From assembly GCF_004010195.1 (NCBI RefSeq), contig NC_057751.1:7184133-7248132 (forward strand): 64,000 nucleotides of DNA, given 5' to 3'. The stretch is from Chiloscyllium plagiosum (taxonomy: Eukaryota). Position numbers and translations under genes: made by a program. This document shows, piece by piece, positions 1 to 64,000 of the stretch (its first letter is position 1; each line of letters opens with the position of its first letter). The notes beneath the pieces are model-generated. The model saw only the letters and a list, made by a program, of their open reading frames with translations. It was not told where the DNA came from and made no database searches.

Positions 1-1037
1 AGAGGATCAAATGGCCGCCTCTTGGTATTATTTCCTAAAAGAGGAAATACTGCAGAAATAGGGAAAAAAGGGGAAGGTGCACTCATTCATTGAAAAGTCG
101 ACAGGACCAGACTGCCTCAAATGTAAAATGGTGATTTCAGCCAAGATTTACATCATTAGGAATTGGGGTCAGACCGTTCTTGCTGCTTGGTGTTCAATTT
201 GGTCAATGAGTGACGAAACAGATGCAGATTCTGAAACAAAAGTCACACCTATCCTGCAGACGGAAGCAAATGATTGATCTCTCCCTTGTTTGTGTGCAGT
301 GTGCTGTCAGACAGCTGTTTGTGGCAGGTTGAGAACAGCCATCAGGAACTTGGAACACTGCCTAGTGGCCTCCTGTCCTACTTGTTAACTAAGTGGGCCA
401 CAGCTTCTCTGCCGCTCTCCAGACAAAGTCCTCCACAGAGTGGGCAACCTCTCCCCTCCTCAAACCAGGGCACAGCCTTTAAATATGGAGAAACAGGCAG
501 CACAGCAGCCTCTCCGTCCACCTTGTAAACCGTCTAGTAACACTGTCTGACAGAGCACAGCAGCAATCAGGAGACATCAAGTTTCCCACAGATCGGTCAG
601 TGGCCAGCTGATGTTTCTGCAGTTCCCCAATTCCAAACAAACAGACTTTGCATCACAAAAGAAGTGCCATTTGATGAACCGGTCAGTAACAGCTCCCGAC
701 CCGATCAAATCAAACCAACCCTGAATCTACTATTCCCAGAAAAGTCGGAAGCAACCAGATGGCCGACTTGGATCTTAGACTCTCCTGTCGTTGCAAATTC
801 CTATCAGGCCATCTTAACACCCGATTTGCATTTGAACTCATTTCAGCGGAGGCTGAGGGGTACCACCCTACCCTCTTAAGTTAGAAAGGCTATGGGTTCA
901 AATCTCTCTCCAGAAACTTCAACGTAAGAAAGGGAGATTGGCACTCCACTGTAGCAATTAGGAGTACTGCACTCGCTTTTGGCCTGAGACCTGAAACGAA
1001 GGACCCCACCTCAGGTCGAAGTACAGGTTCCTATGGG

Positions 1038-1220
1038 GTTGAGAGTGTGGTGCTAGAAACGCACAGCAGGTCAGGCAGCATCCGAGGAGCAGGAAAATTG
1101 ATGATCAAGAGCTAATGCCCGAAACGTCGATTTTCCTGCTCCTCAGATGCTGCCTGAACTGCTGTGCTTTTCCAGCACCACACACGACTGCATCTGCATC
1201 CGCCTCCTCACTTTCGCCTA
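1038..1220. mobile_element. Palindromic Penelope terminal mini-element
   Basis: ~60-bp inverted arms (GCACAGCAGGTCAGGCAGCATCCGAGGAGCAGGAAAAT and its complement) around a partial GCCCGAAACGTC. Confidence 0.78.
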
Positions 1221-1254
1221 GACTCCTACGGATACTACTGAAAGATAAGTCAGG

Positions 1255-1510
1255 TCTTGGCAATGTACAGCATGGAAACAGACCCTTTGGTCCAACTTGT
1301 CCATGCCGACCAGATATTCTAAATTAATCTAGTCCCATTTGCCAACACTTGGCCCATATCCCTCTGAACCCTTCCTATTCATATTCCCATCCAGATGCCT
1401 TTTAAACGTTGTCGTTGTCCCAGCTCCACTATTTCCTCTGGCAGCTCATTCCACACGTGCATCACCCTTTGCATGAAAAAAGTTGCCCCTAAGATTCCTT
1501 TTAAATCTTT
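1255..1510 (-). mobile_element. CR1 3'-end fragment
   Basis: Reverse complement of the CR1 tail seen at 8.7 and 17.3 kb. Similar pieces lie at 31665-31763 and 36860-37092. Confidence 0.78.
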
Positions 1511-2239
1511 GGTTCAAAGCAATCGCATGTCACAAATACCATTGGAAATGTAATGATTTGATCGTTGATCATATTTTCTCCAAGACCTGGTCCATAAATT
1601 CCTTTGGGACATTGTGCAAGCTACTCTGTAAACTCCAGTTAAAAATCGTTGACCTTGGCCTTGAAAACCTGCCACCTTCTTCACAGTTGTAGCCCGATTG
1701 TAAGCTTACAGGCAGACGCATGAACTGCTGATACATATTCTGGATTGTTAGTGCGCACTGCTTTGCTCTACCATGATCTGCCCCATTTCACAAGACCAAG
1801 TTCAACACTGCTGAACAAAGGACATAATCACGACCAGTTTATTGGCTGATAGGGGAATCTTGCTGTGCACACTTTGCTGCCATGATCACTTGAAGAGCCA
1901 TAAATCTTTTGGGAAACGTTGTGAGGATGTGAAAGGCAAGTTGCAAATGCAAGTATTTCTTTGTATGCCTGCACCACTCTTCCTTCATCCACCCTGCACA
2001 TGGCACTCATCTCCTTACAGTGAGACTAGGCGAAAGTGAGGACTGCAGATGCTGGAGATCAGAGTCAAGATTAGAGGGGCGCTAGAAAAGCACAGCAGGT
2101 CAGGCAGTATCCGAGGAGCAGGAAAATAACTCGCGTGAATGCACATCGGTTCAGCAGACCCAGAAAACCACATGAAGGAAGGATTGGCCCAACTATTTAA
2201 TGGGGGAATAGATAAGCCAAAATAAGCCATGGGACTCAC

Positions 2240-2330
2240 CCTTGAGAGGTTCCTGCTCGTTCTGTAAGATGTCAATCAGGGAGTTCTCCAGTGAGTGCAT
2301 GTTGAACGTATCGTATGGGTGCGTCCATTC
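2240..2330 (-). CDS. CPEB2/3/4-subfamily second coding exon (91 nt; EWTHPYDTFNMHSLENSLIDILQNEQEPLKG)
   Basis: Acceptor tttgcag| at 2331 and donor |gtgagt at 2239; the phase 0 start matches the upstream exon. It resembles CPEB3 DRSRPYDTFNLHSLENSLMDMIRTDHEPLKG. The downstream RRM/ZZ exons were not found and probably lie left of the window. Confidence 0.92.
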
Positions 2331-4544
2331 CTGCAAAGGAAAAACATTTTCAGAAAAGAAACTATTAAACCGAGGAAGGAGATGGGAACAGCACAGAGGA
2401 TGCAAAGAAGTTACAATCACTCATTTTGATGTTACTAATCAGTGCTGATAGCACATTCCTTAAAACAAGTGCGTACAGCAAAATTGTTTTCCGTGGAAAC
2501 TATCTTTTACTTAGTTATTTCCTCTCCTCCCTGGTCATTGTGAACTTTTGGGGTCAGGGCCCATGGGTACCAGAAGCTCTGCATGGTGTCTGGATGGAGA
2601 CCAATCCTTGTGGGAGCCTGGAGGATGGGTCCATACCCCTTAATGCAGCTTTTCTCCTCACCAGAACACAGTCGAGTCCAAGGGTGAATACATGCCATTC
2701 TGGATTACTAAGTGCTTGTCCTTCACTTACTGCCCTTAATTCTGGCTTTGTCTCCAAGTGGAAACATTCTATACATCAACTTTCACCTTGACACTGCACA
2801 TCATTCCCTTATCTCATCAGAATGCCATCTGATCAGTCCACTCTCCAGTTGATCGGTGTTTCAAATAATGAAGGGAGGGTTTGGATAAAACAATTAAAGA
2901 CAAACTGTTCCCGTCGGCTCAAGGGTGTGGAGCCAGAGGTCATAGACTTGTGACTGACAAAAATGAAAGCATTGACAACTTAGTGGACATCATTTTTAAG
3001 TGTAGCTAGTACCTGGGACTGCATTGCTCCAGTGGATGCAAATTGCAAAAAAAAACACACACAGGATCTTTACCTGAAGGGGTAAAAAAGAATCAAAAGC
3101 CCACAGGGGAAAGCTAGAGGATGGGGGCTATGAGCTGTTGTTGAGAAAACCAGGAAAGAGACAATGAACCAAATGGTCATGTTTTCTGCTGTATCCATTC
3201 TATCATTCTACTTTCTTCCTCCTCCACTTTCCTTTCTGGCCTCAAATGATGTCATTTGTCGAATGAATGAGACCGATGAAAGCAAGTGCAATACAGCACT
3301 TTGTGAAAAGCACACAGGAGGCTTGTGATACTGAATAAAGTGGCTGAGTCACTGGTGAATAACAGAACCTGGCAGAGTTGAAGAAGAGGTTACAGAGCAG
3401 GAGGAGGAAGAAACTAAACACCAGCCAGCTCCCATCAGCAAGGCCAGTCACACAGCCTGTTCAGCAGCTTCCTCCCCTTTCTTGCTGAAGGTGTATTCTA
3501 GTTTATTCACCTTCTTTACCTTGACGGTGCTGGAGAGTACAGTCAATATATTCGATTTCGACGAACAAAATTGGTTAGGTGCAGAGGGGGCATGGATATC
3601 ATGGCTTTGGGGTGAGGGCCCAAGATTGAGTTGAGCAAAATTCAAGAGAGTTAGGCCAAGTGACCTCATTCTGCACTGTAATCCTATCCCTCTAGTCTGG
3701 TTACACAGGCACCTCGCATGACCTGGTACCACACACATTCGTTGCAAGAACACACACAGTATCAAATGATTGTTTTTGCAATGGGGTGGGGGTGGGGGAG
3801 GTGTTGCAAGCTATTAAAAACATTTCTCTCAGGGAGGCAGTGATTGACAGGACATGAGTATCCACCGGGGACTGATCAGAAACTTGAACCCTAATTTCCG
3901 CCTGCGACGACCCCTCAAGGTCAATTCCCAACAGACAACTGGAAACTCCATGTGAATCACCTCATTGCACACTGATTTGAGATCAAACTTGTGTGGTTCA
4001 ACTCAACCAATTCCATAAGTTTGCTGGATAAGTTACACTGAAGTCGTTTGGTTGAAAATGCTTCATATAGTTCTGTTAGACAAGGGCAGGCCAACGTGTC
4101 TGTCAGTGAAGGCAACACCTTCATGGGATGAGGTGTCCGCCCTCATAATGAAAGGCTGATTCAACCGCATCTACAAGATTGTTCTTCCAAGTAGCTAATG
4201 ATCTAAAGGCAATACAGCCCTTCTGGTACAGTAGTAATGTCTCTGTGGGCCAGGAGATCTGGTTCAAGGTTTTGGCAAGAGGTGCAGCTCGGACAGGCAG
4301 AAAAATTTACTTTGTGCAGAGCAACTCTATGCCTCGAAGAATGGTGGAATTGGAGAAAATTCATTATTTCAAAAGGAAACACGCTGATTTAAAATTGGAG
4401 AAGTAGGCCATTTGGCCCCTTGAGCTAGCTCCACCATTCCATGAAATCATGTGTAATAATCTGCTTCCATGCTATTTTCCTGCACTATCCCATATCCTTC
4501 AGTGTATTTTGGAACTTTGAACTGACAAAGAATAGGAGTGGAGA

Positions 4545-4746
4545 CAAATGCAGGTGCTGGAATCTAAGGAGACAAGCAGGAGGCTGGAAGAACACAGCAA
4601 GCCAAGGCAGCATCAGGTGGTGAAGTCCAAGTTCCACGTATAATCCTTCGTCAGGACTGTCCTGAAGAAGGGTTACACTTCTCCACATTGGCTTCTCCAC
4701 CTTCTGATGCTGCCTGGCTTGCTGTGTCCTTCCAACCTCCTGCTTG
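4545..4746. mobile_element. Palindromic Penelope terminal mini-element centred on TCAGGACTGTCCTGA
   Basis: Arms CAAGCAGGAGGCTGGAAGAACACAGCAAGCCA and TGGCTTGCTGTGTCCTTCCAACCTCCTGCTTG, with degenerate CTGA(A/C)GAAGG cores facing outward from the centre. Confidence 0.72.
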
Positions 4747-6197
4747 AAGAGCAGGAGGAGACCATTCAGCAAGATAATGGCAGATTTGCTCATGGTCTCA
4801 ACTCCATTTCCCCAAGTGTGCCACATACCCCTCTCCCGATAACTCGTGACTCACTTGCTTATCAAAAAACTAATGAACCAGCCTCCACTGCTTTCCAAGG
4901 AAGAGAATACCAACCACAAACAAACCACAAAGAGAACATTTTTTTTCTCACTGTCATCCTAAGTAAGAAGCCTCTAATTTTAAAACTGTCTCTTATTCTA
5001 GTCTCTCTCTGTTTAATGTCAAGAAGTCAATGTCGGGCTGCTTTCAGGCATTAGCATTTTCTCTGTCTCTGAGCCAAAGGTTCAACAAAATCGCTGTCTG
5101 GAAGATACAAATTTGATGAGCACCTAAGGGAAAGAAACTTTTAGAACTACAGAGGCTGAGGAACTAAATAGGAATGGATTAGGTTGCTGTACAGAGAGCT
5201 AGCTCCATTGCAATGACTCTCATTGAATTCAGGCAGACGTGGGTTTAAGTTCCATTCCTGAGACTTGGGCAAAGACTCCAGACTAAACACTGGCGCAATA
5301 CTGAGGGAGAGGTGTACTGTTGGAAGTGCATTCTTCAAGTAAGATGTTAACCAGAAACACTCTGATCTCTCCAGTGTGTTTGACAAAGATCTCAGGACAC
5401 TAAGCAAAGCAAGGTCATACCTTGGTCTACATATATTCCTGCCAACATGAAATAAAATACAGTCGGATTACCTGGTCATTTAACTCGAAGTATTTTGACG
5501 GATGCTGTGTGCAAACTGGCTCACGCACTTTTTACATGACAATGGTGCTTGCAGTTTTAAAAACGGTGCTGCATTAATACAAGTTTGCTTGCTTGTTCCC
5601 TCACAACCTGTCCCTTTGCATGAACCGGGTGAGCGAAATTGTGGGTGACAGGAGCATATAATGACATCTCTACTTGGATTTTTGGGCCAGCAACAAGACG
5701 TGGCTTGGGATAGAGACAATTTTCTGCAACTTAAATGTTTAAGTAGCTATTTGATAAGGATTTTCAAGTTGTAAAATGGCAGATATCATGGAGAGGCACT
5801 ATTTCCCATACAAAAGAGAATTGTAGAATAATTAAATTACAACTGTTCAATCGTGAAATTACAAAATGGTAACTGGTGGAAGGGTGGTGGAAGCCTGGAA
5901 CTTTCATTTACAAATGGTAGTTGATGCCCTATCAATTTTAAGTTTCAACTCCTGAACTCTTAGATTTTATTACACGAAGATTGTACAGGATGTGGGGCAA
6001 TGCCACTACCTAGGTATATTCTTATTCAAAAGCCAAGCAGGTTCAAGGGTCTGGACAGTGTCCTCCTATTTTTGAGGGACTTGCGAATAGGACAGGACTC
6101 GCGAACCCTAATCATGGAATTGGTACTTCTTTCTCCCGATGACACCTCACATAACAAACTTCTCATAGTGGTTTGGAAAAACTATGGGCCAGAAATT

Positions 6198-6384
6198 TCT
6201 CCTGTCATATGGTCTCAGGCTTCCCAAAGCATCAGTCCACACAGACCAAACTCTCCTGTCATATGGTCTCAGGCTTCCCAAAGTATCAGTCCACACAGAC
6301 CAAACTCTCCTGTCATATGGTCTCAGGCTTCCCAAAGCATCAGTCCACACAGACCAAACTCTCCTGTCATATGGTCTCAGGCTT
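6198..6384. repeat. Minisatellite: 54-bp unit x ~3.5 (TCTCCTGTCATATGGTCTCAGGCTTCCCAAAGCATCAGTCCACACAGACCAAAC)
   Basis: Units start at 6198, 6252, 6306 and 6360, with one substitution among them. This explains the repetitive ORFs in four frames. Confidence 0.97.
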
Positions 6385-8189
6385 GAACAAAGTTGTGCAA
6401 CGGAGCAGTGCTTCCAGGAAATCTTCTGGAAAAGCCGAGGTTTTAGCCAAATGGTGTGCTTGACTCGTGGTGACACTGAACTGCAGAAATAGTATTTCTG
6501 AGTGAGTACGTTTACAGCTCTAGTTGGGTGAGCAATAGACAATGCCAGCTTTATGAGACTGGAGTTATTCCTGTGTTATGTATTGTTGTCATGATGTGTA
6601 GGAGCCGGTGTTGGACTGGGGTGGTTATAGTCCAACAGGTTTATTTGGAAACACTAGCTTTCAGAGTGCTGCTCCTTTGTCAGGTTGCTATGGATCCTGT
6701 TGAGGATTCGAACCTGGGTCCCCAGAACATTATCTGGGTGTCTGCATGAACAGTCCAATGATAATACCACTGAGCCACTGCATCCCAATTCCATTACATT
6801 GCTGCCTAACCACTGCTGCTAAACAGAGGACACACACTCATGGAACAACCCAATATGCCTCTCTTGACTGTCCCTTTGGTGAGAGCCAACACAGAAATGC
6901 CAACAGCACGTGGTGCTTTGTTCGGCAGGGGGAAGCTCACAGCCATCAGGAAAATGCATTTGGCCCTCTCATACAGCAGACAGGGAGGCAGTTCCACACA
7001 TGTTCCTGCACCAATCCTTTGTTTCAACAATGAAATGGAATCAAATTGTTCTTTTTTTGGCCCCCAGTTATGTACTGGAGCATGCAGTGCTTTGTCACAG
7101 GGAGAGGCCAAGTCAGAAAACTGTACTTTTTGGAGATTGAACAGGCAAAGGTCTGTTTGAAGAAAGGAAAACACAATGCTTTGAAGTAAGACTATCAGGC
7201 CATTCTGGTTGCACAGTCATAGCATGGTATCATCCAACAGTCCATGAAACCTCTGCCAAATGTTTGGTAGCCCTCTCATTCGTGCCTTTAAAATGAGTGT
7301 ACTCTTACTTTACACACATCAACTGCAGGGAATTCCAACTCTGCTTCCCAAAACCTGGTGCTCATTACAAAAAACCTCCAGTCTTCCATATCTCAAGTCT
7401 CTATTCATATCTGACCACCATCCCCAGTAACACACCCAAGGACTGATGGTCTACAGCCTCACTGACTTTGGCCTGAATGCAGGCACCTCCCAGAAGCGAT
7501 CATTCCAAACTCTTCGCCATGACTTATCCTGGACAACTTTAGCACATTCCTGATCAAGAGCTTATGCTCAAAACATCGACTCTCCTGCTCCTTAATTGCT
7601 CTCTGCAAGGTAATGAAATGGGAACATCAACTGAGGAATGGAGAAAAGCAAAGCACCAGAGCAATTTAAATAGCCAATTCCCCATGTTATCTCCATGCTT
7701 TATCCAACAGAAAAAACAAATGATGTTGTCATGATCACACTGTTGTTTGACAGCTTACCACGTGTAAACGGATTGTAGCATTTCCTACATTGCAATAGTG
7801 CTTGTACTTCAACAGGACTTAACTGTGTCACCACATTTGACTTGTTTGTTTCGAAAATTGGTGAGTTATTTATGCAACATCTGTCATCCATGTTAATGTT
7901 TCAAAAGAAGTTTTATAAATGGACAATTTAAAAGAGCTCACTTATAATTACAAATTTCGTATAAAATTATGTCCTGGTACATTTGACCCGGTGGCCTTTG
8001 ACCTGCGCACAGTACTGACAGGAAGGAAATTAAGCAAAATGCTATGTGCCTTTCAGACACAAAGGAGAACTATGACCAGAGGAGCTGGAGAGTTAAGGCA
8101 ATCAGCACACAGAAGCCAAGTGCAACCAATCAGAAACAGGAGAGGGAACACAGAAAATTTCTTCCGAGCTGCAAAACTGTGCAAGGAAA

Positions 8190-8838
8190 ACTCAAGGCAC
8201 GAAAGAGCTGGGTGTTTTCGCTTGGTTTCATTGCTCAAACCTTTGAGTACACGAGTTGAGACATCATACTGAGGTTGTACAGGACATGGATGACGCCTCT
8301 TCTGGACTACTTTGTGCCCTTTTGATTGCCCCACTTTAGGAAGGATACTATTAAATTGGAGAGGGTTCAGAACAGATTTACCAAGATGTTGCCAGGAATG
8401 AAGGGCTTGAGTTATAACACAGGCTGTAAAGGCTGGGATGTTTTTCACTGGAGTGTATGAGATTGAGGAGTGACCATATAGAGGTTTATAAAATCCTGAG
8501 GGGCAGAGATAAGGTGAATAGCAAGGGTCTTTTCCCTCGGGTGGGGGAGTTCTGAACCGGGGGCATATCTTTAAAGGGAGAGGAAAAAACGTTTTAGAAA
8601 GGATACGAGGCGCACAAAGTGTGATTGGTGTGTGGAAATGAATTACCAAAGGAAGTGGTGAATGCAGAAACAGTCACAACATTTCAACAATATTTGGATC
8701 AAAACACAAGTAGGAACGATTTGGAAGGATATGGGCGAAACACAGGCATGTGGGACTAGTTTAGTTTGGGAACATGGTTGACTTGGACTAGTTGGACCGA
8801 AGGGTGCATTTACATGATATATGACTCCGTGACTCTAA
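8190..8838 (+). mobile_element. CR1 3' fragment
   Basis: Similar to the 3' part of the 15.5-17.3 kb CR1; ends in a GACTCC/GACTCT tail. Confidence 0.8.
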
Positions 8839-9919
8839 GTGGTCAAATCCTATTCCGGCATCATGACCAAAGTCAGAGATAAGGGTGCCTTGCTAATGGT
8901 AATTGTACCAGTGAAATTTAAATGGTGAAAGCTATTGTCAGTTAAGGCTCATGTATCCTCTTGAATAAAGTGCAGCACTCTGTCGATCTGTATAGTTACA
9001 TGATGCCATATTTGTGCATGGGGCAATGTGAGGGCTTGTGGTTGCACAAGACCCAGCTTTGTTCTGTGGACAACAGAATTTAAAGTGAAATTTGTCTTCT
9101 TGTTGGAAATATCCTTGACCTGCTAGTTCTGCAAATCTGAGTGTTGGTTCGAATTCTGTTTGAATTAATAGCGACACAAAGTGGAACCCTGTTGCCAATG
9201 TCTTCAATTGGGGGTGATTCAGTAAATTTGGTTAGGTTGATTTCCAATGCAGGGATTGTAACAATTGGCGATAAAATACTCATGAATCATGCAGATTTAC
9301 CTATTCTAACACGAGAACTCGATTGTCTGTTTAGCCGTCTCTGGCATGCTTTTCATTCCAAATTCTGAGAAAATATTCTGACTTGATTTTTTTTCAACCA
9401 ATGCATCAATTGTCTGCACTTCTCAATAAGGAGTTGGATTGGCATCTATCTGATTGTTATACTAATAATCCTCTCAGCATTACAAGACAACAGGTCTGCT
9501 TTGGCCCTGCATCCCCCTGATTAAATAGCCTGAATTCAAATAATTCATGAGTAGTACTGTATGGATATGTACACCCAGCCATTCCAGCACAAATTTTTGG
9601 CAAATACTGTAGTGCAGAACTGGATATGCTTTCTTTTAGATTAGATATAAAACCATCTGGACTCTCAGGTGGACCCATATATTAAAAAACAAGATGTCAT
9701 GGAACTGTTACAAAGACAAGGGTGCTGGCAGTATATCCTTCATGCAGTCACCAAAGTCAGAAGTCACACAACACCAGGTGATAATCCAACAGCTTTAGCT
9801 GAAATCACAATGATGTGTTGGACTATGAGCTGGTATCATGTGAATTTGATTTTGTTCACCCCGGTCCAACACCATACCTCCACATCAGCCAGTGACCAAT
9901 GCCTGTCCCTCAATCATCA

Positions 9920-10080
9920 CCACCAGAACACAGATTATTTGGCCATTTCCACGTTTTCTTTGTGTGAGCTTGCTGTGTGTGAACAGTGAGTGTACACTTC
10001 AAAAAGCACTCGATTGGATGTAAAGCACTCTGGAAAGCACAAAGTTGTCAAAGACACCATGCAAATGCAGGCTCTTCCTT
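9920..10080 (+). mobile_element. Old DeuSINE-like 3' fragment
   Basis: cttgctgtgtg...cttcaaaaagcact..attggatgtaaagcact motif. Similar decayed copies lie at ~1850-1960, ~5240-5600, ~13580-13745 and ~30240-30540 (-). Confidence 0.45.
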
Positions 10081-12136
10081 GCTTTAAACCATTCAGAGCA
10101 ATACCTGTTTGCTCCAACTTAGTTTCCTGTCTACCAGCCAACTTTCTTTCCATGCTGTTGCATTTGCCCTCCTGCCGTCTGCCCGAGTTTCTCCAACTGG
10201 ACTCCTGTGGGACATGTGATCACACACCTTCTGCAAGTTAACATGGCACGGTTTATTACATTCTCCCCCCCCGCCCAACTTCACCAACCCAACCAGGCAA
10301 ATCTCCCAACAGACAATGAAAACACTCTCAAACACAACTTGCCTTCAACTGATTAACTCTTCCATTTCTAAATAAGCAGCAATTCCCTTTTAAATCTCAT
10401 GCGGCTGCCACATTTGCTATTTAAAAAAAAAGCTTTTGGCTCTAATCAACGTCTCGAGCGGGCTGCTGACAAGTGAAAATATCAAACCAAGAATTTATCC
10501 AGTGTTGGCAGCTCTGTATAATGCAGACATTTTCAACAGTTTTAGCACAGGAAGCTCTAAGTTTTATTACAAACACAACCAAATATTCACTTGAGGGCCT
10601 AGATTTAGGCTGCATGACCTTGGCTGTGATGTCAAACACTGATTAATTCACTTGCAAGCATTTCCAATTGCTTCATGTGAGATAACTATGTTGTCTGCAT
10701 CTGAGGAGAGACAATTTAGTCTGCAGTCCATTCTCGGATTTAGGAAGTGAGAAACCCTAGGCACAGTGCCCCAGACTCAGTCTAGGGAATGATTTCTGAA
10801 GGGTCATATGTTGCCACACCAGTGGGTAACTGCTCTGAGTGATATTGAACTTCAGCAGAAATAGAGAAGATATGACAATTGCGATTTATCTCGCACAAGG
10901 AATTTAAACATCCCATGACACTTCACAGAGAGGTGTGTAGTGAAACAAAAATTAACACCAAGCCACATGAGATATTTTGACAAACGACCAAATGTTTGAT
11001 TGTCTAAGGAGCACATTTTAAACAGTATTTCCGAAAAAGAGGAGGAGGGGAAAAGAGGAGGAGATGTTTGGGAGTAGGGCCAGAAGTGATTTGGGGGAGT
11101 TCACCAGAGCTTTGGGATCAAAAGTGGATGAAAGCAGAGATACAAACCATGGGTCAGATCAATTAGCTGACCCACAAAGTCAAGAGATGGTAGACTGCTC
11201 ATTTCTTTAAGCATTATAAAGTGTGAACAAGGTTACAGAAATAGGCAGGATAGAAGCCACAGAGGGATTTAAACACATGGATAAGAACTAATTGGCAAGA
11301 CAGAGGACAAGGGGAATTGGAAGCAAATGGTGTTAGCAAACATATCTAAGATCTGCACAGCAGCCCAATGGGGCAAACTGACGCTTAAGTTGGACGATAA
11401 TCATCAGCAACTGGCTATTCATCCAGCAGATGCATCACAGCCAAGCTCAAAGCAGCCCTCAACAGTGCTTATGAAAGCAGTGACAGGATGGAGATCAGAA
11501 ACAGAGCTGACCTACTCGCTGGCCCAGGGATCCAACATAGTGCATTCTGAACCACCCATTCAGAGTTACTTGGCTGTCACAAGCAACATAATATGTAAGC
11601 TTTATGGGCCACATGATTCACTGCAGAAAAACAGTCCTTTCCTCACCTTCAGACACACATCAATGAGCACCTGTGTTTCCCAACTCCCTGGATGCTGGTA
11701 CATAAGCTATAGAAAATTTTCTCTGACCTTCAGATTTCTGGCGAGACACTGCATCCAATAAATATGCAATCCTCATGTTAATTTTTTCTGAAAGAAAATG
11801 TTCCTGCTTCCGTGCAGTTGTCCTTAACACCTTAATCACCAAGTTCATTGGAAAGGCAGGTTTACAGGCAAACTTCCAAGTTCCTCCTGCACCTCTCTGG
11901 ATTTATTCCCACAAATGTCTGAGGCTGTAGTTGCTTTTATGTTTCTTTTTTGCAGCCCACGAGTGCCATTATGCACAACAGAATGACCATACCACACTAA
12001 AAACACTGTGACAATTTTTGTTTTAAAAGCTAGTAACCATCACTATGCATGTAGCTAATGGAATATTTACAAGCAATGCTGAAAAATGTGTTGCTGGAAA
12101 AGCGCAGCAGGTCAGCCAGCATCCAAGGACCAGGAG

Positions 12137-12171
12137 AATCGATGTTTCGGGCATAAGCCCTTCTTCAGGAA
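12137..12171 (-). ncRNA. Minimal hammerhead motif, sense to the CPEB-like pre-mRNA (GUC changed to AUC)
   Basis: UUC-CUGAAGA-A-GGGC-UUAU-GCCC-GAAAC-AUC-GAUU. Confidence 0.55.
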
Positions 12172-12960
12172 CGAGGAAGGTGTGCCAAGCGGGCTATGAT
12201 AAAAGGTAGGGAGGAGGGACTTGGGGGAGGGGCGTTGGGAATGCGATAGGTGGAAGGAGGTTAAGGTGAGGGTGATAGGCCGGAGAGGGGGTGGGGTCAG
12301 AGAGGTCGGGAAGAAGATTGAAGGTCAAGAAGGCGGTGCTGAGTCTGAGGGTTGGGACTGAGAAAAGGTGGGGGGAGGGGAAATGAGGAAGCTGGAGAAA
12401 TCTGCATTCATCCCTTCTGGTTGGAGGTTTCCTAGGCAGAAGATGAGGCGCTCTTCCTCCAGGCATCGTGTTACCATGGTCTGGCGATGGAAGAGGCCAA
12501 GGACCACCAACCCAACCTCCACTCCCAGCACTTTCTTTTGCAACCGTAAGAAATGCAAAACTTGCGCCCACACGTCCCCCCTCACTTCCCTCCAATGCCC
12601 CAAGGGATCCTTCCATATCCATCACAAATTCACCTGCATCTCCACACACATTTATTGCATCCACTGCATCCGACGTGGCCTCCTCTACATTGGGGAGACA
12701 GGCTGCCTACTTGCGGAACGTTTCAGAGAACACCTCTGGGACACTCACACCAACCAACCCAACCGCCCCGTGGCTCAACACTTCAACTCCCCCTCCCACT
12801 CTGCCAAGGACATGCAGGCCCTTGCCCTCCTCCATCGCCAGACCATGGCAACACGACGCCTGGAGGAAGAACGCCTCATCTTCCGCCGAGGAACCCTCCA
12901 ACCACAAGGGATGAATGCAGATTTCTACAGCTTCCTCATTTCCCCTCCCCCCACCTTATC

Positions 12961-13056
12961 NNNNNNNNNNNNNNNNNNNNNNNNNNNNNNNNNNNNNNNN
13001 NNNNNNNNNNNNNNNNNNNNNNNNNNNNNNNNNNNNNNNNNNNNNNNNNNNNNNNN
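12961..13056. other. Assembly gap (96 N)
   Basis: Run of N inside one arm of an inverted repeat. Confidence 1.
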
Positions 13057-15499
13057 GGATGTTGCCTGACCTGCTGCGCTTTTCCAGCAACACATTTTTC
13101 AGCTCTGATCTCCAGCATCTGCAGTCCTCACCTTCTCCTATTTACAAGCAATGCAAGCCATCAAAGTTGAGGCAGCAGGGGGAGAATAGGGAGAGCAAAA
13201 AGGGATTGAATCAACATGGAGTTGGATGGGGAAATAAAGCACAGTGCCCCCTATAGTGTTCACCGCGTTCCAAAGGCATCAAGAGCATAGACAGACACGG
13301 TGTGCAATGAACATAACTGTGGAATGGGGGGGGGGCTGTACTTTATTCATGTAATCTGCCATTTGTTACAGACTGCCCAAATTCTATCAGTGTGTTCAGG
13401 AATCGTTATTTCTCCTCCCCCTTCCACAATGCAACAAGCATCTCAGGTGCTGTCTTTCTGGTCAGATAATATCTGAGGCGCCAGCCTGTCCTCTCAAGTG
13501 AGCACCAAAGAACCTGCGACCTGTTCCACAGATGAGCCCTCAAGTCCTGGCCAATATTTATCTCTCAACTCGCATTCTCGAAACTGGCTATCCAGTCACG
13601 GTCACAGTCCTGTTCATGGAAACTTGCCGAGAACACATCGCTTCACACGAGTTGGCCTCAAAACCAAGATATTCAATTGGCTGTAAGGCAGTACTGGACA
13701 CTCAAAGGTCAGGGGAAAAATAATGCAATTAAAATGCAGCCTTTTTTTTCAAAGGACCAAGTTCAAACAAGGTCCCTCCACCCCTGATTATCAGTCATGC
13801 CACTCCAAGTGCAAAGTCACCAGAAATCCAGAGTTAGCAACCCACACATCACATAAGATAATGTGTAATGAAAAAAATATACAGTGACTTCAAAGAGCAA
13901 CAACATCTTGCAATTATGTACTTCATTTAAAACAGTAGAATATCTCTGGATGCTTCAAAGGAGCGGAATCTGAGTGACACACTTAAGGAGATATATGAGG
14001 ACAGCTGACCAAAAGCATGGCCAACTTTGTAAATGTTAAGCAAGTCTTAAAGAAGGAGAGACAAAGGGAGGATAAAGGAATGAGAGAGGGAATTCTAAAG
14101 CTGAAGGCATCGCCACAGAGAATCACTGACGTAAACTTACTGTCTTGAGAACTCTGTTCCAAGACACATGAAAAAAATCTGCCTTCAAACTGTGGGAGTT
14201 GTTTCATCAAATGCATTGTACAGCGCAGTAGGTCATAGGTTCAGTCTTGCCTCCTCCTACGAAGGATTAGTGGTCACTAAAGTTCAGTTGACAAACAATC
14301 TCAGTGTCCACCTACTGGAAGCAAGTGGCAGAGTGGGGAATGACAAGACCCCCGTTCGAAATTCTTAACCAATGATCTCGACCATGCCAAGAATTGGGTT
14401 CAGTGCCTCGAACCAACGCTCAGCAAATTTGCCTTCTAGCATAAAGCGAGGGATCTTTGGTCAATGCACGGGATATTTAGCTGTCTGCCTCTGTATATCA
14501 CACAAAGATAGGAGGAAAAGATAACAAAGGCTGCAAGTCAAATTAGGAGCACTGGCAGGTACGAGTCACACACCTCCTGCCCCATTATGAAGCACATTGC
14601 CAAAATGTCACTATTTTATTTCCAGCAGATGCTGGAAATCTAAAATAAAAATAAACATTGGAGATACCCAACAGGTCAGGCAGCATCTGTGCAGAGATGA
14701 AAAAAGGCATTCCTATTTCAAGACTCAAATACAAGCTGAAAATGACGCTGCCCGTTAAATCCACAAGTTACAATTGAAGCTCTCCTTTTCAAAAGACTTG
14801 CAAGGAATTTCAAGTCAAGTGCAAAGAGCAGTTTTATCACTGTAGGAACTTAGGCTTTTCTCAGCGACCCAACTTAAATTTGGAAATGTTGAGTTCTCGC
14901 CATTATCCTCCTCTCTGCCTTATTTTCCCTATTAATGAAAGGGTTCCAATGGTGGGGTACAATCCCTTTTGTTAATCATCAATCACCACATCCTCAATTT
15001 CATTACATCATCAATGGCATTCGAACTGAAAAAGGACCACACCTCCACTGCTTCTGCAAATGAACTGCAGTTGTACCAGTTCTTTTGCTAATTCAGGCTA
15101 CTCTTCCACAAGTTGAGCGTGACCTACAATCGAGAAACTGTGTCACCCTCGATTGGTTTCCCGCCATCTCGATTTGACAGATTGATATCTCACTGCAGTT
15201 TAATGTCACGGCTTCAGGCCTTCAAAACACCAGATAAATCAATGTCCTGGATTCAGAAATGTGCCAAATGAAATCCTGCAACCCTCTCCTGCAGACAGGA
15301 AAATGCAAAGATGCAAATCTGAAAGAAACCCAAAGATACTTGTCAAGCCGTACATGCCTTGCAGAACAAAAATGGTACAGGTTGTGTGTTTTGGAAAGAA
15401 TTTGGGCTAAATCTGAAGGATAAACATAGCTACCCTCTGCTACTATTGTAAACACCTAGTCAATTGTGTTGATTGATGTGGCCTTGGGTTTTATTTTTG

Positions 15500-17335
15500 G
15501 AAACCATAAAAGCAACAATCTGCATTTGTATGGAAGATATAGAATGTAGGGAAATAGATGGTGACATCTTGAAAGTTTTCCATATTATAGAGGAGGAAGT
15601 GTTGAATGTCTTGAAATGCATAAAAATAGCAAAGTCCCCAGGACCTGATCAGGTGTACCCTCGAACTCTGTGGGTAGCTAGGGAAATCATTGCTGGGCCC
15701 CCGCTGAGATATTTGTATCATCAATAGTCACAGGTGAGGTGCCAGAAAACTGGAGATTGGCGAACATGGTGCCACTATTTAAGAAAGATGGTAAGGACAA
15801 GCCAGGGAATTGTGGACAGATAAGCCTGACGTCGGTGGTGGGCAAGTTGTTGGAGGCAATCCTGAGGGACAGGATGTATTTGGAAAAATGAGGACTGATG
15901 AGGGATAGTCAACATGGTTTTGTGCGTGGGAAATGATGTCTCACAAATTTGATTTTTTTTTAAGAAGTAACAAAGAGGATTGATGAAGACAGAGCAGTAG
16001 ACATGATCTGTATGGACTTCAGTGAGGCGTTCGACAAGGTTCCCCATGGGAGTCTGGTTAGCAAGGTTAGATCTCATGGAGAACTAGCCATTTGGATACA
16101 GAACTGGCTCAAAAGGTAAATGACAGAGGGTGATGGTGGGGGGTTGTTTTTCAGATTGGAGGCCTGTGGCCAATGGAGTGCCACAAGGATCGGTGCTGAG
16201 TCCACTACTTTTCGTCATTTATGTAAATGATTTGAATGTGAGCATTAGAGGTACAGTTAGTAAGTTTGCAGATGACACCAAATTGGAGGTATAGTGGACA
16301 GTGAAGAAGGTTGCCTCAGATTACAACGGGATCTTGATCAGATGGGCCAATGGGCTGAGTGGCGGCAGATGGAGTTTAATTTAGATAAATGCGAGGTGAT
16401 GCATTTTGGGAAAGCAAATCTTAGCAGGACTTATACACTTAATGGTCAGGTCCTAGGGAGTGTTGCTGAACAAAGAGACCTTGGAGTGCAGGTTCATAGC
16501 TCCTTGAAAATAGAATCACAGATAGATAGGACAGTGAAGGATGTTGTGAAACTTGAAAGGGCTCAGAAAAATTTGTAAGATGTTGCCAGGGTTGGAGGAT
16601 TTGAGCTATAGGGAGAGGCTGAATGGGCTGGGGCTGTTTTCCCTGGAGCATTGGAGGCTGAGGGGTGACCTTATGTAGGTTTATAAAATCATGAGGGACA
16701 TGGATAAGGTAAACAGACAAAGTGTTTTCCCTGGGGTCGGGTAGTCCAGAACTGGAGATCCTAGGTTTAGGGCGAGAGGGGAACGATATAAAAGATACCA
16801 AAGGGGCAACTTTTTCACGCAAAGAGTGGTACGTGTAGGAATGAGCTGCCAGAGGAAGTGGTGGAGGCTAGTACAATTGCAACATTTAAAAGGCATCTGG
16901 ATGGGAATGTGAATAGGAAGTGTTTGGAGGGATATGATTAGATTAGATTCCCTACAATGTGGCAACAGGCGCTTCGGCCCAACAAGTCCACACCGACCCT
17001 CCACCCAGACCCATTCCCCTACATTTACCCCTGACAAATGCACCTAACATAATGGGCAATTTAGCATGGCCAAGTCAACTAACTTGCACATCTTTGGACT
17101 GTAGGAGGAAACCAGAGCACCCGGAAGAAACCCACACAGGGAGAATGTGCAAACTCCACACAGACAGTTATCTGAGGCGGGAACTGAATCTGGGTTCCTG
17201 GCGCTGTGAGGCAGCAGTGCTAACCACTGAGCCACCATGCTGCCATGCTAGCAGGTGGGACTAGATTTGGTTGGCATATCTGGTCGGCATGGACAAGTTG
17301 GATCGAAGGGTCCACTTCCGTGCTGTACATCTATG
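15500..17335 (+). mobile_element. 5'-truncated, decayed CR1-clade LINE interrupted by a SINE
   Basis: RT motifs KSPGPDQVYPR, MDFSEAFDKVPH, GVPQGSVL, KFADDTK and QMEFNLDKCEVMHFGK; the CR1 3' end resumes after 17245. Confidence 0.9.
16936..17244 (-). mobile_element. tRNA-derived SINE (HE1/V-SINE type)
   Basis: Minus-strand 5' GGCAGCATGGTGGCTCAGTGGTTAGCAC (A box), degenerate B box, (AATCT)n tail. Confidence 0.88.
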
Positions 17336-17924
17336 TGGCAGCTTTCAAATAGGAAAACATTCCCAACTGTCTTTGCAGGAACCCTAAATTATAGAATTGT
17401 GAGGGCAGAGTCAGAAATGGAGATATGGGACTAAAAGTTAGGTCAACGAGGTGGATTTTAAGCAATGTCGTGAAGGTGAAGAAAGAGAGACAAAGAGAGA
17501 GCAGATGGGAGAGGTATTTCCAGAGATGAAGGCCTTGGATGACGGAAACACGCCACTAATGAAAATCAGGGATGCCCGAGAATTGGATGGGTGGAGGATA
17601 TTATGGAAGATGGTGGAGCAATAGCATATTAAACTCAGGAGAAGCAATAGAACAAAATATGTGTGTGGATAACTGAAGGAAGATTCGTTGAATGTTTACT
17701 GCAGTCCATGCGACAGTCACGTTGTTGCCTTTTCATGCTGAACATAGAACTCATGTGACCCCTGCTCATATTTTCTGTTCCCCAGCTATGCTGCAAACGA
17801 GAGATCAAGTTGAAACCCCACATCTGTGCATCCCACACCAAGCACTGCATCTACTCCAGGTGACTGGAGATGATCATTTCTCATGAGGCCTTATGTAAAG
17901 ATGTGCAGACCTTGGAGAGAATTT

Positions 17925-18262
17925 TTTTTCTTTATTCATTCACTGAGTGAGGGTGCCACTGGCTAAGCAGCGTTTATTGTCCATCCCTAATTGCCAAAAA
18001 GGCTGTGGGTCTCGAGTCACCTGTTGGTCAGGCCTGTCGGTGAGGATGGCAGTTTCCTTCCCAAAAGAACACTAGTAAACCAGATGGGTTTTTCCGACAA
18101 TCGACAATGGACTCTGGTCATCATGAGACTCTTATATCCAGATTACTTTCTTCAAATTCAGAATCCACCCTCGGCTGTGGTGGGATTCAAACTGGGGCTC
18201 CCCAAATATGATCTGGCTCTCTGGATTAACAGTCCATCCATACCACTGTGCCATCACCTCCC
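17925..18262 (-). mobile_element. Second tRNA-derived SINE family (degenerate)
   Basis: tRNA-like head on the minus strand at ~18180-18262. Related heads lie at ~6700-6786 and 63962-64000. Confidence 0.55.
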
Positions 18263-18521
18263 CAAATCAATCATAGCTCACTGGACTATTGCTAGGATGA
18301 TGCTTTGTCCTCCCAAAGAAAATAAGCAAAACTAGCCCGACATTCCATAGGGTTACGGATGTGAACACGAAAATATTTCAGTCATCCAAATGAGACAGGT
18401 GGAGGAACAGGTTCAAAGGGCCATATGACCCCCTGTTGCCCCTCTTTCTTGTTATGTTGAAAACAAATCACAGGTACTTGCACCATACTGTTAAATTGAC
18501 AAACTGTAAAACGTGGCTTAC

Positions 18522-19247
18522 CTGATGGTGGGGCAGCCAGTTGCTGTTGCCATCTGTCCTCAACGGGTTCTCTTCCATCCACGGTTTCGAAGCGAATGCC
18601 GGGCGGCCCCTGTTCAGTTTTGGAGGCACCATCATGTGACTGGAATAGGACCTCTTGGAGGAGCAGGAAGGAATGGAGTTTGAGATGCCCATTACTCCAG
18701 TTGACCTTCTCAGTCCCCTCCCGCAGTTATTGCTGACACTGCCCCAGCCGCCACTCCCTCCTCCGGTCGGCTGTTGGTGGCTGCCCCAGTTCAGAGCCCT
18801 GAAGGTCTGCTGCTGCTGCTGCAGGCTGTAGCTGTTCCTTTGGGAGGCGGAAGAGGTGGTGTTGGTGCCTTGGTGAGGGTGGTGTCCTAGAGGCGATCTC
18901 CTGTGCTGCTGCGCCAGCCCCATCTGCTGCACCGAGGGGAAAGTCCCTCCAAAGAGGGGCCCCAGGTGCACCATCTTGGGTAGCAACATGGCAGTTGGCA
19001 GGACTCCTTGCTGGAGTAGGCTTTCCTCACCGGCCTGGCTCGTGGACCATCCCAGAGCGTTGAGTGTCGAAGTGCTGCCTCCTTGCTCTTGCAGAACCAA
19101 GCCGGCCGGGGCAGGCGGGCAGTCGAGCTGGGAGGAGGAGGAGGTGGACCCATCGCCGCAATTGACCTCAGAACTTTTCAAGGACTCCAGGTTTTGCTCC
19201 AGATAGGGGCAGCAAACTGGTTGCCTTTTAGTGTCATTCTGGAGCAT
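18522..19247 (-). CDS. CPEB2/3/4-subfamily RNA-binding protein, first long coding exon (N-terminal disordered region, 242 codons)
   Basis: Translation carries CPEB2-4 N-terminal motifs: FGGTF, QQHRRSP, SQRNSY, GRGLRR, VPPK, WMEENPLRTD..N.LP..Q. It ends phase 0 at CAG|GTAAGC (donor 18521). No symbol is given because the paralogue identity is uncertain. Confidence 0.88.
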
Positions 19248-19399
19248 GTCTGGATTGGCAAAGGAAGGGTGGTGGGGGGGAGGAGGAAGGGGATGGGAGG
19301 GGGAGGTTTTTTTTTTGCCTTTCTCTCAACCCCCCCCCTCTCTGTCTCTCTCTTGCTTCAGGAGGGGGTGCAGAGGAAATAACAGTTGGCAGAAAGTCA

Positions 19400-20900
19400 G
19401 TGCAGTTCGTGGCGTGGGACGTCGATCTCAGCTTTGCCCTGCCCAGCGCAGCGATGTTGTTAACAGCTGAGTCGCCCCAGTCTCCCAACTAGAAAATGCA
19501 CATCAAAGAGGGAAGGGGGTGGAAAAAGGGATGATAGATAAATAAATAAATAAATATATAAATAAATAAATCGAACGCGTCCGTACCAGCCAATGCAACG
19601 AAAACGAAAGCACAGACACACCGCCACAGAAAGGCGATCACCACCAGTTTTGTTTTTGTGTGTGTTACGTGAGTGCTTTTTTCTCTCCCCCCTTCCCACT
19701 GCCTCCTCCTCAGTTCCTCATCGATCGCGTCAAAATGGAATAAGCAAGATCACAAGATGATGTTTAATGACCTGCTCATCGCCTCTTTACTCCGGAACTG
19801 AAGCTCTGACACTCCGAAGCATTCTGGTTGCTCTGGATTTTTTCTGTCTGTGTGTGTGTGTGTGTTTTTTCCAGTCCTGCACCTGACCTGCGCAGGGCAA
19901 TTTTGGCCCCAGTTTCCACTTTGCGGCAATAAGAGACACCCAATTCCGTCTTGTTTCTGACCCCACCTCCGAGCCCAGCCTTTCTCCCTCCCCTTTATAA
20001 TTTCATTGCAATTTCTCCTTCACCCCACCTTTCCTTTCCTAAATGCTTTCCCGATTGGTGCTTTGAACCGAATGTTTTAAGAAACATAAATGGGTCGAGG
20101 GCGGATTATTTTTATTTTTTTGGGGGGGGGTGGTTTTGTTCCCCTGTCCAAATCCCACAGTCTCTCATGGGCTGGCAGCTGTCATTATTGTGAGTCGGGG
20201 GAGGTCTTTTTTTGCAAGGACGCGTGGAATCTGAAACATCTCGTCTCCCGAGCGTGCAGCGCAGGCCATTCGGCCCACTACACCGATGCTGCCGCGCCTT
20301 CCTCCACTCGCTGGAGTTGCTCCCATTTGCTCAGCAAAAGTGCAACTTTTTTGGCCGGTGTTGCGAACGCCAAGTGTAAGCAGAGGGTGCTGGAAATACT
20401 CAGCCCCCCCCTCCCCTGCGGTGCAGCCTGACCGGCTGAGCATTCCAAGTGTTTTCTGGCTTGTTCCCTTTCAACGTGACCTTCAGTCGATCTGTTGTTT
20501 TTGTTTCCCCCCCCCCCCTTCTTGCCTGCCCTCGCCTCGCCTCTTTGCAAAACTTTCTCCCTCAAATGCGTCATTCATTCACCTTAACCGCTCCCTGTTC
20601 CGCATTCTCAGAGCAGTTTGTCTTTATTTTTTGCAAAAAAACGAACAATTTGTGTTTATTTTTAGTTTCCCCCGACCCACTGTGTGACACAAGGCTACGT
20701 TCTATCATTTGTTGCAGTCATGCATTCACCTCTGGAAGATGCACAAAGTTGCAGTTTTGTTTTTGACACAAATAGCAACGTAAGGTGCTGGTGAAACGGA
20801 CCCCCACCACACACACACCCGAACACCCATGCAAATTCTCAAGCAGAGTACAATGCAGGATTGGAGGAAAATGTGCGGAATCGTGCTGTCATGGCCTTCA
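19400..20900. promoter_or_regulatory. CpG-rich 5' leader/promoter region of the CPEB-like gene
   Basis: CpG density is visibly higher than in the flanks, there are no recognisable transposons, and it lies directly upstream of the CPEB ATG. It contains (AAAT)n at ~19538-19572 and (TG)n at ~19849-19865. The TSS cannot be determined. Confidence 0.6.
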
Positions 20901-21829
20901 TTATTTCCTATAGATGGATGAATTTGGAAACTTGTAGTTTGCAGGTGGCAGTTGTGGTTAGATTACAATCGAGGTGTGATATGGAGTTGCAAACAATGCG
21001 GGTGTTGGGGCGGGGGAGAGGGTAAGAAAGCAAACCAGAGAAGGGAAGAAACGCAAGTGCCCCGATAGAATTTTTTAATGGCATTCACTCAAGGAGTGGC
21101 TATTGGGGGGTGGGATGCCAGGGTGATAATGTGCTAAAGGCAGGTCGATGACGTGCTGTCCAAGGTCCAACAGGTTGTCATCAACTAATTTGCGTGACCA
21201 GTGCCAGCAGTTTCCTGTCACATTTAAACATTGTCCCTCTGCTGCACCAGTGCAAGATAATGGTTGAATCCTAATGTTCCTGGCCTCGATTTTGATCTCC
21301 TCCCACTGTTCCACCTCCTCCTCTGAAACTATCCATGAGCTCCAATTCTTCCTTCGCGTTTGGTCACATTATTTTTACAAAAAAATACCCACAAATGAAG
21401 GTGAGCTGCTGAATTTTGAAAAGTGGTTGTCCTGCAGATTCTCTGGAACAAGAACTCCTCACTCCTACAACAGCTTCTGGGAGTTGTAGTGTTTGTGTGC
21501 TGACATAAGGGAAGTGACAGAAGCATTTTGCAAACTACAGCTCCCAGAATCCAGCTCTCCAACACCAGGGTTACCATGCAGTTCCCGAAATTAGTGTACG
21601 TAATCATTCCCAGCCTCCGCCTTATTTGGCACTCTGCCTTCTGAAGGACCATTGTGTTTTCTGCCTGCTGTTCAATGTGAAACACTGAGTTGAAAATGAC
21701 AGCAAAGACAGTCTGCACAGAGTGAGACCGCCAATATTTGCAATATATTTGGAATTTTTTCATCCCACATTGGCCATTGTTCCTTGATTGGATGTCTCTC
21801 TTGAAGGGACTGACACTTGCTCATTTCTA

Positions 21830-21949
21830 AAAATCACACAACACCAGGTTATAGTCCAACAGGTTTAATTGGAAGCACAGCTCCGAAAGCTGGTGTTGTG
21901 TGATTTTTAACTTTGTACACCCCAGTCCAACACCGGCATTTCCAAATCA
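21830..21949. mobile_element. Miniature palindromic insertion of a third Penelope-like terminal family, 13-bp TSD
   Basis: AAAATCACACAACACCAG ... CTGGTGTTGTGTGATTTT; TTGCTCATTTCTA at 21817-21829 and 21950-21962. Related pieces lie at ~6590-6685, ~9750-9885, ~22820-23272 and ~44675-44765. Confidence 0.75.
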
Positions 21950-22399
21950 TTGCTCATTTCTAGTTGCTTAGCCCCTTTTCTTACAATCAGCTGTATCTCT
22001 TCATGAAGACATATCCCTGTGTATCTAAGGTTGATAATCAATGTGAAATATTGTAGAAAAATTGCAAGACAAAATTCTACTATTTCATCAATTACAAATG
22101 TTGACACCATGCGAATCAAGGGCAAGATGTCTTACAAACCCACCCCCCCCCCAAAGATTCATATCAGTGTGTTTTGGAAGCTATTTCCACGTCGACAAGA
22201 AGTCTGGCTGTGACCATCTTTGCAAAAGCCCTGTCTGTGACTCTGCCTTAACTGTTCCGTAACTGCTGAAACCATCATCTTTGCCCTCACTCCTCCAAGA
22301 CTTGATCATTCCAATGCACTCCTGGCCATGCTGCTATATTCTACACATAAAACCTTGTTGTCATCCAAGTTTCTGAAGGCTAACTCTGACAAAGTCCCA

Positions 22400-23452
22400 T
22401 TGATTTTATTGGTCAGAGCATTGAGTATAGCAGTTCGAAAGTCATATTGCAGCTGTACAGGACATTGGTTAGACCCCATTTGGAATACTGCATTCAATTC
22501 TGGTCTCCCTGCTATGGGAAGGATGTTATGAAACTTGAAAGGATTCAGAAAATACTTACGAAGATGTTGCAGGGGTTGGAGGGTTTAAGGTATAGGGAGA
22601 GCTTGATTAGGCTGGGGTACTTTTCCCTGGAGCGTTGGAGGCCAAGGCTATTGATTTCTATCGATTTATAAAATCATGAGGGACATGGATAAGGTGAATA
22701 GCCAAGGTCTTTTTTCCCAGGATAGGGTGTCCAAAACTGGAGGGTATAGGTGAGATGGGAAAGATTTAAAAGAGACCTCAGGGACAACATTTTTGTGCTG
22801 AGGCTAGTGTTTGCAGATACATTCTATTTTGTTCTAAAAAGCACACGATCTGCTTGCAGTCAGTCCATGTGGCATTTTATAAATTATTACTTTGGAAATA
22901 GAACCAGTTTGACTCAAGTTTGGGATACAGACAGACTGTAACCTCACACCTTTAACACATTGTCTGAGTTGAGATGTCACTTTTTTTAATAGTGATAAAA
23001 CCTTAAGCGGTCTCAGGAATGTGACTTGAAAGATATTCTGGGATTTACATATTAATCAATCGGAACCTACAAACCCATTCTAAGTGATTAAATACTTAAC
23101 AGCAATCTAGATTTATTCAATACATTGCATCAGTTGAATGACACTTGGATTTTAAATGATAAATTCTATGTCCTATGATCCTGCCTCATTAGCTACCTGA
23201 CGAAGGAGCAGTGCTCCAAAAGCTTGTACTTTCAAATAAACCTGTTGTACTGTAAACTGATATGTGATTTTTATCAGTGTATGGAATGAGCTGTCAGAGG
23301 AGGTGGTAGAGCTTGGTACAATTACAACATTTAAAAGGTATATGGATGGGCACATGAAGAGGAAGAGTTTAGCGGGGTCTAGATTAGTTTAGGATATCTG
23401 GTCGAGTTGGACCGAAGGGTCTTTTCCTGTGCTGTACATCTCTTTGACTCTC
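22400..23452 (+). mobile_element. CR1 3' fragment split by a Penelope-like insertion
   Basis: LYRTLVRPHLEYCIQFWSP...KLERIQK; the tail resumes at ~23276. Confidence 0.85.
22820..23272 (+). mobile_element. Penelope-like 3' region inserted in a CR1 3' end
   Basis: Interrupts collinear CR1 sequence; ends in a degenerate hammerhead motif CTGACGAAGGAGCAGTGCTCCAAAAGCTT (23197-23225). Confidence 0.65.
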
Positions 23453-24371
23453 AGTGATGTTTGCTGCAAGAAGTAATGTTTACAGAGCAAAAGCGGAGTG
23501 GGCAAGTATCAAAGGAGCAGATTAAGAAGCTGACCTGCGCTGAGACCAGCAGCAGAAAGAAATCATGAACTATAATGTGATACAAGTCCAGGAAAGGAAC
23601 AGTTTCATGAATCAGAATGGTGAATATTTGTTGTCTTTAAATCAAGTAACTCAGTTTGTGTTTAGCTCTCATTTTTTCTTAAAAGCCTTGTCAAATGTCA
23701 AGTTGATACAGTTTTTAAGCAGTTATCATAAACTATGAAGTACAGGGAGTATAGCATAATTAATTGAAAAAATATGATAATGCTAATATGTACAGATGTT
23801 GTGTTACTGAACATGAAGCGAATGCATCTTTAGGAAGTATTTGTAGCTCGAGCAGTTTCAAATCTAAGTTGAGGAGCCAGAGTGTGAGTTGGACATATCG
23901 AACAATATTAGAGAGGAGGAAGGCTACCTGGAACGTTGCAACAGGAGCCAGTCACACCGTTCAGACTTAGTAATTCAAAATTAAATTTCGAGTCTGATCA
24001 ATGATTGGAGGGTGTGACTGCGGGTGAGGTTGGCATAGGGCCTCCAGGGATCATTTGAGGAGACTTGCCTTGGCAGTGCTACAACAGTTATAATTTTCCT
24101 GCATGCTGTGTGAACAAGCGAGAGGACTACAGGGAATATGGATAAACTTACCAGAGCATCATGATACAGGGAGCCATTTGAGCAAGGGGGGAGGGGAAGG
24201 AAATAGTAGAGGGACAGTGTAATTAGGGAGATAGATACTGTTCCCTGTTGGGTATGAACTTATGGGATTATGAAATGATCATATAGGATGATGAAGACAT
24301 GGTTCCAAGATCAACATGGAGTCGCAGAGTCAGAGTCATATGCACAGAAACAGACTCTTTGGTCCAACCAG

Positions 24372-24710
24372 ATTCTGGATCAGTGGTGCTGGAAGAGCAC
24401 AGCAATTCAGGCAGCATCCAACGAGCAGCAAAATCGACGTTTCGGGCAAAAGCCCTTCATCAGGAATAAAGGCAGAGAGCCTGAAGCGTGGAGAGATAAG
24501 CTAGGGGAGGGTGGGGCGAGGGAGGGCGGAAGATGAGGTGTTCTTCCTCCAGGCGTCTGGTGGTGAGGGAGCGGCGGTGAAGGAGGCCCAGGACCTCCAT
24601 GTCCTCGGCAGAGTGAGAGGGGGAGTTGAAATGTTGGGCCATGGGGCGGTTTGGTTGATTGGTGCGGGTGTCTCGGAGATGTTCCCTAAAGCGCTCTGCT
24701 AGGAGGCGCC
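24372..24710 (-). mobile_element. Penelope-like 3' fragment (GIY-YIG tail plus terminal region) nested in a CR1 3' end, 8-bp TSD
   Basis: Translation RLLAERFREHLRDTRTNQPNRPMAQHFNSPSH; CCAACCAG at 24364-24371 and 24711-24718. Confidence 0.88.
24432..24467 (-). ncRNA. Minimal type I hammerhead ribozyme motif (intact core)
   Basis: Minus strand reads AUUC-CUGAUGA-A-GGGC-UUUU-GCCC-GAAAC-GUC-GAUU. Core and stem II are perfect, stem I is weak, and stem III is only the palindrome ACGU. Confidence 0.7.
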
Positions 24711-25279
24711 CCAACCAGTTCATGCCGAACATAATCTGAAACTAAACTAGTCCCACCTGCCTGCTCTTGGCCCACATCCCTTCAAACCATCTCATTCATG
24801 TAATTATCCAATAATCTTTAAAATGTTGTAATTATACCCATATGCATCACTTTCTCAGGAAGTTCATTACACACACGAACCACCCTCTGTGTAAAAACAT
24901 TGCCTCTCATGTCTTTATAAATCTCTCTCCTTTCACCTAAAAATGAGCCCCCGAGTCTTGAAATTCCCCTCCCAGGGAAAAGACAACTACCATAAATCCT
25001 ATCTATACTCCTTATGATTTTATAAACCTCGATGAGGTGATCTCTCAACCTTATGCTCCAATGAGACAAATCCCAGCTGATCCAGCCTTTCTTTTTAACT
25101 CAAACCTACTATACCCAGCAACACGCTGGTAAATCTAATTAAGAGTATGGAACATTCTGAAAGGAGAGGCAAGAAAGGAACAGTGCTGAGGTAGTTTTGT
25201 GAGTATGAAAAGGAATAAGGTCAATCGCAAGAGATGATCTTGGATCCAAAGAGCTTCTAGAAAAGACTGGCCATAACCT

Positions 25280-27005
25280 GGTGAAATTTAGCATTCAGTT
25301 TGAGAGGAAGGAATTTGGATTGGAAACAACAGTGCTAACCTTAAATAAGGGTCATTACCAGAGCAGAATGAGGGCAGAGCTGGCTGGAGTAGATTGAGGC
25401 AGGAGTTTAGCTGCGAAGACAGTTGACGAATGTCGGCAGACTTTTAATAGTTTATGATAAATAACAAAAAAACATATCCCAGTGAGAAATAAGGATTCTT
25501 GGATGGGGATAAACTCACTCAAGATAGCATTTTAAAAAAAAAACAAAAAAAGAGGCAAAGATTACAGAAAAGCCAGAGGATTGTCAACTTTTTTTCTGAA
25601 ATGACCAACATAAAAAGACAGAGAAAATAAAGTTTGAGGGTAAATTGGCAAGTATTCTCAAAATGGACTGTGTGAGTTTTCTGAAATCTGAAAAAATGGA
25701 AGTAAACATAGGCCCCTTCCAGAATGAAGCTGTGAAAAAAATAATGGGGAAGCAAAAAAAATGGCATAATGTCTAAATAACTACTCAGCAATGGTCTTGA
25801 CAATAGAAGACACTAAAATGATTCCAAAAATATCAAAAAAAAATCAAGGACCAAACGTGGAGAGGAAATAAATATAATAACAATCAAAAAAGAAAAATTA
25901 CTTGGGAAACTAAACTGATTAAAGGCTGATAAATGCCTTCGACCTGATAGTTTGCATCATGGGATATTAAAGTAATTCCTTATGGATATAGTTGATGCAA
26001 AGGCAGTAATCATCCAAGCAACCTTAGATGCTGGAAAAATCCCAGAGAATTGGAAAACTGCCAAGATAGCATCTGTATTCAAATAGGAAAACATGGAAAC
26101 AATAGGTTATGTTAGTTCAGGTAGCTGAACATGTGTCATTGGTAAAGTATTAGAGTCTATCATAAAGGATGTAATCGCAGAGCATTTTGAAACACGTAAT
26201 ATCATCCAGTCAGGATACCCTTACGAAGGTGAAATCATGACTTACAAATTTACTGTAATTCTTTGAGGAGTTAAAAAGCAGAATAGGTAAAAGGCAACCA
26301 GTGCAAATTGAATATAATGTGGGAAAATGCACTTGGGCGTGATAAAAATAGGAGGTGAATAGTAATTAAATTGGGCAAGAATGTAGAAGCCACAGCATAA
26401 CATTTTGGCCTCCTCATGCATTTCAGAAGGTAATAGACAAAGTCAACGGAATGTTGGCCTTCATTTCAAAGGAAATGGAATATAAAAATATGGATGTCTT
26501 GCTTAAAGATATACTAGGCACAACTCAGAGCATACTTAGAGTCATACTTATAATATTATGAACAGATTTGGTTCCTTTTTCTAAAGGAATATATTTGAGG
26601 TAATCTAGAGAGGGTTCATAAGACTAATTTTGGGCATGGATGAATTTTCTTTTGAGGCGGTTGACTGTATGCTTTGGCATTTAGAAGATTGCAAATTTTG
26701 GAAGAAACCTTACTGAAACATAAAATAGAGAAAGCGAGGACCACAGATGCTGGAGCTTAGAGTCGAGAGTGTGGTGCTCTGCCAGCACTACACTCTCGGC
26801 TCTGAAACTTGAAGTATTCTTAGGTAACTGAACAGAGTCAATCTGAAGATATTATTGGACCAGAGGGTATAATCTCAGATTATGGGATCATCCAATTATG
26901 ATGGAAATGAGAAGGAATCACTTCTCTCAGAAGGGAGTGAATTCTCTCAGAAATTCTTGCCTGTCAAAGGCTGCAGAGGATATATTTTTAAATATGTTCA
27001 AGGCT
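25280..27005 (+). mobile_element. Old, heavily deleted CR1 remnant
   Basis: Scattered CR1 ORF2-like pieces (ccagagaattggaaaactgcc, aatttactgtaattctttgaggag, ggaatgttggccttcatt); many stop codons. Confidence 0.6.
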
Positions 27006-27660
27006 GGCACAAACACCCAAACGCTGTGAGCTGCATTGCAAATATCAAGCTTTTGTTCCCTAGGCTTGCGAAGTGATTACTACACAAAGGTTGGCTTTGA
27101 GTGAAGACCGGATCCATCTCAGACAGAATGCCCAATGTATTTCAATGGCTTGCTGATAATTGGAAAGCAGGTACTTGGGCAAGATGCCAGCAGCCATCAA
27201 ACCCTACCGTCATAGCTTGCATTCAGATGACATCTCCTGGTCTGCTGAAAGGAAAAAATTGGTATGTACGTGTGTGTGACATCTTTATCATGCCAAGGAT
27301 ACCATTCTTGAAAAATACTTAGTTCTGTCTTATTGTCTGTAAATGAACAGGCTGACCCTGAAATGCATAAATTTGAGTGACACTGCACTTCTGAACAGAT
27401 TCCACCTTTGTCAACAATCTGTATTGCACAATGAGTCATTCAAAAGCAGAGAAGGTTCCAAATCTTACAGCTGGGCATGTGTGGGTGTGTGTTTTATAAG
27501 TCCTGAGGCGAAGAAAGCTTCTGTATTGTGTGGAGAGTCTGACATACCTACTGCTATGATGGTCTTACCTTGTAGTTTTAAACAACACACAAAAATTGCC
27601 CCACAGAGCCCTTAGAAAAGTGGTAGTTATAGAAAATTGGCAGGCTAATAAAGTGTCTTA

Positions 27661-28352
27661 GCTGGAAATGTGTTGCTGGAAAAGCACAGCAGGTCAGGCA
27701 GCATCCAGGGAACAGGAGAATCGACGTTTCGGGCATAAGCCCTTCTTCAGGAATGGAGAAAGTTTGTCCAGCAGGCTAAGATAAAAGGTAGGGAGGAGGG
27801 ACTTGGGGGAGGGGCGTCGGAAATGTGATAGGTGGAAAGAGGTCAAGGTGAGGGTGATAGGTCAGACTGGGGTGGGGGCGGAGAGGTCGGGAAGAAGATT
27901 GCAGGTTAGGAAGGCGGTGCTGAATTCGATGGATTTGACTGAGACAAGAGGGGGGGAGGGGAAATGAGGAAACTGGTGAAACCCGAGTTCATCCCTTGTG
28001 GTTGGAGGATTCCTAGGCGGAAGATGAGGCGCTCTCCCCCCAACCGTCGTGTTGTTGTGGTCTGGCGATGGAGGAGCCCAAAGACCTGCATATCCTTGGT
28101 GGAGAGGGAGGGGGAATTGAAATGTTGAGCCACAGGGTGATTGGGTTGGTTGGTCGCAGGGGAAGGTGCGGGGAGTGGAGGTTGGGTTGGTGGGGGGTGT
28201 GGATCTGACGAGGGAGTCACGGTGGGAGTGGTCTTTACGGAATGCTGATAGGGGAGGGGAGGGAGATATATCCTTGGTGGTGGGGTCCGTTTGGAGGTAG
28301 CGGAAATGACGGCGGATGATACGCTGTACATGGAGATTGGTGGGGTGGTAGG
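27661..28352 (-). mobile_element. Penelope-like 3' fragment, 12-bp TSD
   Basis: Translation VAQHFNSPS...ERLIFRLGILQPQGMN; TAAAGTGTCTTA at 27649-27660 and 28353-28364. Confidence 0.9.
27719..27754 (-). ncRNA. Minimal type I hammerhead ribozyme motif (intact core)
   Basis: AUUC-CUGAAGA-A-GGGC-UUAU-GCCC-GAAAC-GUC-GAUU. Confidence 0.7.
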
Positions 28353-29399
28353 TAAAGTGTCTTACCCCTGTCTTGGTTGGAAAAATTCGGAAATGGTGAG
28401 TGCTACTCAGTCAAGAGTCCTCTCTCTTGCCTCTGTCTTTGGTTCCATTGTGCCTCAAAATGAACGAGACAAGTTCATCATCCATCCAAGTGCAAAGCGC
28501 AACTTCAAGAACAGCAAAGAGGATTTGAGGAAGGAATGGGTGATGCCAAACACACTCAAGATGTGAAAAACCAAATGTTGTGTTTCTGCAATTGCGAACA
28601 GCTCTCTGCTGAACAAAGCAATGGGGAAATATTTGAAGATGAATCGATAAAGATCCACAAAAACAGCTGAAACTAATTTGAGACTGCCTTATTCAACACT
28701 TATTGAAAGATGCCCACGCAGAAATGCTAAACATCAACATCCTGACTCAAATTTGGAATAAGAACAGTACAGAATATCATTATAATAACCTCGAATTTGC
28801 ATTTCAGCAGATTCTTGAGGCAAAGTCAGAGTATCCTGTATATTTAAGTCAGAAATACAAATTATTGAGAGTATGCATAAAAATAGAGCCACAGTAGAAT
28901 ATTAGTCATAGTCTTTTTGAAGGAGAATCCAAGCCGAGGAGTAAAGGTCAAATGGTACAATTTCTCAAAGCCAAGACCCTGCCACCTCTCAGAATAATCC
29001 TTTTAATACCTCTCAAAACCCACGTTCACATTCTAGTCAGTGTCTGGTTCTCTTACGGTGGAGTTAGATATGCACAACTTTGGACAGCAAAAGACAATTG
29101 GTTCTCTTTAGCCCGTCGTGCGAAGTTGCCTCCCCATCACACTCCAAGTCGTACACTGTTCCAAGGACATTTTCCAGCCTTTGGGGAGAAGTATAAAGAA
29201 ATAGCTCCTCCTAAGAAATCGAAATTCATCCAGAAGATGCAATCAACATAACTCTGTTTTCTCAGCGGTTATCTCTGCACTAGCCAGAAATCTATCCAGT
29301 TCTTGCGTGAAGGAGTTGAGCCCTTTTGGTGCAGCTGCAGAAACCTGTTTCACAATTCCTGTCATTTCTGCAAAAAGAACCATCTCCTGAGCTCAGATC

Positions 29400-29755
29400 T
29401 CAGAAAGACTTATGAAATTCTAACAGGATGAAACAGGGTAGATGCAAGGAGTATGTTCTGATGGCATGTGCGCCCAGAACCAGGGGTCACAGTCTGAGGA
29501 TTCTGGGTGGACCATTTAGGAAGGAGATGGTGAGCCTGTGGAATTCATGACGACAGGAAGTAGTTGCTGCCAAAACATTGAATGTATTCAGGAAGTGGCT
29601 AGATATAGCACTTGGGGCGAATGGGACCAAAGGTTGTGGGGAGAAAGCAGGATTAGGCAATTGATTTGGACAATCAGCCATGATAGTAATGAATAGTGGA
29701 GCAGGCTCAAAGGGTTGAATGGCCTCCTCCTGCTCCTATCTTCTGTGTTTCCATA
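29400..29755 (+). mobile_element. CR1 3' fragment (second tail type)
   Basis: Ends in gatcagccatgat..aat..ggagcaggctcaaagggttgaatggcct; the same tail type occurs at ~49970-50060 and ~60200. Confidence 0.75.
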
Positions 29756-31991
29756 GGACTTGATCCATCCTTCAATCCCTCACTGAAACAAAACTATTGG
29801 TCAGAAATGTAAAAGTTGCCACTACATATTGTGAAGATGCAACACTTAATGCACAGTACAAATTATAATCAATCTTACCTTAATCTCAGTTTGTAAGTAT
29901 ACAATTGTCTGCAAAACAAAACCTTCCAATTATGAGAGCTTAATTTAGGAGCCTGTACCTTCAAACGTGTTCAGGGGAGAAAACTGTCCTCTGGAAGAAT
30001 CAATAAAATAGCAGCTGCTTTAAAATGTATGTCGCAGGTTAACAGCTAATTTCTTCTGATATCTCCCAATTATCAAGCCATGTTCACACACGACAGAAGA
30101 GTTGCCAGAGAGGAAGATATCTAAAGAACTAACCCTTAACAGGACACGAAACAGCAAGAATGAGGAAACACATTTCTAACAAATAAATGATAAATATGTC
30201 TGGCCAGACCATCTGTATTTGCGTAAAGAGTAAATGAACAGAAAAAAAAGTTGCTTCACAAGCAATTCAGTACTTCTGAAGTCTTGTCCCTGGTATGTTG
30301 TAGGAAAATGGCAGTCAATTTGCACACAACAAAGATTCCTCAAACAGCACTGCACTGCGATTAAAGCCAGACAATCTGATTCTTGTGATTTTGTTTGAGC
30401 AATAAATATTGGTCAATGGAATAATTCTCCACCCTTTTTCAAAATAGAACCATGGGACCTTTCATGTTCACCTGACATTGCCTGTTTTAACATGTCATTT
30501 GGAAGACAGCACCGAGATTTTTATGCTCAAAACTGTGATAGAAAAAGAGGGGTAGCAGAGAATGACTACTCCTTCGTAACTCTCAATCTTCAGCAAACAG
30601 TCTGTGCAAGAGGATAAAGGTGAACAAACAGATTTCTGATCACTTTTTATTGATGATCACGATAAGGCCCATTGATTTGCAATGAGTGAATTAGTTACAT
30701 TAAATTTTGTTTTGTATGAGATTCCAATCCCTTTTTGTCACAATTATTTCGCATGATTCTTAGTTGAAAAACTGGAAAATTGCATTACAAGTTGCTCCTG
30801 AAATGCAGCATAACAACATGCAATTCTGACCAATCACTCTCTGCAGCTGTTTTAGGCTCCACCCAAGCCTTCACGTTCCTGAATTCCTTGAACTCCATCA
30901 GCATATCATATTCCTTTCTCTTGTGTTTGTCTAGCTCCTATGCAAATGCATCAGCACTATTCATCTCAACTACTCCCTCTGATAGCCTATTCCAGATTTT
31001 CGCACTCGGGCCAAACAACTTGCCCCTAAATTCCTATTCGTGATGACCTTACACTTGTGACCTCCACTTTCAGATTCATGTTAGATTTCTCTCCGCCCAT
31101 CTGCTTCCTGACGTTTCAAAGTTTCTGCCTGTCAATGCAAAGCAAATTAATCATAGAATTTAAGGTTTGAGAGAGAGAGGGATGAAGGAAGAGAAGGGCA
31201 AATAGCACAGTCATATCAGGTGCAGATACAGGAATGGAGATGAAAAGAAAGAATGGATTCAGAGACAGAAAAAAAGGCACAAAAGCTAAGTTAAAAAAAT
31301 CCATCTCAGCTTACCTTTTACTGTCTATGATTAGTGCATGTGTAACACTTACACACTATTCATTTACTCACAACCTCAGGCCGAAATGTGGAGAGCAAGT
31401 TAAACCAGCACACTACATTCGCCATCAGGATGAGAATCCCAAGTTTTTGGAAGTATGTTGAATTTTGGCTGAATGGCTGGATAAACAACACTGAATCATT
31501 GTGCAAGGCAGATGACCAAAATTTGGAGGTGCTGAATCTCTGCAGGTGCGGCCAAACACTGTTAGAAAATGTAATTTTCTCTCTGCGACATATATCAGTT
31601 TTGAAATGAAGTATAACTAAATGCAAAGAGGGTCTCATACCAGTTCGAGACTCCAGACTCAAGATAGAGTCATAGAGATGTCCAGCATGGAAACAGACCC
31701 TTTGGTCCAACCTGTCCATGCCGACCAGATATTCCAACCCCATCTAGTCCCACCTGCCAGCACCAACGTGCTGTTCCACTGTGGTTAAGCACTTAAGACT
31801 GGAATGTTTGAACTTTCAGCTTCATTTTCCATTTAAGACTAAGATCTGCAACACGTAGCTTTTAACCTTATTTTGTATGTTTTGCACTATACTATAATTA
31901 CTGCTATGTTTATCTTTTAATTTTGTTCTTTCTTTCGACTTTGTTCTTAAGAGTCTGTACCTAGATACTTAAGCTGAAGATGGCACCATGT

Positions 31992-32318
31992 TTAGATTAG
32001 ATTAGATTACTTACAGTGTGGAAACAGGCCCTTCGGCCCAGCAAGTCCACACCGACCCGCCGAAGCGTAACCCACCCAGACCCATTCTCTTACATTTACC
32101 TCTTCACCTATCACTACGGGCAATTTAGCATGGCCAATTCACCTAACCTGCACATTTTTTGGATTGTGGGAGGAAACCGGAGCACCCGGAGGAAACCCAC
32201 GCAGACACGGGGAGAATGTGCAAACTCCACACAGAGAGTCGCCTGAGGCGGGAATTGAACCCGGGTCTCTGGCGCTGTGAAGCAGCAGTGCTAACCACTG
32301 TGCTACCGTGCCGCCCAC
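31992..32318 (-). mobile_element. tRNA-derived SINE (HE1/V-SINE type), young full-length copy
   Basis: A box TAGCACAGTGG, B box GGTTCAATTCC, (AATCT)3 tail. Confidence 0.92.
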
Positions 32319-34704
32319 GGTAATGTGTGGCAATCTTACACCCTTCTCATTGCACTCCTGTACTTTTGTATTACAGCACACATGACAAAAAAAACAAAAT
32401 CAAATCAAATTACACATAATGTACATGATCTTGAAATCTCACTGCTGAAGTGACTTGTAATATGCTTTGTTTTCAGTCATTTACTTGAAGTATGCATTCT
32501 ACACCCATTCCTTCCTGCTCTGACCCATTTCCTGTTACTCATGTTCTCATGAATCTCAGTCTGTCCCCTCTTCCTTCAGGTTAAAATCCATTGTGAACAG
32601 GAATAAGTCGATCTTTAGAATGGGAAGCAACAAATGATACGCCCAACGTTCACAAAGATATACACACGACTCATCATCAGTGAGAAGGGACACTGAACCA
32701 AAGAAGGAGCCATTGAAGATTTGGTTGAATAAGTGATTTCCTTTTTAAAAGAAAATGTGGACTTGAGAGGGTACAGAACCAGAAGGAGTATACAAGAAAT
32801 TCCAGAGCCTGGAGCAAAGCCTATTTGAGGGCCTGACTGCTCATTTTGCAACGAGAGGGGAGAGAATTAAGAGCAAATTTGGAGGAAGACTATGAATCTC
32901 AACTACTGCAGATGCTTGAAAGCTGTCATATACACAGACAATGCTGGAGAAACTCAGCAGAGCTGGAGCATCTCTAGAGAGAAACAGAGTTAATTTTCAA
33001 GTCTGGTATGAACTCTCTTTCAAAACACAAAATAGAGGGCGTCTGGGGAGGAGAACATTTTTCATGAATTACAGAACTGCAAGAGGCAAGGCAAAGTTGG
33101 GGCTGAGCATGCAGTATAACAACAGGTATAAACTGAGGATTTTAAGCGCCAGTGAACAAAAGCAGGTCAAAAACGTGTGCAGTGGAATACATGCAGCAGC
33201 GGTTTAAAAGGGTTGAAAGGCTTTGGGGTGAATGGAGGTATTAAAGTCAAGGACAGATTTGTAAAGAGAGATTTCCAGTATGATCAGCTATCGTGCCATA
33301 AGGCCTTATCACTGATCGTGGGGCAAGGAGGAACAGATGTGGCAAAGATACAAACTGGGTTATGGAATTGAAGGAGGCTGTTCAGGTCTTGTGCGGTAGG
33401 CAATTACTTTTGTAAATCAGCTATTTAAATGCGACACTTTCGAGGAAATTCGAAGATGTGAACATCAGCCACAACATAAATAGGAGTCAGTGGACCATAT
33501 TGAACAATGTGGTGTAAGTTGGGGATGCCTGAATGAGGTGACGACTCTGCTGAAGAACCCAGACTGAGGCTGGAGAAAATGAATGAGTGTTTGGTCTTAA
33601 TCTTGTTCATTAGATGTCGTCAGCATATTTGGACAAATTCTGCTCAAATGTGCTTACACACCTTGTAGGAGTAAGGTAACTGGTCGCAGGAAACACCATA
33701 TTCAAGATCAAGTTTTTCATTGATTAGTATGCAGCTGTGGTCACTTTCCATCAAGACCCCACTGAATAATTGACATTCGATTTCTTTTTTAATACAATAA
33801 CATGGGGCTGAAGATCCCACAGGAGATTTAGGTAATTCTTTGCACAGGCAATTTTCAGGATGCAATAGAAAATGGTGGGAACTAACCTCAAATAAACTAA
33901 TGGAATATTTCAGTTCCACCAGCTTTTGGAAATCAATATTCACAAATCAGTAGCTCACTGTCACACATAATCCAGAGGGCAAGTGGAACAATCCAGTCAC
34001 AGAATAGCTCTGCTCACTTCAGCTTCTGGACTTTAGGATGAAAATGACAAAGCTACAAGGAAGGGATATTGTTTCACTGACATATCAGCAACAACTTGGT
34101 TTCATATATCACCTCTAACACTTGACATGGAGTGACAAAAGAAAAAATTAAGGTCCATGAGCATAAGCTTGGTGCAAGATGTAGGTTTTAACAAAATTCT
34201 TGAAGGAGAATAGTGAGGTGGAGATGCAGCGGTGGAAACACTATGAAGCTCAGGCAGTGAATTTCACAGTCTAGACCCTGGGCAGCTGAAAGCCCGGTCG
34301 CCACTGATGAGGCAATGAAAATCAAAGGGGTGAGAATTGGGAGGAGCTCAGGCAGGTTCAAGTTGCCAGATCTCACCTCTGTGTTATTTTCTCCATTTGC
34401 TTCCCCAGAGCAATTGCAACACACCTTCCATGTGCTGCCAAACTACCTGAATGTAGGGACATAAAGTAGGGGGCAGAACAAATAATATATGATGCTTTGT
34501 GATTTGCACTCCAGGCAACAAGTACCCCATTGCTCTTGCTTCACTCATCAACTCAGGGTGGCACAACCTCTGTAATATTTCTGTGTACTTGCACAGAAAT
34601 AGCAACAGGAGAGAGAAAAAAGAAAAGCCTTGATGTCAAGACTTATTCATGTACATCATCAACACCAGAGGAAGAAACAGGCAACAATTCAGAGCTGGCA
34701 TTTT

Positions 34705-34776
34705 TTTTTATTAAATTCAACTTACTGAGAATCCTCATTTTATTCCAAGTAGCTTTGCATAAATAGGCAATTTATT
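34705..34776 (-). terminator. Cluster of three AATAAA polyadenylation signals, likely 3' end of the MARCH5-like transcript
   Basis: TTTATT on + at ~34707, ~34739 and 34771, at the end of an AT-rich, repeat-free ~0.9 kb stretch downstream of the stop codon. Confidence 0.5.
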
Positions 34777-35658
34777 AGGGCTGCCACATCAGGGAAAAAA
34801 GCAAATTCCATTAAAAATAAATTATTTCCTGTGGGTTTAAAAAAAAAAGTAATCTACACTATCAACTTTTAAATATATATTTATAAAATTAAGTCACTTA
34901 ATTTGATACACTTGTTTTAGCCACATGCAACGAGCTTAGAAAATTCTCTCTGTGGGACAGAAGCTTGTGATACTTCACTGAATGCCAAACTTAACTTTTC
35001 ACTACATTTCTCTTCTTTCTTGTGGCCTGAAATATCACAGGATCTGACAGAAGAATTTTTAGATCACTTTAAAAGATGCCAACAATCTGATTTGCTTACA
35101 AGGTCGACAGAAATCACTTGAGATCCCATCCACATCTCTGATACTCTACGTCCATCCCTTTTACAATCTGCACAGTCTGGTGTATCATACAGACTTGAGA
35201 TGGAGTGCTTTCTCCTGTCCAACAAATGCCATGAGAACATTGTTGAGTTTTCAAGTTCTCCCAGCCTTCAGACAGAAACTGTGCATCCTACAATCAGAGG
35301 AATCGTGTCCTGCCAAGCCATGGTGTCATACTTGCACAGGAACTTTCAAGCATGGTACTGCTCGGGACTGTGGCCTCTGGCAGAGATTTTCTGAGAGGAG
35401 TTTGAAATATCAGATAGACAAGCAGTGAGATTAAAGAACGTAATGCCAGTTAAAAATGAGCGTAGATATTCAGTCCATGTTTAAAAAGAAACCAGTGGGA
35501 CCAGCTCTATGGGGGCTGGATTCCAGCTCAGCATTTTGCCATCTCTCAGTGTGGTGATGTCCCCAAAACGGATGATATCGAGTGCCAATTCCATGAGGCC
35601 TGAAGTGAAAACAGTCCATCTCAGTGCACACCTGCTCGAATCTCTGCAAATCACCATT

Positions 35659-35817
35659 TTAGTCACTCCCAGAATCCTCATAACCTGCCTGGAGTTCTTC
35701 CTGGTCATCGTCTCGCTCAGGATAGTTCAGAATCCGGCGGTTTGCTTGGATCAGATATTGCTGCTGTCTGAAGTAAACTTTTAGGGCCCCTTTGATGGCA
35801 ATGAAGGCAATCCCGCC
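35659..35817 (-). CDS. march5l: MARCH5-like terminal exon 6 (GGIAFIAIKGALKVYFRQQQYLIQANRRILNYPERDDDQEELQAGYEDSGSD*)
   Basis: The acceptor follows a (CT)n/poly-C tract; TAA stop at 35661-35659. Exon lengths sum to 879 nt = 292 aa plus stop. Confidence 0.94.
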   Translation of the reverse strand, partial: GGIAFIAIKGALKVYFRQQQYLIQANRRILNYPERDDDQEELQAGYEDSGSD

Positions 35818-35825
35818 CTGATCAG

Positions 35826-35870
35826 AGGGGGGGGGGGGGAGAGAGAGAGAGAGAGAGACAGAGACAGAAA
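35826..35870. repeat. Poly-G plus (GA)n microsatellite forming the polypyrimidine tract of the last MARCH5-like intron
   Basis: A G run followed by (GA)n, 8 nt from the acceptor. Confidence 0.9.
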
Positions 35871-37703
35871 GTCAATCTTGATGCACAGCAAGATAGTTGC
35901 AAAGTGCTATGGATCCACAAAGCTGCTTCTCATAATGTTCAGCCTGACTCTCCTTGTTTCATAAGGCCATTCATCTATACAGCAGCAATTGGAATTTCAC
36001 AATTCAGCAGAGAGCCATTTGTGCATTGGACGACTCTCTGAATGATCTCTCCGCATCCCATTATGCTGGCTTTCCCCACAGTTTTACTGTTTTCCCTTTT
36101 TTGTTGAATATTTTTCCACAGCACCTTAATATTTGGATTCTGCATTCTGTTACTGTCACTGATTCAGCAATTCAAGTCCTGACAATTTTCATCCAATCTC
36201 ATCTTTCATTGTTGTATCGATAACCTCCCAATTAACAAGCCGCTCTTCAGTGAAAATTGTTCGCGTGCCCCTTTGTGTCCCTCATCAAAAACAACTTCCG
36301 GATTCCCTTCACCCCAATTCAAAATTCTTTGGTTGAAACCATCCTTTATCTTTGAGAATGTTTGAGCCCATGCAACATTAGTTTTCTCGCATTTGTTAAG
36401 AAAGAAACCCTTGACACAAGGATACAGAAATTCTTGAGAACTATTGATCTGTCTAACAGGTTTCACTTGGAATTATCCTCAAATCAACCTCAGATGAATT
36501 TACAGTGGTTCAGACTGAACATAAAATCTTGATTTTTCTGATTTTCTTTTCCCGTCCATGCATTGGCTCTGAATGCAACACAAGCCACTTGACCACAAAC
36601 CTCTGATCTTGCCCCAAGTAGGCCTTTTGTGAGGAATTAACTATGACCATCAGCAGGATATTTGGCGCTGGGGAAATTACAAGCGATCCTAAGCTATGAC
36701 ATACCTGTTCCCTTTTGAGGAGACAGGAGACTATTGCAATGGGATTACACTCCAAGAGGTATAGAAATCTAACTGCCATTATCCAAAGGCTTAGCTGACA
36801 ATATACCTGCTGACTTACACAGCCGCCCAAGAGAGATTACAACCAATGCAGAGTAGTTGGAAGGCATAATTTTGAATTGAGAAGAGAAAGATTGAGAAGG
36901 GATCCGAGGGGCAACTTTTTCACAAAAAAGGTGTTTCATAAACCAGAGAAAATGGTAGATGCAGGTACAGTTTCAAAATGTAAAAGACATTTGGATAGGG
37001 ACATGAATGAGGAACATTCAGAAGGATATGGGCCAAATGGGACTAGTTTAGTTTGAGAAACTTGGTCAGCATGTTTCTGTGCTGTATGACTCATTAACAG
37101 GCTGATATTAAAATCTGCACAGTATGAAACTATATTCTCTCAACTTGAAAGGATATCACTGAAATGTATGAAGATTGTAAAGAGCTTGACAGGACAGGTT
37201 GTGAGAGGTTGGTTCATCCAGGTGGAAAAGGTTGTATAGGCCTTTGAGAAGAGCTTTCCACATTGACTGGGCATGAATTCTTCTATTAGACAACAAAGAA
37301 GCTGAGAGGTGAATGATGGCTCATCTACTTTTAGTGGTGCTGGATGAGGAAAGAATGGTAGACAGTAAGTGAAGGAACCAGGTATTCCCCTTCCATCAAT
37401 ACCATGAGGTCACTGGAATGGAAAATCCAGTGTGCTTCGCATTCAGCATCAGCTTAGGCAACATACTCAAGGTGGGCTTGAATGATGCATTCCTACAATA
37501 AAAGATACTACCCAAGTGACTTCTGTTTGCACTGAGAAAATGCAAAGCCTTAAAGTCAACCTCACTCAAGCTGACTAGTTAAAGCACTGGACGTTCCAGA
37601 ACGACCAAAGACCAATGGTGCAAATGAAATCGAGTCCCGGCACAAGTCAGCGCATTTGGGAGAGCAAGGGAGAAAAATCGAGGGACGTGGTACATATACT
37701 CAC

Positions 37704-37870
37704 CAAGATGGTTCGCTGGAGGTTGGAGTGAACACCACTGAATATCAGCTTGCCAACCATGCTGGAGATTGTGGGGAACACAAGGGCACCACACAAGATG
37801 CGGGAGACAGACATGTGGTCACTCTGATAGCTAGTCTCAGCTGGTACACGAGGAACGGGGCATCCAAAAC
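37704..37870 (-). CDS. march5l: MARCH5-like exon 5 (GFGCPVPRVPAE...SRILCGALVFPTISSMVGKLIFSGVHSNLQRTIL)
   Basis: gtgcag| acceptor, |gtgagt donor, 167 nt. Confidence 0.95.
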
Positions 37871-38819
37871 CTGCACAATGTTCAAACGTCAACACAACCT
37901 GAATAACACATGAAATGAAGGAGCTGCACATACATCCAGTCAAACTGCTACTGCAGGGATGACTTCATTGTTCATTTCTCAAAGCAACTTGAAACAACTA
38001 AAAAATGACCTCTATCAGGTCCTGGCAGCATCGGTGGAGATAAAAACTGTGTCAAGGTTTGAACTTCAGTGACGCTTATTTCAGACATTAACTTTGTTTT
38101 CTCCTTACAGATGCTGTCAGCCCTGCTGAATTTCTCCAGCAATTTCTCTTTTTGCTTCAGATCTCTGGCATCCACAGTTCTTCATTTTATCTATCTATCA
38201 GGTCTTCTCCAGCATTTGGCGATCCATCATTTTGAGCAGTGCTGCTCAAACAAGAGAGAAGATGGACAATTTCAGCAAAAACTGGATATACAATGTGATT
38301 AGAAAGTGTCAAATGCAATTAAGAAACAGGGGTGATGGTGAGAAAAATGCAATGAGAACAAGAGACTGAAAGATTGAACAGTGTATGAGATCAATCAAAA
38401 TACCGCGTGGTAAAAAAAACAGACAGTGAAACGAGACGGAGTTGTCTGAAACATCCCAAGGTTCTTCACAGAAGCACTGGCAAACACAATTTGCCCAAGG
38501 CCACTTAAGGAGATCAAAAAACGTCTGGAATAAAGAGGTCAATTTTAAGGAGGTTCGCAAAGGAGGAAGGAAAGGTTAGCAAAGCATAAAGAGTACATGA
38601 AAGCTGACAGCAGAGGCAGCAGTCGGCACTACCATCAATTGATTAAAATTTGAGGTCAAGCAACCAGGATTAGATCAATGCAGAGATATTGGAGGGGTGC
38701 ACAACTGAAGGTACAAATATGAACATCTGACATACACCAGCCAAAACATTTTAATGCTAAATACATGATTAGAATGAACATTTTTCCATCCATGAGAAAG
38801 GAGTAACTAAAATAACCAT

Positions 38820-39112
38820 GGTTGGAAGTTTGCTCGCTGAGTTGGCAGGTTCGTTTTCAGATGTTTTGTCATCATGCTAGGTAACATCATCAGTGAGCCT
38901 CCGGTGAGGTGCTGGTGTTGTGTCCCACTCTCCATTTATGTGTCTTCGTCTCTTAAGGTGGGTGACATCATTTTTGTTTTTTTTGTCAGAGGTTGGTAAA
39001 TGGGGTCCAATTCGATGTATTTACTGATGATGACAAAACAAACCTGCCAGCTCAGCGAGCAAACTTGCAACCTGAACCTCAACCTGAGCTACAATTCTTC
39101 TTAAAAAAAATT
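38820..39112. mobile_element. Miniature palindromic Penelope-derived insertion (same family as the 56-57 kb element), 10-bp TSD
   Basis: Arms GTTTGCTCGCTGAGTTGGCAGGTT and AACCTGCCAGCTCAGCGAGCAAAC; AAATAACCAT at 38810-38819 and 39113-39122. Confidence 0.8.
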
Positions 39113-39197
39113 AAATAACCATCTCAAATCTCTTGGCTTCCTGTCTATAGTGACAATTCAGTGATTAGTGATTAATGGGACCAGCCTGGAGTCTCAC

Positions 39198-39381
39198 CTG
39201 GGAAAATGTTACTTAGAACTTGCAGCTTGCTGGAGTATTTGCGCCACATGCGAAGCACAAAGTCCTCCCACCTGATCATCTTGGCCAGAATAAGCATCAC
39301 AGGAATGGTAGGAAGCCCCATCAGCAGGAACAGTGGGTCTGCCCGCTCCATTAAGTCCAAACCTTTCTTATGTCCAACAAC
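39198..39381 (-). CDS. march5l: MARCH5-like exon 4 (VVGHKKGLDLMERADPLFLLMGLPTIPVMLILAKMIRWEDFVLRMWRKYSSKLQVLSNIFP)
   Basis: ctgtag| acceptor, |gtgaga donor, 184 nt; MARCH5 transmembrane region. Confidence 0.95.
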
Positions 39382-41139
39382 CTACAGAGAGATCAAGACA
39401 GATCAAGTTACAGTGTTCTCCAAAACCCATCTGTTTGCGTCGAATTATATAGGATGTTTGGCGAAGAAACCAGAAATTCAGCCCAGGGACATCAGTCAAG
39501 CCTCCACTCATCTTTGCTCACTGAGATTCACCATCTATTCCCTTAAATGCTTACATAACATGCCCCCCCCCCACCCCAACAAATCTGAATTATTTGCTTA
39601 AACTATAATGTTGTGCGAGTTATGTTGTGTGAAAAGCACATATTTCTTTTGAACACTAGTCTCCAAAACCCAAAAAACTCATTGGCAAGATCAGTCCCTG
39701 GTTTCATGTGGCTGTCCCATGATGTGAGGTTCAGTAAATTGGGCTGATTTTCTTGTGAAATGACAATAACGAGAGGTGATCTACTGAAACAGAAATGATT
39801 CTCAAGGGGTTTGACAGGACAGACATCAAGGTCAGCAAAACTGAAGATAAGGGACAGTCTCTGCACAAGGGTCCAATCACTTAGGACTGACATGAGGAGA
39901 AATCATTTCATTAAAAACAGCTCTGAACTTCTGAAGTTCCTTAATGCAAAAGGGGTGGATGCTCCATTGTTGAAAACCTCTAAGGGCAGGATGGACACAT
40001 TTTTGGTTATCAGGGAATCAAAGGGTTTGGGGAGTGAGTGGGAAAGTTGAAGCTGAAGAAGCTTCTCAAAGGCCATATGGTCAATCCTGTACATATTTAG
40101 TATGTTCTTGCACAAAGTAAATTGTTATGCTCACTGACATCCACTTAATGAAACCAACAGCCAAAGACAATGGAGTCTGCTGCTCTGCAAGACTCTCAAA
40201 TACTTTGTTCTGTTTAATGCGATGTAATAACATGATAATCCGTAATTCGCTTTTCTCAATCTAGCAAGGAGTGCCAGCACTGATGAAGGGAATTTTCTGA
40301 CTTCATCACCGAATGTAAGCACTTAAGAGCTCCCAGGCCACAAGCATCAGGGTTTGAGACATGGCCCAGCTCACCTCATATTGCTCCTTCTTCTCATGAC
40401 AAATTACCCTGTTATTTAATTGAACTAAATTGACAATTTACTGCCATCTATTTTGTTGTGAGGCCTACCTCACAATTTTGAAATTTCCAAGTTTTGCTCC
40501 ACTCAGTTACGTGATAGTGGAATTGTTCTCCCCTAAGGGTGAGGGTCAAGTGAAAGTCCCAGAGAATCTTACTGACTTCATTAATGAGTTCTCTATGAAT
40601 CCAGCAGAATTGTGACCTGAGCAAGTCAATTCCATCGGTGAAATGGAAGTAACTGGCTGCTTCAGGAGTGTAACCAACCTATACAGGCAGGATGGGATAT
40701 GCAGCTTTCTTGCTTCCAACTATGCTATGCGGTAAACAGCAAAACACACCTGTGAAGCTTGCCCACTGGAATCTGACCATAAACTGCTTGCACACAGTTG
40801 ACGATGCAACATTCAAACCTTTTTCAAAATACAAGTAGAGCAGAAAACTGATATGCAATTACAAGACATGCAAACTACAATTGCAAACTGAATAGTTATA
40901 TGATACTTCAACACCTCCAAGTGACAGAACTATCCAACGATAATTGTCACTGACTGTGTTTTTCCACAACTTAGGGTCACAGACTTGATCTGTTGTCCCT
41001 GTTGCAATATGGACCAGCTTGCTCACACAAGGGCTACCTTCAGCAAGTCACGGTCTGACTTAACAATTGAGACAAAGTGGCCAGTGAGTTAACAATTCTT
41101 GGCTCTGGAGAATAATCCACTTGATATGGGAAGGCCGAC

Positions 41140-41270
41140 CTGCATGACAGTCACTGCTCCGTAAGTCACTGCCGACCAATAGACGGTCCCCACCACAATG
41201 CTGGCTGCTGCAAAGGGGCTGGCTTTGGACAGAATGCGGTCAACTTGATGCAAGGAGTAAACGACTGGAC
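41140..41270 (-). CDS. march5l: MARCH5-like exon 3 (GPVVYSLHQVDRILSKASPFAAASIVVGTVYWSAVTYGAVTVMQ)
   Basis: Translated by hand; ttcttcag| acceptor, |gtcggc donor, 131 nt, phases consistent. Confidence 0.94.
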
Positions 41271-42266
41271 CTGAAGAATAAAATTACAAAAAACAACATG
41301 AAGACAAGTTATGCATAAAACTGCATCATACTCTGGTTTCTTTTCAGATATTAATCTGGTCATTAGGCTCCCAGTTTGGAAACTTTGCCGAGGCTTGAAT
41401 AGCTCCTGGTGCTCGGTCAGGATCGAATAACTTTCCCTTCTTGTATTCATCTCTAGCTTATTCATACAACTGTGTTTGTTATCTTGTACTTTCTGGTACC
41501 TCCCCAGTCTCATTCTGCAAGCCGAAAGATACTTTCTGCCTTTGCACTTCATCTTGTTAAAGCGAGATTTAAGACTCAGCTTTTTAACCAAGTTTACCCC
41601 TATTAACATCTCCTCCTTTGGCTCACTGGCCAATGTCTTTGGACAATTCTTTAGGCATAAAGGATGAAGTAATGGTTAATTACCAAAATAGGAAGAAGAG
41701 TTCCTCCATTTCCTATTTTTGCCCGTCACGGTCAACAAATTCAGTGAGTACCAAGACTGACAGTTTCGATCAAACGTTTATGAACACAGTTTAGAGGTCA
41801 TAGAGATGTACAGTATGGAGTCTTGAATCATTAAAAGATGAGGGCAGTAGACTGAATCACAATGATCCAGATGGAGACCTAATTGCTATCTTGAATTCTG
41901 TATGTATCAATTATGAGTGTTGTAATTCTTGTTCTGCAAAGTCGGTGCTAATACCAATGTAACCCTGTAAATTATAGGTAGTATAATTATAGTCGCTTAA
42001 TGAACAAACTAAAGGGCTGATTAATGTTTAGTCGAAAGGACTTTTTTTGGAGATTGAATTTAAGGCATGGTATTGGACACATTCCAAGTCTTGGGCTCAG
42101 CTGGGAAGAATGGTTTCTTATGAAGTAGCTGAACATACATGACGCACTTCGGAAGGGTGAAAACCAGCTGATTAGTACATCGTGGTTGGAAAGTTTTTTT
42201 AATAAATTTAGCATTTTTCACGGGGGAGCTGAAGACAGAGAGAGGAGGTCAAAGTCTTGTACGCAC

Positions 42267-42469
42267 CTAACTTTGGGAAGACTATCAGATATTCAGTGTT
42301 GCACTGTGGACAGGCCACTCGGCCTGTGCTGTTCCCCTTCTGCTTCTCATCCAGCCATCGTTGTAGGCATGCCTGGTGTATCCATTTTGTGGACCCTTTA
42401 CATCGACATGGGCTTACCCATTCTGCAGAGCGGTCATCAAGGTCAGTGGCAAAGCATACCCAGCAGTTC
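42267..42469 (-). CDS. march5l: MARCH5-like exon 2, RING-CH domain (CWVCFATD...PCRCKGSTKWIHQACL...CPQC)
   Basis: C4HC3 RING-CH nearly identical to MARCH5; cag| acceptor, |gtgcgt donor, 203 nt. Confidence 0.96.
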
Positions 42470-44859
42470 CTGCCGAAAGCAATCAAGGACATTGCTATCA
42501 AACAAGAGGAAACATTGTATCTCTTTGACAGTAGCTCCATCTATCATCATGTCTTAAAGATAGGCATAAGCAAAGAAAAACAACATTTGGAAGACAAAAA
42601 GGATAACTTTGCCAACTCTAGGTGGGCATATCCCTGTAGGTTTCATTTTAAAACAATTGCAAACCCCACCCCCATTGAATCTTTCACCGATAACGTCCAA
42701 ACACACAAGCTCAGGGTTAACCTGAAAGCTCATTGTCTCAAACCCCAATTCTCTCCTGCAGCATGTTGACCCTCAGGCTAAACTCATGAGATAGCACCCT
42801 GTGATGCTCTGGGACTTAAGTGTTAACTGCCCAAGAAATTAATCTTTTGTTCCTGGACACTCGCACATGGGCTGACAAAATAAACATGCAGGAGAGGGTT
42901 GGAGAGATGGGACTGCAGCAACAAAGAGTAAAGGTATGGGAATTACAGGAAGGAGTGGAGGGAATCTAAGAGTGACCAGAGATGGTTACAGAAGAGGGGA
43001 CAGGGTCAAAGGAAGAGAGGGCAAGGAGAGGATGGGGATAAACTGATTAGAGGCGAAATGCTGGTGGAGGTGGTCTGGAAGAGGTGGAGTCATTAGGGTC
43101 ACATAATGAGTAGTCACATCTGCTGGGTGGGGGGGGGGGGGGGGGGGGTGGAGAATGGGTGGTGAGTGCATGAAAATCAGACGGCGTATGGGTCAGGGAG
43201 GCAGGAGCATGAAGTTGGAGAGGATATGGAGCTGAACATCAGATGATAAGGTAATGAGGGTCAGTGGGATTCAAGGCCTGAGAATCAGAAGGAAACGAGG
43301 GGCATGGGCATGAGGATTAGAATGGTATGTGTGAAGTTCAGAGGGGTGGGGGGGCAGGAGAGAGAGAGAGATAGAGAGGGAGGTTTGTGCTCATTTGCCT
43401 GAGTCGACGCTGATTCCCAGCTGATCCCACCGCTGTGCCTTGGGATTTAAAGTTGCGATGAGACAAACTGTGACAACATGCTATAATTATTGAACAAGTC
43501 ACAAAGTGAGACAATTGAAAGTATTTGTCCCTCAAACTGTTCGGCCTGTTTTTACACATGGATACCTTTCTTTTTCCAGAGGGACAACTTTAGGTTTTGC
43601 TCTTTGGTGAAAGCATAACTAGAAATCTTGGAGCGAAAAAAAAGCACTGCTGCAATAATAATATGACTTGTTTATAAGTGTCTGATCAACCATTTGTGAA
43701 AGATTCAGCCTGCTGTGGCAGCAGTGAGTCTTCGTTGGTTTCACAGGGGAGCAATGTTGAAAAGCACTACCTCTGCTCTGACAATAAGCCTGAAACAAGC
43801 AGCATTCCGGGCTGTTATGTTTTGTAAGAGGTGATTGGGCCAATAAGACATGCAGGTCAGTTCCTGTCTCTGTTTCGTAGCCTGGTCTCCGATCTTGTCT
43901 GTATCTTGGCCAGTAGACAGAGCCTTGTTGCGCCAGCACTATCTTATTGTCAGTATACATCAGCCATTGCACATTAAAGGAACCCACCCACTGTCACTTT
44001 CAACCCACTCAAAATTAAAGTGCGAACCTGGAATACATTGACCCTCACAAATTCCTGTCACACCACAAATCTGAAATTCCAATGCTGGAAAGGCAACGTT
44101 GATGGCCTGGCTTATACATGGTGGAAAGGAGAAGACCAGTCAAAGGACAAGGAGGTGGACAAATCTCTTCTGGAAAGGCAAGACTGAAGATGCAAAATGA
44201 TTCCATGGGATTGGTTTCGTCATCAAAAAACAAATGAGTTGACCATCACAGTGAGGCCCCATTTGGGATAAACAAGACTCAGTCAACCATGACAGCTCAT
44301 CTGAAGCCAGATCAGTGGTCATTGTGTACGGTCCAATGCTAGAAGCATCAGACATGGCCAAAGAGTATTTCTCAACAGGATCCATTATTGCCCTGTAACC
44401 CAAAGAAGATGAGGGACTCAAATCTCTGGAAATGTTTGGGTGGCAAGAATGAATGAGGAAAATGAATCTCAACTGAGTACCCCTCGATAACAAGTACCAT
44501 TTCTTGTCAGAGAGACAAACAGAAGATTGCATGGTTAAGCTTTCACTTGAAACAAATTGACACCAGGTTGACTCTGTCATTGCCCGAGTGAGGGACCTCA
44601 ACGATATCTGCATGATTCACGCCATGACAGGAGCTGCACTGACCATTGCCTAATATCTCCATCTGGCCCAAAAACATGATGTAGAGATGCTGGTGTTGGA
44701 CTGGGGTGGACAAAGTTAAAAATCATACAACACTGGGTAGAGGTTCAACAGGTCTATTTGAAAGTGGAAACTTGGCCTAAAAACAGCAATGGCAGCAAAA
44801 ACAGTGTTACCAGAACATGAATATCAATGGAGTCAATGACTCTACAAAGGCTCTACAAA

Positions 44860-44988
44860 GATTCCTGAAGAAGGGCTTATGCCCGAAACGTCGATTCTCC
44901 TGTTCCTTGGATGCTGCCTGACCTGCTGCGCTTTCCCAGCAACACATTTTCAGCTCTGATCTCCAGCATCTGCAGTCCTCACACTCTC
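44860..44988 (+). mobile_element. ~130-bp Penelope terminal-only insertion beginning at the hammerhead motif, 9-bp TSD
   Basis: Same terminal sequence as the 12 kb and 27.7 kb elements; CTCTACAAA at 44851-44859 and 44989-44997. Confidence 0.85.
44861..44896 (+). ncRNA. Minimal type I hammerhead ribozyme motif (intact core)
   Basis: ATTC-CTGAAGA-A-GGGC-TTAT-GCCC-GAAAC-GTC-GATT. Confidence 0.7.
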
Positions 44989-46068
44989 CTCTACAAAACT
45001 GCCTATTCAGTGAGCACCTGTCACATGGAGACACTCAGCAAACAGGAATCACGGAATGTTCATAGGATCTGATCTGCCCTTCAACTCATCATGAACAGCA
45101 CCTTTGAGGAGACACTTGGTTTCTCTCTGAAGAAAGATGAAGGTCCCTTTGAGTCAAATAACCAGGACATCCAGGAACTCCTAAAACTTAAGTGCAAGGG
45201 TTTCCTGCATTTGAGGGAACTAAATTAGGTTTACAGATGAATGACAGTTGAAGTCCAACATAAAACCCTTGGTGTAACAAGAGATCACAACTGGAAAATG
45301 TTCAGGAAATCTGACAACCTGCTGATAGCCGTGACATGTGTGGATGCTTCAGAAAACTCAAGATCATGTCAGGCCCAAGCACCAATGAACCTGGCCCGCT
45401 GGTCAGAAGGCAGTAAGCTCTTTTGGAAGGAACAGTTCGATCCCCTATTAAGTCTCAGTCCTGACCACAAACCATTGCATGCTTTTGCCATTATCTTGGC
45501 ACAACCACAGAATGACCAAAGTTTGAAAAGATCCAAGAGCTGAGAATTAACAATGATTTTTATGCATTCAGAAACCATATTAAAGTATCAAACAGAAATG
45601 CTCTTTGCTCAAATACACAATCTCATCTCCTTCATCTGGAAAAAGTGGCACATCTCCAGGAAGTCACAATTGTAACCATCTTCAAAAAGGGATCAAGACT
45701 GGTTATGCTAACTTAATAGGGTCTTCTGTGCTGTTAGAATGGAAGCCAAGTCCAAGAAAAACACAGACAGCAACAGCAGCCTCAGCATCCTCTTGGAGTA
45801 CACAAGCCCACAGATTCTTCCTGGTTGGCACAGTCTGTGTCAAATTTGGCTGCCTGCATTATTTCATCATTATATCCTGCCTGGTGAATGCCAACAGGAA
45901 GTGATTAGAAACGCATGGTGATCCTCATGAATGGATCCAATATGAGGCTTAGCAAGAGAGCTGCAATGAAGCAAAGCTGTGCCATTATAATAATGTTCCC
46001 AACACTCCAGACATGATACATGATGCTCCTTGTTGGAGAATAGAATCTCTAGAGGATTAGCAAAACCA

Positions 46069-46699
46069 GGTAAAAACAATGACTGCAGATGCTGGAAACC
46101 AGATTCTCGATCAGTGGTGCTGGAAGAGCACAGCAATTCAGGCAGCATCAGAGGACAGGCAAAATCGACGTTTCAGGGTCTCCGAGACACCCGCACCAAT
46201 TAACCAAATCGCCCCGTGGCTCAACATTTCAACTCCCCCTCCCACTCTGCCGAGGATATGGAGGTGCTGGGCCTCCTCCACCGCCGCTCCCTCACCACCA
46301 GACGCATGGAGGAAGAACGCCTCATCTTCCGCCTCGGAACACTTCAACCCCAGGGCATCAATGTGGATTTCAACAGTTTCCTCATTTCCCCTTCCCCCAC
46401 TTCATCCTAGTTTCTAACCTCCAGCAACACGATCCCCTGACTTGTCCAGACTTGTCCGACCTGCCCAGCTCCTTTTCCACCTGTCCACTCCACCCTCACC
46501 TATCACCTTCATCTCCTTCCCCACTGACCTATTGTACTCTATGCTACTCTATCCCCACCCTCACCCTCCTCTAGCTTATCTCTCCACGCTTCAGGCTCTC
46601 TGCCTTTATTCCTGATGAAGGGCTTTTGCCGGAAAGGTCGATTTTGCCTGTCCTCGGTAGCTGCCTGAATTGCTGTGCTCTTCCAGCACCACTGATCCA
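46069..46699 (+). mobile_element. Penelope-like fragment with inverted 5' arm, 14-bp TSD
   Basis: GIY-YIG tail AQHFNSPSHSAEDMEVLG; 46069-~46175 is an inverted terminal copy; GATTAGCAAAACCA at 46055-46068 and 46700-46713. Confidence 0.9.
46608..46643 (+). ncRNA. Degenerate hammerhead motif
   Basis: CTGATGA-A-GGGC-TTTT-GCCG-GAAAG-GTC: two substitutions relative to the intact copies. Confidence 0.45.
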
Positions 46700-47939
46700 G
46701 ATTAGCAAAACCAACCCACTCAAAGGTGGAAATCCAACTGATCATTGTACATTCAGAGAATGAGTCTGACACTAAGTATCCTGAAGACAAAGATTCTCTA
46801 CAAGTGTGCACGAGCTGACAAACACTATTCCCAAAAATATCAAAATCTTTTATGAGCCAAACAAAAGACTACTCTCAGCGTGGGTAACAAACTGACAATG
46901 AAACTGAACATCGTCCCCAGTGTGTCAGTGCAATATCCGACCCTAGGACGGACAGAGGAATTGATAACCCTGCACAAACCCTGCACAAATGTCACATTCA
47001 ACATGGCTGCACTGTTACCTACCCGCCTATATGTGCAATAGACAACACAAACTCTGGACAGCAAACGTTTCAAATCCCTGGAAAATCATCACTTAGCAAT
47101 GCCACTGGAAATGAAAACGAAGGCTGGCACTCCAATGTCGATGCTCACTCTCGGGTCAACATACCCAGCTTCGAGTCAATGGTGACTGCCAGCCTGTGCT
47201 TTTCAAGGGGCACTTTGTCTGCACGTCTGACACATCACCCCACTGCCCCAAAACAAGCTTTCCCTGCTCTGAGCTTCATCACGGCAAGAGGTTACCGAGT
47301 GAAATGAAGGGATGGTGGAGGGAGGAAACCTTTCAAGGACATCCTCAAAGTCTGTTCCAACAAGAAATGCTGTTGGCCGGACAAGTGCCCATCCCCTACC
47401 CACAACAAAAGACCCCAGCAGAGTGCGGAGGATGAAAAGCCAGGTGGGAAGAGGGGGAGGAAGCGTGGATGCCCAATGCCTCACAACTACCCCACATGCC
47501 ACCCCTACATCTGGCCATGAGGATCCTGGCTATCCTGAAAAGCAGCGAATGCTGAGGAAATTCAGGTTGGCGGGGGGGAGGGGGCAAGGGCATAGGACAG
47601 TAGTTGCTATCAGAGGGGAAGTTGACCCTCCTTCTGGTCTGTGTACCTGAGGGGGAGTGGATCAATAACCAAAAAAGTCATCCTGACTCATGAACAAGAG
47701 TCACACTGGACTGGAAAAGGTGAACTCTTGTCACTCTCTTCTCTCTCCAAGAAAGGGTGCCAGAGCTTTTCCAGCAATTTTACTTTTTTTCCCCCCCCCT
47801 TCTCCTCCTTAAATCAGAGTCATCCTCTGAGAGAGGAAGGAAGTAGGCGGGTTGGAGAATGGACCTTCAGAAAGGTTCTGGTTGGGGGGAGTGATGGTGT
47901 GGGAAGTGCTGAGGAAACCGCCCTCCTTTTTCCACTCAC

Positions 47940-47980
47940 CGCTCCAGCCCACTGAAACCCTGTCCTGCTGCCATCGCCAT
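47940..47980 (-). CDS. march5l: MARCH5-like exon 1 (MAMAAGQGFSGLER)
   Basis: Two in-frame ATGs at 47980 and 47974, and donor CG|gtgagt. Phase 2 joins exon 2 to give Arg-Asn-Cys-Trp. The 35 coding nt from the second ATG equal the recalled MARCH5 exon 1 length. Confidence 0.82.
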
Positions 47981-48579
47981 CCTAGGACACTGTGCCCAAG
48001 GATCCGGGTCCAAATCCAGCCCCAGGCTTCGGGCCTTGGCTCGCTTCTTTCCAGCGCCCCGCCCCTCCAACCTTCCACGCAGCCGCGGCGGCTCGCAATC
48101 CGATTGGTCAATCCGACTTACCCCTTCTTTGCCAGCTGTCCAATCGGACGCCCGGCCTCGCACTAGACTCTCTGGTCATTGGTCGAGACGTCCCGACCAA
48201 TCGGAAACCCACAAGCCGCTTTTTTTTCCCCTTCTCCCATCCCCGAGTGCTCATTGGCTGGGCCCTTCGCCAGTCGCCCCTCCTCCCTCCACCTGCCGAG
48301 CTGGCCAGCACCAGCCCTTTCCACTCCCCGCCCCCGCCCGGCGCGGCGGCCAATCGCGACCCGCGGTCGCGAGGCAGGCGCACACTGTGCGGGAAGGCGG
48401 AGGCGTGCGTGCCGGCGGGTGTGCGCAGGCGCCGAGATCAGTCATCGGGCGGTTGGCGGCGCCGCAGGAGGGGGAAAAGAGAAAAGAAAAACGGGAGTTT
48501 TAAGAAAATATTACGAAAAGGAGGTTTGTTCGTGAGTGAGAGGAGAACCGAATTTAAAAAAAAAAAACCCGTTCCGACG
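47981..48579. promoter_or_regulatory. Bidirectional CpG-island promoter shared by MARCH5-like (-) and ACTR1B (+)
   Basis: 600 bp between divergent ATGs. Six CCAAT boxes (48103-, 48140+, 48178-, 48197+, 48253-, 48350+), GC boxes (~48056, ~48326) and an NRF1-like TGCGCAGGCGC at 48422. Confidence 0.85.
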
Positions 48580-48627
48580 ATGGAGTCCTACGATATCATC
48601 ACGAACCAACCCGTGGTTATTGACAAT
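48580..48627 (+). CDS. ACTR1B: Beta-centractin (Arp1) exon 1 (MESYDIITNQPVVIDN)
   Basis: Centractin N-terminus; donor gtgagt at 48628. Confidence 0.93.
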
Positions 48628-48884
48628 GTGAGTGGCCGGGCCGGGTCGGGCGGGCCCCGGCTCCTTGTTTTTGAAAAGGTCGCGCGAGCATCAACCGTCG
48701 CCCTTTTTAAAGGGATGGTCCCGACCCGAGCCTCCGTGTATTTACATTTCGCCGACGGGATTAATAATAATAAAAAAACCCCGAGTAACGCCCTGTTCAG
48801 CTCTTTGTTTCAAGTGGAACCCCATCATCTCCTGCCACCCCCCCCCCCCCCAAAAATATCCGGGACCCCCTCCCACACCACCTC

Positions 48885-50060
48885 TTAAATGTTGTCTTTG
48901 TACCAACCTCCACCACATCCTCTGGCAGCTCATTCCATGCACGTACCACCCTCTTCGTGAAAACGTTGCCCCTTAGATCTCTTTTTACATATTTCCCCCC
49001 TCGCCCTAAACCTGTGCCCTCTAATTGTGGACTCCCCCACCCCATGGAGAAGTCATAGAGTTGGACTGAAGCCGACCCTTCAGTCCAACTCATCCATGCC
49101 GACCAGATATCCCAACCCAGTCTCGTCCTTGTCTATTTATTCTATCCATGCCCCTCATAATTTTGTAAACCTCTATAAGGTCACCCCTCAGCCTCCGACG
49201 CTCCAGGGAAAACCGCCCCAGTCTGTTCAGCCTCTCCCTCAGATCCTCCAACCCTGGCAACATCCTTGTCAATCTCTTCTGAAACGTTTCACGTTTCACA
49301 ACGTCCTTCCGACAGGAGGGAGAGCAGAACTGCACAAGGTATTCCAAAAGTGGCCCAACCGATGTCGTGTACCTAAGCAAGGACGTGCTGGCACTGGAAG
49401 GGGTGCAGCGGAGGTTCACAAGGTTGACTCCAGAGTTGAGGGGATGAGCGAGGACTGCAGATGCTGGACATCGAGTTGGGAGTGTGGTACTGGAAAAGCA
49501 CAGCAGGTCAGGAAGCATCCGAGGAGCGGGAGAATCAATGCTTGATTCTCCTGCTCCTCTGATGCTGCCTGACCTGCTGTGCTTTTCCAGTACCACAATC
49601 TTGACTCCAGATTTTGAGGGGCTTGGCCTAGGAAGAGAGACTAAGTGGACTAGGGTGATATTCATTGGAATTTAGAAGAACAAAGGCAAATCATATGGAA
49701 ACATAAAATTATGAAGGGAATAAATAAGACAGAAGTAGAAAGGATGTTTTCACTGGTGGGTGAAACTAGGATAAGCGAGACGAGGATAGCCAATTTAGGA
49801 CCAAATTGAAAAGGAACTTCTTCACTCAAAGGTTTGTGAATCCATGGAATTCGCTGCCCAGTGAAGTGGTTGAGTCTTCCTCAGTTAATGTTTTTAAAGT
49901 TAAGGTAATTTTTTGAGCAGTAAAGGAAATAAGGGTTATGGTGAGAGGATGGGTAAGTGGAGTTGAGACTACGAAAAGATCAGTCATGATCTAATTGACT
50001 GGCAGAGCAGGTTTTGAAGGGCCAGATGGCCTACTCCTGCTCCCAGTTCTTGTTATCATG
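48885..50060. mobile_element. Back-to-back CR1 fragments (minus 48885-~49370, plus ~49371-50060) at the start of ACTR1B intron 1
   Basis: Minus ORF PLLEYLVQFCSP..RRLRGDLIEVYKIMRG; plus-strand CR1 tail. Confidence 0.8.
49444..49600. mobile_element. Palindromic Penelope terminal mini-element nested in a CR1 fragment
   Basis: ~55-bp inverted arms with a 3-nt loop at ~49538; flanked by near-duplicated TTGACTCCAGA..TTGAGGGG. Confidence 0.8.
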
Positions 50061-51750
50061 TATTACCTCTCCCTCTTGTTTTTTCTCTTTTAAAAGGCAC
50101 CTCACCCAGATTCCCTGTTGTCATTGATCACTTCAGTTGGCCTGCAGTTTTTCAGAACGTATGAGCATGATGTTCACGTGTGATCGTGATCAAGACAATC
50201 ACCCAACCTGTGGTGGGTGGGAAGCAGATGTGGCCCCAGGGCTTGGCTCCTGCCAAGCAGGTGTTAAGTCATTTGCACAGATGGGAGGCAGGCGAGCTAC
50301 AACAGGCCTGTGACTAATGCAAGACGAGGTATCGAACAGACAGGAGCAATGGTTCATATGCGCAGAAGCTATTGTTGACATGAATGGTGAGGAGGTCAGA
50401 ACTTTGGACCTCTCTCCGAGCATCGTTTGCAGATGTTTCATTGACTCGACAGAGAGTCTAGCGGTCCAAAAAGCTAATTCACCAGATATCATCTTGAGGG
50501 CATTTTGCGGCCAGCACCAAATGCTGTCCTTGCCAGCATCACTCACAGCCCAAGAAAAAATTCTAAAGCCATTGTGACGACCTACTGATTTCAAGGGAAC
50601 ATTAGTTCCAATTTTGAGAGGTTGCTAAGTGTTAAGTTGAAAGGAGATGCTGGAAATCACAGCTGGTCACGCAACATCTGTGGAGAGAGGGCAAGCTATG
50701 ACAACGAAAAGTCTGAAAACGAACCTTCCAACTCAACGAGCAAACCTACATCCAGACAGCAAGCTAATGTTTCAAGCCTAGATGGCTGTCTCCCCATTGT
50801 GATTTACTGGCTTTTTGTTTTCAGTACAGACTCCAGCATCTGCAGCAATCTGCTCCAACATTCTCTTAAATTATTGGGAACCGAAGAGCAACTGAAGACA
50901 AGAGATGAAAGTGCCTCCTGGTATATTTCCATAGCCACATTATGAAATGCAGATTGGAATGAATAAGACATCACAGGATGCTAGTTTAAAGAAAAATAGC
51001 AATAAAATTCATTTGATAGTGAAATATGTTTGAACAGGTACTGTGAAATGACCTACTCTGTTTTCAGCGCAATCATGAATTGGAAATGAATTAATTGTAG
51101 CTCCACTTGAAAGCACACACTTGGAAAAAGGTGGTGTGTTGATGTTGAATGCCATTTTGAACCTATATTTCTGGCCTAATGTTTCAATTTATTTGTCCTG
51201 TTGGAATTATCAGACAGACAATGGACCAAGTACCATCATGTTTACTGTCGACCAGACCTGCAGCTTAATGCAACAATAAATTTGTTAGGTAATCTGTGTG
51301 TTTTTCTGTGATAGAGAGAAGTAATGTCAAGAGGATGCATTACTCAAAAGGTGCTTCTGTTTCTTCAGATCTGAAAGCAGTATTGAAGCCAAAGGTGGAT
51401 TGTGGTTTTTTGAAATTCATCCATAAAGTTTCTCCAAAGTTTACCTTGTTTTGGTCTTGGTGGGCACCAACAGTATTTTCAGATTTTGCTGGCTCCTAAG
51501 GACATAGTTCCATGTTTTGTCCCTAATCCAATACCTCTGGCCTGGGGAAAAGCCGGGGTTAGCAGAGGGGCAAAAGCAGCTGGAATTCCTGATCGCTGTC
51601 TGTTCCTCCAGGGTGGAAAGGACCCATGTGAATTCTGTGCAAGAACCACTCTGTAGTTCGATATGATAATGTATAGTGCGATAGCCTGCTGGTAATTTGT
51701 TTGCCACTTTACCAATTGATAAATTTTCAGTTGAATTGTGCATTGAGTAA

Positions 51751-51848
<98 letters not shown>

Positions 51849-53251
51849 GTAAGTATGTTCATAAACTGAGCAAATCCAGTTGGTGAAGATTTCCTACTCT
51901 ACCTGTACACCTTTGTCTATTTGTCTTCTTGAATGTCTTTTTCTTGAAGACAAATGTCGGTGTTTGTTAATGAGAAATGCAAGGACTATATGCTCCAAGT
52001 ATTCCTCCATATGATGTAACATTATGTGGATATACTGGAAAACTGCAAATATGCTCCTTTGTCCAGATTGCAAAGAACCCAACAATTACACCAGCTTTTT
52101 ATATTTCCATTTCACATATATTATTTCATGTTTTGATTTTTAATGAGGTATTCTCAGTCTAAAACATGAGTATGCAAAGTTACAGGTTTGGTTTTAACAA
52201 TGAAAGACAAGTTTTTATTATGCTCATAAATGAAGGTAAAACTGTTCCAACCCAGTTTCGTGGAACCCCAATGTAGAGATTTTGTAGCACACTGTGAAAC
52301 ATAATCCCAGTAATCTCCAAAACATCCAAAAAGAACGATTGCATGGAACTCACACAAGAGAAGTGTCACTTTTTCACCTTGATTGGTTTCATTTAATTCT
52401 AATTTTAACTCAAATTGGAGGAAATCTGATCACCTCTACTTGGAGTTTTCATGTGCTCAGTTTAAACTTTCTCTTCTTCAAGCAACATCTTAAGGATTTT
52501 AATCAATTAATTCTGCTCTATCACTATTCCTTAAACCTTTTCTCTAAAGCAATCTATTGTTCTCCTTGGTCAGAAATACTGCTTTACATGTAAAGCATCA
52601 TCCAAGAACTTATGTGGAAGTGCCCCAAATTGAAAGTAAAAACAGCCCTTTATATACAAGCTGTGGGTCTTTCCTATAAGCCTAAGATAAAATGAGAAAC
52701 TTTCATCAGAAAATTGATGCACAATTGTTTATTTTGCTCAGTCAGAAAGTGCTCTGTCATACACCAAAAGCTATTAGTTCTGAAAGAAACCTCTTGATCA
52801 AGTTGTTTTAAAATTAATCACTTTGGCTTCAGAAATTGTTCAGAAAGCCTGGTTGTCACTAATTGAAGCATGCAAACTTAAAAATAAATTATTTTCAAAT
52901 ATTTAAAGATCTCTCAGATGCTAGTGAGCTTGTCGTCTGTCAATTAGTTGAGTACCAAGCAATTGAAGCCAACAGGCACAGGCTCAGTCCCTGACTGTGT
53001 TTTCGTTCTTCTCCAATATATTATTAGCTTGTGCAGTAATTGCCCTTTTCTACTGAGCAAGTAATTTGGCTGGACTCCCAACACAGGCTTCTGGACGATA
53101 TGTTTTGGGCACATATCTCTGGAGTACAGTGATATGTGTCTTATGTGGAGTCTGTGCGAAAAATGCCCATGCAGGGCATTTTAACGCATGTTTTGCTCAT
53201 GTTATATTACTTGGAAGAAATTGATCATGAAATGATTTGAAATTGAAGTAA

Positions 53252-53431
<180 letters not shown>

Positions 53432-54763
53432 TAAAAGGGTCCACCTTGGAGAACAAGCATCTGTGAGGCTACAGGTCATGAGGCTTCAGATTTTGTCAAC
53501 CTGAATTTTATTTTTGGCAAGCGAAAGCATTCCTGATCAGTATCAGTGGTGCTTGCTGGAATTAAACTTATGTAGTTTTAATCTTGTATTAAAGTATAAT
53601 AAAGTTAGGTTGATTTTCTTAACCTCTATGTCCTGAATATTGTCTTTGTGACCCGTTTGTTTAATATCAAAGCCACATGAAGCAATAGTTCTGCTTCAGG
53701 TTCAAGAACAGGAAGAAGCTACACAGTCCCAAGAGCCCACGTCACCATTAGCTCAAAGTTGATATGTGTCTATAATGAATCTACCCACTTCAGTTTATTG
53801 CCCAGAGTACATGTGCCTAACTAACATCATACCAAACTGAATGTTGAAATTTTTAACTGACCCTATCTTGACTCTGCCTACCATTTTGATAAAAAGTTTT
53901 GCGACTTCTTTCGCTCGTACTTGTATGAGTTAGTGTTTGTCCACATCACATGCAAGGGGCCTAGCTTCAGTGTTGAAGGTGGAGTTACTTGTTCTGGACT
54001 CCCAAAAATTTCAGCAATAGTTTACTTCATGTCAGCTTGTCAACTCCTTACATTGCATCAATTTGCAAAGGACATCTCGGTGGCCATTTGTGTCTTTACA
54101 GTGTTGGTAATTGCACTGCTTTGTTTATGAAGCTTTTAAATTAAATTCTTGCTGATGTCAGTAGTAATGAGAAACAGAAGGGTGCAAGCTAAATCTGTTT
54201 AAATCTCCTTTTACTTGGAGTCCTCACTATGTCAGTTTCTTGGCAAAATGGAGAAGATCAATGGCTCACTGTTCACATATTTGCATACACAAATGTTTCT
54301 GTGTAAATGTATATTGGTTCCCTACTGTACCATGATTGTGTGCAACTATACTGTTAAGTTATAGTAGTGCTGTTTCTTTCGGCGCTTTGGTCCAAATGCT
54401 CTGCTGAAAGATGCACCGGAATGATCTGTGTGTTTTGCTGCTAAGTTTTGTAATTGACCAGAAACTACGAAGAGCATGTTTTTGAATTTCTGGTTTATTG
54501 TGCATTTGTCCAGTGTCTGCTTCAAAAAGGGATGTTGTGTCATGCACCATCTCAAGCTCTGCAGTTGACACCTTGTGTGATACAACAATTAAACGTGAAT
54601 AACGCTTGAGAAAGTTTACCCAAGATAGCCAGCAACACATAAGATTCAGCTCATTGAAAATCACTGGTGTGCTGCAGCAGTAGGGCACACATTTCAGTAT
54701 TGTTTATTTGTGTATATTAATTTTGTCATCTCTTCCTTTTCATTCTACCCCCTTTCACAACAG

Positions 54764-54889
54764 GAGCATAGAGGTTTGCTCTCGATCCGTTATCCCATGG
54801 AACATGGCATTGTGCAAGATTGGAATGATATGGAAAGAATTTGGCAATATGTTTATGGCAAGGACCAATTGCAGACCTTCTCTGAGGAG
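54764..54889 (+). CDS. ACTR1B: ACTR1B exon 4 ([42 protein letters not shown])
   Basis: cag| acceptor, |gtgaga donor, 126 nt. Confidence 0.95.
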
Positions 54890-55186
54890 GTGAGAATACT
54901 CCGATTATTTTGTTTGGGTTGCAACGAATCATGTATTTTAATTTGCCCTCACATATTTCAAATCATCAGAACTTCATTTCTGTCATTGACACATCATTTT
55001 CATTTTTCAGGTCTGTGAATGATCTTCACACTTGGCACATTAAATGCATTATTCTAATCTTTGCATTCCTATTTTCCCTTGTGTTCAACTCCTTTCTCTG
55101 AAGCTTTCTCTTTTATTGTCTGGCAATACCCATTGCTGGATTACTGAGATAACCTCTCCCTCTCCTCTAATATTTACATTTTTTTT

Positions 55187-55500
55187 TTACATTTACATTA
55201 CATTACAGTGTGGAAACAAGCCCTTCGGCCCAACAAGTCCACACCGACCCGCCGAAGCGTAACCCACCCATACCCTTACATTTACCCCTTACCTAACACT
55301 ACGGGCAATTTAGCATGGCCAATTCACCTGACCTGCACATCTTTGGACTGTGGGAGGAAACCGGAGCACCCGGAGGAAACCCACGCAGACAAGGGGAGAA
55401 TGTGCAAACTCCACACAGTCAGTCGCCTGAGGTGGGAATTGAACCCGGGTCTCTGGCATTACGAGGCAGCAGTGCTAACCACTGTGCCACCATGCCGCCC
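55187..55500 (-). mobile_element. tRNA-derived SINE (HE1/V-SINE type) with (AATGT)n tail
   Basis: Highly similar to the 32 kb copy; intact A and B boxes. Confidence 0.92.
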
Positions 55501-56132
55501 AATAAAGACATTGACTAATTTGACAGTAACTAAAGTTTGAACTGGATGTTGTCACACTGATTTCATCTTTCCAAGGTTCTCCATCTGTTCCCTTGTTATT
55601 TCAAAACCTGAAAAGCTTCATCTTGAGCTCTCCACTCAGTCGTGTTCTGTCACAACACTCCCCCTCAAGTCAGGTCTGTCACGGTCCCCCACTTTGAGGC
55701 ACTGCAAAGCTGTTACGATAGTGTGAGCAGATTGCTCCTTTGACTTAGAGGTTTCAGTATGGTCGGTTGCATGGGAATAGGCCTCAGGATTGATTACACT
55801 AACTCCATATACCTGCTGTTAGCTCATATCTCACAATATATCTGCTTAACAAATATTTGTCTCAGATTTAAAATTAACGATTGAACAACTGCCATTGGTG
55901 CAAGAGCATTACTAACATCTCCCACACTATCTCCCACCCAAGTGTTTCGTAACATCTGTTCTGAATAGTCTGCTCCTGATTCTCAGACAATATTCCCTAG
56001 TTCTAGAATCTCTAACCAGTGGAAACAGTTTCGGTTGATCTCCCCAATCTTTTTCTTTGATATCTTGAAGATTTACTCTTGTGAAGTTTGGACAAAACAG
56101 GCCTAGTTTGAGTAATCTGTTCTCATAACTCC

Positions 56133-58058
<1,926 letters not shown>

Positions 58059-58265
58059 TAAGTTTCTACAAATGAACAACTAATGTCTTTTATGAATTAT
58101 TTTCATTGTTTTTTTTGACTTATATAGTTTGTGGCTTTGAATTGTGGAACGACAGAAAAAGCAAGGGGGAGGGAATTGTGTTCAAAATATTTTTTTTTCA
58201 TGACTATTTTTTATTAAGAACAGGATCCTGCACTGTTGATAAATTGTTTCCTGTCTGAATTGCAG

Positions 58266-58482
58266 GTATGCCACAGGTCGGACCACAGGTGTTGTGCTTG
58301 ATGCTGGGGATGGTGTTACCCATGCTGTCCCAATCTATGAGGGCTTTGCCATGCCACATTCCATCATGAGAGTGGATGTTGCTGGCAGGGATGTGTCCCG
58401 CTATCTGCGCCTGCTCCTCAGGAAAGAAGGGTATGACTTTCATACAACTGCAGAGTTTGAGGTTGTCAAGACAATTAAAGAG
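58266..58482 (+). CDS. ACTR1B: ACTR1B exon 6 ([16 protein letters not shown]...[29 protein letters not shown])
   Basis: tgcag| acceptor, |gtgggt donor, 217 nt; RYLRLLL and EFEVV are B-type. Confidence 0.95.
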
Positions 58483-59518
58483 GTGGGTGCATCTTTTTAT
58501 AAAGTTTGTTCATACAGTATGACATGGGCAATGACAATTTTGGACAAGAAATGCTAAGTATACCCAGGAACGTGTTGGTGAGCTGTGACAATTGACTCTG
58601 CATCTGAGTACTGGTTGCCCGTATGTTCCAAGATTTGTGACTTAGTCGTGGAGGAATGGGGATGTTTTGCAAATCCAGGGTGATGTGTGCCTTGCGGTAA
58701 AATCGGTGTTCCCAATATTAGAGGGTGGGGTTAGTGCCCCAAGCCCTTGTGTAAATAAGTATTTTTATCTCCAATGTTAAACCCAACACAAGACCTTCAA
58801 GTCAGGGGTTTGTGATCAAAAGTAGTTTCCCGTAAGTGATCATCTTGTAATAATGAAGTGATGTGTTGGTATTGAGGCCAATTTTATCACCTGACCTTGC
58901 ACTAGGTTGATGCCCGTGTCATCATTGATTTCGTTGGCTATGTGTGATAGGCTGTGCTCTGTTCTGAGTTTTCTGGCTGTGCTTTCTTTGACCTGCGATT
59001 TTCTGGACTCCCCATTTCAGAAGACAAAGAAAATCATTAAATGGTGCATCCATCTGGCATAAAGCCATGACCAGATGCATGTGGCTCAGCTGCAGAGTGT
59101 AGCCAAGCTCATTGCTTTGAATCACGTTTACATTATGTAGTGTGAGATGACACCTTCAGATGCACAGCTTGCAACTGTATGCCTCACACCTGGGATTTAT
59201 ATGATGTTTACAGTTGTTTTACAGCATTCCTTCCTCATCAGTTTGTATGTTTCAGCACTGTTTCCACAAACCCTTGTTCTGAAGTACCAAATGATTGTAG
59301 AGAGAACAACCATTCCAAACCTGACACAGACCCCCCCCCCCCACCGCAGATTGTGCAAGGCATTTGCAGCTTTAAGTTGAGTTTCACATATAGTTGATTG
59401 TCAAATAGCTATGTAAACAAACTGCAGTCTTACACACAAACATCATGTATTTGTATTTTCGGCAGGAATTTTAGGTGTTGTGCTTTATTTTTAGGTTGAC
59501 CTATTTCTTGCTTTACAG

Positions 59519-59611
59519 CGGGCCTGTTACCTTTCCATAAACCCACAGAAAGATGAGACACTGGAGACTGAGAAAGCACAGTACACTCTGCCTGATGGGA
59601 GCACTTTAGAG
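59519..59611 (+). CDS. ACTR1B: ACTR1B exon 7 ([31 protein letters not shown])
   Basis: ttacag| acceptor, |gtatta donor, 93 nt. Confidence 0.95.
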
Positions 59612-59761
59612 GTATTACTGGAAGAAAGGTACCCCATTTAATCACACAAGAGAACCAGTATGATCCCTTGCAGCATTAATCCTCTTCTGTTGTCTCCAGT
59701 AATTTTTCTATGTTGCCTAATATTTGGATTCGATTCCATGAAGCCATGTCAGACTGTCCAG

Positions 59762-60070
59762 CGTCATAGAATCTCTCCAGTGTGGAACCAGGCCATTCGG
59801 GACAGTGAGTCCACGCCAACCCCTCCAAAGAGCATTCTACTCAGAGCCTTCACTGCCCCGCACCCACTCCCCAGCCTATCCCTGTAATCTGCATTTCCCA
59901 TGGCTTATCCACCTAGCTTGCACAGGGAGAATCCACAGCACCCAGAGGAAAGCCCTCAGACATGAGGAGAATGACCAAATCCGACCCAGGCAGTCACCCA
60001 ATGATAGAATCAAACCTGGGTCCCTGGCGCTGTGAGGCAGCAGTGCTAAGCACTGAACCACTGTGCCATC
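59762..60070 (-). mobile_element. Older HE1/V-SINE-type copy
   Basis: Diverged match to the other three copies. Confidence 0.8.
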
Positions 60071-60192
60071 TGTGACTTCTTCGTGCCCACAAGGGGATGG
60101 TGACTATCAGCAGGCTGTTGGATACTGGGAAGCCTAATTGTTCATTCCCATCCTTTTCCCTCCCTGACTTGCATGTACTCGAATTAACAAAG

Positions 60193-61430
60193 ACCATAAG
60201 GCATAGGAGCAGAAGTTAGCTCTTTGAGCCTTTTGAATCCACTCTGTCAATCATTCATATCTGAATGTTTCTCATTCCCATTTTCCTGCCTTCTCCCTGT
60301 AACCTTTGATCCCCTTGACAATCAAGAACCTACCTGTCTCCATCTTAAATACACTCAATGAACTGGCCTCCCAAATCTCTGGGATAGTGAATTCTATAGA
60401 TTCACCACTCTCTGGCTGAAGAAGTTTCTCCTTATCTCTATTCCCTTTATTCTAAGGCTGTTCTCTCAGGTCCTTGTCTCTCCTAGCAATGGAAACATGT
60501 TGCCTACATCCATTCTGTCCAGACCATTCAATATTCTGTATGTTTCAATTCGATCACCCTTTCATCCTTCTGAATTTCATAAGTATAGACCTAGAGTTCT
60601 CAAATGTTCCTCATATGTTAAGCTTTTCATTCCTGAGTCATTTTCATGAATCTCCTCTGAACACGCTTCAGGACCAGTACATCCTTCCTGAGATATGGGG
60701 CCCGAAACTGTGCACAACACTCCAAAAGAGGCCTGACCAAATGCTTAAAGTGCCTCAGACGTACATACCTGCTTTTATATTAATGTCATCTCAAAATGAA
60801 TGATAACGTTGTGTTTGCCCTCTTAACTACCGATTCAACTTGCAAGTTTAGCTGACGAGAAACCTGGACTTGGACTCCCAAATCTTGTTGCACTTCAGAT
60901 TTATGTATTTTCTCCCCATTTAGAAAATAGTCTGTGCCTCTATTCTTCCTACCAAAGTGCATGACTTCACACTTTCCCACATTGTGCTCAATCTGGCACT
61001 TCTTTGCCTACTTTCCTGACCTGTTTAGGTCTTTCTGCAGCCTCCCTGCCTGCTCAATACTACCTGTCCTTCTACCTATCTTTGTATAATGGGCAAATGT
61101 AGACAGAATGCCCTCAGTTCCTTCACCCAGATCATTAATGTATAAAGTGAAAAGTTGTGGCCCCAGTACTGACCCTTGCAAGACAACACTTGTTCTGAGG
61201 AAGAGCATTTTATCCCCACTCTGCTTTCTGCCAGACAGCCAAGCTTCTATCCATGCTCGCACCTTGCCTCTGACACTGTGGGCCCTTATCTTACTCAGTA
61301 GCCTCCTATGCAGCACCTTGTCAAAGGCCTCCTTGAAGTCCAGGTAGATGACATCCATTAGGTCGCCTTGGTCTAACCTCATTACATCCTCAACAAATTC
61401 TAACAGATTTGTCAAGCATAGCCTCCAGTA
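60193..61430 (-). mobile_element. Decayed CR1-clade LINE
   Basis: LTNLLEF..DVIYLDFKEAFDKV..QGSVLGPQLFTLYINDL, GKCEVMHFGRKN. Confidence 0.9.
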
Positions 61431-61769
61431 ATCAGCAACACTCAAGTATTTAACTACGGCCATTGACTAACCTTGTTGCGTTGATTAAAGCTATGTGACA
61501 AGGTAAAGAGTTGATCCAGGAACTTGGTGTGTTGTGAATGCCTTGGCACCACATGTAATGATGTACCAAAAGGTTCAGTTGATAAAAAGCTTTCCCTGTT
61601 GATGTTTGAATTCGGATTGAGAGCTGCTGTTAAAGGTTTTCCAATAAATAATTAGCTGCTCAAGAAAATGCAGGTTGAGCTTAAAATCATCCATTTGCAA
61701 GTATATCTGTATGAATGCAGCTTTTAATGATTGTCTGTCTGATGACCTGTTGTTTCTGGTTGCCTGTAG

Positions 61770-61944
61770 GTGGGACCTGCCCGATTCCGAGCTCCCGAGT
61801 TGCTTTTCAAACCAGACCTGATCGGAGACGAGAGTGAAGGGATACATGAAGTGCTGGCCTTTGCTATTCAAAAGTCAGACATGGACCTTCGCAGGACTTT
61901 ATTCTGCAATATTGTCCTCTCTGGAGGTTCTACCCTGTTCAAAG
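61770..61944 (+). CDS. ACTR1B: ACTR1B exon 8 ([58 protein letters not shown])
   Basis: tgtag| acceptor, |gtgcct donor, 175 nt. Confidence 0.95.
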
Positions 61945-63048
61945 GTGCCTGGAAGGTGTTTTCTGTTCAACAGCAGATGACCCATTAAGACCAGTTTGTG
62001 CTTCAAAATGTTTCTTTGAAGTGGTGAAACTAGCACCTTCAGATGCTGATTTCAAGACTAGCTTTGTAAAGGGGAATTGGATAAATATATGAATCGTGAA
62101 ACGTGGGGATATGGGGAAAGAGAAATGGAATGGGACAAACTGCATTTTTCTTCAAATGTGAATGGCACACACGCAAGGATCAAATTGTCTCTTGTGAACC
62201 ACAATTCTGTGAAAAATCTAAGGTGTTTGAAGGTTGTAGTTTGATGAGAGAGCTGAAGAATGTTAAAACATGTTAGTCCTAATTGGAAAATCATGAAGTA
62301 AGCATTCTTGGTTCAGTTGCAGTAAGGACAATATGCAGTGTAAAGGTTCTTCTTGGACTGTGTGCTTCAGTTCCGACCTTGACCATCTGAATTCATACAG
62401 AACTGTGGACAGTTTCCTGCTGTGAGCTCTTGTCCCAGGGAACCGAGCTTCAAGGAGAATTCTGAAGGGAATATTTTAGAACATGTCACAAAGACTTGAA
62501 TACAAGTCTGTGTTAATGACATACAAGTCACATGTCATCCCATATCAATTTAGAACCTTCGTCATTTAAACCTAGACAAATTAGATACTTGGCTTGACCC
62601 AATCAAATACTCTGATCACATGGGCCTGAGCGTTCTTACTTGATAGCTCTTATGATCACTCGCACGCTCTGCATGTGTTGAAAATACTGGCAAATGGCAT
62701 TTGCTGTTTGTGATCCAAATGACTCCATGCCTCTGAAAATGGAGAAGAACTCCATGAACTGGAGCATTTGTCTCCAGGGTAAATATGTTCCACCATGATG
62801 CTATCTAGGTGGGAGGTGATGTCTACTTTCGCCCTTTTTAATTCACTGTCTCCTCATCCCCAATCCAGCATCCCCCCCCAATAGGAAAAGCTGGGAGTTG
62901 ATTATAATAGCAGTAAATTGTACAATCATTGCAATAGCAACAGTCTGCTTGCTGCCCATTCTCATAAAGGACAAGCTGCCATCCAGGAACCACTGAGGAG
63001 TCAAAGTAATCTTTGAAGAACTTCAGTCTAAGTTTCCTTGCTTTTCAG

Positions 63049-63110
63049 GTTTTGGTGATCGGTTACTCAGTGAGGTTAAGAAACTGGCACCAAAAGACGT
63101 GAAAATAAAG
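63049..63110 (+). CDS. ACTR1B: ACTR1B exon 9 ([21 protein letters not shown])
   Basis: tttcag| acceptor, |gtatga donor, 62 nt. Confidence 0.95.
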
Positions 63111-63195
63111 GTATGAGAAAATGTTTTACATTCTTGTTGAAAAGCCCTGTGCTGGAGTTGCATACCAGTTGTTAACAAATTTTGTTCCTTTGCAG

Positions 63196-63236
63196 ATTTC
63201 TGCACCACAAGAGAGGCTGTACTCCACGTGGATAGG
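63196..63236 (+). CDS. ACTR1B: ACTR1B exon 10 (ISAPQERLYSTWIG); last exon lies beyond the window
   Basis: tgcag| acceptor, |gtaagt donor, 41 nt; preceded by an 85-nt intron. Confidence 0.95.
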
Positions 63237-64000
63237 GTAAGTACATCCATGAGTTGGGATCTAGGCATTTGAGGAGCTAGTCATTTTAATGTGTGTTTTA
63301 TGGATAAAGAGATCTTGTGCCCTTGGAATGTAAATTTTCCATCCTATTCAGGCTTGAAATCTGGTCGAGCTCCCTCTTGACTATCCAATTATAGCTTCCC
63401 AGGATAGACTTAACCTGGGTTAAATACACTGTGAAGCTCCATCAAATGGTCATTGGTCAGCTTTAGCATAGCTTGTGTGTAGATTTCTCTGTCCCTAAAG
63501 AGTACATCAAGCTGAACCTCAGAACTCTGACTGTCAAGTTTTTTGTGTGAGCATTCAACACTGTTAATCCGGTGACCTCGGCAGGAGATTGCTGAATTCG
63601 GGGCTGTTTCATGCAGTCAAAACTTTTCTCAAATGACCAGAACACACTCCTTTGTGGAATCCTATCAACATTGAAGGGGTATGAGTGCAGCTGATGGGAC
63701 AATGTGTCTTATTTGGATACATTGTATATCCGGCTCGGGGCAGTGAATGAATTGATTAACTAGGATCAATTTTTCAATTCAAACAGTAATTTCAGTTCTC
63801 TTAATTAAAACCTGCCACATGTTTAAAATATAAATTCCTTTAAAGTTCCAATCACTTGCAATTTGTCTCCATTTTTTTTGTTTCTTGAGAAGAAAATGGC
63901 ACCATCAAAGCCTTATTTGGGAAGAAGCAGACTCCTGTATGGGTGCCAATGCCAGAATAAGATGGGAATAGTAGCCTAGCAGTTTCATTACTGGATTAGG

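Follow-up and report, generated by a model that had tools for sequence, protein, structure and literature searches.

Two exons with CPEB2-4 motifs lie in the 64-kb window, the stretch of Chiloscyllium plagiosum DNA analysed here. They raise the question of whether they belong to CPEB2, CPEB3 or CPEB4, or to a further member of the family. With a probability of about 85% we regard the window as containing the 5' part of an additional, intact CPEB gene, the fifth in sharks and rays. It is likely that this gene is the fourth copy that genome duplication gave the CPEB2/3/4 subfamily and that its partner is CPEB3. Its product is predicted to bind U-rich CPEs and to act as a repressor with fewer known on-switches. 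This is apparently an undescribed gene, real and in a known family.

Exons in the window and the full-length protein

Coding exon 1 is located on the minus strand (19247-18522, 726 nt, aa 1-242), starts with an ATG downstream of an in-frame stop at 19328 and ends at the donor GTAAGC. A search for a vestige of an upstream in-frame extension of this exon found none. Intron 1 (2331..18521, minus strand) is a phase 0 intron of 16.2 kb that contains repeats and a gap of 96 N (12961-13056), and coding exon 2 (2330-2240, minus strand, 91 nt, aa 243-272) follows an acceptor consisting of a pyrimidine tract and CAG and ends at the donor GTGAGT. Splice sites are canonical at both exons and the exons are joined in phase 0. 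The putative 5' UTR and promoter (19250..20750, minus strand) are CpG-richer, with an observed/expected ratio of 0.56-0.72 vs 0.33 across the whole window. Further exons of the gene were not found within the 64 kb, including an exon 3 or an optional exon in 1-2239, and the window contains no Rfam families.

The product of the gene is the intact RefSeq protein XP_043537208.1 of C. plagiosum (572 aa, named 'CPEB2-like'). It joins exons 1 and 2 directly, and all 242 exon-1 residues as well as the exon-2 codons are identical. Splice sites, junction and database protein thus agree with the two in-phase exons and the short first exon of 242 aa claimed in an earlier note on this DNA. The exons for the RRM and ZZ domains are located outside the window and are intact in the protein, neither absent nor broken. 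XP_043537208.1 contains RRM_7, RRM_1 and CEBP_ZZ in the order typical of the CPEB family, with a pair of RRMs at the C-terminus and the ZZ domain after them; the ZZ domain scores 69.1 bits (cut-off 29.8) and has its Cys/His positions. Exon 1 encodes a low-complexity N-terminal domain that aligns with that of CPEB3 at ~32%; for aa 1-275 a usable match was not found in the ESM Atlas. Exon 2 encodes LENSL, a nuclear export motif of the LE(N/S)SL type of the CPEB2-4 subfamily, the function of which has been demonstrated for CPEB3 (PMC3458550).

Distribution of the gene

Orthologues were found in 18 named elasmobranch species, comprising sharks and rays. Other CPEB loci were looked up in database proteins and in a published table. 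Amblyraja, Hypanus and Hemiscyllium have separate accessions for CPEB2, CPEB3 and CPEB4, distinct CPEB3 proteins were found in 12 of the species carrying the gene, and C. plagiosum has its own annotated CPEB3 and CPEB4, a separate CPEB3 in this species being what the earlier note called for. Since CPEB2, CPEB3 and CPEB4 are all separate in sharks and rays, the new gene is a fifth CPEB. Three Logan contigs (2.0-2.1 kb) encode whole skate-like orthologues; contigs of transcript size with a whole protein imply a spliced mRNA. Recent papers list four CPEBs in vertebrates, and a CPEB survey of 571 species does not contain the fifth CPEB in the rows for its 11 chondrichthyans.

A bony-fish orthologue was not found among the protein matches, and the clade is known from elasmobranchs only. 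In the 50%-representative protein search this clade was represented only by an exon-1 fragment of the whale shark, so bony-fish orthologues inside CPEB2/3 clusters could be missed. Loss of the gene in bony vertebrates is probable. A ray-finned-fish 'CPEB5', mentioned in the earlier note, would be the expected orthologue; neither paper nor sequence was found within the limits of our searches, and the literature search for a published 'CPEB5' gave only unrelated matches within the same limits. The age of the fifth CPEB therefore rests on synteny and trees.

Neighbouring genes and the chromosome quartet

The fifth CPEB is in tandem with a complete MARCH5-like gene (35659..47980, minus strand) of six exons (47980-47940, 42469-42267, 41270-41140, 39381-39198, 37870-37704 and 35817-35659). 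In a careful smaller tree, used in place of a quick first version, this gene groups at 100/99 with copies from chimaera, lungfish, coelacanth, bichir, teleosts and reptiles, and accordingly it predates the split of cartilaginous and bony fishes. Tests including these trees bear out the march5l-type neighbour suggested before; a literature match for march5l was not found. On the plus strand a centractin ACTR1 gene begins with an ATG at 48580 (48580..63257; we did not find its end within the window). One of its exons differs from the solved alpha-centractin in 10 of 71 residues, counted from the alignment. The gene is probably ACTR1B, the type suggested in the earlier note.

When contigs were matched on size, the fifth CPEB and the MARCH5-like gene were on one contig in all 12 comparable species, and the fifth CPEB and CPEB3 were on different contigs in 11 of 12 species; the exception is the white shark, with both CPEB genes on one contig. 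CPEB3 and true MARCH5 share a contig in Heterodontus and Latimeria. The human CPEB3-MARCH5 pair is presumably arranged head-to-head, in contrast to the tandem seen here. In skate, Cpeb2 is located on LER1, Cpeb4 on LER11, March5-1 on LER15 and March5-2 on LER35, the four chromosomes given for linkage group I/Q. We infer that March5-2 is the MARCH5-like neighbour and that the fifth CPEB, placed through it, fills the empty slot of this genome-duplication quartet. Through the MARCH5-like gene, the fifth CPEB has the paralogous segment expected of an ohnologue.

Phylogenetic position

CPEB trees were calculated without shark CPEB2, shark CPEB4 and cyclostomes; CPEB4 was represented by four partial isoforms, and aberrant termini of four isoforms were trimmed before tree building. 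The fifth CPEB forms its own clade (100/100) outside the CPEB2, CPEB3 and CPEB4 clades, and not within one of them, which would have spoken against a separate gene. It is excluded from CPEB3 at 96/91 and, unlike a CPEB3 orthologue, lies neither inside the CPEB3 clade nor beside true MARCH5. With four invertebrate-type outgroups it falls inside the vertebrate CPEB2-4 radiation (83/94, not starred). The best trees pair it with CPEB3, at 76/73 without and 35/68 with outgroups, and a shorter linker before RRM1 is common to these two only.

The stem branch of the fifth CPEB is long (0.59-0.63) and its placement is therefore unsure: the AU test does not reject a CPEB4 grouping (p=0.28), bootstrap trees place it with CPEB4 in 14% and with CPEB2 in 10%, and site patterns for its placement are 3:1:3. 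These values would fit an old pre-split duplicate that is not the ohnologue of CPEB3, for example a CPEB4 or CPEB2 copy moved beside the MARCH5-like gene. Such a copy would have had to land exactly beside a MARCH5 paralogue, and on the only chromosome of the quartet still empty, and the linker deletion would still be common to the fifth CPEB and CPEB3; we consider this improbable.

Still less probable is a fast-evolving CPEB3 duplicate of cartilaginous fishes only that landed beside the MARCH5-like gene, an origin that would account for the failure to find a copy in bony fishes. The restriction to elasmobranchs, the single white shark contig and the monophyly of CPEB3, which reaches only 71/92 once outgroups are added, are in line with it, but the topology is rejected (AU p=0.037; 24 of 1000 bootstrap trees) and the MARCH5-like gene itself is older than the split. 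Moreover, at 20 sites shark and bony CPEB3 agree with each other but not with the fifth CPEB, CPEB2 or CPEB4, and at three of these, in exon 2, the fifth CPEB keeps the CPEB2/CPEB4 state. The trees with the same AU test and these sites place the separation of the fifth CPEB before the cartilaginous/bony divergence, more weakly with outgroups. Automatic names, expected earlier to read CPEB3-like, are mostly 'CPEB2-like' and in part 'CPEB3-like' in RefSeq, but that the gene is a plain shark CPEB2 or CPEB3 is hardly credible given its own clade, the distinct CPEB3 in 12 of the same species and the distinct CPEB2 and CPEB4 accessions.

Synteny and trees together support the earlier proposal that the segment sister to CPEB3-MARCH5 retains a fourth ohnologue of CPEB2/3/4. 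Very probably this copy dates from the allotetraploidy of jawed vertebrates and belongs to the beta chromosome (skate LER35 = chicken 22), whose counterpart is the CPEB3-MARCH5 chromosome (LER15 = chicken 6); it would have gone through an early burst of sequence change followed by strong conservation. Beta-segment copies are reported to evolve faster, and 19 cases have been described in which cartilaginous fish retain an ohnologue that bony fish have lost, such as wnt6b and cspg5 (PMC10115646). The fifth CPEB shows the same retention pattern, which is thus already recognised; the main text of that study names no CPEB, and overlap with its 68-case list is possible.

RNA-binding domain

The RRMs are of the CPEB2-4 type, scoring 397 bits against CPEB4 (2mki) vs 183 against CPEB1 (2mkh). 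Of 20 CPEB4 RNA contacts 18 are identical, the other two are conservative (E131D, I144V), and both hinge residues are kept. Among 19 elasmobranch sequences the domain is 96.7-100% identical (P0153 and P0051 were omitted because the domain length differed). Identity to CPEB2-4 is 84.0-87.2%, whereas these are 96-99% identical to each other; the level of ~96%, which the fifth CPEB does not reach, reflects the three genes shared by mammals and does not define the clade. At 27 of 243 sites the domain differs from all CPEB2-4 sampled. Lost constraint in a decaying pseudogene could produce such differences, but is scarcely compatible with open frames and this domain identity across shark and ray lineages separated ~286 million years ago, with whole proteins on transcript-sized contigs, and with a protein conservation that already implies an elasmobranch dN/dS well below 1.

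By homology, the tandem RRMs are quite likely to clamp UUUUA, so that the protein would recognise the U-rich CPEs of 3' UTRs in the same way as CPEB2-4, and the LENSL motif is equally expected to drive its export from the nucleus.

Regulatory sites and comparison with CPEB2-4

The optional B-region microexon with the PKA/CaMKII site is absent in 26/26 models, although a rare neuronal exon could escape annotation, and Ala occupies the S420 position in 20/20 aligned sequences. At least one optional exon was found in 8/8 elasmobranch CPEB3 checked. S/T-P sites number 2-6 in 18 fifth-CPEB sequences vs 9-12 in shark CPEB3; this count is at chance level for the composition of the protein and the depletion is not significant, while such sites are enriched 1.6-2.3-fold in CPEB2/4. 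The many proline-directed N-terminal sites that control condensation of CPEB2-4 are thus not found. CPEB2-4 bind CPE RNA, recruit CCR4-NOT and phase separate (PMC9465852). Bound mRNAs would be translationally repressed; the fifth CPEB may, at slightly less than even odds, recruit CCR4-NOT like its paralogues and yet be harder to activate, since it has lost the PKA/CaMKII microexon site and most Cdk1/ERK-type sites.

The best-scoring vertebrate matches are CPEB3 proteins, with which the fifth CPEB shares domain order, alignable N-terminal motifs, LENSL, the short linker before RRM1 and a MARCH5-paralogue neighbour. In contrast to CPEB3, its N-terminus is ~310 aa long (CPEB3 375-460), it has 2-6 S/T-P sites (CPEB3 9-15) and more cysteines, optional exons are missing in every model, S420 is replaced by Ala, and the RNA-binding domains are only 85-87% identical. 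RRM_7, RRM_1 and CEBP_ZZ, the 18 contacts and the hinge are shared with CPEB2 and CPEB4, which however belong to separate clades, occupy the two remaining chromosomes of the quartet in skate and have 15-32 S/T-P sites.

A more speculative reading, which we consider rather unlikely, is a regulator rebuilt after the second doubling. The CPE surface would have been kept, the neuronal microexon shed along with the kinase switches, and S349, G350, R392 and V506 fixed at positions that do not vary among the other animals sampled, together with an RRM1 Cys-Cys pair. The result would be a constitutive or thiol-gated repressor competing with CPEB1-4 on shared elasmobranch mRNAs and, if so, a natural experiment on the purpose of the CPEB2-4 switches.

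The function of the fifth CPEB is predicted from sequence, and its significance is limited accordingly and by the known retention pattern. As the likely CPEB3 partner it would bring the CPEB2-4 subfamily to the full 1-to-4 duplication, implying five CPEBs in the jawed-vertebrate ancestor. It is a conserved natural variant in which the microexon and most of the proline-directed sites controlling CPEB condensates are missing; this makes these mechanisms testable by comparison. In addition, database names can be corrected; misnamed entries could otherwise end up in orthologue sets of CPEB2 or CPEB3.

The new CPEB gene and its protein

Two in-phase CPEB exons had been claimed in an earlier note made from the sequence alone, and their coordinates, minus-strand orientation, splice sites and phase 0 junction were all confirmed. 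Exon 1 extends from the ATG at 19247 to a GT donor at 18522 (minus strand, 726 nt, 242 aa), with an in-frame stop upstream of the ATG at 19328. Exon 2 (2330-2240, minus strand, 91 nt, AG/GT splice sites) follows after a 16.2-kb intron. This intron contains a 54-bp tandem repeat (3.5 copies, window 6198-6384) and a 96-N assembly gap (window 12961-13056).

A protein search with exon 1 as query (5260 candidates) retrieved four longer proteins, the best match being P0003 (XP_043537208.1, 572 aa, "CPEB2-like"), the Chiloscyllium plagiosum protein for the whole gene, with 100% identity across the exon. The remaining exons are located past position 1 of the window and thus outside it; the downstream RRM/ZZ part, whose recovery the earlier note had proposed, is present in P0003 as the domains RRM_7, RRM_1 and CEBP_ZZ. 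Comparison of P0003 with the CPEB4 tandem-RRM structure gave an E value of 1e-117.

Inspection of all 26 proteins in the four 90% clusters, together with an Amblyraja model, showed that 18 named sharks and rays have the gene. Database labels are CPEB2-like, CPEB3-like or hypothetical, so that the predicted pipeline label CPEB3-like applies to some of these proteins, while others, including P0003, are called CPEB2-like or hypothetical. Three Logan proteins (564-566 aa) are encoded on contigs of 2.0-2.1 kb, indicating a spliced mRNA in a skate-like animal. Fourteen clade-typical residues were scored in 360 proteins: the 27 elasmobranch-clade proteins agree at every covered position, and no protein outside this clade has more than four of the 14. 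In a full-length search, the nearest relatives of the 116 other top matches were CPEB3 (83), CPEB2 (30) and the new clade (one, Amblyraja), two being without an N-terminal match. Since this covers the best 120 of 1645 matches, a bony-fish or chimaera orthologue may exist.

Searches for "cpeb5", its name variants and CPEB2-like with shark gave unrelated or no matches in the literature outside subscription journals, and the ray-finned "CPEB5" clade mentioned in the earlier note could not be traced there. Nineteen ohnologues were retained in chondrichthyans and lost from bony fish (PMC10115646), and the new CPEB may already be tabulated among them. We conclude that this fifth vertebrate CPEB is real and conserved, and that it has apparently not been described before.

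Relationship to CPEB2, CPEB3 and CPEB4

A separate CPEB3 protein was found in 12 species that also have the new CPEB, encoded on a different contig in 11 of them. In white shark, a single contig of 122,117,421 bp carries CPEB3 as well as the new CPEB and the MARCH5-like gene (P0009, P0477, P0491); this points either to two paralogous chromosomes having fused in that lineage or to an assembly join. Table S1 of PMC11965684 (columns inferred from the PDF layout and cross-checked against database proteins) gives each CPEB an accession of its own: CPEB3 and CPEB4 are listed separately for C. plagiosum, in line with the separate CPEB3 locus expected there, CPEB2-4 for both Hypanus and Hemiscyllium, and all of CPEB1-4 for Amblyraja. 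The new gene is therefore a fifth CPEB.

The gene upstream of it (35659-47980, minus strand) is a complete MARCH5 paralogue with six exons. It groups at 100/99 with chimaera, lungfish, coelacanth, bichir, teleost and reptile copies, apart from the true MARCH5 of sharks and mammals, in agreement with the march5l-type residues noted before. This MARCH5-like gene is also a retained ohnologue: besides sharks, it persists in chimaera, lungfish, coelacanth, bichir, teleosts, tuatara, turtles and squamates. No mammal or bird copy of it appeared in the MARCH5 trees built, and a literature search for "march5l" yielded no publication. In each of the 12 species that allow the comparison, the new CPEB and MARCH5-like lie on contigs of equal size, and their accession numbers are often neighbours; CPEB3 and true MARCH5 share a contig in Heterodontus and Latimeria.

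In skate, the supplement of PMC10115646 places Cpeb2 on LER1, Cpeb4 on LER11, March5-1 on LER15 and March5-2 on LER35, and lists these four chromosomes as the copies of linkage group I/Q: LER15 (chicken 6) as 1-alpha, LER35 (chicken 22) as 1-beta, LER1 as 2-alpha and LER11 (chicken 13) as 2-beta. We infer that March5-2 is the MARCH5-like neighbour, and if so, the new CPEB would occupy the single vacant slot of this quartet. A fourth CPEB2/3/4 ohnologue on a sister segment of CPEB3-MARCH5, as originally proposed, is backed by synteny and trees. From the label "Cpeb4-3" in the same supplement, it seems that several skate genes were grouped in a single CPEB family, and the new CPEB may be among them under a numbered name.

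The main tree comprised 26 vertebrate proteins (530 columns); neither it nor the outgroup tree includes CPEB2 or CPEB4 from sharks, or any cyclostome. The new CPEB forms a clade at 100/100, and CPEB3 of sharks and bony vertebrates unites at 96/91 to its exclusion; nesting within CPEB3, the alternative raised earlier, was therefore not found. The best tree joins the new CPEB to CPEB3 against CPEB2 and CPEB4 at only 76/73, and pairing with CPEB4 was not rejected (p=0.28). Forcing it with chondrichthyan CPEB3 was rejected (AU p=0.037). Addition of four outgroups again gave the CPEB3 pairing (35/68; CPEB3 monophyly 71/92). Site patterns for the pairing were 3:1:3; a shorter pre-RRM linker is common to the new CPEB and CPEB3 only, and three exon-2 sites have a state found in all CPEB3 and absent from the new CPEB, CPEB2 and CPEB4. 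Most likely, the new CPEB is the lost beta partner of CPEB3, a partnership that rests mainly on synteny. Its stem branch measures 0.59-0.63 versus 0.06-0.09 for CPEB3, which agrees with the faster evolution reported for beta segments (PMC10115646).

The third gene in the window is a centractin, which we take to be of the B type (ACTR1B). The MARCH5-like and ACTR1 start codons lie head to head, 600 bp apart (window 47980-48580), with several CCAAT-type boxes between them, and the promoter is likely shared. Human TIA1 is located at 2p13. TIA1 accessions (PMC11965684, Table S1) lie about 100-340 numbers from those of the new CPEB in C. plagiosum, Stegostoma, Amblyraja and Pristis, and TIA1 is therefore probably on the same small chromosome.

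Predicted RNA binding and regulation

The RNA-binding domain is 96.7-100% identical within 19 elasmobranch sequences and 84-87% identical to CPEB2-4, which share 96-99% among themselves. At 27 of 243 sites it is unlike all 18 CPEB2-4 sequences, and four of these (349, 350, 392, 506) are invariant in the 18 plus 17 outgroups. Of the 20 residues that PMC4083092 names as RNA contacts of CPEB4, 18 are identical and two conservatively replaced, and both hinge residues are retained. The new CPEB is therefore predicted to bind the CPE; substitutions next to the pockets for the first and fifth base could tune this binding. Exon 2 carries the LENSL motif, described as an export motif in CPEB3 (PMC3458550).

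Optional exons are present in all eight elasmobranch CPEB3 checked versus none of 26 new CPEB models, and the CPEB3 serine favoured by PKA and CaMKII (PMC4767366) is alanine in 20 of 20 new CPEB sequences. In the N-terminal domain, shark CPEB3 has 9-12 S/T-P sites and CPEB2/4 have 15-32, against 2-6 in 18 sequences of the new CPEB; the latter count is at chance level given the composition, so that the depletion is not significant. At the sequence level, two known CPEB switches, the optional-exon PKA/CaMKII serine and the S/T-P sites, appear reduced. Because S/T-P site number controls condensate dissolution and activation (PMC9465852), the new CPEB might act as a repressor that is less easily activated. 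Thiol control is known for CPEB2 (PMC4627054), and extra cysteines in the new CPEB hint, speculatively, that it could be controlled in this way too.
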